In this document: in pieces, positions 1 through 40,763 of the stretch
Position numbering within the stretch: the stretch's first letter is position 1
Layout: every line of letters starts with the position of its first letter
Assembly: GCA_964639915.1 (NCBI GenBank)
Contig: CAZXHW010000001.1
Location: forward strand, 1 to 40,763
Direction of reading: 5' to 3'
Length of the DNA stretch: 40,763 bases
Source: an uncultured Heliomicrobium sp.
GTDB taxonomy: Bacteria > Acidobacteriota > Blastocatellia > RBC074
The notes under the pieces: generated by a model
The model's database searches: none
Told to the model about the DNA's origin: nothing
Seen by the model: only the letters and a program-made list of their open reading frames with translations
Program-made: the position numbers and the translations under genes

Positions 1-1
1 C

Positions 2-301
2 AAAGAAGTCGTCGCGCACAAATACGCCGAGATGGTTTACTTCGGCCAGTGGTTTACGCCCTTGCGTGAAGCGATTGACAGTTTCGTCAACACGTTGATG
101 GCTCCGGTCAGCGGCACGTGCAAGTTGAAACTTTACAAAGGCAACGTCATCGTCGCCGGACGCACTTCGCCGAACACGCTATATCGTCCTGACCTGGCTT
201 CGTTCACGATGGGTGCCAGTTACGATCAAAAAGACGCCGCAGGCTTCATCAATATTCTGGGCTTGCCACTGAAGGTCAAAGCGCTGACTCAGAAGAAATA
301 G
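2..301 (+). CDS. argG: Argininosuccinate synthase, C-terminal fragment (N-terminus lies outside the window)
   Basis: The frame is open to the window start. The translation KEVVAHKYAEMVYFGQWFTPLREA...KLYKGNVIVAGRTSPNTLY...YDQKDAAGFI matches the conserved ArgG C-terminal region from memory. Stop is at 299-301. Confidence 0.9.
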   Translation, partial: KEVVAHKYAEMVYFGQWFTPLREAIDSFVNTLMAPVSGTCKLKLYKGNVIVAGRTSPNTLYRPDLASFTMGASYDQKDAAGFINILGLPLKVKALTQKK

Positions 302-353
302 CATCGGGGCAACCGTTCAAGATTACGGAGTTTTTGAATCGTGCCTGCGAAGT

Positions 354-392
354 AAAAGAGGGCGCACGTCAAAATGGCGTGCGCCCTCTTTT
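354..392. terminator. Bidirectional rho-independent terminator between convergent argG and the peroxidase gene
   Basis: A perfect 11-bp stem pairs GAGGGCGCACG (358-368) with CGTGCGCCCTC (378-388) around a 9-nt loop. It is flanked by AAAA (354-357) and TTTT (389-392). Confidence 0.8.
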
Positions 393-413
393 AAGTTTAC
401 TGCTTAGTTTCCG

Positions 414-2186
414 CTAGGGTTGTGTCACTCCAGCAAAAATGACCAAGTCGGCAACCGTGAAATCCCCTGCCACCACAGAGGGTAACATCGGTGTAAATCC
501 GCCACTCACATTCAGGAATGAATTACCATCTCGCTTCAGCATTCGAATGAACGTGTCTGCGACAATTTTGGCTCCCACGGGGCCAAGTTGGTTCCCGCCG
601 CCTAGCACAGCCGCTTCGCGCAGGATGTAATACCAAAGCGGTGTTTTTTGTAAGAGCAGCCCACCATTGGAATTCAACACGGCAATTTCATTGGCTGGCA
701 ATCCTTGTGTGAGCTGAGCGGTGGTCATAGGCGTAATCCCAAATTCACCAGCCATGCCTTGCCCACTAGGCAATGCGAGCGCCAAGCCACGGCGCAGGTT
801 ACGCGTGGCAAGCACCTGCATTAGGCCCGAAAATCCTGGCAATAATTCCAGTTCATTCGCCAGATTGCTATCAATCTTACGCGCTCGGTTGTTGACTGGC
901 ACCGGAATCCCAGTGTTGAAAAAGGCATTGAAATCAACCACCCAATTCGAGAACACAGGCAATTGTGGGTTGCGAATGAACAGAAAAACCTGTGCCATTG
1001 AAGCATTGGGAAAATTGAAGTTTACCCAGTAATTGTTGCGGATCATGCTGTGGCCGAAACGATATGCCGCCACAGAAAATTCAACTGGCATACGGAAAGG
1101 ACTATCAATGGCGGCAGTCACTCCACTAAGCGCATTGTTGACCGCAGCAGCCCCACAAATACGTTTCAGAAAGTCATGCACAACTGCCCATTGATAGTGA
1201 TGGGTGACGATCTTTTTGGCTTCAACAAAAATGTCACCGGCAAAGGATGCAAGCAGCAGCAAATCTACAACCTGGTTGTGAAAGCGCAACATCGTTTGGT
1301 GAAACTGCGAAACAATCAAATTTTCGTCATTGCGCGGATCACCAATAATCGCCGTGTTGCTTGAGGACGAAGGATTCAGTGGGTTGCTGATTCGGGGCAC
1401 ATCAAAATCAGTTTGTTTTTGCATGCCGCCGGGGTTTCCGGCAGAACCTGCCGGGCCGCCCGTGCCAAAATCCCTGTTTGTTCCCAACTGCAACTTGATT
1501 GCTGATGAAGGACCGGTGGAAGGAAAAACATAAAGGAATGGGTCAAGCGCCGGACCACGTCCATACACCGAATCCAAATCCAATGTCGGACTGCGCATGT
1601 TGTTGATCGTGTTCGCATCCGTGTCCGCATCCAATGAAGAAGACACATCCAGCGTAATGTCGTGATCTACAAACTGGCCGAAATATGTGTATCCAGAAGG
1701 GATAGTCGAGTCATTAGGAGTGATCACACTCGGCGGTAAATTTGGGTCCCGATTCGGATTTCCCATCAAATCACCCAATTGACCAAGCAGTGCCTGTGAA
1801 GTCACGTTGAATGGCAATTTGGTCGCAGTGCGAGTGACTGCTGACGACATGTAACCAAATTTGTCTGCGCACGGAGACTTTACGACTGGACCGGGAAACC
1901 AATTTAACGAGACTTTGGCACCGTGAAACCGTTTCACCTCTGGCTTCAAGCTAGGAATTGAGACTTTAATTTCTTCGGGCAAATTGGCGATTGGTATGGC
2001 TGAAAGCTGTGCGACTCGATTGACACTTACAAGCAATTTACTTACGTCTACAGTGGGAATCAGTTTCAGGTTTTGAAGCCGTTGGCTTAGTTCGACGGGC
2101 TTTAGCAAGGTGAACTGCTTGGCTGAACTTTTTGCGGAAGAGTCTGATTCTCCGTTATTTTTGGACACTGGTTTTTTGGCTGGCAT
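414..2186 (-). CDS. Haem peroxidase of the animal peroxidase / peroxidase-cyclooxygenase superfamily, with a long N-terminal extension
   Basis: The distal-His motif is YFGQFVDHDITLD, followed by GDPRNDENLIVSQFHQTMLRFHN, and the proximal-His motif is AAYRFGHSMI. I chose the ATG at 2186 because AGGAGA lies 5 nt upstream. The ORF stays open to 2303, so the start is uncertain. Confidence 0.85.
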   Translation of the reverse strand: MPAKKPVSKNNGESDSSAKSSAKQFTLLKPVELSQRLQNLKLIPTVDVSKLLVSVNRVAQLSAIPIANLPEEIKVSIPSLKPEVKRFHGAKVSLNWFPGPVVKSPCADKFGYMSSAVTRTATKLPFNVTSQALLGQLGDLMGNPNRDPNLPPSVITPNDSTIPSGYTYFGQFVDHDITLDVSSSLDADTDANTINNMRSPTLDLDSVYGRGPALDPFLYVFPSTGPSSAIKLQLGTNRDFGTGGPAGSAGNPGGMQKQTDFDVPRISNPLNPSSSSNTAIIGDPRNDENLIVSQFHQTMLRFHNQVVDLLLLASFAGDIFVEAKKIVTHHYQWAVVHDFLKRICGAAAVNNALSGVTAAIDSPFRMPVEFSVAAYRFGHSMIRNNYWVNFNFPNASMAQVFLFIRNPQLPVFSNWVVDFNAFFNTGIPVPVNNRARKIDSNLANELELLPGFSGLMQVLATRNLRRGLALALPSGQGMAGEFGITPMTTAQLTQGLPANEIAVLNSNGGLLLQKTPLWYYILREAAVLGGGNQLGPVGAKIVADTFIRMLKRDGNSFLNVSGGFTPMLPSVVAGDFTVADLVIFAGVTQP

Positions 2187-2502
2187 AGATTCTCCTATTG
2201 AATTGGCTGATTGGTGATTAAGGGAGTGCTGGTCCCTACAAGAAATCGGCTGATTTGGCTTTGTACGGAAGGTGACTCTCGGCTGAACAACAGGCACCTT
2301 CAAAACATTCCCTAGGAAATATTGTCACCCTCGCTGTAAGGGCGGCTCTTTTTAAGACACTTTGGGGCAGTTTGCAATAGGCAGCGCGTCTTTGCGTGTC
2401 TTCATCGACAGAAATAACTTTCCTTGGTCTGCTGTTGAGTTCGCATTGTGTTTGATAAGATGCAGGTTCAACGATTCACCTCAATATCTCAATTCATTTT
2501 CA

Positions 2503-3300
2503 ATGCGCGTTTGTGTTTTAGGCAGTGGCAGTGCGGGCAATGCGACCTTATTGGTCGCTGGTGAAACTCGCGTATTGATTGATTGTGGCTTGAGCGCGCG
2601 CGAAACCATTCGCCGCATTCAAGCTGTTGGCGAAGATCCAACCCGGCTTGACGCCATCGTTATTACGCACGAACACGGCGACCACGCCCGCGGTCTGGGA
2701 ATGCTTTCCAAGCAGCTTGGCGTGCCGGTTTACGTTTCAACAGGAACCTTGGAAGCCTGCAACTTAGCCGACAAAGCCAAATACGTCAGCCGAGGGGAAG
2801 CCATCACCTGTTCGCAAGATTTCCAAATCGGGGCGTTCCGCTTCAGCCCATTCAAAGTTCCCCACGATGCCGCAGATCCAATGGCTTTTACGGTAGAAAC
2901 CGGCGGCGTCAAAATGGGAATCGCAGTTGATCTGGGCTACATCAACAATTTGGCGGCGGAACGGTTTCGCGGCTGTGACTTGCTGATCATCGAAGCCAAC
3001 TACGAAACGGAAATGCTGCGCGCTTGCACCTATTACCCGTGGGCGCTGAAGCAGCGGATTATGGGTCGGCATGGTCACACCTCGAATGATGAAATGGCGC
3101 GTTACCTGACGGAAGATTTTGACGGCAAAGCCGAGCACATCATTCTTGCGCATTTGTCGCAGAACACGAATCATCCGGACGTGGCGCGGCTGGCAGCAAT
3201 CAATGCCCTGCAAGCACGCGCACCGCTTTTTTCCGCCAATGCCGAACAACGCGTCAGGATCGCTCCTTACGACCGACCGGCTGAGTGGATTGAGCTATGA
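2503..3300 (+). CDS. MBL-fold metallo-hydrolase (YycJ/PhnP-like)
   Basis: The N-terminus [17 protein letters not shown] and the HEHGDH metal motif fit the family, as do later HD and GHTS motifs. Start was chosen at the first ATG (2503); the upstream part of the ORF is probably non-coding. Confidence 0.85.
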
Positions 3301-4421
3301 AAAGGAAAGGGCTTTTATCATTCTTGTTGTTGGTGCTAGTCAGCGGTCTTGCGCTGGCGCAATCCGGCCGCAAGCCACCACAGAAACCGGGCGAGCAACA
3401 ACCGAAGCCCGGTGAAGCGCCATCGCTCAGAATTGAAACCCGAGAAGTTGTGTTGCCCTTGATGGCCTATGACGCTGAAGGCAAGTTCGTTGACGATTTG
3501 CAGACAAAAGACGTGCTGGTTTTGGAAGAAGGCGAAGCTCGCCAGGTGACGCGCGTCAAACGCGAACCGGCAAACATTGTGCTGATTATGGATTGCAGCA
3601 ACGAAATCGGCACTTTCAAAAATGCTGCGACTGAACGCTATTACAAAGCCGACCGTCCCATGTGGGAAAAAGGCCCTGAGTACCAGGTCATCAGCAATCC
3701 GACGACGCGCACGTTTGCCAATCAGTTTGTTTCGTTGCTTTCGCCGGAAGATCAAATCGCGATCATTCAGTATTCAGACAAGGTTCAACTGATTCAGGAT
3801 TGGACAAACGATCGGCAACAGGCATTGAACTCATTGGCGTCGAAATACCGCGTCGGCATCAAATCCAGTTACCACGACGCGCTGAAGCTGGCCGCTGATA
3901 AATTGCAGGCCCAACCAAACGGTCGCCGCATCGTTGTTTTGATCACCGACGGCATTGATTCCAATAGTAAAACTGGTAAAACAAAAGCGATGCTGGCGCT
4001 GGAAAAAGCACGCGCGTCGGTTTTCGTCATTGGCTGGGCAGAGGCTTTGCGCGCAGAAATCGAAATGGCAATCGGCTTTACGATGAACCACGAAACCGTT
4101 GGCACAAATGCGGCGAAGCGTGTCGAAGAATTACGACGCTATCTCTCAACCTTGGAAGGCGCAACGGCGGAATTGCGCGCCATGACTGAAAGCAGTGGCG
4201 GTGAATTATGGCTTCCGCCCACACACAATGAACTGATCATTGCCAATCGAAACGTGTCGCGCGAAATTGGCGCGCAATACAGTTTGTCGTTCATTACTGA
4301 ACGCACGCCGACGCTGGAAGACAAACGCTCAATCAAGGTAATTGCCGCGAGACAAGGCATCAGCCTTCGTTCGCGCAGCAGTTACTACATCCCAGATGAA
4401 CCCAAAATTTCGACTCGATGA
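3297..4421 (+). CDS. Secreted VWA-domain protein (acidobacterial VWFA-related type)
   Basis: The signal peptide is [22 protein letters not shown]. The N-terminal beta region is followed by a VWA core (IVLIMDCS...[12 protein letters not shown]...VFVIGW) and the C-terminal strand YSLSFI. Its ATGA start overlaps the MBL gene stop. Confidence 0.8.
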
Positions 4422-4621
4422 CCGAAGAAAAAGATGAAATGAGAGCGGCATATCGCCGAGCCGGATATGGTTTGGGTATTGCCGCCATCGGCTGGACGTT
4501 GGCGATGCTGTTTGCCAAAGGGCAAAAAGAAATGACGCATTGGCTGATTCCTATTTTCGCGGCAGCAATCAGCGTTTTGTGCTTTTCCCGTTCGCGACAA
4601 TCAAACGAATCTCAAGGCTGA
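4418..4621 (+). CDS. Small hypothetical membrane protein (67 aa, two predicted TM helices)
   Basis: Its ATGA start overlaps the VWA stop, which suggests translational coupling. The two hydrophobic stretches are GLGIAAIGWTLAMLFA and LIPIFAAAISVLCF. I recognise no family. Confidence 0.55.
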   Translation: MTEEKDEMRAAYRRAGYGLGIAAIGWTLAMLFAKGQKEMTHWLIPIFAAAISVLCFSRSRQSNESQG

Positions 4622-4663
4622 AACTTTTGAAGCTACAATCTAAAACCTGTCACCTGACATCTA

Positions 4664-6001
4664 ATGATTAAACGTTACACTCTGCCCGAAATGGGCGCGA
4701 TCTGGACGGAAGAAAATCGCTTCCGCAAATGGCTGGATGTCGAACTCGCCGCCTGCCAGGCCAACGCCGAAGCCGGAAACATCCCGGCCGATGTGGTTGA
4801 ACCGATTCGGCAACGAGCCGCTTTTTCGGTCGAACGCATTCACGAACTGGAAAAGACGCTCGACCACGATGTCATCGCCTTCACGACAAATCTTGCCGAA
4901 AACATCGGTCCCGAAGCGCGCTGGGTGCATTTTGGCCTGACTTCGTCGGACGTGGTGGATACGGCAAATGCGCTGTTGCTGGTGGAAGCGGGCGACCTGA
5001 TTCTGGCCAAGCTGCAAGGCTTGAGCGACGTGCTAAAACGCCGCGCGCTGGAATTCAAAGACACGCCAATGATTGGCCGCACACACGGCATTCACGCCGA
5101 ACCGACAACCTTGGGGCTGACCTTTGCGCTGTGGTACGAAGAAAACCGCCGCAACATTGATCGCATGACACGCGCTCGCGCTGGCATCAGTTACGGCAAA
5201 TTGTCTGGCGCAGTTGGCGCTTTCGCGCACCTTGATCCTGACATCGAAGAGCGCGTTTGCTTCCTGCTCGGTCTGCGCCCGGCAAGCGTTTCGACGCAAG
5301 TCATTCAGCGCGACCGGTACGCAGAATTCGTCTGCACGCTGGCAATCATCGCTTCGTCGCTGGAAAAGATCGCGCTGCAAGTTCGTCACTGGCAGCGCAC
5401 CGAGGTCCGCGAAGCACATGAGTATTTCAAGCCTGGCCAAAAAGGTTCGTCGGCAATGCCGCACAAACGGAATCCGATTTTGTCGGAACGCATTTGCGGC
5501 TTGGCGCGCGTCATTCGCGGATACGCAGTCACGGCCCTGGAAAATAACGCGCTCTGGCACGAACGCGACATTTCGCACTCTGGAGCCGAACGCGTCATCC
5601 TGCCTGACGCCTGTATTTCCACCGATTACCTGATCGCCAAAACCACTGGCTTGCTGGACACGCTGGTCGTCAAACCGGAACGAATGATGGAAAACCTGAA
5701 CCTTACTCGCGGGCTGGTTTTCTCCGGTCAGTTGTTGCTGGAATTGGCTGCGGGCGGCGCGCAACGCGAAGACGCTTATTACTGGGTGCAACGAAACGCG
5801 CTGAAATCCTGGGACGAAGGCTTGGATTTCCGCGAATTGGTCAAGCAAGACCCGGACATTTCCCGCACGATTACGGCTGAACAAATCGAACGCGCTTTCG
5901 ATGTGCGAACCCAATTGAAGAACGTTGATCGAATCTTTGACCGGGTTTTCACCGGCATTCATAAATACAGCGGCGCGTTGCCGTTGGAGCAATCGAAATA
6001 A
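4664..6001 (+). CDS. purB: Adenylosuccinate lyase
   Basis: MIKRYTLPEMGAIWTEENRFRKWLDVELA, the SSAMPHKRNP signature loop and a length of 445 aa are typical of PurB. Confidence 0.95.
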   Translation: MIKRYTLPEMGAIWTEENRFRKWLDVELAACQANAEAGNIPADVVEPIRQRAAFSVERIHELEKTLDHDVIAFTTNLAENIGPEARWVHFGLTSSDVVDTANALLLVEAGDLILAKLQGLSDVLKRRALEFKDTPMIGRTHGIHAEPTTLGLTFALWYEENRRNIDRMTRARAGISYGKLSGAVGAFAHLDPDIEERVCFLLGLRPASVSTQVIQRDRYAEFVCTLAIIASSLEKIALQVRHWQRTEVREAHEYFKPGQKGSSAMPHKRNPILSERICGLARVIRGYAVTALENNALWHERDISHSGAERVILPDACISTDYLIAKTTGLLDTLVVKPERMMENLNLTRGLVFSGQLLLELAAGGAQREDAYYWVQRNALKSWDEGLDFRELVKQDPDISRTITAEQIERAFDVRTQLKNVDRIFDRVFTGIHKYSGALPLEQSK

Positions 6002-6021
6002 TTCTTGAAAGGAATCAAACC

Positions 6022-6270
6022 ATGCTCGCTAAAGTTTACGTTACCCTGAAAAACGGAGTCCTGGACCCACAAGGCAAAGCCGTCCACCACGCCGCCGAAA
6101 CCATTGGCTTTGCTGGAATTGCCGATGTGCGCCAAGGCAAATACTTCGAGATCAAACTCGACGCTTCGCTTGATCAGACACAAGCACAAGCGCAAATCGA
6201 AAAGTTTGCTCATGATGTGCTGTCGAATCCAGTGATTGAGGATTACAAGGTGGAATTGGTTACGGCGTAG
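6022..6270 (+). CDS. purS: Phosphoribosylformylglycinamidine synthase subunit PurS
   Basis: The 82-aa protein begins MLAKVYVTLKNGVLDPQGKAV, which is typical of PurS, and lies directly after purB. Confidence 0.9.
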   Translation: MLAKVYVTLKNGVLDPQGKAVHHAAETIGFAGIADVRQGKYFEIKLDASLDQTQAQAQIEKFAHDVLSNPVIEDYKVELVTA

Positions 6271-6637
6271 CGGAAGGATCGTCTTTTCTGGCAGCCAGGA
6301 TTTTCAGAAAAGCCAGCCGCTGCAGACAGTGCTGGCAATACTTATCAAGCGCGAGTTCCGGCTGAGCAATTTCGCTGATGAATCTGAGGTGGTTGATGGG
6401 AAGCCTGTTGGTCGGAATGTTTAGTTGCCATCCCCAACCGCCTTCCACCATAAACTCTTCCACTTGGCAGGGCTCGCATAAAATCAGCCGAGTGCCATCT
6501 GGCAATTCAAATTCAACGAACTTCTTGGCTGGATCAAACTTCTCGACGCTGACTGGCCAACCGCCACAGATAAAGCAAGGCATTGCTTCGCGTGTTTCTA
6601 ACAGGCCGTAACATGACGGGCAGTGCGACCATTGCAT
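6260..6637 (-). CDS. Hypothetical cysteine-rich protein with four CxxC motifs (putative double zinc ribbon)
   Basis: MQWSHCPSCYG...CFICGG...CEPCQ...CQHCLQ. The start was set at the ATG 6637, which lies 4 nt after the upstream gene's stop. The 3' end overlaps purS by 11 nt. I recognise no family. Confidence 0.55.
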   Translation of the reverse strand: MQWSHCPSCYGLLETREAMPCFICGGWPVSVEKFDPAKKFVEFELPDGTRLILCEPCQVEEFMVEGGWGWQLNIPTNRLPINHLRFISEIAQPELALDKYCQHCLQRLAFLKILAARKDDPSATP

Positions 6638-6641
6638 GATT

Positions 6642-6881
6642 TCACCGTTTGGATTTTCTCCAGCAAACCAAAGCAGCCGCTGCCGGAATGCAGGCCAAAA
6701 GAAAAATCCCCATCCCTGCGGCAATCCACTTAACTCCGATCCAATCAGTATCACTCATTCGGGATCGGATTTCGGGAGGAATTTTGTTGATCTCGTGTTG
6801 GACTCCGAAATAACAAGTAGCAAAGGAAGCGGCCGAGAGCAGCAGGGAAGCCATCAACAGTCTTCTTGCCCAAACCCTCAT
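6642..6881 (-). CDS. Small hypothetical membrane protein (79 aa, two predicted TM helices)
   Basis: The hydrophobic stretches are LLMASLLLSAASFATCYF and WIAAGMGIFLLACIPAAAALV. It is tightly packed between the VWA gene and the Cys-rich gene. Confidence 0.5.
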   Translation of the reverse strand: MRVWARRLLMASLLLSAASFATCYFGVQHEINKIPPEIRSRMSDTDWIGVKWIAAGMGIFLLACIPAAAALVCWRKSKR

Positions 6882-6903
6882 AAACTTGCCAATGCCCCCC
6901 TAA

Positions 6904-7914
6904 TCATTGCTTCACAGGAGGATGCCAAGCTTTATACCGCAGCTTGACGGTCGCATCGGTTGTTGAAAGCAGCAGCAGCCGCTTGTTAATTGGATTGATG
7001 CCGTCGGGATAATAGGTCAGTTGATAGCGGTCGTTGCGGAGTTCGTCACAGATTTCTTTGACCGATTGTTTGACGTCGTCTTCGATCTTGAAAACTTTGC
7101 CGCCGGTTCCTTCGGTAAGGCGTTTCAAGGCTTCGGCAGCTTTCGGTGCGTCTTTGCGCAAAGCGCCGCGCGTCCGGTCACGGACTTGGATAGCGTAAAC
7201 CGTGATGTTTTCGTTTTGCAGCTTGGCCAGGATTTCGTCAAATTTGATTTTGCTGTCGCGATCAATTCCGTCCGCTACAATGACGATAACCCGTTTGGAA
7301 AAGCCAACTTCCGGCCTCAGCACGTCTTCCACCACAACATTCAGCGCATCGAAAAATTTCGGCTGCTCAACTTTTCTCAGCAACTCTTTGGTGTTTTGCA
7401 AATCTTTGGGGACGTCCGTGAAGTCAGTAATGATTTCCGGCTTCAGGTCATACCCGATGACCATGACTTTGTCGCCTTCATAAATTTCGGGTGCAAAGGC
7501 AGCCGGAACAGATGCCAATTTGCCAACATCGGCGGGCAAGGTTTGCGAATTGTCCATCAGCACGACAATGCGCGCCGGAGTTGGGTCCGGCGCAAAGGCT
7601 TCAATCTTTTGCAGAACTCCGCCATCAAAAAGCTCCAGTACTTTTCGCTGGACGACCTTGTCCTGATCTTCTTCATTGCCACTGCCCGCCAATAAAGGTT
7701 TTGGCTTGTTCGGATCTTCGACTCGCTGCGCCACGACATGCAACACGGTTGTCCGGCGACTCGACGTTGGGGCGCGGCCGGATTGCGCTTGCGCCGCAAT
7801 TGCCACAAGCATCATCCACATAAGCGCAAGACACACCAACCGCGAGATGGGGAGAAGTTGAGACGAGGAGACGTGGGTTAAAGATTCGATCGTTTGCGCT
7901 TCTGACGTTTTCAT
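6904..7914 (-). CDS. Secreted VWA-domain protein (acidobacterial VWFA-related type), paralogue-like to 3297-4421
   Basis: The hydrophobic N-terminus LVCLALMWMMLVAIAAQAQ is followed by a VWA core (RIVVLMDNS...VIVIVADGIDRDS...VYAIQV) and the C-terminal YQLTYYP. The exact start is uncertain. Confidence 0.8.
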   Translation of the reverse strand: MKTSEAQTIESLTHVSSSQLLPISRLVCLALMWMMLVAIAAQAQSGRAPTSSRRTTVLHVVAQRVEDPNKPKPLLAGSGNEEDQDKVVQRKVLELFDGGVLQKIEAFAPDPTPARIVVLMDNSQTLPADVGKLASVPAAFAPEIYEGDKVMVIGYDLKPEIITDFTDVPKDLQNTKELLRKVEQPKFFDALNVVVEDVLRPEVGFSKRVIVIVADGIDRDSKIKFDEILAKLQNENITVYAIQVRDRTRGALRKDAPKAAEALKRLTEGTGGKVFKIEDDVKQSVKEICDELRNDRYQLTYYPDGINPINKRLLLLSTTDATVKLRYKAWHPPVKQ

Positions 7915-7968
7915 AATTTCCCCTTTGAATGCCCTCGGTCACAAACGGCATACACCGTGCATTTTCAT

Positions 7969-8271
7969 TCAGGCGGTGGTGGTCTTCGTTTCTTTCTTTT
8001 CGCTCTTGTCGGTTTTATCGGGCTTGTCAGCTTTTTCGGGTTTGTCGGTCTTTTCTACCTTGTCTGCTTTATCAGTCTTATCGGTTTTGCCCGGCTTGGC
8101 ATAATCGCTGACATACCAACCGGAACCTTTTAGCTGAAAGCTGGTCTGCGAAAAGATTTTTTCCAGCTTGCCTTTGCATTCCGGACATTTGCTCAGCGGC
8201 TTGTCGCTCATCTTTTGCATGACTTCCAGATGGTGACCGCATTTCTGACAAACGTATTCGTAAATTGGCAT
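7969..8271 (-). CDS. FmdB-family zinc-ribbon protein with a Lys/Asp/Thr-rich repeat tail
   Basis: MPIYEYVCQKCGH...KCPECKG is the CxxC_CxxC_SSSS signature. The tail is KTDKTDKADKVEKTDKPEKADKPDKTDKSEKKETK. Confidence 0.85.
   Translation of the reverse strand: MPIYEYVCQKCGHHLEVMQKMSDKPLSKCPECKGKLEKIFSQTSFQLKGSGWYVSDYAKPGKTDKTDKADKVEKTDKPEKADKPDKTDKSEKKETKTTTA
7972..8100 (-). repeat. Imperfect 9-12-nt in-frame tandem repeats encoding the K-x-D-K low-complexity tail
   Basis: Repeated cttgtc / tttgtc / ttatc-ggt units are visible on the + strand at 7990-8095. Confidence 0.7.
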
Positions 8272-8438
8272 AACTTGTTTTTTCTACCTCCTTGAACGTG
8301 CCTGAATTGAAATCTTGAATTACCGCAGAAAATTTATCACAACGGCTTTGCCTTGCGCGAGTCACGGCTTCTTGTCGCGTTTGCGGATTTGGTAGAAGAT
8401 GCCTGTCCACACCAACTTTTAACACCCGGAGAAACGCG

Positions 8439-10250
8439 ATGACATCACGAATGCTCGTCAGACTGCTCGTTTTTGGCTTTGCCCTTTCGATTCTTGCTTC
8501 AGGCTCGGCTCAGACCCTGACTTATCGCCCGACGGTTCGCGGCACGCGCGGCGTTGTCGCTGGAGGACACCCACTGGTTGCCGAAGCCGGATTGCGGATG
8601 ATGCACAAAGGCGGCAACGCTGTTGACGCTGGCGTTGCCGCAACCCTGGCGGCTTCGGTCATCGAATTTTCCCACTTCGCTTTCGGCGGCGAAGTTCCCG
8701 TCATCATCAAGATGGCCAACAAGCCGCAGCCGATCACCATCAACGGCCAAGGCCAGGCTCCGCAATTAGCGACCATCGAATTTTTTGAAAAACAACGCAA
8801 AGACCCGTCGAAACCAGCCGTGATTCCTTCGACCGGGCCGACAGCAGCGACCGTTCCGGGCGTGCTGGATGCGATGATTGTTGCCTTGCAAAACTACGGC
8901 ACGATGAAGCTGGCTGATGTGATGCAACCGGCAATTGAGCTGGCCGACGGCTTTCCGATTGATGAACTGCGCATCCAGTACATCAAAAACACCCGCCCGG
9001 CGTACCAGGAATGGAAAGACACAACCGACATCTTTTTGCCGAACGGTGAAATCCCAAAAGTCGGCGATATTTTTGTCCAGAAGAATCTGGCGCGGTCATT
9101 ACGCGAATTGGTGGCAGTGGAAAAGAAAAATGCCAGCCGAGGCCGTATCGCTGCGCTGCAAGCCGCGCGCGATTATTTTTACCTCGGCCCTTTAGGCAAA
9201 CGCTATTGCGACGCGATTGAAAAAGCTGGCGGGTTAATGCGCGCCAGCGATCTGGCGGCGTTCAAAGCCGACATTGACCAGCCGACGAAAGTCAGTTTCC
9301 ACGGCTACGAAGTTTATAAAGTCGGTTTCTGGTCGCAAGGTCCGGCGATGCTGGAAGCCATGAACCTGATCGAAAGTTACGACCTGAAAGCGATGGGCCA
9401 CAATTCGCCGGATTACGTTCACACGCTGACTGAAGCCATCAAGCTGGCCTTTGCCGACCGCGACCGGTATTACGCCGACCCGCGTTTTTCAAAAGTTCCA
9501 GGAGCAGAACTTCTATCGAAAGAGTATGCGGAATTGCGGCGCACACTGATTGATCCAAAATCGGCTTCGCAAACCCAGCAGCCAGGCGATCCGGTGAACA
9601 AAAAATCTCTGGCGCAATTGGTCAGCTTCAACCTGGAACCGGTTGAAATCCCGGAAGCTGAACGCGCGCACGATACAACCTGCGTCAACGTGATTGACGC
9701 CGCTGGTAACGTCTTTTCGGCGACTCCCAGCGGAGCCTGGCTGCCTTCGTTTGTTGCTGGAGATACAGGCATTCCCATTTCGTCCCGGTTGCAAAGCGCA
9801 CTGCTGCAACGTGGTCATCCCAATGAATTGAAAGGCGGCAAACGTCCACGTATTACCTTGTCGCCTACGCTGGTGATGAAAGACGGCCAACCCTTCGCAG
9901 CGCTTTCCACACCCGGCGGAGACAATCAGGATCAAGCCCTGATTCAAGTGCTACTGAACATCATCGAATTTGGGATGAATCCTCAAGCTTCGGTCGAAGC
10001 CGCGCGGTTTGAAACCCAGCATTTCGTCAGTTCGTTCAGCGACCATCAATTCCGACCCGGCAGCATGACACTGGAAAAACGTATGGGCGAAGCCTTGATC
10101 GCAGAAATGAAATGGCGTGGCCACAAGGTCGAAGTCAGCGATGACTTTGCGCCTTCCGCCGCTCCAACCGTTGTCATCTTTGATCCGAAAACGAAATTGA
10201 TTCAGGCGGGAGCTGATGCACGGCGAGGACGATACGCGATGGGCTGGTAA
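8439..10250 (+). CDS. ggt: Gamma-glutamyltransferase family protein (secreted)
   Basis: The signal peptide is MTSRMLVRLLVFGFALSILASGSAQ. The autoprocessing/catalytic Thr context is AHDTTCVNVID and the C-terminal motif is STPGGDNQ. Length is 603 aa. Confidence 0.88.
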   Translation: MTSRMLVRLLVFGFALSILASGSAQTLTYRPTVRGTRGVVAGGHPLVAEAGLRMMHKGGNAVDAGVAATLAASVIEFSHFAFGGEVPVIIKMANKPQPITINGQGQAPQLATIEFFEKQRKDPSKPAVIPSTGPTAATVPGVLDAMIVALQNYGTMKLADVMQPAIELADGFPIDELRIQYIKNTRPAYQEWKDTTDIFLPNGEIPKVGDIFVQKNLARSLRELVAVEKKNASRGRIAALQAARDYFYLGPLGKRYCDAIEKAGGLMRASDLAAFKADIDQPTKVSFHGYEVYKVGFWSQGPAMLEAMNLIESYDLKAMGHNSPDYVHTLTEAIKLAFADRDRYYADPRFSKVPGAELLSKEYAELRRTLIDPKSASQTQQPGDPVNKKSLAQLVSFNLEPVEIPEAERAHDTTCVNVIDAAGNVFSATPSGAWLPSFVAGDTGIPISSRLQSALLQRGHPNELKGGKRPRITLSPTLVMKDGQPFAALSTPGGDNQDQALIQVLLNIIEFGMNPQASVEAARFETQHFVSSFSDHQFRPGSMTLEKRMGEALIAEMKWRGHKVEVSDDFAPSAAPTVVIFDPKTKLIQAGADARRGRYAMGW

Positions 10251-10273
10251 GGATTTTTGCTTCCGAAATGCTC

Positions 10274-10311
10274 AAAAGGCGTCGAAACCGTTGAGTGGTT
10301 CGACGCCTTTT
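10274..10311. terminator. Bidirectional rho-independent terminator between convergent ggt and the 10322-10966 gene
   Basis: A 9-bp stem pairs GGCGTCGAA (10278-10286) with TTCGACGCC (10299-10307). It is flanked by AAAA and TTTT. Confidence 0.75.
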
Positions 10312-10321
10312 AAGTTTAAGG

Positions 10322-10966
10322 CTACGGCTCCGTCGTAAATTGTTGCGACAAGCAAACGCCGTAACGTGACAACGCCAACCCGCCAAGTCCAGGGTTTCCG
10401 GTTTGAACATTGTTGTCCTGGTTCTGCCGAATCAGGTGAACTTCCAGAAAGTATGCTCGGACGTTTTGGTTGTTGGGGACGAATTCAAACTTGGTGAATT
10501 GTCCGCAATTGCCAATCGAACGCGTTTGATAATCGCCCGAAGTCGGATACAGATCGCTGTCGAAAACGATCCGCGTGTTCAGTGCTGGATTCATTGGATT
10601 AGCTCCGAATTCGTATTCGCGCAGGTAAACCACTACGCGCGCATCGTCGCCGTCGTCGCGGTAGTTGACGGCCAGGGCAGGCCAAGACACTGGCCCGGCT
10701 TGCGCGAACAATCCGTCAACGGCTGTTACGTTGTAACGGATGATGGCGCGGGCAAGCGTAGGCGCTGAATTGCTGAACGTCGCAAACGGCCCCGCAAAAG
10801 CAATTTCGCCTGCGTCTGTCTCATCCACGGTTCCGGTCGAAGCGACCGAAGTCCAAATCTTGTATCCATCCTGGGCCATCGCCGCGCCAGCCATAAGCGT
10901 GGTCATCAGCAGTAAACTGCACAGCAGCCGGCTGCAAAACGTGAATCCAGTCATTGTTTTTTTCAT
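10322..10966 (-). CDS. Hypothetical secreted protein (214 aa)
   Basis: The signal peptide is MKKTMTGFTFCSRLLCSLLLMTTLMAGAAMAQ. I recognise no family or motif. Confidence 0.6.
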   Translation of the reverse strand: MKKTMTGFTFCSRLLCSLLLMTTLMAGAAMAQDGYKIWTSVASTGTVDETDAGEIAFAGPFATFSNSAPTLARAIIRYNVTAVDGLFAQAGPVSWPALAVNYRDDGDDARVVVYLREYEFGANPMNPALNTRIVFDSDLYPTSGDYQTRSIGNCGQFTKFEFVPNNQNVRAYFLEVHLIRQNQDNNVQTGNPGLGGLALSRYGVCLSQQFTTEP

Positions 10967-11014
10967 CTTGATTCTCCTTCTTCAAAAGTTAGATCGGTTT
11001 GCAGATGCGTATAC

Positions 11015-11112
11015 GGATTTGAACCGCGGGGAACACTGGGATCACGGGGGAAGAGTTGGGGAAAAAGAGTTGTTTTCCCCGTGTGCCCCGTGCTCCCTGT
11101 GGTTGAATTTCC
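11015..11112. repeat. Imperfect inverted repeat built from 9-nt CCCnGTGnn units (36-nt arms, 26-nt spacer)
   Basis: The reverse complement of the left arm is CCCCCGTGATCCCAGTGTTCCCCGCGGTTCAAATCC. The right arm is CCCCGTGTGCCCCGTGCTCCCTGTGGTTGAATTTCC. It lies in the gap between two minus-strand genes. Confidence 0.6.
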
Positions 11113-11173
11113 CATACACACAATTGAAATCTGATCTAGGTTTCGGTTTCTGACAATTTGGCTCGGTCTGTGT

Positions 11174-13108
11174 TTATTGACGCCGTTTGGTCAACGATTC
11201 GCGCTGGGCTTTCGTTCGCTTCATTGTTTCAGGGTTGCGCGCCCATTCGATGCTTTTCTCTTCTGGCTGACCGAACGCTGCCGGACGCAGATAAAAACCA
11301 CGCTCTTTTTCGGACTTCAGCTCTTCTGCTGGTTTGCGGTTGGTTTTTGAAGCGGCATCCTGGCGCAGTCCAGTTACCTGCCACGAAACTTCGACATTGG
11401 GTTTGTCGGTTTTGATCGTGAAGCTATTGCCTTCGATCTTTTGCGCGACGATGGCTTGGGCAAACTGGCCAACGACCGTCAGTTGATAGCGAAAATCTCC
11501 GCTGATCGCGGGGAAGTATTCCGGCAAAGTGACCACAGCTTCGCCGTTTGCATCGGTGGTGATATTGCCGGTTTGGACATTTATCATTTCCGGCGATTCG
11601 ATGAAGGATTGGTTTAGATACTTGTTGGCTGGATCAAGCGGATGATCCATCTTGGCAGCGAAGTTGTTGTTGACCTGAAGATTGCCATCAACGACGACAT
11701 CGCCGTCGAAGTATCCGGCCCAGGCTGCGCCACTGGCACCGTAAATGGACGCACCCAGAAAACTGCCGTAACCCGCCACGCCGTGTCCGGCATCGGCAAC
11801 ACCGACTACGCCCCAGCCGCTGGCTAGTCCATACACACCGATGGAAGTTTGATTCTGACCTCCAGGGGCTTCACCCAGAACGCCGACGCCGTTGGCATCT
11901 GTACTGATGCCGTAAACACCCGCATGGTCGCCACTCAACGAACGTCCCTGCACGCCATGATTCTGTAAGCTGTTGCCGTAAACACCGCGCCCGGTGTAAG
12001 CGTAGCCATACACTCCTGTGCCGCTGCTGGTTTCGCCGCGCACGCCGGTTCCGTTTACGCTGTCGCCAAAAACTCCACGCCCATCCGTGCTTTCACCAAA
12101 GACGCCAGCGGCACTGGAACCGTTATTGGCTCGGCCCCAAATGCCTTTGCCGTTGTTCGCTGCCGTTGTGCCGAACACTCCGGCAAAGCTGGCGCTGCCG
12201 GTCGTGCCGTAAACGCCGTATTGGTTGGTGCTGACGCCGGACAATCCAAATCCGTTGACGCTGGAACCTTCGACGCCCGCGCTGTTGGCGCTGAAGCCAT
12301 AAACACCCTGGGCGCTGATGCTCTGCCCCCAAACACCTGCGGCGGAATCGCTGCGTCCGTAAATCCCTCTGACGTTGGTGTGAACAGCCGTCAGCCTGGC
12401 CAGATTCAGGTTGGTGTTGATCTGAATGTTGCCACCGGATTCAGTCATCACCGAATCGTCAATCGTGTGCGCGGCGGTGAACTTGGCAATTCGATTTGCA
12501 GTACCGTCGCCGTTGATTGGGCCAACCGCGTTAATCACCCCGCCAATGTCTTTCAGTTGTTGCGTGTTGCTGGAAGCTTCCGTTGCGCGAGCCTGTGCGG
12601 ACGAGCGCGTTTCCAGCAATCTGGCTCCGCCGACGGTTGAATCCGGCGAACTCACCACGGTCAGTTCCGCCCCCGACCCAACACCAGTTGAATTGTTGCT
12701 GGTTACCCAGATGCGGTCGCTGCTGCTGGCGCGGTTGACGATGACGTGGCCGCGCTGAACAGAAAGCTGTTGGCTGTTTTCATCCCAGAATTTCAATGAG
12801 TAAACGTACAACCCATCTGCCAATGGTTTTTCCTGTTGATCTGCCAGCGCCCATTCAACCGTTGGCTGGCTGACGACGCCGCTGGAAAAGATCAAATCTC
12901 CTGGCTGATTGAATACTTCTATCTGCCACGAACGCGCCGCGCCTTGCAGATCAAAGCGAACAGCTTTTTGCTCGATGATCAAATTGGCTTTGGGTACTGG
13001 CTGAGCTGCCGCCGGTTGCGCGAATGCACCGATGGAAAGCAACACTGCGAACAGTGCGCTGACGGTCAAATTGGCAAACGGGGTTTGACGACGAAATCTG
13101 GTTTTCAT
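11174..13108 (-). CDS. Secreted glycine-repeat protein, tail-fibre/adhesin-like, with a conserved DHPLDP-KYL C-terminal domain
   Basis: The signal peptide is MKTRFRRQTPFANLTVSALFAVLLSIGAFAQPAAA, and GGAG lies upstream of the ATG at 13108. About 20 G[VI]xG units occur with a 10-11-aa period. The C-terminal domain reads MDHPLDPANKYLNQSFIESPEM...DFRYQLTVVGQFAQA...VSWQVTGLRQD. Confidence 0.8.
   Translation of the reverse strand: MKTRFRRQTPFANLTVSALFAVLLSIGAFAQPAAAQPVPKANLIIEQKAVRFDLQGAARSWQIEVFNQPGDLIFSSGVVSQPTVEWALADQQEKPLADGLYVYSLKFWDENSQQLSVQRGHVIVNRASSSDRIWVTSNNSTGVGSGAELTVVSSPDSTVGGARLLETRSSAQARATEASSNTQQLKDIGGVINAVGPINGDGTANRIAKFTAAHTIDDSVMTESGGNIQINTNLNLARLTAVHTNVRGIYGRSDSAAGVWGQSISAQGVYGFSANSAGVEGSSVNGFGLSGVSTNQYGVYGTTGSASFAGVFGTTAANNGKGIWGRANNGSSAAGVFGESTDGRGVFGDSVNGTGVRGETSSGTGVYGYAYTGRGVYGNSLQNHGVQGRSLSGDHAGVYGISTDANGVGVLGEAPGGQNQTSIGVYGLASGWGVVGVADAGHGVAGYGSFLGASIYGASGAAWAGYFDGDVVVDGNLQVNNNFAAKMDHPLDPANKYLNQSFIESPEMINVQTGNITTDANGEAVVTLPEYFPAISGDFRYQLTVVGQFAQAIVAQKIEGNSFTIKTDKPNVEVSWQVTGLRQDAASKTNRKPAEELKSEKERGFYLRPAAFGQPEEKSIEWARNPETMKRTKAQRESLTKRRQ
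11711..12370 (-). repeat. Coding tandem array of about 20 degenerate 30-33-nt units (GVYG/GVFG/GVWG repeats)
   Basis: RGIYGRSDSAAGVWGQSISAQGVYGFSANSAGVEGSS...GVFGESTDGRGVFGDSVNGTGVRGETSSGTGVYG... Confidence 0.8.
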
Positions 13109-13250
13109 GACTGGCTCCTCTCTATCGGTTGAAGTGGTTGTTCGTTGTAACTTGTTTCTCTGCGACAACGACAACTTACTTCGGAGGAGCAGCCTGGACA
13201 GCGAATCCATTCACAATGGCGGTGTGAAGTGGTTAACAGCAGCCGCGATT

Positions 13251-13967
13251 TCAGCCGCAGCGATTGGCCAGGAACTGGCGATTGTGGATTGTCCATCGGT
13301 GGTCTCGGCTGGCTGAAAGGTAGCCGCGTTCTTTGTATGACACGATGATTTTGTTGACGCTTTCGCGCGTGGCTCCGACCAGATTGGCCAGATCGCTTTG
13401 CGTCAGACGAACAGGGATGGAAATGTTGCCGTCTGTTTCCGGCTGGCCGTATTTATCAGCAAAACCAATTAGTTGCCGGGCAATGCGGCATTCGACATCC
13501 AGCGTAGCCAGCGATTGAATCTGTTCATTCGCCTGGCGAAGACGCGCCGAAAGCAGGCAGGACAAATTGTGGCTGAGCATCGGCGTCGCCATCAAAAACT
13601 TCCGAAACGTCGAGCGATCCAGCCAAAGCAATTCGGATTCTTCCAGAGTGGTGACGCTGGCTGAACGGCTGGGATCATCCAGCGCACTCATTTCGCCCAC
13701 GCTTTCGCCGGGGCCTAGAATTGAAATGATGACGTCAGAACCGTCGGCTTGTTCGATGTGAACTTTGACCGTGCCGCTGAAAATGAAATAGACGACTTCG
13801 CCGGATTGGTCGGCAGTCATCAAGGCCGCGCCCGCCGGAAACGTCTTGCGGTGCAACCACTCGCTGATCTGTCGCAATTCGGCGTGCGGCACATTATGAA
13901 ACAAATTGATTCGTCCCAAATCGCTCAGGTCGAATTCCGACGGCAGATTCATTTTCAGAACTTTCAT
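13251..13967 (-). CDS. Crp/Fnr-family transcriptional regulator (cNMP-binding domain plus HTH)
   Basis: The cNMP-binding-like region is GEVVYFIFSGTVKV...ILGPGESVGEMSAL. The HTH region is RLTQSDLANLVGATRESVNKIIVSYKERGYL. The start ATG at 13967 is preceded by AAGGGGG; the longer ORF running to 14381 is rejected. Confidence 0.85.
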   Translation of the reverse strand: MKVLKMNLPSEFDLSDLGRINLFHNVPHAELRQISEWLHRKTFPAGAALMTADQSGEVVYFIFSGTVKVHIEQADGSDVIISILGPGESVGEMSALDDPSRSASVTTLEESELLWLDRSTFRKFLMATPMLSHNLSCLLSARLRQANEQIQSLATLDVECRIARQLIGFADKYGQPETDGNISIPVRLTQSDLANLVGATRESVNKIIVSYKERGYLSASRDHRWTIHNRQFLANRCG

Positions 13968-13986
13968 TTTGCCCCCTTTGAAAAAG

Positions 13987-14059
13987 CATGCAGTACCGTC
14001 TTTAGGCGGAATATGTTTTTCTACCTCCAAAACCTTCCGCCTAAAGGCGGTACTACATG
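13987..14059. repeat. 24-nt-arm inverted repeat (REP-doublet-like) in the divergent Crp / ECF-sigma promoter region
   Basis: CATGCAGTACCGTCTTTAGGCGGA (13987-14010) matches the reverse complement of TCCGCCTAAAGGCGGTACTACATG (14036-14059) at 22 of 24 positions. The right arm contains its own mini-hairpin, CCGCC-TAAA-GGCGG; the left arm carries a degenerate copy, CCGTC-TTTA-GGCGG, with one mismatch. Confidence 0.6.
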
Positions 14060-14159
14060 TTTTTCGCCGCTGTTGATTAACGCGACAGTTGCGGGTAAAA
14101 ACTGGCACGTTAAACAAAGTTTTTTTCTCTCCCGCAAATAAATTTCCGAGCTTCAATAA

Positions 14160-14726
14160 ATGGACGTGCCTGCTTCCAATCAGATCACGGAGCAGTTGAT
14201 TGCCTGGAGCAATGGTGATCAATCGGCGCTGGTTGAAATCGCTCCGGTCGTTTACCGCGAATTGCGGCAAATGGCCGACCGTTTTTTGCGCCACGAAGCC
14301 GCCGGTCATAGCTTGCAACCGACTGCTCTGGTTCATGAAGCCTGGCTGCGGCTGGCTGACCAGACTCGCGTCAACTGGCAAAACCGCTCACAGTTTTTCG
14401 GCATTGCGGCTCAGATGATGCGCCGGATTCTGGTGGATCACGCCAAAACCAAACACCGCGAAAAACGTGGCGGCGACGCGATCAAACTTTCGCTGGACGA
14501 CATCATCAATTTGTCCGGTGAACGCGCGGCTGATTTGGTGGCTCTGGATGAGGCTCTGGATGCGCTGCAAAATTTCGACTCAAGAAAATGCTCCGTTGTC
14601 GAGCTTCGTTATTTTAGCGGGTTGAGCGTGGAAGAAACCGCCGAAGTTCTGGAAGTTTCGCCCGACACGGTTATGCGCGATTGGAAGCTGGCCAAAGCCT
14701 GGTTGTATCAACAGCTAAAGAAGTGA
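14160..14726 (+). CDS. ECF-type RNA polymerase sigma factor (the ECF family typically paired with Ser/Thr kinases)
   Basis: The N-terminus ITEQLIAWSNGDQSALVEIAPVVYRELRQMADRFLRHE...LQPTALVHEAWLRL and region 4 (LSVEETAEVLEVSPDTVMRDWKLAKAWL) fit this family. Confidence 0.85.
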   Translation: MDVPASNQITEQLIAWSNGDQSALVEIAPVVYRELRQMADRFLRHEAAGHSLQPTALVHEAWLRLADQTRVNWQNRSQFFGIAAQMMRRILVDHAKTKHREKRGGDAIKLSLDDIINLSGERAADLVALDEALDALQNFDSRKCSVVELRYFSGLSVEETAEVLEVSPDTVMRDWKLAKAWLYQQLKK

Positions 14727-14731
14727 ACCCA

Positions 14732-17620
14732 ATGACGCCTGAAAAGTGGCAACAGATCGAAGCCTTGTTTCATTCGGCGCTGGATCGTCAGCCAAACGCG
14801 CGAGCCGCGTTTTTGCGTGACGCCTGCGGCGAAGATTCCGCCTTGCGCGATGAGGTTTGGCGCTTGCTGGATTCTTATGACGAAGCAGGCGAATTCATCG
14901 AACAGCCGTTACTGGAAAATTCAGCCAACCCCGCCGAGCCGATCATTGGCCAGAAAATCGGCGGCTACGAAATTCAATCCTTGCTGGGCGCGGGCGGAAT
15001 GGGCGAAGTTTATCTGGCCCGCGACGCCAAACTGGACAGGCCAATCGCCCTGAAATTATTGTCGGCTCAATTCACCCGCGACGTCGGGCAGGCGCTGCGA
15101 TTTGAACGCGAAGCCCGCGCGATTGCGGCGCTCAATCATCCGAACATCATCACCATTTACGAGATCGGCCAGGACGGCGACCAACACTTCATCGCCACCG
15201 AACTGGTCACAGGGCAAACGCTGCGCGAAACGATCAACGCCGGAAAACTGGAACCGCGCCAGGCCGCCAACATCGCCGCTCAAATCGCCAATGCGCTGGC
15301 GGCGGCTCATTCGGCGGGAATCATTCACCGCGACATCAAACCAGAAAACGTGATGGTCAGGCCGGATGGCTTGGTCAAACTTCTAGACTTTGGATTAGCT
15401 AAGCCAACCGGGTTGCGGATTGCGGATTGCGGATTGCGGACTGAAGCGGATGGGGGATTTAAGATTGAAGATTGCGGATTACGGATTGAAGACCACTTTC
15501 AAAATCCGCATTCCGCAATCCGCAATCCGCAATCGTACACAGATCCGAAGGCGCTGATGGGAACGCTGGCTTATTTGTCGCCGGAGCAGACTCGTCAAGA
15601 AGAGTTGGACGCGCGCACAGACATTTTTAGCCTCGGCGTTGTGCTTTACGAAATGCTGGCGGGAATTCGTCCGTTCAAAGGCGCAAACGCCGCCGAAGTT
15701 TGCGAAGCCATTTTGAACCGCGAGCCTGAAGCCTTGCCCAACTTTCCGGATGCCTCCGCAATGTCGTTCATCGTCAAACGCGCTTTGATGAAAGACCCAG
15801 CGCATCGCTACCAAAACGCCGCAGAGTTTCGCGCCGACTTGCTGCAAGTGGAGCAAGCGCAACAGCAAGCTCCGGCCAGACGCGGCAAAAGTTTGGCCGT
15901 CGCGGCGGCATTCTTTCTGTTGGCAGCTTTGGGCGTTTGGATTTGGCAATCGTTCAACGGGCGACGAAACTCGTTCAATTCAGCCGCCGCGCAAAAACTG
16001 ACCACCTTTCCAGGACAGGAACTTTTCCCCAGCATTTCGCCCGGCGGCCAAAGCGTCATTTTCGCCAGCCGTCACAACGGCAGCATGGACATTTACCGCC
16101 AGACGGTCGGGACTAAATCAATCATCAATCTGACGGAAAATCGTCCAGGCGCAGAAATTCAACCGGCGTTTTCTTTTGACGGCAAACGAATCGCGTTTCG
16201 GCAGTTGCACGAAGGCAACGGCGGAATCTTCGTGATGGACAACGACGGCGGCAATCTCGAACAAGTGACCGATGTCGGTTTCAACCCGGCCTGGTCGCCG
16301 GATGGCAGCGAAATCGCCTTTGCTGACGACATCATCTGGGATTACGAAGGCCGTAACACTTACCCCAGCGCCAGCCGTTTGTGGGCTGTGAACCTGAAAA
16401 CTCGCCAGCGCCGCGTGATTTCCGAACGCGACGCAGTTCAGCCGAACTGGTCTCCGAACGGCCACAGGCTGGCTTTTTGGGGAGAGCAACAAGGCGGTCA
16501 CCGCGACATTTGGACTGTCGCAGCCAACGGCGGCGAACCGACACCTGTGACAAACGATGAACACATTGACTGGAATCCGGTCTGGTCCCCGACGGGAGAA
16601 CATCTTTATTTTCTGAGCAATCGGGGCGGCGAAATGAATTTGTGGCGAGTGCCGATTGACGAACGCACAGGCCGGTTGCTGGGCGCGCCAGAACCGGCGA
16701 CTTTGCTGTCTAACAATTGCCAGCATTTCAGTTTCGCGCGCGATGGCCGCAGCCTGGTTTACGGCCAACAAACACGCACGGAAAACCTGTGGCAAATCGG
16801 CTTCGATCCCGTCAATGAACAGGTCGTCGGTTCGGCGTTGCCAATGACTCAGAGCCTGAAGCGGTACGCCCAGTTTTCTTTGTCTCCGGATGAAAAGAGT
16901 TTCGCTTATTTGGGGCGAGGCGAACCTCAGCAGGATTTGTTCACTGCCACAATAACCGGCGCGCCGCTGCAGCGGCTGACAGACGACGCGGCTCAGGACA
17001 TCATTCCTCGCTGGTCGCCCGCTGGCGACTGGATCGCCTTCCTTTCCGACCGTGGCGGCAAATATGAAATCTGGAAAATCCGCCCCGACGGCAGCGGCCT
17101 GTCGCCAATGACTCACGAACCCGGCAAAGAAGTCATTGCGCCGGTTTGGTCGCCGGATGGAAAACGGCTGGCCTATCAAATTCGCAACACCAACGCCGTT
17201 GTCATTGACGCCACGCGGCCCGGCGCTGAGCAGGTTTCACAAGCCTTGGGCGGCGAACAACCTGAAGGCTTTTTGCCCTGGGAATGGTCGCCCGACGGAA
17301 CGACGCTGGCGGGTTGGCAACCTCCGCGTTTGAAACAGCAGGAACGCGGAATTGTTCTTTACTCGTTCGCTCACCAACGCTACGAACAATTAACCCGCAC
17401 GGGGTTTTATCCCACATGGCTGAACGACAGCCGGCGCTTGCTGTTCAGAGAAGGCAACGAACTGTTTCTGCTCAACCGACAAACCGGCCAAACGAAAAAG
17501 ATTTATTCGGTCAATCTGCCCAACCAGCTCAGCCATTGCCTGATTTCGCGCGACAACCAGCGGCTTTATTTCACTACCGTCAGCGCCGAAGCCGACATTT
17601 GGCTGCTGACTCAAAAATGA
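14732..17620 (+). CDS. Transmembrane Ser/Thr protein kinase with an extracytoplasmic TolB-like PD40 beta-propeller
   Basis: The kinase motifs are GAGGMGEV, IALK, HRDIKPEN, DFG and SPE. The TM segment is LAVAAAFFLLAALGVWIW. At least 8 PD40-like units are present (PAWSPDGSEIAF, PNWSPNGHRLAF, PVWSPTGEHLYF, PRWSPAGDWIAF, PVWSPDGKRLAY and others). The start lies 5 nt after the sigma gene stop. Confidence 0.9.
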   Translation: MTPEKWQQIEALFHSALDRQPNARAAFLRDACGEDSALRDEVWRLLDSYDEAGEFIEQPLLENSANPAEPIIGQKIGGYEIQSLLGAGGMGEVYLARDAKLDRPIALKLLSAQFTRDVGQALRFEREARAIAALNHPNIITIYEIGQDGDQHFIATELVTGQTLRETINAGKLEPRQAANIAAQIANALAAAHSAGIIHRDIKPENVMVRPDGLVKLLDFGLAKPTGLRIADCGLRTEADGGFKIEDCGLRIEDHFQNPHSAIRNPQSYTDPKALMGTLAYLSPEQTRQEELDARTDIFSLGVVLYEMLAGIRPFKGANAAEVCEAILNREPEALPNFPDASAMSFIVKRALMKDPAHRYQNAAEFRADLLQVEQAQQQAPARRGKSLAVAAAFFLLAALGVWIWQSFNGRRNSFNSAAAQKLTTFPGQELFPSISPGGQSVIFASRHNGSMDIYRQTVGTKSIINLTENRPGAEIQPAFSFDGKRIAFRQLHEGNGGIFVMDNDGGNLEQVTDVGFNPAWSPDGSEIAFADDIIWDYEGRNTYPSASRLWAVNLKTRQRRVISERDAVQPNWSPNGHRLAFWGEQQGGHRDIWTVAANGGEPTPVTNDEHIDWNPVWSPTGEHLYFLSNRGGEMNLWRVPIDERTGRLLGAPEPATLLSNNCQHFSFARDGRSLVYGQQTRTENLWQIGFDPVNEQVVGSALPMTQSLKRYAQFSLSPDEKSFAYLGRGEPQQDLFTATITGAPLQRLTDDAAQDIIPRWSPAGDWIAFLSDRGGKYEIWKIRPDGSGLSPMTHEPGKEVIAPVWSPDGKRLAYQIRNTNAVVIDATRPGAEQVSQALGGEQPEGFLPWEWSPDGTTLAGWQPPRLKQQERGIVLYSFAHQRYEQLTRTGFYPTWLNDSRRLLFREGNELFLLNRQTGQTKKIYSVNLPNQLSHCLISRDNQRLYFTTVSAEADIWLLTQK
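15413..15532. repeat. 120-bp heptad-based palindromic element lying in frame inside the kinase gene
   Basis: (TTGCGGA)x4 at 15413-15440 is complementary at 27 of 28 positions to the (TCCGCAA)-type array at 15505-15532. The spacer consists of further GATTnnn heptads. The element spans exactly codons 228-267. Confidence 0.85.
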
Positions 17621-17699
17621 CGAACTGGCGCTTTTGGCTGCACGTTAAACCGTGTGCTAAATTCCACCGCGTTAATCCGGTTTTATTTGAGGAGTTAGT

Positions 17700-18656
17700 T
17701 TGATCACCACCACAACGAATCGCCTCGGCGAGCTTCAACAAACCATCGAAAGTGTCATTCGCGGCAAATCGGAAGCCGTGCATCTGGCGATTGTCACGTT
17801 GCTGGCTGGGGGTCATTTGCTGGTCGAAGACGTGCCCGGCGTAGGCAAAACGACATTGGCGCAAACCATTGCCCGCGCAATGGATTGCAGCTTTCAGCGA
17901 ATCCAGTTCACCAGCGATTTGCTGCCTACGGATATTGTTGGCGTTTCGATTTACAACCAGCATTCCGGTGATTTTGAATTCAAACCCGGGCCGATTTTCG
18001 CCAACATCATCCTGGCGGACGAAATCAACCGCACAACGCCCAAAACCCAAAGCAGTTTGCTGGAAGCAATGGCCGAAGGCCGCGCCACCATCGAAAATCG
18101 AACGTACGATCTTCCCCGCCCTTTTCTGGTGCTGGCCACGCAGAACCCGATTGAACACCACGGAACGTACCCGCTGCCTGAATCGCAACTGGACCGATTT
18201 CTGATGCGCGTGCGAATGGGGTATCCATCCATCGCCGAAGAAAAAGAAATCCTGCGCCAGCATGCGGCGCTGCCCAATCACCATCCGCTGGAAGACGTCC
18301 GGCCGGTTATGTCCGGCGACGAAGTCATGGATTTGCAGGAAGAGGTAAAAAACGTTCGTGTTGACGATACGCTGCTGGATTATCTGATGGAAATTGTTGC
18401 CGCGACCCGCAGTTCTGAAATGCTGGAATTGGGCGTCAGCCCGCGCGGTTCGCTGGCATTGCACCGTGCGGCCCAGGCGTTGGCATTTACCGAAGACAGG
18501 GCCTATTGCATCGCCGACGACATCAAACGACTGGTCGTTCCGGTTTTTGCGCATCGCGTTGTCATCAGCCCGCGCTATTCCAACCGTCATCGCACGGAAA
18601 ATGCTGCCGAAACAGCACTGGCTGAAATCCTCAAAACCGTCCGCGTTCCAATCTAA
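17700..18656 (+). CDS. MoxR-family AAA+ ATPase
   Basis: Walker A is VPGVGKT and Walker B is ILADEINR. ATQNPIEHHGTYPLPESQLDRF is typical of MoxR. The TTG start has GAGGAG 7 nt upstream. Confidence 0.9.
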   Translation: MITTTTNRLGELQQTIESVIRGKSEAVHLAIVTLLAGGHLLVEDVPGVGKTTLAQTIARAMDCSFQRIQFTSDLLPTDIVGVSIYNQHSGDFEFKPGPIFANIILADEINRTTPKTQSSLLEAMAEGRATIENRTYDLPRPFLVLATQNPIEHHGTYPLPESQLDRFLMRVRMGYPSIAEEKEILRQHAALPNHHPLEDVRPVMSGDEVMDLQEEVKNVRVDDTLLDYLMEIVAATRSSEMLELGVSPRGSLALHRAAQALAFTEDRAYCIADDIKRLVVPVFAHRVVISPRYSNRHRTENAAETALAEILKTVRVPI

Positions 18657-18658
18657 TT

Positions 18659-18741
18659 CCGGATTTTGAATTTTGGATGCTGAGGTCCACACCTGATTGC
18701 ATTCTTAAATTCAAAACCCAGAATTCAAAATTCAAAACCGG
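18659..18741. repeat. Inverted TTTTGAA/TTCAAAA heptad element in the MoxR-DUF58 gap
   Basis: CCGGATTTTGAATTTT (18659-18674) matches the reverse complement of AAAATTCAAAACCGG (18727-18741) apart from one indel. Additional TTCAAAA units start at 18710, 18724 and 18731. Confidence 0.6.
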
Positions 18742-20067
18742 ATGCTGACCTTCCTTCGACCCAAAAAATCACCTCGATTCGTTTTCGTCACAGCTTTGCT
18801 GACCGGCATAGCTGCGCTAACTGCGATCATCGGCGGCATCGCAGGCCAGCTCGGCAAATATGAATTTGCGGCAATTAGCTCCAGAATCGCCTTGGGACTG
18901 GCGGTGATTGTGATGCTGTATGTTTTGCCACGGCTTTTTCTAAGCGTCCAATGGCGGTCAAATTATGCAGCGCATGTTCCCAATGCCGGGCTGATTTTCG
19001 GCGCGGTCATTTTGCTGGTCACGGTTCTGGCACTGACCAGCGGAAACAACCTTCTGTATGTAGTGCTGGCAATTCTGCTGGCAACGATGATTGTTTCCAT
19101 AGTGTCAGCGCGCATGAATTTGCACCGTATGACGCCTTCCATTCGCTACCCCGGCCATATTTTTGCCGGCGAATCCGTTCCCTTTGAAATCACGCTGAAA
19201 AGCGAAAAGCGGTTTCTGCCTTCATTTTCCCTGTCCGTTGATTTGGTGGAAGAGCGTAAAGCGCCAAGCGAAGAATCGAAACCTGCACAGCAACATGCTG
19301 TTGCATTGAGCTATTTTTCTCTTATTCCGGCGCGGTCATTTGGCCGAAGCGTGATCGAACGGCGTTTTGACCGGCGCGGCGTTTATCCTGTTACCGGATT
19401 TCTGATCAACACAGGGTTTCCGTTTGGATTTGTCGAACAACGGCGCTTTTTTGAATGGTCGGGCGAAATCATCGTCTATCCTCAGCCGGAACCGATTGAT
19501 GATTTCGCGCATCTGTTGCCATTGGTAGCCGGACAGCTTGAAAGCCGGGTTAAAGGAACCGGCAGCGATTTGCACGGCATTCGGCCGTATCTGGCCAGCG
19601 ATCATCATCACCACATTGACTGGAAAGCAACCGCCAAAACTCAGCAAATGATGGTTCGTGAATTCACGCGCGAAGATGATTGGCGAATTACGGTCATTTT
19701 CGATTCACAAACTGACGGGCAACTTGCCAATGAAACCGAGGCAGCGGAACAGTTTGAACGCGCCATCACCTTTGCCGCCAGTTTGTTATCGCATTTCATC
19801 AATCTGGGGGGCGAGGTGCGATTGATGACGATCGGCTGCGACACAGGGTTCGGCACCGGCCAGCCGCATTTATTTGAAATGCTCAGGCAATTGGCCCCAC
19901 TTGCTCCGACCAAGCCGGAAGAAAGAGAATTGCAGACGGAAAAACAACGGATGGGAAGTTTTCAGATTTTGATCACTCCGAATCGCGGCGCTTCTGCCTT
20001 GTCGAACGGTTCCATGACTCAGGTCGTCTATTTCGACGAATTGAGCCGCGCGAGTAGTTTGCAGTAA
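18742..20067 (+). CDS. DUF58-domain protein with N-terminal TM helices
   Basis: The DUF58 signature context is GTGSDLHGIRPYLASDHHHHIDWKATAKTQQMMVREF. It lies directly after MoxR, which is the canonical partner position. Confidence 0.8.
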   Translation: MLTFLRPKKSPRFVFVTALLTGIAALTAIIGGIAGQLGKYEFAAISSRIALGLAVIVMLYVLPRLFLSVQWRSNYAAHVPNAGLIFGAVILLVTVLALTSGNNLLYVVLAILLATMIVSIVSARMNLHRMTPSIRYPGHIFAGESVPFEITLKSEKRFLPSFSLSVDLVEERKAPSEESKPAQQHAVALSYFSLIPARSFGRSVIERRFDRRGVYPVTGFLINTGFPFGFVEQRRFFEWSGEIIVYPQPEPIDDFAHLLPLVAGQLESRVKGTGSDLHGIRPYLASDHHHHIDWKATAKTQQMMVREFTREDDWRITVIFDSQTDGQLANETEAAEQFERAITFAASLLSHFINLGGEVRLMTIGCDTGFGTGQPHLFEMLRQLAPLAPTKPEERELQTEKQRMGSFQILITPNRGASALSNGSMTQVVYFDELSRASSLQ

Positions 20068-20079
20068 CCGGGCTCACAA

Positions 20080-22302
20080 ATGAACTTCAACCGCTTCTTT
20101 ATCGGATCATCCTATGTGCTGATTGCCACCAGCGCAGTAATGCTGGCGGCGACACATCGCTTGGACAAGGTTTCTTTGGCGCTTTTCGCCGGAGCGATGA
20201 CGGCGGGTATTTTGATTGATTTGGATCGGTTACGCTGGAACATCCCTCGCCGTGTATCGAACGGGCTGATGATTGCGTGGGTTGGTGTGGCTTTTCTTGA
20301 ATGGCAGATCTTTCATTTGCCGCCGGTTGCCGTGGTGACGCATTTTGTTCTTTTCGCTGCGACCTTGAAACTTTTGCGCCCCAAAACCAACCGGGACTGG
20401 CTTTGGCTGCATATTGTTTCGTTCTGCATCGTGCTGATGTCCGCCGGACTGATGGTGGGAACGATGTTTATGGTGCTGCTGGTCGTTTATCTGCTGGCAG
20501 CGGCTTCGACATTGCTCGCGTTTGAAATTCGCCGCTCGCAACAGGCCTTCAATCATGAGGTCAGCACACAAACCGTGACTGTTGAATTATGGCGCGAGGT
20601 AAAAAATCAGCGCCAGCCTTTGCCGCAACCTCCCAGCCGAAGCCTGTTTTTCTTTTCCACCGCAGCCATGTTGATGATCCTGCTGCTGGCTGCGCCGTTG
20701 TTTTTTGTTGTGCCCAGAATTACGCGCAGTCCCAGCCGCGGCGGAGCGTTGCAGGGAGAAGCTCTTTCAGGATTTTCAGACACCGTAAAATTGGGCGAAG
20801 TGGCGCAGATTAAATTAAATCCCCAGGTGGTCATGCGCGTTCGGGTCGGATTTCCGCAGGGGCAACAAAGTCAAACTCAGCAACAATCCCTGAGATGGCG
20901 CGGAGTAACACTGGACAATTACGACGGCCAAAGCTGGAACAATTTCGGCCCGGGTTCAGTACAGGTGCGGCGTTACGGCGAAAGCTTTCGCGTTGACGAA
21001 CCGGATTTTCGCCACGGTTTTACCGAGCAAAAATTCTTCATGGAACCGCTGGACCTTCGCAATGTTTTCGTCGCGACGCGCCCCGTGCTGGTCACTGGAG
21101 TGGCAGATTTGCTGCGCGATGCAGGCGACGGGCTTTGGACAGAAGCATATCAAACAACCGATCTCAGCTACACGGTTTATTCCGACACCTGGACTCCGAC
21201 TGACGATGAACTGGCCGCAGACAATTCCCGCGAATACCCGCGCAGCATCTCGCAGCGGTATTTGCAATTACCGGACAGCCACGACCACAACATTGACCAG
21301 TTCGCAGCAAAACTGACTGAGACCGCCAAAACCCAGATCGAAGTGGTTCGCCGCATCGAACAACATCTGCGCACGGAGTACGATTACACGCTGGACCTGC
21401 AACCCGTCACCGAAGGCGACCCTGTAGCCGATTTTCTGTTCAACACGCGCGCCGGTCATTGCGAATACTTCGCTTCGGCGATGGTGTTGATGCTGCGTTC
21501 GCGCCGTATTCCCGCGCGGCTGGTCAACGGGTTTCAAACCGGCGAATACAATACAACGGCAGACGTTTTCACCGTTCGCCAGTCGGACGCGCATTCGTGG
21601 GTGGAGGTCTATTTTCCGCAATACAAATGGATCGCCTTTGATCCAACGCCTGCCGCCGGCCTGAGCGCCTATGATGGCGGCATGATGGCTTTCCTGCGGC
21701 AATACAGCGAAGCGATGGAAATGTTTTGGCTGGAAGAAATCGTCAGCTTCGACACATCCAAACAAATCTCGCTTCTGACCACGGCGCAAAGCTGGATGTC
21801 GTCTTACCAAAAAAGCGTGACGTGGCAATGGATGGATTGGACGCGCCACTTCAGCGAAAAATTTGATTTCTGGCGTCAGAGCCGCCTGACAGAAAACAAA
21901 AGCGCCAATGACGATTTGAAAAGCCCCGGCTGGCGCGATCTGGCAACTGATCCGCTGGCTTTATTTTTGAGTGGGCTTGCCATCACAGGGCTGATATATC
22001 TGCAGCGCAAACGGCTTCTCTTTTGGCGCCAACCCGGCAAGCGCAGTGCTTCGGAATCAGCCATCAGGTTTTACAGAGAAATGCTGCGCACGCTGGAACA
22101 GGCGGGCCATCGCCGCTATCCGCACCAAACCCCGCTGGAATTCGCCGCGCAAATCGGAATCCCAGTTGTCAGCGAAATCACACAGATTTATCAACGCAAA
22201 CGGTTTGGCGACGAAGCATTGACCAACGACGAAACCGAACACGTAGAGATGATGTTGCAGGAATTGAAGAAAACCACGAAAAGAAAATCACGCAGCCATT
22301 GA
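20080..22302 (+). CDS. Transglutaminase-like membrane protein (TgpA-like: multi-TM N-terminal region, transglutaminase core, C-terminal TM/DUF4129-like tail)
   Basis: The Cys-His-Asp core is GHCEYFASAMVLMLRSRRIPARLVNGF ... DAHSWVEVYF ... FDPT. About 6 N-terminal hydrophobic helices are present. Confidence 0.85.
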   Translation: MNFNRFFIGSSYVLIATSAVMLAATHRLDKVSLALFAGAMTAGILIDLDRLRWNIPRRVSNGLMIAWVGVAFLEWQIFHLPPVAVVTHFVLFAATLKLLRPKTNRDWLWLHIVSFCIVLMSAGLMVGTMFMVLLVVYLLAAASTLLAFEIRRSQQAFNHEVSTQTVTVELWREVKNQRQPLPQPPSRSLFFFSTAAMLMILLLAAPLFFVVPRITRSPSRGGALQGEALSGFSDTVKLGEVAQIKLNPQVVMRVRVGFPQGQQSQTQQQSLRWRGVTLDNYDGQSWNNFGPGSVQVRRYGESFRVDEPDFRHGFTEQKFFMEPLDLRNVFVATRPVLVTGVADLLRDAGDGLWTEAYQTTDLSYTVYSDTWTPTDDELAADNSREYPRSISQRYLQLPDSHDHNIDQFAAKLTETAKTQIEVVRRIEQHLRTEYDYTLDLQPVTEGDPVADFLFNTRAGHCEYFASAMVLMLRSRRIPARLVNGFQTGEYNTTADVFTVRQSDAHSWVEVYFPQYKWIAFDPTPAAGLSAYDGGMMAFLRQYSEAMEMFWLEEIVSFDTSKQISLLTTAQSWMSSYQKSVTWQWMDWTRHFSEKFDFWRQSRLTENKSANDDLKSPGWRDLATDPLALFLSGLAITGLIYLQRKRLLFWRQPGKRSASESAIRFYREMLRTLEQAGHRRYPHQTPLEFAAQIGIPVVSEITQIYQRKRFGDEALTNDETEHVEMMLQELKKTTKRKSRSH

Positions 22303-22324
22303 AGGATAAAAACCGGACCAATCG

Positions 22325-22960
22325 TCACTTCATCAGAAATCGGCTGCGACTTCGCAATCGCTCGACGATTTCCGCCGGAGCTTTGGTCGGCGAACCGGCA
22401 TCAAACGGCGGCTGCGGATCGTATTCGATGCCAAGCTGAATCGCCTGCGCCAACGGTTCTCCACATTCCAGCGCCACCAGCTTCAACGCCATATCAATCC
22501 CTGCCGAGACACCGGCAGCAGTAATGATCTTCCCTCGGATGACGACACGCTCGGCGGTCGGTTCAGCTCCAAGCTGGCGCAGTGCCTCATACGCCAGCCA
22601 ATGCGAAGTCGCTTTCAATCCTTTCAGCAATCCCGCTGCGCCCAGCAACAGCGAACCAGTACAAACGGAAGTCGTCCATTTGGAAGTTTCGTGCGCGCGG
22701 CGAATCCAGTTCAAGATCGCTTCGTCGTCCATAAACGCCGATTGTCCCGGCCCGCCTGGAACCACAAGGATGTCCGGCGAAGGAACTTCATCCAGCGAAT
22801 AATCTGCCGTAATCGCCAAACTGCCTTGATCAGTACGAACCGGCCCGGCTTGTTTAGCGACGAATTTGAGGCTTGAGTTTGGAATGCGGCTGAGCACTTC
22901 GTACGGCCCGATGGCATCGAGCGCGGTCAAACGGTCAAAAAGAAGAATTGCGATTTCCAT
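22325..22960 (-). CDS. DJ-1/PfpI-family protein
   Basis: MEIAILLFDRLTALDAIGPYEVL, the nucleophile elbow SVCTGSLLLGAAGLL and ITAAGVSAGIDMAL fit the family. Confidence 0.85.
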   Translation of the reverse strand: MEIAILLFDRLTALDAIGPYEVLSRIPNSSLKFVAKQAGPVRTDQGSLAITADYSLDEVPSPDILVVPGGPGQSAFMDDEAILNWIRRAHETSKWTTSVCTGSLLLGAAGLLKGLKATSHWLAYEALRQLGAEPTAERVVIRGKIITAAGVSAGIDMALKLVALECGEPLAQAIQLGIEYDPQPPFDAGSPTKAPAEIVERLRSRSRFLMK

Positions 22961-22976
22961 AGCAGGAATAAATTTC

Positions 22977-23037
22977 GACAGGATTTACATGATTTTTCAG
23001 GATTGTGTGAATCCTGAATCATCCTGCAAATCCTGTC
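22977..23037. repeat. Nested palindromic CAGGATT/AATCCTG element, copy 1
   Basis: The outer arms are GACAGGATTT (22977-22986) and AAATCCTGTC (23028-23037). The inner hairpin is CAGGATT-GTGTG-AATCCTG (22998-23016). It lies between the fadB-like stop and the DJ-1 start. Confidence 0.7.
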
Positions 23038-23050
23038 TGAAAAGATTGGG

Positions 23051-25171
23051 TTACTTGCTCTTGTCGTATTCAGCGAATGTTTTGCCTTCTTCCGCCAGCT
23101 TCTTCAGCAGCGGCGCAGGCGTCCACAGTTCGCCATGTTCAGCCTGGAATTGGCAAACGCGGTCGTAGACTTTTTTCAGCCCGACCGTGTCGCCGTACCA
23201 CATCGGACCGCCGCGCCAAGCCGGATAGCCGTAACCGTTGATGTAGACAATATCTATGTCCACGGCACGCAGCGCGATTCCTTCTTCCAGAATCTTTGCG
23301 CCTTCGTTGATCAATGCGTATTGCGTGCGTTCGATGATTTCTTCTTCGGTGATCGCTCGACGGTTGATCTGCGCTTCGGCGGCGACATTTTCAATCAGCT
23401 TTTCGACTTCCGGGTCAGGGATAGCTTTGCGGTTTTCGTCGTATTTGTACCAGCCTGCGCCGGTTTTCTGACCGTAACGTCCCATTTCGCAAAGCAAGTC
23501 GGCGATCAGCGGTCGCCGAACGCCAGCTTTTTCCAGGTGCTTGAATTCTTTGCGGATGCGCCAGCCAACATCCAGGCCTGCCAGATCACCAACGGCCAGC
23601 GGTCCCATCGCCATGCCGAATTTGTACAGCGCACCGTCCACGTCCTGCGGCTTTGCGCCTTCTTCAGCCAAGAACTGCGCTTCGCGCCCGTACTGGTGCA
23701 GCATGCGATTGCCGACGAAACCGTAACAGTTCCCCACCAACACGCCGACTTTCTTCAGTCGTTTGGCCAGCGCCATCGAAGTCGCGATGACTGGATTGCT
23801 GGTGGCTTTGCCGCGCACAATTTCCAGCAAGCGCATGACGTTCGCCGGGCTGAAGTAGTGATGTCCAATCACCCATTCAGGCCGCGAAGTCGCCAAAGCG
23901 ATTTCGTCAATATCCAGCGTGGAAGTGTTCGACGCCAGAATCGCGCCGGGTTTGGCAATCTTGTCCATTTCGGCAAAGATTTCTTTCTTCAGCGCCATTC
24001 CTTCAAAGACGGCTTCGGTAATGATGTCAGCCTGGTCAAACCCATCGTAGCTGAGTTGCGGCGTGATCAGCGCCATACGCTTGTCCATCACTTCCTGCGG
24101 GAAGCGGCCTTTGTTGACAGAGTTCTGGTAGTTTTTGCGGATCGTTGCCACGCCGCGATCCAAGGCTTCCTGCGTGGTTTCTTTGAGAATTACCGGGATG
24201 CCCGCGTTGGCGTAATTCATGGCAATGCCGCCGCCCATCGTGCCCGCACCGATGATCGCGGCTTTTTTGATTTCGATCTGCTGGGTGTCTTTGCCAATGC
24301 CCGGAATCTTTTGCACTTCGCGCTCGCCGAAAAAAACATGGATCATCGCTTTCGACTGGTTGGAGAAAAGGCATTGCTGGAACAGTTCTTTTTCTTTGGC
24401 GACGCCTTCATCGAAGGAAAGTTTGGTCGCGGCTTCAACGGCCTCAATTGCCGCTTGCGGAGCCATCAATCCACGCGCGGCTTTTTTGGCTTGGGCGCGT
24501 GCCGCTTCAAAAATCGGCGCGTTCGATGCTTCGTCGCCGAGCTTTTCGTTTCGCTCGCGGGTTTTCGGCGGCTTCTCGCCGCTGGCAATCTTTTCCTTCA
24601 GAAACGCAATTGCGCCTTGCAGCAAATCGCCATCAACGATGCGATCAACGATTCCAGCCGCCAAAGCATCTTTCGCCGAAACAGGATTGCCGTCGGCGCA
24701 CATTTGGACGGCTTTGGCGACGCCAGCCAAACGCGGCAACCGCTGCGTTCCGGCGGCTCCGGGAATGAGGCCAAGTTTGACTTCGGGCTGACCGACTTGC
24801 GCGGAAGCGACGGCGACGCGGTAATGAAACCCCATCGCGACTTCCAGGCCACCGCCGAACGCCGTGCCGTGAATGGCGGCAACGGTGGGCTTCGGACAAT
24901 CTTCGATGGACTTGATGACATCCAGAAAGTTAATGCCTTCTTTGCGCTCACCCGAAGTGATTTTGCCGAATTCTTTGATGTCGGCTCCGGCGATGAAGGT
25001 CTGCCCAGCGCCGATCATCACCGCGCCTTTGAGGGCATCATCGCTGGCAACTTGCGCGATGGATTCGGCAATGCCTTCGGGCACTCCGGGGCTTAAAGCG
25101 TTGACGGGTGGGTTATTGACGGTAATGACGGCAATATCGCCATCACGAGTTAGCGTTACGAGTTCGCTCAT
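23051..25171 (-). CDS. Bifunctional enoyl-CoA hydratase / 3-hydroxyacyl-CoA dehydrogenase (FadB/FadJ-like)
   Basis: The N-terminal crotonase fold reads ITVNNPPVNALS...FIAGADIKEF...HGTAFGGGLEVAM. The NAD-binding motif is AIIGAGTMGGGIA. Length is 706 aa. Confidence 0.9.
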   Translation of the reverse strand: MSELVTLTRDGDIAVITVNNPPVNALSPGVPEGIAESIAQVASDDALKGAVMIGAGQTFIAGADIKEFGKITSGERKEGINFLDVIKSIEDCPKPTVAAIHGTAFGGGLEVAMGFHYRVAVASAQVGQPEVKLGLIPGAAGTQRLPRLAGVAKAVQMCADGNPVSAKDALAAGIVDRIVDGDLLQGAIAFLKEKIASGEKPPKTRERNEKLGDEASNAPIFEAARAQAKKAARGLMAPQAAIEAVEAATKLSFDEGVAKEKELFQQCLFSNQSKAMIHVFFGEREVQKIPGIGKDTQQIEIKKAAIIGAGTMGGGIAMNYANAGIPVILKETTQEALDRGVATIRKNYQNSVNKGRFPQEVMDKRMALITPQLSYDGFDQADIITEAVFEGMALKKEIFAEMDKIAKPGAILASNTSTLDIDEIALATSRPEWVIGHHYFSPANVMRLLEIVRGKATSNPVIATSMALAKRLKKVGVLVGNCYGFVGNRMLHQYGREAQFLAEEGAKPQDVDGALYKFGMAMGPLAVGDLAGLDVGWRIRKEFKHLEKAGVRRPLIADLLCEMGRYGQKTGAGWYKYDENRKAIPDPEVEKLIENVAAEAQINRRAITEEEIIERTQYALINEGAKILEEGIALRAVDIDIVYINGYGYPAWRGGPMWYGDTVGLKKVYDRVCQFQAEHGELWTPAPLLKKLAEEGKTFAEYDKSK

Positions 25172-25202
25172 GAAATGTGGTGCTCCTGTTTATGGATTGA
25201 AT

Positions 25203-25778
25203 TCAATATCTAGACAGCGGTTGCTGCTGATCGGCTTTCGCCTTTAATCGGTCAAAGTGTTCCTGATTGAATTGTTCGGATTGGCCGCGCGGCACACTCA
25301 GCGTTTTCCAGTTTGCGGATTTCAAATGTTTTGCCAGAAACACGATTTGGCCGACGTGCGTTGCGTAATGCGTCAACTGGCGGTTGATGGCTTGAACCAC
25401 CGTATGCGGTTCTGCGCGAATAATAATCGTTCGCATGGCGTCTTCGGGCTGCAAAGGCTCCAGCGCGGTGAGCACATGCTGCCAGCCTTGTTCCCACCAA
25501 TTCATTACCTGTTCGCGCGAAGTGTTGGCATCCAGAAGAAATTCCTGATCGCGAAAGCGATCCGGCTTTTCGCCATCGCTGGTCAAAAAATCCACCCAAC
25601 GCGAACGCATGTTGCCCGCCAGATGTTTAACGATGACGGCAACGCTGTTGCTTTCGGGATCAAGCGTGACGAAAAACTCTTCGTCGGCAAGCTGTTCCAT
25701 TGCGCGTTCGCCCTGTTTTTTCAACAACCGAAATTCGGCAATCGCATTTTCCAGATAATGTCGTCCCAGGTCACTCAT
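25203..25778 (-). CDS. DinB/DUF1572-like four-helix-bundle protein
   Basis: Size and sequence pattern (HLAGNMRSRW..., THYATHVGQIVFLAKHL) resemble the DinB superfamily. I recognise the family with moderate confidence only. Confidence 0.65.
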   Translation of the reverse strand: MSDLGRHYLENAIAEFRLLKKQGERAMEQLADEEFFVTLDPESNSVAVIVKHLAGNMRSRWVDFLTSDGEKPDRFRDQEFLLDANTSREQVMNWWEQGWQHVLTALEPLQPEDAMRTIIIRAEPHTVVQAINRQLTHYATHVGQIVFLAKHLKSANWKTLSVPRGQSEQFNQEHFDRLKAKADQQQPLSRY

Positions 25779-26299
25779 TCCATGTCCTCACGAAGGACAG
25801 CGTAAATGAATTCATCCATCACAACGCCTTCTTTGATCATCGCTTTTCTAAGCCTTGCTTCAAACGTATATCCGGCTTTTTCAAGCACACGCATTGAAGC
25901 CGGATTCCATTCCAATACGCCAGCGTAAATGCTGGCCAGATCGAAAGTATCAAACGCCCAGACCGTCAGGGCGCGCACGGCTTCAGTGACGATGCCGCGT
26001 CCCCAATAAGCTTCGCCAAGCCAGTAACCAATTTCGGCCCGGCAACTGTTGATGTCATCACGAAACACCAGCCCGATTCCTCCGACAGCATTGCCATCAA
26101 CGACAATCGCAAAATTGGTTGGCGGAGATTCCTGCCCGGCAAGCCCGACCCAATCGCGCGCATTGTCCAGGGTGTAAGGACGCGGAAATTTGTCGCGGAC
26201 ATTGCGCCAGATTTTGTAATTGTTGGCGTTTGCTGTCAGCGACTTTTCGTCGCCTCGTCGCCACGGACGGAGTGTGCAAGTTTTAAGTTTAAGTTCCAT
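25775..26299 (-). CDS. GNAT-family N-acetyltransferase (RimJ/RimL-like)
   Basis: LRPWRRGDEKSL...IGYWLGEAYWGRGIVTEAVRAL...LEWNPASMRVLEKAGYTFE. The stop overlaps the DinB-like start (ATGA). I chose the ATG at 26299; a TTG at 26317 is an alternative start. Confidence 0.8.
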   Translation of the reverse strand: MELKLKTCTLRPWRRGDEKSLTANANNYKIWRNVRDKFPRPYTLDNARDWVGLAGQESPPTNFAIVVDGNAVGGIGLVFRDDINSCRAEIGYWLGEAYWGRGIVTEAVRALTVWAFDTFDLASIYAGVLEWNPASMRVLEKAGYTFEARLRKAMIKEGVVMDEFIYAVLREDME

Positions 26300-26310
26300 T
26301 GAATGAGTGC

Positions 26311-26333
26311 CTGACAAGCTGGCAGCTTGTCAG
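26311..26333. promoter_or_regulatory. Perfect 11+1+11 palindrome, CTGACAAGCTG-G-CAGCTTGTCAG
   Basis: Read directly from the sequence. It begins 2 nt after the PhyH stop codon and ends 12 nt before the GNAT ATG. No U-tract follows on the minus strand. Confidence 0.7.
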
Positions 26334-26334
26334 A

Positions 26335-27177
26335 CTAATAAAAACCGCGAGCGGGCGTTTCTCGCCGAAGCCAATTTTCTGCAGGATATTCCGCTGTTCC
26401 GTCAACCACGTGTACTGCATACGCGTGACGCGATTTCGGTGAACGATTGGCATAACTCATATGCGGCAACAATCCATGCAACAAAACCAGCGTCCCGGCT
26501 TTGACTTCCAAAGGAACCAGCGACTCATCCGGCCAGGAAGATTCGTCCAGCACGTCAAACTTCGTCCCGCCAGCTTCAGCACGCGAAAATCGTTTCTTCA
26601 GTCCTAGCTTGTGTCCGCCGGGAATCGCCCACAGACACCCGTTTTCCAGCGTCGCATCTTCCAGTGCAAACCAGAACCCGGTGACGGTCATCGGTTCGGT
26701 GTACAAAAACGTTGCGTCCTGATGGCAAGTGACTTCGCCGCCAATGTTGGGCTGTTTGAAAATGTACATGGATTGCATCAACAGCGGCTGACGCAACCCT
26801 ATCTGGTTCGCAATCGCGGCCAGTTCCGGTTTCCGCGAAAACTGATCAAACGCCGGTTCCAGGTCGTGCAGCGCATGGCCAATTTTGTTGATTGAACGTT
26901 CCTTGCCCTGACGCAAACTGCCGTCCGGCGCAAACGCGTCTTCTTCAAAAAAGAACCGCACTTTGTCGCCGGATTCCAGAAAATACTCATCGCTGGCGCG
27001 CGTTTGTTCTTTGGTCGTAAAGATCGAAATCACGCCTTGCGGATCAAATGCGGCAACCAATTCTTCGGCGCGATGTTTTAATTGTTCACACTCTTTGCGT
27101 GTGGCAAAGTTCTCAACGACTAGAAAACCATCACGTTCGTAGGCATCAATTTGTGAAGAAGCCAGGTAAGTATTCAT
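26335..27177 (-). CDS. Phytanoyl-CoA dioxygenase (PhyH) family Fe(II)/2-oxoglutarate oxygenase
   Basis: MNTYLASSQIDAYERDGFLVVENF, the HQD facial-triad context (VTCHQDATFLY) and the distal His (LLHGLLPHMSYANRS) fit the family. The start is the ATG at 27177; the upstream ORF extension overlaps chrA in another frame and is rejected. Confidence 0.8.
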   Translation of the reverse strand: MNTYLASSQIDAYERDGFLVVENFATRKECEQLKHRAEELVAAFDPQGVISIFTTKEQTRASDEYFLESGDKVRFFFEEDAFAPDGSLRQGKERSINKIGHALHDLEPAFDQFSRKPELAAIANQIGLRQPLLMQSMYIFKQPNIGGEVTCHQDATFLYTEPMTVTGFWFALEDATLENGCLWAIPGGHKLGLKKRFSRAEAGGTKFDVLDESSWPDESLVPLEVKAGTLVLLHGLLPHMSYANRSPKSRHAYAVHVVDGTAEYPAENWLRRETPARGFY

Positions 27178-27191
27178 ATGGGGAGCCCCAA

Positions 27192-28793
27192 TCAACCAAC
27201 CAACCCGCGCGCAACCGCCCATTGCACCAATCCGCAACCAAAGATAATCACCACCGGATTCAATCTTGCGCGCAGCATCAACAAAAACGCCAGCGTGGCC
27301 ACGCCATAACTGAGCGGTGAATTTAAGCCGGATTTTGCCAGGCTGACTCCAGCAGCAGCCAACATTCCAACTACTGCCGGAGCCACACCAGCCAGAAACG
27401 ATTGCATCAGAAAATTTGACCGAAACCGATTGAGCGAGGCGCCAGCAATCACCGTCATGACAAAGGACGGCAGGAAAGCTGCAATCGTCGTGGTCAGTGC
27501 GCCCAGCGGCCCAGCCACTTTGTAGCCGATAAAGGTCGCCGTAATCAGCACAGGTCCCGGTGTAATCTGGCCAAACGCCATGCCGTCTGCGAACGCCTGG
27601 TGATCCATCCAGTGATGAACTTCGACGATGTCGGTTTCGATTTGCGGAATCATGACGAATCCGCCGCCGAACGTGACTGTGCCGACGCGTAAAAAGATGA
27701 CTGCCAATTTCCAAACCGTCAGCAATTCCGACAATACAGCAGACCAGTTCAGCAAGAACAGCATTGAAAGAAAAGGCAAAAATGCCAATGGGAAAACGCT
27801 GCGCAACTTGCCGGTGACGCCTTTTTTTCCGGCAATCGGAAGAACAGATTGATGTCCGTCTTCGGAACTGTGGTTTATCGCCGGGTCAGCTTCCACTGTT
27901 TGATCTTCAATGGGTTGTTCGGGGACAGGTTCCGGCTTTGGAAAAGCTTTGCTGGGACGCCGTTCTTCTTTTTCGTCGTCCGCAGGTTTGGCAGGCAGCG
28001 AAACTTCCACTTTGTAATCGTCGGCCAGCTTGTCATCACTTTCGAACAGATCAGCGGCGTGTTGTCTGGCCTGCTGTTCCAGCACAACTTCACGAGCACT
28101 TGTTTTATGATCTTTCCGAAGTTTCTGCTTGATCTGTTGGCGAGCGCGGGTTTTATAAAACTGAATGAAGATCCCGACCATCCCCGCCAGCAAAACGACT
28201 TCGGCGATGGTAGTGGCAGTGAAAATGAGCATGAACCCGGCGGCGACACCCAGTTCCAAATGCCACTGCTGCTGCATCGCCGTTTTGCCAAGTTTGGTAA
28301 CGGTGGCGGCGATCAATCCTACGACGGCGGCATTGAACCCTTGAAAGATTCGCTGTGCATCCGGGAATTTGTATACATAACTATGCGCAACAGTCAGCCC
28401 AATCATGATCAGGAATGATGGGAAGATGAAACTGACCAAGGACACAGCCGCGCCGCGAACTCCCCCCAGTTTCAACCCCACATAAGCGGTCGCATTCGCC
28501 GCATTCGCGCCGGGTAGACTTTGCGCCAGTGATACGGCGTCCAGGAATTCCTCTTCGGTCATCCATTCTTTCTGATGAACCACCAAACGGCGAATCTGGG
28601 AAATAACGGCGATGCCTCCGCCAAAGCCTGTCATGCCGAGCCTGAGAAACGCCTGGGCCAGCGCCCGCCACTCGACCCGAACTTCGGTCGGTTCAAGCTG
28701 ATCGGCAATCCATTTGCGCAGCCAGCCAAAACTGCCAGTGAACATTGTCACCAGCACTGACTTGGGTTCGATTATTTCGTCTTTCTCGCTCAC
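27192..28793 (-). CDS. chrA: Chromate-ion transporter (two CHR halves) with an unusually long charged linker
   Basis: The two homologous halves read LGMTGFGGGIAVISQIRR... and VGTVTFGGGFVMIPQIE.... A non-hydrophobic linker of about 120 aa separates them. Confidence 0.85.
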   Translation of the reverse strand: MSEKDEIIEPKSVLVTMFTGSFGWLRKWIADQLEPTEVRVEWRALAQAFLRLGMTGFGGGIAVISQIRRLVVHQKEWMTEEEFLDAVSLAQSLPGANAANATAYVGLKLGGVRGAAVSLVSFIFPSFLIMIGLTVAHSYVYKFPDAQRIFQGFNAAVVGLIAATVTKLGKTAMQQQWHLELGVAAGFMLIFTATTIAEVVLLAGMVGIFIQFYKTRARQQIKQKLRKDHKTSAREVVLEQQARQHAADLFESDDKLADDYKVEVSLPAKPADDEKEERRPSKAFPKPEPVPEQPIEDQTVEADPAINHSSEDGHQSVLPIAGKKGVTGKLRSVFPLAFLPFLSMLFLLNWSAVLSELLTVWKLAVIFLRVGTVTFGGGFVMIPQIETDIVEVHHWMDHQAFADGMAFGQITPGPVLITATFIGYKVAGPLGALTTTIAAFLPSFVMTVIAGASLNRFRSNFLMQSFLAGVAPAVVGMLAAAGVSLAKSGLNSPLSYGVATLAFLLMLRARLNPVVIIFGCGLVQWAVARGLVG

Positions 28794-28842
28794 GTGTGGT
28801 TCGCTTCTGTCCCAATGTGTAGCTTTGTTTTAGAATCCGGCC

Positions 28843-29541
28843 ATGCCAAATCCACAATCCAACAAACGAATTGCAATTATCGGCGGGACGGGCGATCAGG
28901 GCAAAGGCCTGGCGTTGCGTTGGGCGCAAGCAGGTTTTGATATCGTCGTCGGTTCACGCGCTGCCGAACGCGCATCGGACGCTGCAAAAGAAATGCTGGA
29001 AACTTTGACCAAAGCCGGTTTCGCCGATGCAGCCATCAGTGGCGCGCATAACACAGAAGCCGCCGCCAGTTCGTCAATCGTCGTGCTGACGGTCCCTTTT
29101 GCCGCGCAAATCAACACGCTGAAAGAAATCCGCGACAAACTGCAGCCCGGCGCGGTTGTGATTGATGTCACTGTTCCGCTGGAACCGGCGGTCGGCGGCA
29201 AACCCACACGCATGTTGGGCGTTTGGGCGGGGTCGGCGGCAGAACAATGCAAAGAGCAACTGCCTGATACTGTCACAGTCGTTTCGGCTTTTCATAATGT
29301 AGGCGCGGAGGCCCTGGCCAATCTGTCGCATGAAGTTGAATGCGATGTGATTGTTTGCGGCGACAAAAAAGACGCGAAAGAAGCCGTTCGCCCGCTGGTC
29401 ACAGCCATTCCCGGTTGCCGGTACGTTGACGGCGGCCCGTTGGCAAATTCGCGCACTGTCGAAGCCATCACCGCGCTGCTGATCGGCATCAACATTCGCT
29501 ACAAAACTCACTCTGGAATTCGTATTACTGCGATCAACTGA
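28843..29541 (+). CDS. NADPH-dependent F420 reductase-like oxidoreductase (NpdG/FNO family)
   Basis: The Rossmann N-terminus is RIAIIGGTGDQGKGLALRWAQAGFDIVVGSR. Size and C-terminal pattern are typical of the family. Confidence 0.75.
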   Translation: MPNPQSNKRIAIIGGTGDQGKGLALRWAQAGFDIVVGSRAAERASDAAKEMLETLTKAGFADAAISGAHNTEAAASSSIVVLTVPFAAQINTLKEIRDKLQPGAVVIDVTVPLEPAVGGKPTRMLGVWAGSAAEQCKEQLPDTVTVVSAFHNVGAEALANLSHEVECDVIVCGDKKDAKEAVRPLVTAIPGCRYVDGGPLANSRTVEAITALLIGINIRYKTHSGIRITAIN

Positions 29542-29547
29542 CCCTAG

Positions 29548-30822
29548 ATGCTTGCGCCAAAGGAATCCTCAATTCTGGCTTGCGTTGACGAACTGGCCGA
29601 AGAAATGGTCGAGTTTTTACGCCAGCTTGTGCGCATTCCGACCGTTAACCCTCCCGGAGAAAATTACGCTGATTGCGCAAACCTGATCGGCGCGAAGTTA
29701 AAAGCTTTCGGCTATGAAACTGAATTCGTCACCGCCGAAGGCTTGCCGGAATGTTCAGCGCAATTTCCGCGCGTAAATGTCATCGGTCGAATGCGCGGCG
29801 AGCGAGCAAACCCTACGCTGCATTTCAACGGCCATCTGGACGTGGTTCCCGCAGGCGCAGGCTGGACGGTGGATCCGTTTGCGGCCGTGATACGCGATGG
29901 GCGAATTTTCGGCAGAGGCGTGACGGATCAAAAAGCGGGGATCGCCGCTTCGATTTTCGCCATTGAAGCGATTCGCCGCGCTGGCTTGAAATTGGCCGGT
30001 TCGGTCGAACAAAGCGCAACGGTTGACGAAGAAAGCGGCGGATTTGCCGGAGTCGCTTATTTGGCCGAGCGCGGTTATTTTCGCCGCGAAGCGATTGATT
30101 ACGTCGTCATCACCGAACCGCTAGATTACGACCGTATCTGCTTAGGTCATCGCGGCGTGTATTGGTTTGAAGTTTTGACGCGCGGGCGCACCGCGCACGG
30201 CAGCATGCCCTTTCTGGGAGCCAGCGCGATTGACCGCATGGCGCGTTTCATTGCCAGCGTTGAACATGAATTAAAGCCCAGGCTTCACGACCGCCGAACT
30301 CGAATGCCGGTCGAACCGGAAGGTGCGCGCTCCGCCACGATCAACGTCAATTCCATTTCCGGCGGCCAGACGATTGATGCGCAGCAAACGCCTTGCGTAG
30401 CCGACCTGTGCCGGGCGATTTTTGATCGGCGTTTTTTGCTGGAAGAGCGTTTTGACGAAGTTCGCGGCGAGGTCGTTGAAATGCTGGAGCGATTGAAACC
30501 TGAAGATGAAGACTTCCGCTATGAGATGAAAGACTTGATGGTCGTTCATCCAACGATGACTGCGCCGGAATCCGAATTGGTGACGACAATGAGTTCCGCA
30601 ATTTTGTCTTCGGTTGGCAAACGGCCTCCGCTGATCGCCAGCCCCGGAACCTACGACCAAAAACACTTCGCGCGGATTGCTGGCATCGAACAATGTATTG
30701 CGTACGGCCCCGGCATTCTGAATCTGGCGCATCAACCCGACGAGTATTGTGAGATCGAACATTTGATTTTATCGTGCAAAGCAATGGCGCTGGCGGCCAT
30801 TCGCTTGCTGGGAACCAACTGA
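29548..30822 (+). CDS. M20-family metallopeptidase (ArgE/DapE-like deacylase)
   Basis: LVRIPTVNPPGENY, HFNGHLDVVP, GRGVTDQKAG, DEESGG and the C-terminal AYGPG...AHQPDEY fit the family. Confidence 0.8.
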   Translation: MLAPKESSILACVDELAEEMVEFLRQLVRIPTVNPPGENYADCANLIGAKLKAFGYETEFVTAEGLPECSAQFPRVNVIGRMRGERANPTLHFNGHLDVVPAGAGWTVDPFAAVIRDGRIFGRGVTDQKAGIAASIFAIEAIRRAGLKLAGSVEQSATVDEESGGFAGVAYLAERGYFRREAIDYVVITEPLDYDRICLGHRGVYWFEVLTRGRTAHGSMPFLGASAIDRMARFIASVEHELKPRLHDRRTRMPVEPEGARSATINVNSISGGQTIDAQQTPCVADLCRAIFDRRFLLEERFDEVRGEVVEMLERLKPEDEDFRYEMKDLMVVHPTMTAPESELVTTMSSAILSSVGKRPPLIASPGTYDQKHFARIAGIEQCIAYGPGILNLAHQPDEYCEIEHLILSCKAMALAAIRLLGTN

Positions 30823-30828
30823 ATCTCC

Positions 30829-31611
30829 ATGAACTACGAACAACTTTTTCGACTGGATGGGCGTGTCGCCGTTGTCATTGGCGCAGGTTCTGGCATTGGA
30901 CAATCTGTCGCCAAGGGCTTGGCGGCGCACGGGGCTTTTGTCGTTTGCGCTGATTTGAAGTCTGAATTGGCTGAAGCAACGGCACGTGAAATCGGCGACC
31001 GCGCCAAAGCCCATACCGTAGACGTAACGAACAGTGAATCCGTCAAAACTCTCTTTCAATTCGTCGCCAAGGAACACGGCAGTGTAGACATCGCGCTCTC
31101 TACCCCTGGCATCAACGTTCGCAAACAATTGCTGGATTACACCGACGAAGAGTTTGACCGTGTCATCGCCGTCAACCTGAAAGGCACGCTGGCCGTGCTG
31201 CGCGAAGCCGGACAGGTGATGTCCAAACAAGGTCGCGGCAGCATCATCGTGTTTTCTTCGATTCGTTCGCTGGTGGTTGAGCCGGGGCAAGGGGTGTACG
31301 CCGCAACTAAATCCGGTATGGTGCAATTGGTTCGGGCGCTGGCCGCCGAACTTGGGGCAAAAGGCGTTCGCGTCAACGCAATCGCACCGGGAGTGGTTGA
31401 AACCCCGTTGACTCGCCCAATTCAAGACAAGTCGGATTGGTACAATGCCTACGCGGATAAAAATGCGCTTAAACGGTGGGCAAGTTCGGACGAAATGGCC
31501 GGAGCCGCCATCTTTCTGGCTTCGGACGCGGCAAGTTACGTCACCGGCACAGTCCTTTTTGTGGACGGCGGGTGGACGGCAATAGATGGACGATTTACAC
31601 CACCTTTGTAA
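30829..31611 (+). CDS. SDR-family oxidoreductase
   Basis: The cofactor-binding motif is VIGAGSGIGQ, and the motifs NLKG and YAATKSG (YxxxK) are present. Length is 260 aa. Confidence 0.85.
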   Translation: MNYEQLFRLDGRVAVVIGAGSGIGQSVAKGLAAHGAFVVCADLKSELAEATAREIGDRAKAHTVDVTNSESVKTLFQFVAKEHGSVDIALSTPGINVRKQLLDYTDEEFDRVIAVNLKGTLAVLREAGQVMSKQGRGSIIVFSSIRSLVVEPGQGVYAATKSGMVQLVRALAAELGAKGVRVNAIAPGVVETPLTRPIQDKSDWYNAYADKNALKRWASSDEMAGAAIFLASDAASYVTGTVLFVDGGWTAIDGRFTPPL

Positions 31612-31616
31612 AAACG

Positions 31617-32174
31617 ATGCCGACAATCTTTTCTCATGCAATCTTTTCTTCAGCGTTCGGCGCGGCTTACGCAACCGAGCTTAGCCCCGGGAAGTTCTGG
31701 TTCTGGGCGGCAGCTTGTTCCGTGTTGCCTGATTTGGATGTGATCGCGTTCGGGTTGGGCATTCCGTACCGGAGCGTTTGGGGGCATCGCGGAATAACGC
31801 ATTCTTTGATTTTTGCTTTGCTCGCAGGTTGTGCCATTACGTGGCTGGCTTTTCGCCAGGAAGAGCTCTCAGCCATGAAACGAAGTAGAGCTTCTCTGGC
31901 AATTTTTTTCATTCTGGCAATTGCTTCGCATTTGGCGCTGGATTCGCTGACCAACGGAGGTTTGGGCGTGGCCTTGTTCGCTCCCTTTGAAAACTCTCGC
32001 TACTTTGCGCCGTGGCGACCAATCCAAGTTTCGCCTATCGGCGTAGACTTTTTCAGCCTACGCGGCTTGGTGGTCTTGAGCAGCGAGATAATTTGGGTTT
32101 GGCTGCCAGCTTTGGCGCTGGTAGCGATCGGCAAACTTTTTCAACGGATTGGTCGCTCGAACGACACAAACTGA
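31617..32174 (+). CDS. Membrane-bound metal-dependent hydrolase (YdjM/DUF457-like)
   Basis: [14 protein letters not shown]...LPDLD...[10 protein letters not shown] is followed by multiple hydrophobic helices. The start is the ATG at 31617. Confidence 0.7.
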
Positions 32175-33115
32175 TGCTTATGCCCCTTTCTCCTTACACC
32201 AATTTCACGCGCGAAGAGTGGAGCCAGTTGCGCAATTCAACGCCGCTGACGCTGACGGAAGAAGACCTGGCCAATTTGCGCGGCATTAACGAACGCATTT
32301 CATTGCGCGACGTTGAGGACACTTACTTGCCGTTGTCGCGCTTGTTGAACCTGTACGTTGGCGCAACCCAAAGCCTGCACGAAGCCACGCACACTTTCCT
32401 GGGCGATCCAACGGACAGGGTTCCTTATGTCATCGGCATCGCTGGCAGCGTCGCCGTCGGCAAAAGCACCACCGCCCGCATCCTGCAAGCGTTGCTGGCG
32501 CGATGGCGCAATCATCCGAAAGTGGATTTGATTACGACGGATGGTTTTCTGCATCCAACTGCCGTGCTGGAATCGCGCGGGTTGATGAAGCGCAAAGGCT
32601 TCCCGGAAAGTTATGACCGGCGGCGGCTGGTCAAGTTCGTAGCCGACGTGAAATCCGGCGAGCCCGAAGTTACTGCTCCAATTTATTCGCACCTAATTTA
32701 TGACATCGTGCCCGATCAAGTGCAGACCGTGCGGCAGCCGGACATTATGATCGTCGAAGGGTTGAACGTGTTGCAGACCGGCGTCGGCACAGCGGAAAGC
32801 GATTCACCAATTTTCGTCTCTGATTATTTCGACTTTTCGATCTACGTTGACGCTGACGAAGAAGACATCAAAACCTGGTATGTCAACCGTTTCCTGACGC
32901 TGCGGCGCACGGCCTTCCGCGATCCGATTTCCTATTTTCATCGCTACTCAACGCTTTCGGATGAAGAAGCGCGGGAAACTGCGCTGAAAATTTGGGAAGA
33001 AATCAACGGATTGAATTTGCGGGAAAACATTTTGCCGACGCGAACCCGCGCGCATCTGATTCTGGAAAAAGGTCTGGATCATTCCATCCAGCAGGTGAAG
33101 CTGAGAAAGCTGTGA
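32174..33115 (+). CDS. coaA: Type I pantothenate kinase
   Basis: The P-loop is [26 protein letters not shown] and IVEGLNVLQ are also present, and the length of about 313 aa is as in enterobacterial CoaA. The ATG overlaps the preceding stop by 1 nt; an ATG at 32180 is an alternative start. Confidence 0.9.
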
Positions 33116-33147
33116 TCAAAATCGAGCCAACCAAGATTGAGACATAA

Positions 33148-33245
33148 TTTTTAGACAGGATTTTCAAGATGTTTCAGGATTGGCAAAAAGAATCTTGCTG
33201 TCTGGTGAATCATAATCTTGAAAAATCCTGCTCATCCTGTCTAAA
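33148..33245. repeat. Palindromic CAGGATT/AATCCTG element, copy 2 (13-bp perfect terminal inverted repeat)
   Basis: TTTTAGACAGGAT (33148-33160) is the exact reverse complement of ATCCTGTCTAAAA (33233-33245). The first 29 nt from GACAGGATT match copy 1 at 26 of 29 positions. It lies between convergent coaA and the GT2 gene. Confidence 0.75.
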
Positions 33246-33260
33246 AGTTTTGTGCTCCGA

Positions 33261-33935
33261 TTAGCGCAGCGTTTTGTACCAGCGATTCAGCCGATTCGGA
33301 TCAACGCCCAGCCAATACAAAATTTGCATCATCACCCACAACGCAAACGTGCGAACAAATCGCCCTTCAAACCTTCGCGAAGAAGTCATTGCCGCAGCGC
33401 GCAATCGCACGAATTTTCCAACTTTCCGCATCCGCCGGTACAGATCGCAATCTTCAAAAATCGGATAGTCGCGATAGCCGCCCAATTGATCAAAAACGCT
33501 CCGGCGAATAAAAATCGCCGAATCTCCATAACACATTCCGCCCAGCCGCAACAGCGGATACATCTTGGTCAGCAACCGTGCTTCGCGCGTGCCGCCGTCA
33601 AAAACCAAATTAAAATTGCCTCCACAAATTCGCTGGTCCTGTAGCAGGTCTTCAATCATCGCCAATGCGCCTTCGGGCAGGCGAGTGTCGGCATGTAAAA
33701 ACAGCAGCGTATCGCCAGTCGCCAATTGCGCTCCGGCGTTCATCTGCTGCCCTCGGCCACGCGGAGTTTCGATCACGCGCAAACCGCATTTGCGCGCCAG
33801 TCTGACAGTTTCATCCTGACTGCCACCATCGGCAACGATGATTTCAAAATCGCCGCGCAGCCGCTGCAGCGACGTAGCCAATTCCTGAACAATCGCCTCT
33901 TCATTAAACGTCGGGATGATAATCGAGATTTTCAC
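33261..33935 (-). CDS. Family-2 glycosyltransferase-like protein (small, single-domain)
   Basis: [13 protein letters not shown]...[14 protein letters not shown]...[11 protein letters not shown]...LLFLHADT...[10 protein letters not shown]. From memory it resembles the short 'transferase 2' GT-A family. It starts 20 nt downstream of the CHAT gene stop. Confidence 0.8.
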
Positions 33936-33955
33936 TGGCTGCGGTTCTTCTTAAC

Positions 33956-36900
33956 TTATCGCCACTCTCCTTGCAGCGCGAAAGCCGCCCAGTAATAGGG
34001 TTCACGCCATTGGCTTTCTTTCAGCATTTCCATCTGCGCGGCGCGAAGTGCAGCAGCCGGTCGCAAGTTTTCTTTCAGCATTTTGCGGTAAAATCGCGCC
34101 ATCAAGTCGGCAGTTGCCTTGTCATTAACCGACCACAGACTGACGACCACCCGCGGCGCTCCGGCGTACATAAACCCGCGCGTCAGTCCGACCAGCCCTT
34201 CGCCTTTGATTTCTTTGCCGAGACCAGTTTCGCAGGCGCTCAACACGACAACATCAGAGTTCAGTTGCAGGTTGTACACTTCATACGCATAAAGGAACCC
34301 GCTCTGTTGCGCGCCATCTTTATTAATCAACGAAAGCACCAAGGCCGAAAATTCCGGACGTTCGCTGTCTAGATAGCCGTGCGTGGCAAAGTGAACATAT
34401 CGGTATTGACTCAAATCTTTGGCCGTCGCCGTTGCGCGACTGGCATCAAAATCCAGCGCCTCTTTGCGGTCGGCTTCGGGAACCAGCGCCAGAATCTTTT
34501 CAGCTTCCTGCCGCGTGTAAGGCAATCGCATGATTCGCATTTCGCCAGTCGCTTCGGCGTTTTTTTCCTTGATGTGTTTCAACGACCGCTCTTCGGCAAC
34601 GGCTTGCGATTGAGACTTTTCGGCTTCTTTTGGTTGTGGAACGGGCACGTTGCCCTGATTGCTGATTGTCGGCCTGGCCATCGTTCGGACTCGTTCGTCG
34701 TCTTTTTCAAAAACCGGATCAGCCAACACCGCCAGCATTTTTGGCGCGATTTGCCGTTGCGCCGTATCACGACGCAGAACTGCCATGGTCGAAGCCGACG
34801 GCAAATTGACGATTTCGTGATCCTGAATCAGCGGCCGGTGGTCAATAGTCGGCGGTTGGTTGGGAACAGTTTTTTTGTTGGCAACGGTTAAAGCCGCAAA
34901 CGGAACATACTGCAACGCGCCAGAAGCGACGATCACCAGTCGTTTTTTGCCGAGTTGTGAAACCACAGGCTTAATCAACGTGTTGCTCAAATAACGCAGC
35001 GCCTGAAGCCCTCGCGCTTTTCGCTCGCTTTCCGTAATTTCCACGCCTTCATGTTTCAATCGGCGTTTGCTGTTTGGCTGATTGGGTTTGCTCAGCCATT
35101 CGTAAGCGTTGCGCGCTTCTGCTTCCAGCTTTGCGCGCGGAGGCAAAACGTAACTGGTGATTCTGGTTGGCGTAACGGCCCACAAAAAGCTCTGCTTTTC
35201 GCCAAGCCAGTATTCCAGCAGCAAAGTGTCATTGTCCAAAACCTGTTGCTGAATTTCTTTCAGGCTAAGCGGCGATGGCTGAGTCAACGCGGCATAACGC
35301 GGGCTTGCGCGGCGGATTTCTGACCGGACTTCGTTGTATTGCACGGTCAGGTCATCCACTTCTTTTTTTGCCGCAGCGACCTGTTCGGGTGACGGACGGC
35401 TGGCGTAAAGCCTGGACAGCGCGTCAGCTTTGCCGCTGAGCTGGTGATGCAGATTGCGCTCGCGCTCCAGCAATGTCGCGTCAACGCCTTCGCGAATGCT
35501 AGCGTTCGATTCGGCCAGAATTTCCAGCAGACTTCGCGCACGCGCGCGTTCGCTGACCTGCAACGCTTCACCGCTGAATCCTCCGCTGACCTCGCGACCA
35601 TTCATACGCATCAGCAGTTCAATATAAAAGTCGTAATACTTTTGCACCGTCGCGAAATACGAAGCCCGCAGTTCCTGGCTGGCGACTTTTGTGCGAAGCG
35701 ATTCAACGATGTTCAGCGTTTCTTCGATCTGGCTGCGCGATTGATCCAGTTCACCGGTATCCAGTTTGACGCGGGCGATTTCGTATTTTGCTTTGGCTTC
35801 CAGCGCGGGATCGCTGATTGCCCGGCTGAGTTCGGCGGCGCGGTTGAAATTCTCAAACGCTTTTTGCTTTTCGCCCGAAGCGCTTTCGATCAAACCGATA
35901 TTGATCAAAGTTTCGGACTCGCCAGCGCGATTGCCAACTTCACGATGCAGCGGCAATCCCTGATTCGAAAATTCCAGCGATTTGTCACGCTGATCCAGCG
36001 AGCGGTAAACCATTCCCGTCGCCGTCAACGTGATGGCTTCGCCGCGCTTGTCTTTCAACTGACGCCAGACGGGCAGGGCCTGGGTTAGATAATCCAGCGC
36101 CTTTTGCGTGTCTTCAAGCTCGTAATGCAGAAAACCCAGTAAATGCAGCGTGTCGGCTTCGACAGTGCGATTGCCGGTTGTGCGGTGAATTTCCAGCGCC
36201 TGCAAATACATCTCGCGCGCTTTTTCTTTTTCACCAAGCGAAGAATATAGCGTCGCCAAATTCGTCGAGATAATGCCTTCAACCTGTTTCGCACCAATAG
36301 AGCGAGCCAGGGTTAACGCTTGAGCGTAATAATCCAGCGACTTCTGCTTTTCGCCGAGCAAGTCATACGCTTCGCCGATGTTTTGAATGGCGCTGACTTC
36401 GCCATCTGCGCGTTTGGCTTCGCGCCACAATGGCAGCGCCTGATTGTAATAATCCAGCGCGCGCAGATTTTCGCCCAAATCTGAATAAACACTGCCGATG
36501 TTGGTCAGTGTGCTGGCTTCGCCGAGCTTGTCATTGGCGGCACGGCGCAACGGCAAAACCTGATCGAACGATTCGGCGGCTTTTCGTTTTTCGCCAAGCG
36601 CAAAATAAATCGCCGCCATGTTGTTCAGCACCGTCGCTTCCAGGCCGCGATTGTTCACTTCACGCGCCAACGCCAGCGCCTGGTTGTATTGCTCAAGCGC
36701 CTGTTGCTTTTCGCCGAGCGTGTTCTGAACCAAGCCCAGAAAATTCAGCGTGCTGGCTTCTTCGCGTTTACGACCCAAGCTGCGCCAGATCGGCAATGCT
36801 TGCTGGAAGTATCCAAGCGCCTCTTTGTTAGTTCCCCGGTCGCGATTGACCGCGCCCAGGTCAAGCAGCGTGTTGGCTTCGCCCATTTGATCTTTAGCCG

Positions 36901-37912
36901 CTTGATAAACTTTCAGGGCTTCGGCGTAAGCGTCCAGCGCCTTCGGTTTATCGTTCATCGCTTCATAAGTTCGACCGATCCGAACGTGCATCTCGGCTTC
37001 GCGGCTTCGATCGCCGAGCTTTTGCCAAACCGTTCTGGCTTGCGCGAACGATTCAATCGCCTGTTGGCGTTCTCCCGCCGCAAGCTGCGTCGCCCCCATC
37101 GAAGTCACGACAATGGCTTCGCCGCGTTGGTTTGCGACTTCCTGCATGATCGGCAACGCCTGGCGAAAGAAATCCATCGCCGGTTTGAACTGTCCCATCG
37201 CCTGCTGCGTTTGCCCCAGATTGGTCAATGCGCTGGCTTCGCCCTTGCGGTCTTTCAGTTCACGCCGCAATTCCAAAGCCTGATTGAAGTAATCCAGCGC
37301 CTGCTGATTTTCACGCAGCGTGCGGGAAAGATCGCCAAGCGAATTCAGCGCCGTCGCCTGCTTTTCCTTATCACCCGTGACACGCCACAGCTTCAGCGCT
37401 TCTGTGTAAGCGGCCAGTGCGGCTTTCTTTTCTTCCGCTGCCTGACGCGGGCGAAGCTGTTCGCCTTTGGCAAATTGGCGCTCGGCTTCGATGCGTTCAG
37501 GATCAAGCTTTTCAATTGCGCGAAGTTCGACCAGTTTGATGGAAAACTTATTGGTTTCTTTTTCCTGCGAAGCCAGTTCGACGCGATAGTTGCCGCCGAT
37601 GCCCGCAATCAATGACACGTTGGCAGAGTCTGGCGAATCCTGATTCCACTGGTATTCGGCGACCGATTTGCCATCCGGCCCAAACAACTTGATGGAAAGG
37701 CGAACGTCTTTTGCCAAAACCGTGACGCGCGCGAAATCCAGCGTCTTCAGCGAAAGCTGATATGACTGGGTTTCGCCGCCGCGCAGTTCGGCTTCGACGG
37801 CTTTATCCAATTCCAATTGGGCCGGTTGCTGACTTCTGGTTGCGCCAGTGAGAAGAGAAAATCCAAACAGGAAAACGATGAAAAGCTGAGCAATACGATA
37901 TTGACGAAGCAA
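33956..37912 (-). CDS. TPR-repeat CHAT-domain (caspase-like) protease with an N-terminal signal/anchor sequence
   Basis: The TTG start has GGAGG 7 nt upstream. The N-terminal hydrophobic segment is [18 protein letters not shown]. Thirteen consecutive 40-aa TPR-like units follow. The C-terminal CHAT domain has the His (HFATHGY, codon 34379-34381) and the Cys (VVLSACETG, codon 34232-34234). Confidence 0.9.
35798..37357 (-). repeat. Coding array of 13 contiguous 120-nt (40-aa) TPR-like units
   Basis: Each unit has the pattern A-x-x-L-x-x-[LIM]-G-...-G-E-x-x-x-A-L-x-x-[YF]-x-Q-A-L-...-G-E. I counted units from [10 protein letters not shown] to ...AISDPALE. Confidence 0.8.
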
Positions 37913-38032
37913 AGCGAGCCTCCGTTAAAGAAGTAACGCTCACGGGCAAGCGTTCGGGGTTGATAAGGCTTAACGGGATTTCAAACGGGAGCGCAGGGGG
38001 AAGAAAACGGCGCGCATCTTCTGTTTTCCGTT

Positions 38033-39727
38033 TCAATGATGTTCCAGCTTAATCAGGTGAACCATCACGTCACCGACGCCGGAAATTTTGGTGACCTTAT
38101 TGGCGTCGTCTTTGGCAACAGTTACCGGAATCGCGGAATGTTTGGCGATCAAATCGCGTATTGTGCGTATTTGCTCCGGGTCGGTGATTTGGCCCTTATC
38201 CTTGGGATTTGCCAGTGATTTAACAATTTCAAGTTCCGGCAACCGCTTAGACGACCAAATCAGCCAAAGTTTCTCAGTTCCCTGGTCCTCATCGAAAACA
38301 AAACCATCGCCAATTGTCGGGATATTGATTTGTTGATTCGCGCCAAGTTCCGATTTGTTGTCGTTGGCCGTCGGCGAAGGAAACAGCGTGACGTATTCGG
38401 GCAAGCCATTCACTGGCTCTGGCGACTCGTTGATGATGTACAGGGAACCTTGCTGCGCCGCGCTGACATTGAACTGGACATGATAATCGTCCTCGAAAAC
38501 GACTTCGCTCGCCAGCCTGAAAGGAGCTTGATACGGTTTGTTATCGCGGTATTTCTGCACCATCACCCAATAACTGAAAGCAGGCTTTGCCACTACTGGG
38601 TCAACAATGTCAGGCGGCTTTTGTTTCGTAAACAGCCACGCGGCAATGGCAACGACGGCGATCACCGCTGCAACGGCAACCCATTTCAATGGCGAACCCG
38701 CCGGTTTTCCATCCGTACGGATTTTGGTTTCGTCCAGTGCCGTCTGACGCGCTTCGGCGGAACCTGTTGCGTTGTCATAGCGCATTGTCGGAACCATCGA
38801 ATCTACCGACTTTCCTATCGGACGCTGTTCCCCTGTTAATGCAGCAGCCAAATCTTCGGCAAATTCCTGAACCGTTTTGTAACGATCTTCGGCATTAAAC
38901 GATAGCGCTTTCAGCAAGGAGGCTTCGGCAGTTTCAGTCAAATTTCCGCGAAGTTCTCTGGGTTTGACGATTGCGCCTTCGCGTTGCATTTCGTAAAGGT
39001 CAACTGCCGAACCGGCTTTGAAGGGTGGACGCCCGGTCAGCATTTCGTACGCGACCGCGCCAAGCCCGTAAATGTCGCTTTCAGCAATCGGCTTGCCGCG
39101 CAACTGTTCCGGAGCCATATACGGCGGAGTTCCGGCAATCCAGGTGACTTCGACATTCGTGGCGACTTCTGAATCTTTGATGCGCGCGACGCCAAAATCA
39201 ATCAGCTTTATCTGCTGACGACCGCCTCCGACTTCTTCCAGCATGATGTTTTCGGGCTTCAGGTCTCGATGATAAACGCCCTTTTCGTGCGCGGCAGCCA
39301 AAGCTTCGCCCATTTGCCGAACGATGGCAGCCACGCGATCAAAATCCATGCCTTGCGGAATCATCGCCGAACGCAGCGTGTTGCCTTCGACAAACTGCAT
39401 CACCAGAAAGGGTTTGCCGTCAGGCATTGCGCCCGTATCCAGCACGCCCACCACGCCGGGATGGTTGATGCGCGCCAGCGCTTCCATCTCTTGTTTGAAC
39501 TTCTTCTGAAACCATAAATCGTACCGATCATCGCCGCGTTCCGCGATCAGAACTTTGATCACTACCGCGCGATTCAGCAATTGCCGGTCACGCGCCAGAA
39601 AGACCAACCCTAATCCGCCTTTGCCAAGCACGCGCTCAATCAGATACCGATCTTTCAGTACCAATCCTAGATAATCGGTCGAAGAGATCGCTTCACCCAG
39701 CGTTGAAGAGGTATTTTCGTTGTCCAT
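38033..39727 (-). CDS. Transmembrane Ser/Thr protein kinase with a C-terminal DUF4384-like extracytoplasmic domain
   Basis: The kinase motifs are GKGGLGLV, VVIKVL, HRDLKPEN, DFGVAR and GTPPYMAPEQ. The TM segment is WVAVAAVIAVVAIAAWLF. The C-terminus, with GSLYIINESP...LFPSP...EKLWLIW, resembles DUF4384. The start is the ATG at 39727. Confidence 0.85.
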   Translation of the reverse strand: MDNENTSSTLGEAISSTDYLGLVLKDRYLIERVLGKGGLGLVFLARDRQLLNRAVVIKVLIAERGDDRYDLWFQKKFKQEMEALARINHPGVVGVLDTGAMPDGKPFLVMQFVEGNTLRSAMIPQGMDFDRVAAIVRQMGEALAAAHEKGVYHRDLKPENIMLEEVGGGRQQIKLIDFGVARIKDSEVATNVEVTWIAGTPPYMAPEQLRGKPIAESDIYGLGAVAYEMLTGRPPFKAGSAVDLYEMQREGAIVKPRELRGNLTETAEASLLKALSFNAEDRYKTVQEFAEDLAAALTGEQRPIGKSVDSMVPTMRYDNATGSAEARQTALDETKIRTDGKPAGSPLKWVAVAAVIAVVAIAAWLFTKQKPPDIVDPVVAKPAFSYWVMVQKYRDNKPYQAPFRLASEVVFEDDYHVQFNVSAAQQGSLYIINESPEPVNGLPEYVTLFPSPTANDNKSELGANQQINIPTIGDGFVFDEDQGTEKLWLIWSSKRLPELEIVKSLANPKDKGQITDPEQIRTIRDLIAKHSAIPVTVAKDDANKVTKISGVGDVMVHLIKLEHH

Positions 39728-39755
39728 AAGAACAATGAGAGTTTGGGAAACGCGC

Positions 39756-40763
39756 CTATGCCGCTTCCCGGATTCCAGCCTTCGCGGCTTCGATAAAGGC
39801 GCGCGCATTTTCCACCGGAACCATCGGCATAATTCCATGGCCCAAATTCATAATGTGACCAGTCGGACCGGCCTTTTTCAGAATTTCCCGAACGCCTTCG
39901 CCAATGGTTTCCGGCGTGCCGAGCAGCGCACAAGGATCCAGATTTCCCTGCAAAGCAAGATTGTCGAACCCGGCTGCTTGCAACCGTTTATTCGCTTCAG
40001 CGATGTCAATTCGCCAATCCAGGCTCAGAACGTTTGCGCCGGATTCGGCCATTTTTTCCAGCACAGCACTGCAACCGTTGACGTACAAAATCGCCGGAAC
40101 GCTCAAGCCGCCAGGACCACGGTGCAGCCGTGAGAAAATCCGCTGGTAATATTCCAGCGCAAACTCTTCAAAATCATCGGCTGACAATTCACCCGCCCAC
40201 GTGTCGAACAGTTGCACAACCTGTGCTCCGGCTTCGATCTGAGCGTTCAGATAATCGGTGACTGTATCGGCGATCTTTTCCAGCAATTGATGAAGCAGCG
40301 CCGGATTGGCGTACATCATTCGTTTGATTTCCACGAAGTTGCGCGAAGTGCCGCCTTCGATCAGGTACGAAGCCAGCGTGAATGGCGCTCCGGCAAACCC
40401 AATCAGCGGCGCGCGATTGTCCAGTTCCTGCCGCAACAATCGGATCACGTCCATCACAAAGCCAGTTTTTTCCACAGGGTCCGGCACAATCAGCTTTTCA
40501 ACCTGTTCCGCCGTTCGAATCGGCGTTTCGATCACCGGCCCACGGCTTTCAATAACATCCAGCTTGACGCCCATCGCTTCAACGGGGATCAGAATATCTG
40601 AAAACATAATCACCGCGTCCACACCCAGAATGTCGAACGGCTGCATGGAAACTTCCGCCGCCATTTCCGGAGTCTTGCACAGCGTCAAAAAATCCGTTTT
40701 GCCGCGCACCGCGCGGTATTCAGGCAAGTATCGGCCAGCTTGCCGCATCATCCATACCGGAGC
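39756..40763 (-). CDS. hemE: Uroporphyrinogen decarboxylase (N-terminus truncated by the window end)
   Basis: The frame is open to the window end. APVWMMRQAGRYLPEYR is the classic HemE N-terminal motif, and the remainder is collinear with HemE. Confidence 0.9.
   Translation of the reverse strand, partial: APVWMMRQAGRYLPEYRAVRGKTDFLTLCKTPEMAAEVSMQPFDILGVDAVIMFSDILIPVEAMGVKLDVIESRGPVIETPIRTAEQVEKLIVPDPVEKTGFVMDVIRLLRQELDNRAPLIGFAGAPFTLASYLIEGGTSRNFVEIKRMMYANPALLHQLLEKIADTVTDYLNAQIEAGAQVVQLFDTWAGELSADDFEEFALEYYQRIFSRLHRGPGGLSVPAILYVNGCSAVLEKMAESGANVLSLDWRIDIAEANKRLQAAGFDNLALQGNLDPCALLGTPETIGEGVREILKKAGPTGHIMNLGHGIMPMVPVENARAFIEAAKAGIREAA

Follow-up and report, generated by a model that had tools for sequence, protein, structure and literature searches.

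An inverted pair of heptanucleotide repeat arrays in frame in the activation segment of a Blastocatellia Ser/Thr kinase

We analysed a 120-nt palindromic element (positions 15413-15532) that lies in frame in a Ser/Thr kinase gene, within a 40,763-nt stretch of DNA from a Blastocatellia bacterium, hereafter the window. The element is an inverted pair of heptanucleotide simple-sequence arrays, probably tolerated in a hypervariable linker of the activation segment and most likely without a dedicated function; tolerated self-propagating repeat DNA is its most likely nature. Two properties would let it persist, namely a stop-free heptad whose three-unit steps are silent for the reading frame, and a site in a predicted disordered surface loop. 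As the comparison of orthologues suggests, the number of units would shift by replication slippage, with selection keeping the in-frame steps, while identity profiles suggest that short-patch homologous recombination may carry whole loop cassettes between related kinases. As a consequence, the activation loop would be longer and floppy, DNA and mRNA would locally form a strong hairpin, and the gene would have a fragile site prone to recombination.

The element and its host kinase

The host gene (14729-17620, plus strand, 962 aa) encodes a Hanks-type Ser/Thr kinase, the homologues of which carry PF00069, PF07676 and other Pfam domains. Directly 5' of it lies an ECF-type sigma factor gene taken from the ORF list (14160-14726, plus strand; PF07638 in orthologues), whose 3' end is overlapped by the longest kinase reading frame, starting with TTG at 14681. 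The kinase domain matches PknB with E = 2e-53 and its HRD, DFG and SPE motifs are intact. It follows an N-terminal three-helix domain and is followed by a predicted long helix (390-411) and a C-terminal PD40/TolB-like beta-propeller. The gene order Crp, sigma, kinase, MoxR, DUF58, transglutaminase is common to the window and the loci L001, L002 and L005, and Sigma70_ECF is found at the matching position in the syntenic loci L001, L002, L005, L128 and L130. On these sequence features the host gene is assigned as an ECF-sigma-linked Hanks-type Ser/Thr kinase; the host is judged a Blastocatellia (Acidobacteriota) bacterium by the names of the closest homologues. The dN/dS outside the loop is 0.10-0.27, given as 0.14-0.27 for the host gene, and the kinase is under purifying selection.

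The element, described on the plus strand, begins with left arm A, four perfect TTGCGGA units (15413-15440) encoding LRIADCGLR. A short linker, CTGAAGCGGATGGGG (15441-15455), conserved in L001, L002 and L211, joins this perfect array to the degenerate left arm B, made of the five heptads GATTTAA, GATTGAA, GATTGCG, GATTACG and GATTGAA (15456-15490). Then come the apical loop of an inner hairpin, GACCACTTTCAAAA (15491-15504), recognised from sequence and fold and with homologous 13-nt loops in L002, L005 and L006, and the right arm, TCCGCAT followed by three TCCGCAA units (15505-15532), which encodes a SAIRNPQ-type peptide. Left arm A and the right arm, 28 nt each and separated by 64 nt, are complementary at 27 of 28 positions (96%), and left arm B is also able to pair with the right arm at 25 of 32 positions. 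Tandem Repeats Finder detects a period of 7 at 15409-15488 (11 copies) and at 15503-15534 (4.6 copies). With up to two mismatches, TTGCGGATTGCGGA has nine matches in the window, eight of them within the element (expected 0.88; nine were reached in 0 of 100 shuffles). The predicted RNA fold of 15400-15545 has an energy of -63.9 kcal/mol (z = -7.0). A preliminary description of this DNA had reported the facing arrays, their complementarity, the GATTnnn heptads of the spacer and a stem within the mRNA; its sequence statements all hold, and the stem is predicted to be strong.

No further copy of the TTGCGGA element was found in the 40.7-kb window, and 15413/15532 shows no target-site duplication, since the sequences ...CCAACCGGG and TCGTACACAG... 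on either side have no direct repeat in common. An Rfam scan of 14100-18800 returned only sub-threshold matches to microRNA precursors, i.e. generic hairpins, and a terminator and promoter scan gave nothing at the element. The DFGLA codons (GATTTCGGnTTGGC) were considered as a seed of the array, CGGTTTG resembling CGGATTG, and were rejected: they lie 12-14 nt upstream and would leave the other heptad types unexplained.

The TTGCGGA heptad is free of stop codons in all six frames, and the three frames of each strand give one and the same cyclic peptide, LRIADCG on one strand and SAIRNPQ on the other. Three units make 21 nt, or 7 codons, and their gain or loss is therefore silent for the reading frame.

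The element provides 40 in-frame codons between the DFG motif (GAC TTT GGA, 15386-15394, plus strand), which starts the activation segment, and the SPE motif, equivalent to APE (15578-15586, plus strand), which ends it. The frame and the translation agree with the preliminary description, but its codons 228-267 become 229-268 when the ATG at 14729 is codon 1. Its two counts for the DFG-to-SPE segment were both borne out, with 67 residues here versus 31 in the second kinase of the window (38033-39838, minus strand); a segment of 39-45 aa is the baseline of the family. Alignment to solved PknB structures splits at the element (query 158-198, protein 227-267), where the window kinase has 41 residues and PknB about 5. 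An AlphaFold2 model has a mean pLDDT of 82 and falls below 50 only at 227-274 within an otherwise confident kinase domain. The insert is thereby predicted to form a disordered loop at the surface, upstream of the P+1 loop.

In the first homologue set, 83% of the sequences have no element in the loop. Loop peptides were scored by a 5-mer motif scan, the period-7 peptide detector being too insensitive for four-unit arrays; heptad-type peptides occur in the activation loop of 37 of 203 family members and nowhere else in the protein of about 950 aa. Other disordered linkers exist in the kinase protein, yet they carry no heptad-type peptides. The proposal that the segment consists of structured repeat DNA, and did not evolve as a normal loop, is upheld; most homologues do not have it. 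Decay of former hairpins into the baseline loops of 42 aa was also considered and found unsupported, the loops having no excess folding (mean z -0.5), although a few sequences, P0010 and L006b among them, resemble remnants.

A second, weaker heptad palindrome of GATTTTG/CAAAATC type (18662-18737, no strand assigned) lies in the same gene cluster, in the intergenic spacer between MoxR and DUF58. This spacer holds a hairpin in every syntenic locus, with a sequence that differs between loci. The palindrome belongs to the same class as the kinase element, in its usual intergenic setting.

Resizing and exchange of the loop among related kinases

The same heptad is found at the same site in L001, L002 and L005, whose kinases are 92%, 84% and 68% identical in protein sequence to that of the window. 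Loop lengths among the syntenic orthologues are 67, 60 and 53 aa, in steps of exact 21-nt blocks. The right arm of the window is 21 nt (three units) longer than in all five closest relatives and is therefore a recent expansion; the 92% orthologue is without these three units and therefore without the 28-bp stem. Three units (21 nt) of left arm B are missing in L002 and L211; the L211 loop contains a 15-nt unit repeated three times, and the L212 loop is scrambled (45 aa). The fold z-scores across relatives are -6.4 for the window, -3.1 for L001, -2.4 for L002 and -1.6 for L212, and stem strength among close relatives ranges from z = -10.7 to -1.6. These comparisons indicate that syntenic orthologues have the element at this site by vertical descent and that its size changes in place, and also that the 28-bp stem is a recent, lineage-specific gain of three units and not a conserved structure.

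The aligned loops are 94.6% identical in L001, against a gene average of 91.9%, and 93.3% in L002, against 87.4%. Point-substitution divergence of the loop is no higher than the gene average and lies below that of synonymous sites (dS about 0.3), which suggests some constraint or recent exchange. An assembly artefact was rejected, the same loops being present in independent assemblies and samples (4 contigs for P0002, 11 for P0123, a cluster of 24 members for P0109) and following the phylogeny.

Whole palindromes are also replaced. Kinases whose DNA is 94-98% identical have entirely different heptad palindromes with the same borders, and four different palindromes with identical borders are found among kinases that are 89-94% identical. 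The cassette peptides (GLRIADCG/NPQSAIR, GEWGVGS/PHSPLPT, RERESER/SPALPLS) have only low complexity in common. Between the lineages of the window and L002, a recombination junction falls within about 60 nt of left arm A, and L130 and L134 share a high-identity island around the loop cassette. One protein site would in this manner cycle through unrelated palindromes between near-identical strains, coinciding with recombination junctions.

Heptad arrays across genomes and comparable repeats

At least 119 genome contigs from many phyla, and 58 viral ones, contain (TTGCGGA)x3, and array sizes run from about 2 to about 21 units. Single arms make up 104 of 140 array clusters. The 32 palindromic copies have the arms alone in common, with unrelated spacers of 11-190 nt, and every heptad palindrome for which the order could be decided has its G-rich arm first. 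Some genomes and phage-like contigs reach 3-7 arrays per 8-13 kb, and in a Pyrinomonadaceae MAG a stretch of 8 kb contains three such palindromes, all bordering long open reading frames. Where the context was examined, heptad arrays lie mostly at gene borders. They are nevertheless also found in frame inside Pfam domains of ABC_tran, GlnRS, IleRS-like, UvrA, MnmE, PAD_porph and Pkinase proteins, and beside or between domains in TruB and HypF. The matches indicate a class of heptameric arrays and G-arm-first palindromes present in Acidobacteriota, Planctomycetota, Verrucomicrobiota, Chloroflexota and other phyla.

The catalytic domain of a gene under selection can thus accommodate a stop-free heptad array, as do UvrA, tRNA synthetases and ABC ATPases in other phyla. 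Heptad arrays represent a broad route to protein loop expansion outside Rickettsia, of the kind known from Rickettsia palindromic elements (RPE), and the strict polarity of their palindromes speaks for a generating mechanism or selective filter that has so far gone unrecognised.

Slippage-prone low-complexity inserts in loops of conserved domains, tolerated and fast-evolving, are known from Plasmodium proteins including kinases; unlike the kinase element, they are non-palindromic, derive from AT-rich codon repeats and are eukaryotic. Heptameric simple-sequence repeats come closer, with head-to-tail 7-nt units (period 7 by Tandem Repeats Finder), many dispersed arrays of one unit and three-unit steps between orthologues. 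Cyanobacterial STRR heptamers are tandem 7-nt repeats, likewise dispersed and variable in unit number. The GGGNATC repeats of Xanthomonas and Nostoc (Rehm et al. 2015, PMC4692102) are dispersed tandem 7-nt units, typically in about 4 copies, variable in number and for the most part close to gene borders. The TTGCGGA unit differs from these G-quadruplex repeats in having GG only, with no G-tract for a G4, and the kinase element differs in being an inverted pair, in frame in a catalytic domain. Two relatives have GGGNATC-related units with such a G-tract in their kinase loops, GGGGAGT in L128 and GGGGATT in L007. The same paper describes heptameric simple-sequence repeats as over-represented in bacteria and little studied (PMC4692102). 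Literature searches with the exact DNA and peptide strings, and for Acidobacteria heptanucleotide palindromes, STRR or small dispersed repeats and RPE-type in-frame repeats, returned no description of the element. The polarity rule, the in-frame occurrences and the cassette turnover were not found in the literature searched, including the available part of PMC4692102.

Alternative explanations for the activation-loop element

Four observations sit uneasily with a neutral account: the loop diverges by substitution no more than the gene average and less than synonymous sites, heptad peptides occupy this single site (37 of 203 members), four different palindromes share identical borders in 89-94% identical kinases, and a strict G-arm-first polarity is not predicted by plain slippage. 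Together, they hint that the palindromes are generated by a process with site specificity or polarity, or that selection acts, beyond neutrality. We tentatively consider, as a possible but doubtful reading, that the activation-loop linker is a hotspot at which heptad palindromes repeatedly arise or are exchanged by a polar process, the arrays serving as portable homology for in-frame recombination. Such a process would always yield a G-rich array, a spacer and then a C-rich array, for instance if the nascent G-rich strand folded back, or if a hairpin-induced break were healed by heptad addition to both 3' ends. Stop-free and frame-neutral arrays would let diverged kinase genes recombine in frame in the middle of the catalytic domain, so that sigma/N-lobe modules could be shuffled against C-lobe/sensor modules. 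The same process would account for the in-frame heptad arrays of housekeeping proteins across phyla. If this reading is true, repeat palindromes would drive the shuffling of modules among bacterial signalling proteins.

A selfish mobile element, i.e. a discrete palindrome transposed in frame and one of many copies spread by element-specific machinery, is unlikely. RPEs, which the preliminary description had taken as a precedent, are palindromes of about 100-150 nt in essential or functional genes of many host proteins, their peptide lying in a surface loop with the fold kept. To our knowledge, the members of an RPE family conserve a full-length consensus, and RPEs are confined to Rickettsia; reportedly (Ogata et al. 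in 2000) they stand in frame inside protein genes. The kinase element resembles them in its 28-nt arms, stable hairpin (-63.9 kcal/mol) and size of 120 nt, and in adding 40 in-frame codons, as a low-pLDDT loop, to a gene under selection elsewhere (dN/dS 0.10-0.27). The in-frame occurrences in many conserved proteins are likewise reminiscent of RPEs, many genomes and phage-like contigs have the arms scattered over them, at times 3-7 per 8-13 kb, the arm order is invariant, as terminal inverted repeats would give, and whole palindromes are replaced between near-identical genes. However, the element shares its heptad arms alone, with no conserved core or full-length consensus among the 32 palindromic copies, single arms prevail (104 of 140 clusters), and the window holds neither a second copy nor a target-site duplication. 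Even the 92% orthologue does not conserve the 120-nt unit, size changes between orthologues correspond to unit slippage in place, and, unlike RPEs, elements of this type span many phyla and are mostly intergenic. The RPE-like interpretation is accordingly unsupported. A MITE would have inverted arms too, but also a target-site duplication, a conserved internal sequence and a parent IS with matching ends, and no transposase gene was found within 10 kb in nine related loci. REP/BIME units are imperfect palindromes of 20-40 nt that go with a RAYT. REP/BIME sequences and MITEs, such as GTAG-tagged REPs, are small intergenic hairpin repeats that can mark sites of recombination or mRNA stability (PMC3733652); the kinase element has no GTAG/CGTC tag or conserved hairpin sequence, its arms being tandem heptads in variable number.

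It is also improbable that the nucleic-acid structure itself is selected, either as a hairpin for mRNA processing, stability or pausing in the sigma-kinase operon, or as a DNA joint for in-frame recombination of sigma/N-lobe against C-lobe/sensor parts. Some hairpin is present at the site in many relatives despite sequence turnover, as in the MoxR-DUF58 intercistronic spacer, loop DNA is more conserved than synonymous sites, and heptad peptides occur at this protein site only. Against this, 83% of the first homologue set is without the element, baseline loops fold no better than expected (mean z -0.5), stems of close relatives vary from z = -10.7 to -1.6, the 92% orthologue has no 28-bp stem, and no Rfam match or terminator was obtained. 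In favour of a selected structure, recombination junctions coincide with the loop (window versus L002) and an island of high identity surrounds the cassette (L130 versus L134); the junctions could, however, simply reflect the conserved HRD..DFG and SPE flanks serving as homology.

Very little probability is given to protein-level adaptation, in which a longer loop would be selected for tuning autoinhibition, autophosphorylation or partner recognition, with repeat DNA as a mutational source only. Expanded loops do recur in many family members with intact catalytic motifs, and the insert stands between DFG and the conserved TDPxxLMGT segment, by analogy the phospho-acceptor part, where length could affect regulation. 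But the insert is predicted to be disordered, lengths range from 45 to 112 aa without pattern, the cassettes share no peptide property beyond low complexity, and it is DNA palindromy, not protein sequence, that is conserved.

Finally, the proposed phase-variation switch, in which slippage of one heptad would frameshift the kinase and so make the population switch between ON and OFF states of the ECF sigma/kinase pathway, is highly improbable. As in the contingency loci of host-adapted pathogens, the unit (7 nt) is not a multiple of 3 and lies in an ORF, unit number differs between relatives, and the frameshift foreseen by the preliminary description was confirmed by computation, gain or loss of one or two heptads in either arm giving stops at codons 234-303 and a truncated kinase. 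The perfect tracts, however, have only 4 units each and lie mid-gene rather than near the 5' end, and the host belongs to a free-living soil lineage. Fixed changes in heptad number are triple-unit only, and all length differences among about 200 homologues and the strain variants within 90% clusters (21, 15 or 45 nt, or whole-cassette swaps) are in frame. No out-of-frame allele was seen among them, and the switch is therefore unsupported. Two homologue entries, P0122 (annotated as partial) and P0008 (on a short contig of 2,978 nt), start at or just downstream of the loop, which could reflect heterogeneity or assembly breaks; heptad hairpins probably break metagenome assemblies and mislead gene callers.

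Structure of the heptad palindrome and its host kinase

The element lies in an open reading frame (14729-17620) that encodes a Hanks-type kinase of 962 aa (protein P0121), with a C-terminal PD40/TolB-like propeller. An ECF sigma gene is found directly upstream (14160-14726), and the kinase reading frame, in its longest form, overlaps the end of that gene. The nearest homologues of the kinase belong to Blastocatellia and Pyrinomonadaceae MAGs. Outside the loop, i.e. the variable segment between the DFG and SPE motifs, dN/dS is 0.10-0.27 against the three orthologues compared; the host gene is therefore under purifying selection.

From the sequence and an inverted-repeat search, the element presents, on the + strand, a left arm (TTGCGGA)x4 at 15413-15440 and a right arm TCCGCAT(TCCGCAA)x3 at 15505-15532, and Tandem Repeats Finder called a period of 7 for both. 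The two arms pair at 27 of their 28 positions and are 64 nt apart, and the spacer contains five degenerate GATTnnn heptads on the + strand (15456-15490), all as reported in the preliminary description; these spacer heptads are also able to pair with the right arm (25/32). Using a two-unit probe on the 40.7-kb window, we found that 8 of the 9 near-matches fall in the element, with 0.88 expected. No target-site duplication was found at the element.

The 120 nt correspond to 40 in-frame codons, as had been claimed, but these are codons 229-268 counted from the ATG at 14729 and not 228-267, the earlier numbering being one off. The DFG-to-SPE lengths reported before, 67 residues in the host kinase vs 31 in the window's second kinase, were reproduced. 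The alignment to solved PknB structures splits in two, with residues 227-267 facing just five PknB residues; the element is therefore an insertion relative to canonical kinases. In the AlphaFold2 model, built on a 35-sequence alignment, the kinase domain is confident, while pLDDT drops below 50 exactly at residues 227-274, which exhibit no secondary structure.

Variation and probable exchange of the activation loop

Most of the 118 full-length homologues have a DFG..SPE segment of 39-45 aa and about one sixth a longer one, the host kinase having 67 residues there. The syntenic orthologues have in common the gene order Crp-like regulator, sigma, kinase, MoxR, DUF58, transglutaminase, and the same heptad is present at the same site in the loci L001 (92% identity), L002 (84%) and L005 (68%). 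Because the right arm of the window holds 21 nt (three units) beyond all five relatives in the DNA alignment, the 28-bp stem is a recent state of the window's lineage. A further 21-nt block is common to the window and L001 and is absent in L002 and L211. The L211 loop carries three copies of a 15-nt unit, and that of L212, whose protein is in the same 90% cluster as that of L002, is scrambled and 45 aa long. The reading frame is preserved by all these changes (window, L001, L002, L211 and L212).

A turnover of content is seen in relatives of the homologue P0109 with 89-94% identity outside the loop: four unrelated palindromes occupy the loop, with the peptides GLRIADCG/SAIRNPQ, GEWGVGS/PHSPLPT, GTERQRD/SVSQSLR and RERESER/SPALPLS, and a conserved 42-aa baseline loop is retained in others. 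Two kinase loci of this type, L130 (region 6816-7022) and L174 (region 4102-4287), present flanking DNA of 94.2% and 97.7% identity on the two sides and, between identical borders, unrelated palindromes of 127 nt (L130, GGATTGC units) and 106 nt (L174, GGGAGAG-rich units).

Compared with L002, the window shows an identity of 0.49-0.82 over the ~1.3 kb that precede the loop and comprise the sigma gene and N-lobe, and of 0.89-1.00 over the 3 kb downstream, for a genomic background of ~0.88. By blocks, 14100-15400 (sigma gene and kinase N-lobe) is ~69% identical and 15400-18500 (kinase C-terminal part and MoxR) ~95%, against ~88%, and third-position identity rises from 0.5 to 0.93 in the bins spanning the left arm. 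The gene cluster thus appears to be mosaic with respect to L002, with its junction at the heptad palindrome. Between L130 and L134, third-position identity is high around the cassette (0.85-0.94) and the flanks are more diverged, a pattern that would be expected from short-patch transfer. These recombination inferences come from few pairwise comparisons of metagenome contigs. Of 203 family members, 37 have heptad-type peptides in the activation loop, the rest of the protein being free of them.

Spread, arm polarity and nature of the element

The (TTGCGGA)x3 probe matches at least 119 contigs of Acidobacteriota, Planctomycetota, Verrucomicrobiota, Chloroflexota, Gemmatimonadota, Bacteroidota and others, and also 58 viral contigs, some of which hold 6-7 arrays of one orientation per ~9-13 kb. 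None of the six reading frames of the heptad contains a stop codon and, since 7 and 3 have no common factor, the cyclic peptide is the same in every frame. Accordingly, among the matches listed, in-frame arrays lie in or between Pfam domains of proteins from bacteria of unrelated phyla (ABC ATPase, GlnRS, IleRS-like, UvrA twice, MnmE, TruB, HypF, agmatine deiminase-like and another kinase, in its activation loop); the loci concerned are L051, L090, L086, L099, L048, L126, L124, L112, L123, L122 and L047, with gene context taken from ORF logic and ten Pfam checks. Different heptad families co-occur in one gene, since single proteins carry GTEEQRN/SLRLSAS and SAIRNPQ (L009) or ITNYELQ beside SAIRNPQ (L086).

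A Pyrinomonadaceae MAG contains three palindromic copies within 8 kb, all of them bordering long open reading frames. Copies have only the arms in common, their spacers, of 11-190 nt, being unrelated. In this the element differs from Rickettsia palindromic elements and MITEs, and membership in either type of family was rejected on the common arms, the unrelated spacers and the missing target-site duplication. The element belongs to the class of heptameric simple-sequence repeats, which PMC4692102 describes as over-represented among bacteria but scarcely investigated.

Among the TTGCGGA matches listed (loci L009-L127), 36 of 140 array clusters are inverted pairs, and all 36 have the order [TTGCGGA]n-spacer-[TCCGCAA]n, the reverse order being found in 0. 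As strand inversion leaves the arm order unchanged, this polarity is intrinsic to the pairs. With other heptad units, 9 pairs were G-first and 0 C-first, and viral contigs (L213-L270) gave 4 and 0. In every heptad-array palindrome of unequal G/C content, the G-rich array is located 5' of the C-rich one (36:0, 9:0, 4:0). An independent stem search returned 46 G-first vs 4 C-first; the exceptions, and the zero-skew cases listed with them, are mostly G/C-balanced units, one having no heptad array. Ordinary stems exhibit a mild bias (416 vs 305, 58% G-first). The mechanisms proposed for the G-first polarity, such as exposure to Rho or a polar process that generates the pairs, are speculation.

The best-supported reading is that of a self-propagating repeat DNA that a permissive loop tolerates. 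Slippage would resize the element, selection passing three-unit steps only, and homologous recombination would carry it between related kinases by way of the HRD..DFG and SPE flanks, which are strongly conserved. The view that the loop is a hotspot or a recombination joint is kept alive, because the G-first polarity, the restriction of heptad peptides to one protein site and a loop DNA that diverges less than synonymous sites are not explained by this neutral account. Phase variation by heptad slippage, suggested earlier, is arithmetically possible, a change of one or two units leading to stops at codons 234-303; nevertheless, the tracts have just four units each and out-of-frame alleles are absent among ~200 homologues, so the switch finds no support. 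A conserved RNA function of the stem is unlikely: the RNA fold predicted for the element is strong (-63.9 kcal/mol, z = -7), but its strength is not maintained among close relatives (z from -6.4 down in strength to -1.6), element-free loops have no excess structure (mean z -0.5), and neither an Rfam match nor a terminator was found.

Other repeats of the window and its relatives

A weaker heptad palindrome of the GATTTTG / CAAAATC type is present at 18662-18737, between the genes for the MoxR-like ATPase and DUF58, and a hairpin of differing sequence occurs there in every syntenic locus (L001, L002, L005, L128, L130 and L211). Two intergenic palindromes, at 22977-23037 and 33142-33253, form one family with (C)AGGATT / AATCCT(G) units; the GGATT core is common to them and the kinase heptad. 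The gap between the Crp-like regulator and ECF sigma genes contains a palindrome (13982-14064) whose 30-nt arms are 90% complementary; it lies close to the left edge, itself poorly resolved, of the strongly diverged block in the comparison of the window with L002. The window also contains, at 8005-8088, a tandem repeat of 18/36 nt, CTTGTCGGTTTTATCGGG, in ~4.7 copies.

The phage-like IMG/VR contigs L250 (481-7172) and L247 carry 4-6 (GGATTGC)n arrays per ~9-13 kb, in a single orientation in L250 and in both in L247. One of these arrays is ~21 units long, and several are situated within some 15-35 nt on the 5' side of an ATG. In two distant syntenic relatives, the kinase and MoxR genes have between them a nearly perfect palindrome whose stem measures ~60 bp (L128, 11842-12129; L130, 9105-9306).

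Follow-up and report, generated by a model that had tools for sequence, protein, structure and literature searches.

Can a caspase-fold protease of the CHAT type work in the bacterial envelope? The question is raised by one gene in a 40,763-nucleotide stretch of acidobacterial DNA (hereafter the window), whose product appears to combine an export signal with a TPR array and a CHAT domain. Acidobacteria abound in soil and have received little study, and, to our knowledge, all CHAT/separase-type enzymes with demonstrated activity act in the cytoplasm or in the nucleus. A previous reading of the window from its sequence only (the sequence-only reading) took as its premise that CHAT proteases are cytoplasmic, which is incomplete, as there is one characterised precedent, DdvA, whose TPR-CHAT part is periplasmic (PMC11506125).

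Start codon and predicted export signal

The beginning of the gene is defined by the following features:

33956..37912, minus strand: TPR-CHAT open reading frame, 1318 aa, TTG start
37919..37923, minus strand: Shine-Dalgarno sequence GGAGG, 6 nt 5' of the TTG at 37910..37912 (read directly)
37841..37912, minus strand: predicted Sec-type signal peptide or signal anchor, residues 1-24 (from hydropathy and a family-wide n-h-c layout)

TTG starts are less common, and a second in-frame TTG lies at codon 33, so that the hydrophobic N-terminus might be a start-codon artefact of a cytoplasmic protein truly starting at, for example, Leu33. We consider this extremely improbable. The GGAGG is at optimal spacing for the upstream TTG only, and both elements are kept in orthologues, with CGGAGG and TTG found at equal spacing in L006 and L008, where the sequence of the h-region drifts. 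Residues 1-32 are also conserved as protein in P0001, P0002, L006, L008 and P0272-P0274. Moreover, a public protein collection contains the identical 1318-aa product, indicating that gene callers independently picked the TTG start too, and 93 relatives with starts of their own share the same N-terminal feature.

This feature consists of an n-region MLRQYR with two arginines (R3 and R6), an h-region of 15-18 residues, and a c-region TGA, with positive charge on the N-side only, as in the n-h-c layout of a Sec signal. Its 19-residue Kyte-Doolittle maximum is 1.93; above 1.6 the protein has just one further segment, at residue 992, which is a buried strand of the CHAT domain. Of 112 full-length relatives, 93 begin with a signal-like n-h-c N-terminus, whereas an internal segment scored as a control shows such a layout in 5 of 111; net charge in the relatives is +2.2 before the h-region and -0.2 after it, and the layout is kept across them as a feature, not as a sequence. 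Because the signal-like N-terminus is so widely shared, and because the module that follows it is of a PPC type typical of secretion (see below), the TPR-CHAT protein is very probably exported from the cytoplasm, which is further supported by the retention of start and ribosome-binding site in orthologues and by the periplasmic location of its structural neighbour DdvA. The sequence-only reading had pointed to a TTG start with a strong GGAGG, to basic residues followed by a hydrophobic stretch, and to a signal or membrane anchor in preference to a cytoplasmic N-terminus; the first two observations are borne out, and the third is supported.

Export could leave the protein either free or tethered. 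A rule-based check only gives a candidate cleavage site at A24|T25, with small residues at -3/-1 (T22-G23-A24), at which signal peptidase I would cut. No lipobox Cys is present in the protein, whose single Cys is C1227. Nonetheless, an h-region of about 18 residues is long for a cleaved Sec signal, and the segment may therefore be an uncleaved signal-anchor tethering the protein beside the kinase encoded upstream, in the manner of a DdvA lacking its cytoplasmic anti-sigma domain. About 18 residues suffice to span a membrane, DdvA is likewise membrane-tethered, and a tether would hold the protease near a membrane kinase. Against this, a small residue followed by Gln, typical of signal peptidase I sites, stands directly after the h-region in 72 of the 93 relatives with a signal-like N-terminus, although the window protein has T-G-A|T; moreover, the only six residues before the h-region leave no cytoplasmic domain. 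Taking both sides together, we view permanent tethering as possible yet rather unlikely.

The Tat route was also considered for this protein and rejected, because no RR precedes the h-region; nor is there an S/T-R-R-x-F-L-K motif. Among the relatives, an RR is found before the h-region in 25 of 92, and a loose Tat motif fits only 10.

PPC-like module, TPR array and CHAT domain

Downstream of the signal, the protein can be divided as follows:

37493..37840, minus strand: PPC-like beta-sandwich of eight strands, residues 25-140 (AF2 pLDDT 90.6, Foldseek)
35744..37423, minus strand: 14 uninterrupted 40-residue TPR units, residues 164-723 (lag-40 autocorrelation, Pfam)
35003..35743, minus strand: helical linker and N-terminal beta sub-domain, residues 724-970, preceding the Pfam CHAT match
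33968..35002, minus strand: CHAT caspase-like domain, residues 971-1315 (Pfam PF12770)
34532..34711, minus strand: charged insertion in CHAT, residues 1068-1127, of low confidence (pLDDT <50)
34379..34381, minus strand: codon of the predicted catalytic His1178 (HFATHGY), invariant in alignment A2
34232..34234, minus strand: codon of the predicted catalytic Cys1227 (LSACETG), invariant in alignment A2

The structural model shows the N-terminal module to be a beta-sandwich of PPC type, though a divergent one. Foldseek aligns residues 25-140 with the PPC domain of B. anthracis collagenase (5sv5; E=3.8e-5, TM 0.67/0.73) and with the collagen-binding domains of ColG/ColH, 3jqw giving a TM of 0.70; other matches are the Tk-SP jelly roll and GOLD domains, and the overall TM of 0.63-0.73 for PPC/collagen-binding matches is to be read with the fact that GOLD domains fit equally well structurally. 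Pfam PPC (PF04151) is matched by 17 of 25 aligned relatives (best 6e-7); the window's own sandwich sequence gives no Pfam PPC score, its sole Pfam match being MG2 at E=0.007. An exhaustive HMMER search with the module recovers 1025 relatives at E<=1e-3; a word-indexed search for proteins resembling the first 185 aa recovers only 3 close relatives, and the alignment of the module in relatives holds no conserved 7-10-mer. A pre-peptidase C-terminal-like sandwich had been guessed from an alternating beta pattern, and structural comparison, which had been proposed for this module as well as for the CHAT region, agrees with that guess.

Sandwiches of the PPC/collagen-binding type are seen in secreted proteases and in periplasmic proteins. 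The TPR-CHAT protein shares the fold with the PPC of secreted proteases, but carries it at the N-terminus of the predicted mature protein, whereas theirs is C-terminal, and joins it to a caspase-fold domain instead of the metallo- or serine protease of known PPC proteins.

The TPR array follows an unbroken 40-residue register, with a BLOSUM autocorrelation that peaks only at lag 40 (+1.1) and is negative at every other lag. Pfam TPR_12 is matched with E=1e-94 over 11 stretches, TPR_1 and TPR_10 are also matched, and a PDB sequence search returns LGN/Pins-type TPR matches to the array. The sequence-only reading had recognised this uninterrupted register but counted 13 units where there are 14. 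No Pfam family covers residues 724-970; the model gives them helices and strands, over which the Foldseek alignment with Csx29 and separase extends.

The CHAT domain matches PF12770 (clan CD, caspase-like) over practically its whole length (positions 3-288 of the 289-position profile; 237 bits, the cut-off being 24; E=3.4e-70). Its AF2 model has a pLDDT of 74, with a core above 85, and the charged insertion varies in length among relatives (alignment A2). Foldseek places the model closest to Csx29 (8eey_B, E=1.8e-11), with separase and DdvA (8rw5, E=8e-8) also matched; these matches, from E=1e-11 to 1e-7, show a caspase/separase fold. PDB sequence searches with the full protein, the CHAT region, the CHAT profile and the catalytic core yielded either TPR proteins or no match at all, apart from a marginal match to separase. 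In this weak alignment, which covers the AGAPxVVxxLWxVxD motif and the surroundings of the catalytic Cys, Cys1227 falls on the catalytic Cys of separase.

The His1178/Cys1227 dyad is intact, as had been claimed from the HFATHGY and LSACETG motifs with the Cys at this very codon, and its invariance in relatives, together with the modelled fold, speaks against degenerate catalytic residues. The TPR-CHAT protein is a predicted protease. A reading in which it is exported but no protease, the TPR-CHAT part acting as a ligand sensor or a scaffold for the kinase with a dyad kept unused, appeals to TPR and PPC being binding modules, to there being no exported CHAT with shown activity, and to the wild-type behaviour of the DdvA mutants H862A and C907A. 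Yet of the 63 full-length locus proteins, which span two phyla, all keep the Cys motif and 62 keep the His motif, and Cys1227 is the sole Cys retained in 1318 aa, which suggests selection on catalysis. We therefore hold a non-proteolytic role to be unlikely.

The upstream kinase and the conserved cassette

The genes on either side of the TPR-CHAT gene have the following features:

38033..39838, minus strand: Hanks-type Ser/Thr kinase, longest ORF 601 aa (Pkinase E=1e-41)
38630..38683, minus strand: single transmembrane helix of the kinase, WVAVAAVIAVVAIAAWLF (read directly)
38036..38593, minus strand: putative C-terminal sensor domain of the kinase, extracytoplasmic, DUF4384 family (Pfam)
33261..33935, minus strand: family-2 glycosyltransferase (GT2) gene, starting 20 nt downstream of the TPR-CHAT gene (Pfam)

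The kinase gene lies directly upstream of the TPR-CHAT gene on the same strand, with a gap of 120 nt, and is itself preceded by hemE. HRD, DFG and APE motifs are visible in its translation. The longest ORF overlaps hemE, which makes Met38 at 39727 the likely start; orthologues are 562-571 aa long, and the 601-aa form is absent from the protein collection. The transmembrane helix stands at an equal place in 24 of 24 related kinases. As to the ectodomain, the window kinase matches DUF4384 (PF14326) with 22.9 bits and E=9e-5, below the gathering score of 27, while the family is matched by 16 of 18 homologous kinase ectodomains (best 5e-9); a PDB profile search with the ectodomain found nothing.

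The GT2 gene may be co-transcribed with the TPR-CHAT gene. It is outside the conserved cassette, and in orthologue L006 it lies 8 kb from the CHAT gene. When promoters and terminators were sought around the three genes (kinase, CHAT and GT2), fewer sites turned up than in shuffled controls, and no operon boundary emerged. PADLOC returned generic TPR and kinase models only and no defence-system assignment. There is no adjacent gasdermin gene, the neighbours of the TPR-CHAT gene being the kinase and GT2, no cas-related Pfam match among the window ORFs scanned, and no CRISPR-like array in the window.

More than 7,500 relatives of the TPR-CHAT protein were found, mostly in Blastocatellia and Pyrinomonadaceae and some in Cyanobacteria. 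In this family, which counts thousands of acidobacterial and some cyanobacterial members, a caspase-fold protease seems to be positioned in the envelope. Using related loci gathered with the CHAT alignment and counted among species-representative genomes, we found that a gene for a Ser/Thr kinase with transmembrane helix and DUF4384 ectodomain lies directly upstream of 18 of 38 TPR-CHAT genes with a PPC module and of none of the 23 without it (Fisher p=2.9e-5). All ectodomain homologues in the related loci sit upstream of a CHAT gene, and reverse look-ups starting from the kinase ectodomain lead to CHAT genes downstream in 4 of 4 cases. In 13 of 16 related loci the gene ahead of the kinase encodes an ECF sigma of family TIGR02999. 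The TPR-CHAT gene is part of a widespread kinase cassette, usually with an ECF sigma, and its conserved tie to an upstream transmembrane kinase, which the sequence-only reading had overlooked, is a new finding and the most informative feature of the locus. Because kinase adjacency tracks the PPC module, we read the two proteins as a functional pair.

The association has its bounds. The kinase is adjacent in only about half of the PPC-bearing relatives, many paralogues being solitary or clustered with C14 caspases, CsgG and WD40 proteins, and acidobacterial genomes hold many TPR-CHAT paralogues and multi-copy cassettes. No ECF sigma stands next to the kinase in the window, and it is also missing from the cassette of the closest orthologues L006 and L008, so that any sigma-dependent step does not apply locally.

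Some loci have a small ORF between kinase and CHAT gene, without a signal peptide, for which the mechanism proposed below does not account. As a third component of the cassette it was rejected: some 7 loci have it, and the window does not.

The abundance of paralogues, the occurrence of PPC in secreted collagenases and subtilases, and a reprolysin-PPC metalloprotease as a neighbour in locus L004 could together suggest a secreted degradative or antagonistic protease, used for nutrients or for attack on cells, with a merely regulatory or coincidental kinase adjacency. This reading is very unlikely in our view, since characterised CHAT/separase-type proteases are highly specific and single-substrate, a TPR solenoid of 560 residues argues for one specific protein partner, and the link of the PPC module with the kinase ectodomain is strong and directional. 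Furthermore, the C-terminus carries no type-specific secretion tag and ends in the conserved CHAT sequence WAAFxLQGEWR.

Proposed mechanism and comparison with known systems

On balance, the reading that we consider probable, with modest confidence, is that of a Sec-exported caspase-fold Cys protease, periplasmic or anchored in the inner membrane, that would be paired with the upstream kinase as an envelope sensor-protease feeding kinase signalling. What the protease cuts and which way the signal runs are inferred as follows. The DUF4384 domain would be the only extracytoplasmic part of the kinase, with a TIGR02999-type ECF sigma heading the cassette in most relatives. Working at the outer face of the cytoplasmic membrane, the PPC module and the TPR array would bind a protein ligand, the DUF4384 ectodomain of the kinase, or both. 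The CHAT domain, presumed dormant until triggered as in other TPR-CHAT proteases, would then make a specific cut, most likely in the kinase ectodomain or juxtamembrane linker, which would alter the output of the kinase and, in cassettes with a sigma, also the phosphorylation of that sigma and the transcription that follows from it. As a conserved neighbour in a defined subfamily, with DUF4384 as its only external part, the transmembrane kinase is the obvious candidate partner or substrate, and an exported CHAT protease thereby gains a substrate hypothesis that can be put to the test.

A caspase-fold CHAT/C50 domain placed after helical repeats is also found in separase (Pfam Peptidase_C50) and in HetF of Anabaena, a CHAT protease of proven activity that has one specific substrate. 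The topology of HetF is nevertheless opposite, with CHAT in the cytoplasm and the TPRs in the periplasm, and separase is eukaryotic and nuclear or cytoplasmic.

Concerning the kinase, ECF sigma groups regulated by kinases are established, for example the ECF43-type pairs EcfP/PknT and EcfK/PknS (PMC7826278), and the order seen in most related loci, with a transmembrane Hanks kinase behind a TIGR02999 ECF sigma, is the arrangement of phosphorylation-activated sigmas. The window cassette, unlike ECF43-type pairs, has no sigma, and this literature makes no mention of an exported TPR-CHAT as a third member. It describes the groups but not what they sense (PMC7826278), for which the cassette provides a candidate sensory input.

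DdvA, a transmembrane anti-sigma factor of Myxococcus xanthus with a periplasmic TPR-CHAT solved by cryo-EM (PMC11506125; PDB 8rot, 8rw5; 2024), resembles the window protein in its TPR-CHAT body, its canonical His-Cys dyad, the Foldseek match noted above and its tie to ECF sigma signalling. It is membrane-tethered and lacks a three-helix active-site motif, and outside Myxococcota, proteins like DdvA have been reported from one Comamonas only; it was proposed as a site-1-like protease, an activity not demonstrated, its dyad mutants H862A and C907A had no phenotype, and its signal and substrate were not identified (PMC11506125). In the window protein the TPR-CHAT part would likewise lie on the periplasmic side, as its signal-like N-terminus and PPC module suggest. 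However, DdvA begins with a zinc-binding anti-sigma domain in the cytoplasm, ahead of its transmembrane helix, whereas only six residues precede the hydrophobic segment of the window protein, which therefore does not belong to the DdvA-like family. DdvA also lacks a PPC module, a kinase partner and detectable sequence similarity to the window protein.

The best structural match of the CHAT domain is to Csx29 of the type III-E Craspase, in which TPR is likewise followed by CHAT. Csx29 cleaves Csx30, one class of which has a C-terminal DUF4384, and Csx30 controls the ECF sigma RpoE (bioRxiv 10.1101/2022.08.17.504292), so that this system and the cassette have the same three kinds of component: TPR-CHAT, DUF4384 and ECF sigma. 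They differ in that Csx29 is a cytoplasmic protein that binds Cas7-11 and is switched on by RNA, whereas the window locus has neither cas genes among the ORFs scanned nor a CRISPR array, and in that DUF4384 is on the kinase and outside the membrane in the cassette but on Csx30 in type III-E. Tentatively, and with more doubt than for the mechanism outlined above, one may envisage the exported CHAT protease as the input device of a Ser/Thr-kinase pathway, which in most relatives would be a kinase/ECF-sigma pathway: an extracytoplasmic caspase-like 'site-1' cut of the DUF4384 ectodomain or linker, made when the PPC and TPR parts sense an envelope or foreign protein, would switch on phosphorylation-dependent transcription. 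The output module of Craspase (Csx29, Csx30 and RpoE) would then descend from an envelope-signalling cassette of this kind, which may tie the cassette by evolution to this branch of type III-E CRISPR.

A conserved sigma factor, kinase and CHAT cassette

We found that the gene for the PPC-TPR-CHAT protein is directly preceded, on the same strand and after a gap of 120 nt, by a gene coding for a Hanks-type Ser/Thr kinase:

33956..37912 (-), PPC-TPR-CHAT protein of 1318 aa
38033..39838 (-), partner Ser/Thr kinase (longest ORF, 601 aa)

The HRD, DFG and APE motifs of the kinase are intact, and a single TM helix, at residues 386-403 in the 601-aa numbering, is followed by a C-terminal domain of 185 aa. 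This domain gives a weak score against DUF4384 (E=9e-5), a family matched by 16 of 18 homologous ectodomains (best 5e-9). Concerning its start, the longest ORF, beginning at 39838, shares 82 nt (39756-39838) with the end of hemE, whose stop is at 39756, and the 601-aa form is absent from the protein collection; the true start is probably Met38 at 39727, which would give 564 aa, the orthologues being 562-571 aa long.

ORFs were called in the 80 species-representative loci and scanned with local HMMs. The counts cover CHAT genes with enough upstream sequence, and a kinase was scored if encoded on the same strand no more than 3.1 kb upstream. An STK-TM-DUF4384 gene was present upstream of 18 of 38 PPC-bearing TPR-CHAT genes versus none of the 23 lacking PPC (Fisher p=2.9e-5). 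All ectodomain homologues in the surveyed loci sit upstream of a CHAT gene, and a reverse search from the ectodomain profile recovered a kinase-DUF4384 gene followed by TPR/CHAT genes in 4/4 long contigs. Moreover, in 13 of 16 cases the gene directly before the kinase codes for an ECF sigma factor of family TIGR02999, a type linked to sigma factors under kinase control (ECF43-like). In the window and its two closest orthologous loci (L006 and L008), the cassette lacks the sigma gene, and hemE, kinase and CHAT follow one another in this order; hemE is 95% identical in L006.

An ECF-kinase association has been documented (PMC7826278), and CHAT proteins have been mentioned near another ECF group, ECF54 (PMC8999054), while no description of a sigma, kinase(DUF4384) and PPC-TPR-CHAT cassette was found in the literature searched. 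This conserved cassette is our main new result: it lifts the window protein above routine annotation and supplies a specific substrate hypothesis.

The window also contains a second kinase-type signalling pair, 20 kb away:

14160-14726 (+), ECF sigma factor of family TIGR02999, directly upstream of and overlapping the next gene
14681-17620 (+), 979-aa Ser/Thr kinase with PD40/beta-propeller repeats

This sigma factor may be a target fed by the sigma-less kinase-CHAT pair; in L006, a similar sigma-kinase pair is inserted beside the CHAT gene. Inside the second kinase gene, positions 15409-15534 consist of an inverted pair of heptanucleotide tandem arrays, (CGGATTG)n then (AATCCGC)n, in frame and right past the DFG motif (...LLDFGLAK PTGLRIADCGLR...NPHSAIRNPQS...). 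A 14-mer search gave 11 matches against about 1 expected, ten of them at this site and the eleventh, with 2 mismatches, at 8587-8600. CHAT homologues of other Blastocatellia also have the translated signature NPQSAIRNPQS in their variable loops. These observations suggest a repeat element that forms hairpins and is inserted into loops of coding sequences.

A small ORF (112-176 aa) separates the kinase gene from the CHAT gene in some related loci:

L036, 7404-7817
L085, 7464-7838
L084, 7438-7806
L062, 710-1087 and 1337-1729
L038, 7280-7810
L039, 7350-7688

Its N-terminus is W-T-I...LVGCHI-like and has no signal peptide, and most copies end in an acidic tail. It is not present in the window, and could represent a third component or a substrate. 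Other genes of the window include:

414-2303, animal-haem-peroxidase-like protein
3297-4421 and 6904-7914, two vWA-domain proteins
18742-20067, DUF58 protein
20080-22302, TgpA-type transglutaminase (TgpA_N, Transglut_core, DUF4129)

Finally, two Pyrinomonadaceae-type metagenome contigs (L002 and L088) carry large clusters with CsgG/FlgO-like lipoproteins, several Peptidase_C14 caspases, some fused to TPR, WD40 proteins, kinase-DUF4384, free-standing DUF4384 proteins, and multiple TPR-CHAT paralogues, suggesting that these bacteria have a wider caspase-like network associated with the envelope.

Start site, domain architecture and catalytic dyad

The CHAT gene spans 1318 codons from a TTG start, with GGAGG (37919..37923) six nt ahead of it, as an earlier sequence-only reading had described. 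A mis-called start is an unlikely alternative, although TTG is a less common start codon: TTG and CGGAGG are kept at equal spacing in L006 (87% identity) and L008 (78%), which are Blastocatellia or Acidobacteria MAGs, and the annotated start is therefore well supported. The public protein collection already holds the identical 1318-aa product, unnamed, together with three near-identical variants of the same length.

The N-terminal module had been guessed to be a PPC-like sandwich, and this proved correct. Residues 25-140 alone give no significant Pfam match, the top score being MG2 at E=0.007-0.02. An exhaustive HMMER search identified 1025 representative proteins with the module (E<=1e-3); nearly all are 1000-1300 aa long and have it beginning at a distance of 25-75 residues from the N-terminus. 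Of 25 modules that were aligned, 17 match Pfam PPC (bacterial pre-peptidase C-terminal domain; best 6e-7). The confident AF2 model of residues 25-140 has eight strands (pLDDT 90.6) and matches the PPC of B. anthracis collagenase (5sv5), the collagen-binding domains of ColG and ColH, the C-terminal jelly roll of Tk-subtilisin, the periplasmic inhibitor PliG, and GOLD domains (E=1e-5 to 1e-3, TM up to 0.7). Residues 25-140 represent a divergent PPC-type module, whose N-terminal placement is unusual.

Pfam TPR families match residues ~160-740. Their period is a strict 40 residues, lag 40 being the sole positive autocorrelation, and the register is unbroken as proposed, with 14 units over residues 164-723 instead of the 13 first counted.

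The CHAT domain (PF12770) covers residues 971-1315 and nearly the whole profile (E=3.4e-70). C1227 in LSACETG (codon 34232..34234) is the single cysteine of the protein and has H1178 in HFATHG as its histidine partner. PDB sequence searches reached no CHAT structure, and gave one marginal match, to Chaetomium separase (E about 1), in which C1227 aligns with the separase catalytic Cys and an AGAPxVVxxLWxVxD motif is common to both. The AF2 model of residues 880-1318 (pLDDT 74, core >85, with a disordered insert at 1068-1127) best matches Csx29/TPR-CHAT of type III-E CRISPR (E=1.8e-11), then separases (~E=1e-9 to 1e-7) and the transmembrane anti-sigma factor DdvA (8rw5, E=8e-8). H1178 and C1227 are invariant in the CHAT alignment, and among full-length relatives from the fetched loci the His motif is present in 62/63 and the Cys motif in 63/63; the dyad is thus not degenerate, in line with the initial description. 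A non-catalytic sensor, in which the TPR-CHAT body would serve the kinase without cutting, is a less likely reading, given that this invariance suggests a working protease.

Probable export and proposed mechanism

The N-terminus has two Arg, then the stretch of 18 hydrophobic residues noted before, then T-G-A|T, with neither a lipobox Cys nor a twin-Arg. A strongly hydrophobic 10-mer is found within the first 90 residues of 93 of 112 full-length relatives, versus 5 of 111 when an internal segment is taken as control, and is preceded just upstream by K/R in 92 of the 93. Net charge is +2.2 before the segment and -0.2 after it, placing the protein body outside by the positive-inside rule. Between orthologues the segment drifts in sequence and retains its character, as signal peptides usually do. 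Moreover, the first mature domain has a fold characteristic of secreted and periplasmic proteins, and the matching domain of the partner kinase is predicted to be extracytoplasmic. Together, these N-termini, the PPC fold and the gene context make export very likely, and support the earlier view of an exported or membrane-anchored TPR-CHAT protein with an intact dyad. The hydrophobic segment may be a cleaved signal or may act as an uncleaved anchor; speaking for cleavage are the T-G-A|T sequence and, in 72 of the 93 relatives, a small residue then Gln shortly past the segment.

Among relatives P0007-P0123, a twin-arginine stands directly ahead of the segment in 25 of 92 and n-regions are long (median 17 residues), so some paralogues might be exported in the folded state by the Tat route.

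The kinase's DUF4384 ectodomain and the protease's PPC module are the two parts that co-occur, and both are predicted outside the membrane, which points to an interaction between them at the outer side of the cytoplasmic membrane. Characterised TPR-CHAT enzymes are resting proteases that are switched on by binding and cut one specific partner; Csx30, the partner cut in type III-E systems, can carry DUF4384 and controls an ECF sigma factor (bioRxiv 10.1101/2022.08.17.504292). Based on this co-occurrence and these precedents, we propose that the exported protein would be a ligand-gated protease, most likely cutting the kinase ectodomain or linker, and that the cut would modulate the output of the kinase and, where the cassette is complete, phosphorylation of the sigma factor. 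A degradative secreted protease is an unlikely alternative, against which the association of PPC-bearing genes with the kinase speaks.

Family size and comparison with known CHAT proteins

The window protein belongs to a very large and uncharacterised family. More than 7,587 CHAT-region relatives were found at E<=1e-20, mostly in Pyrinomonadaceae, Blastocatellia and other Acidobacteria, and annotated merely as 'CHAT domain-containing (TPR) protein', along with at least 577 matching stretches in species-representative genomes, some cyanobacterial.

The initial premise that CHAT proteases are cytoplasmic holds for those with demonstrated activity (Csx29, HetF, separase); in HetF the TPRs are periplasmic and CHAT is not. 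It does not extend to DdvA of M. xanthus, whose TPR-CHAT domain is periplasmic and has a canonical dyad (cryo-EM, 2024; PMC11506125), so that an extracytoplasmic TPR-CHAT has a precedent. Self-cleavage of DdvA as a site-1 step before RseP is a proposal; among anti-sigma factors with a TPR-CHAT domain it is described as the only one characterised, and it is confined to Myxococcota and one Comamonas (PMC11506125). The window protein shares no detectable sequence similarity with DdvA and, lacking its cytoplasmic anti-sigma domain, is not a DdvA homologue in architecture.
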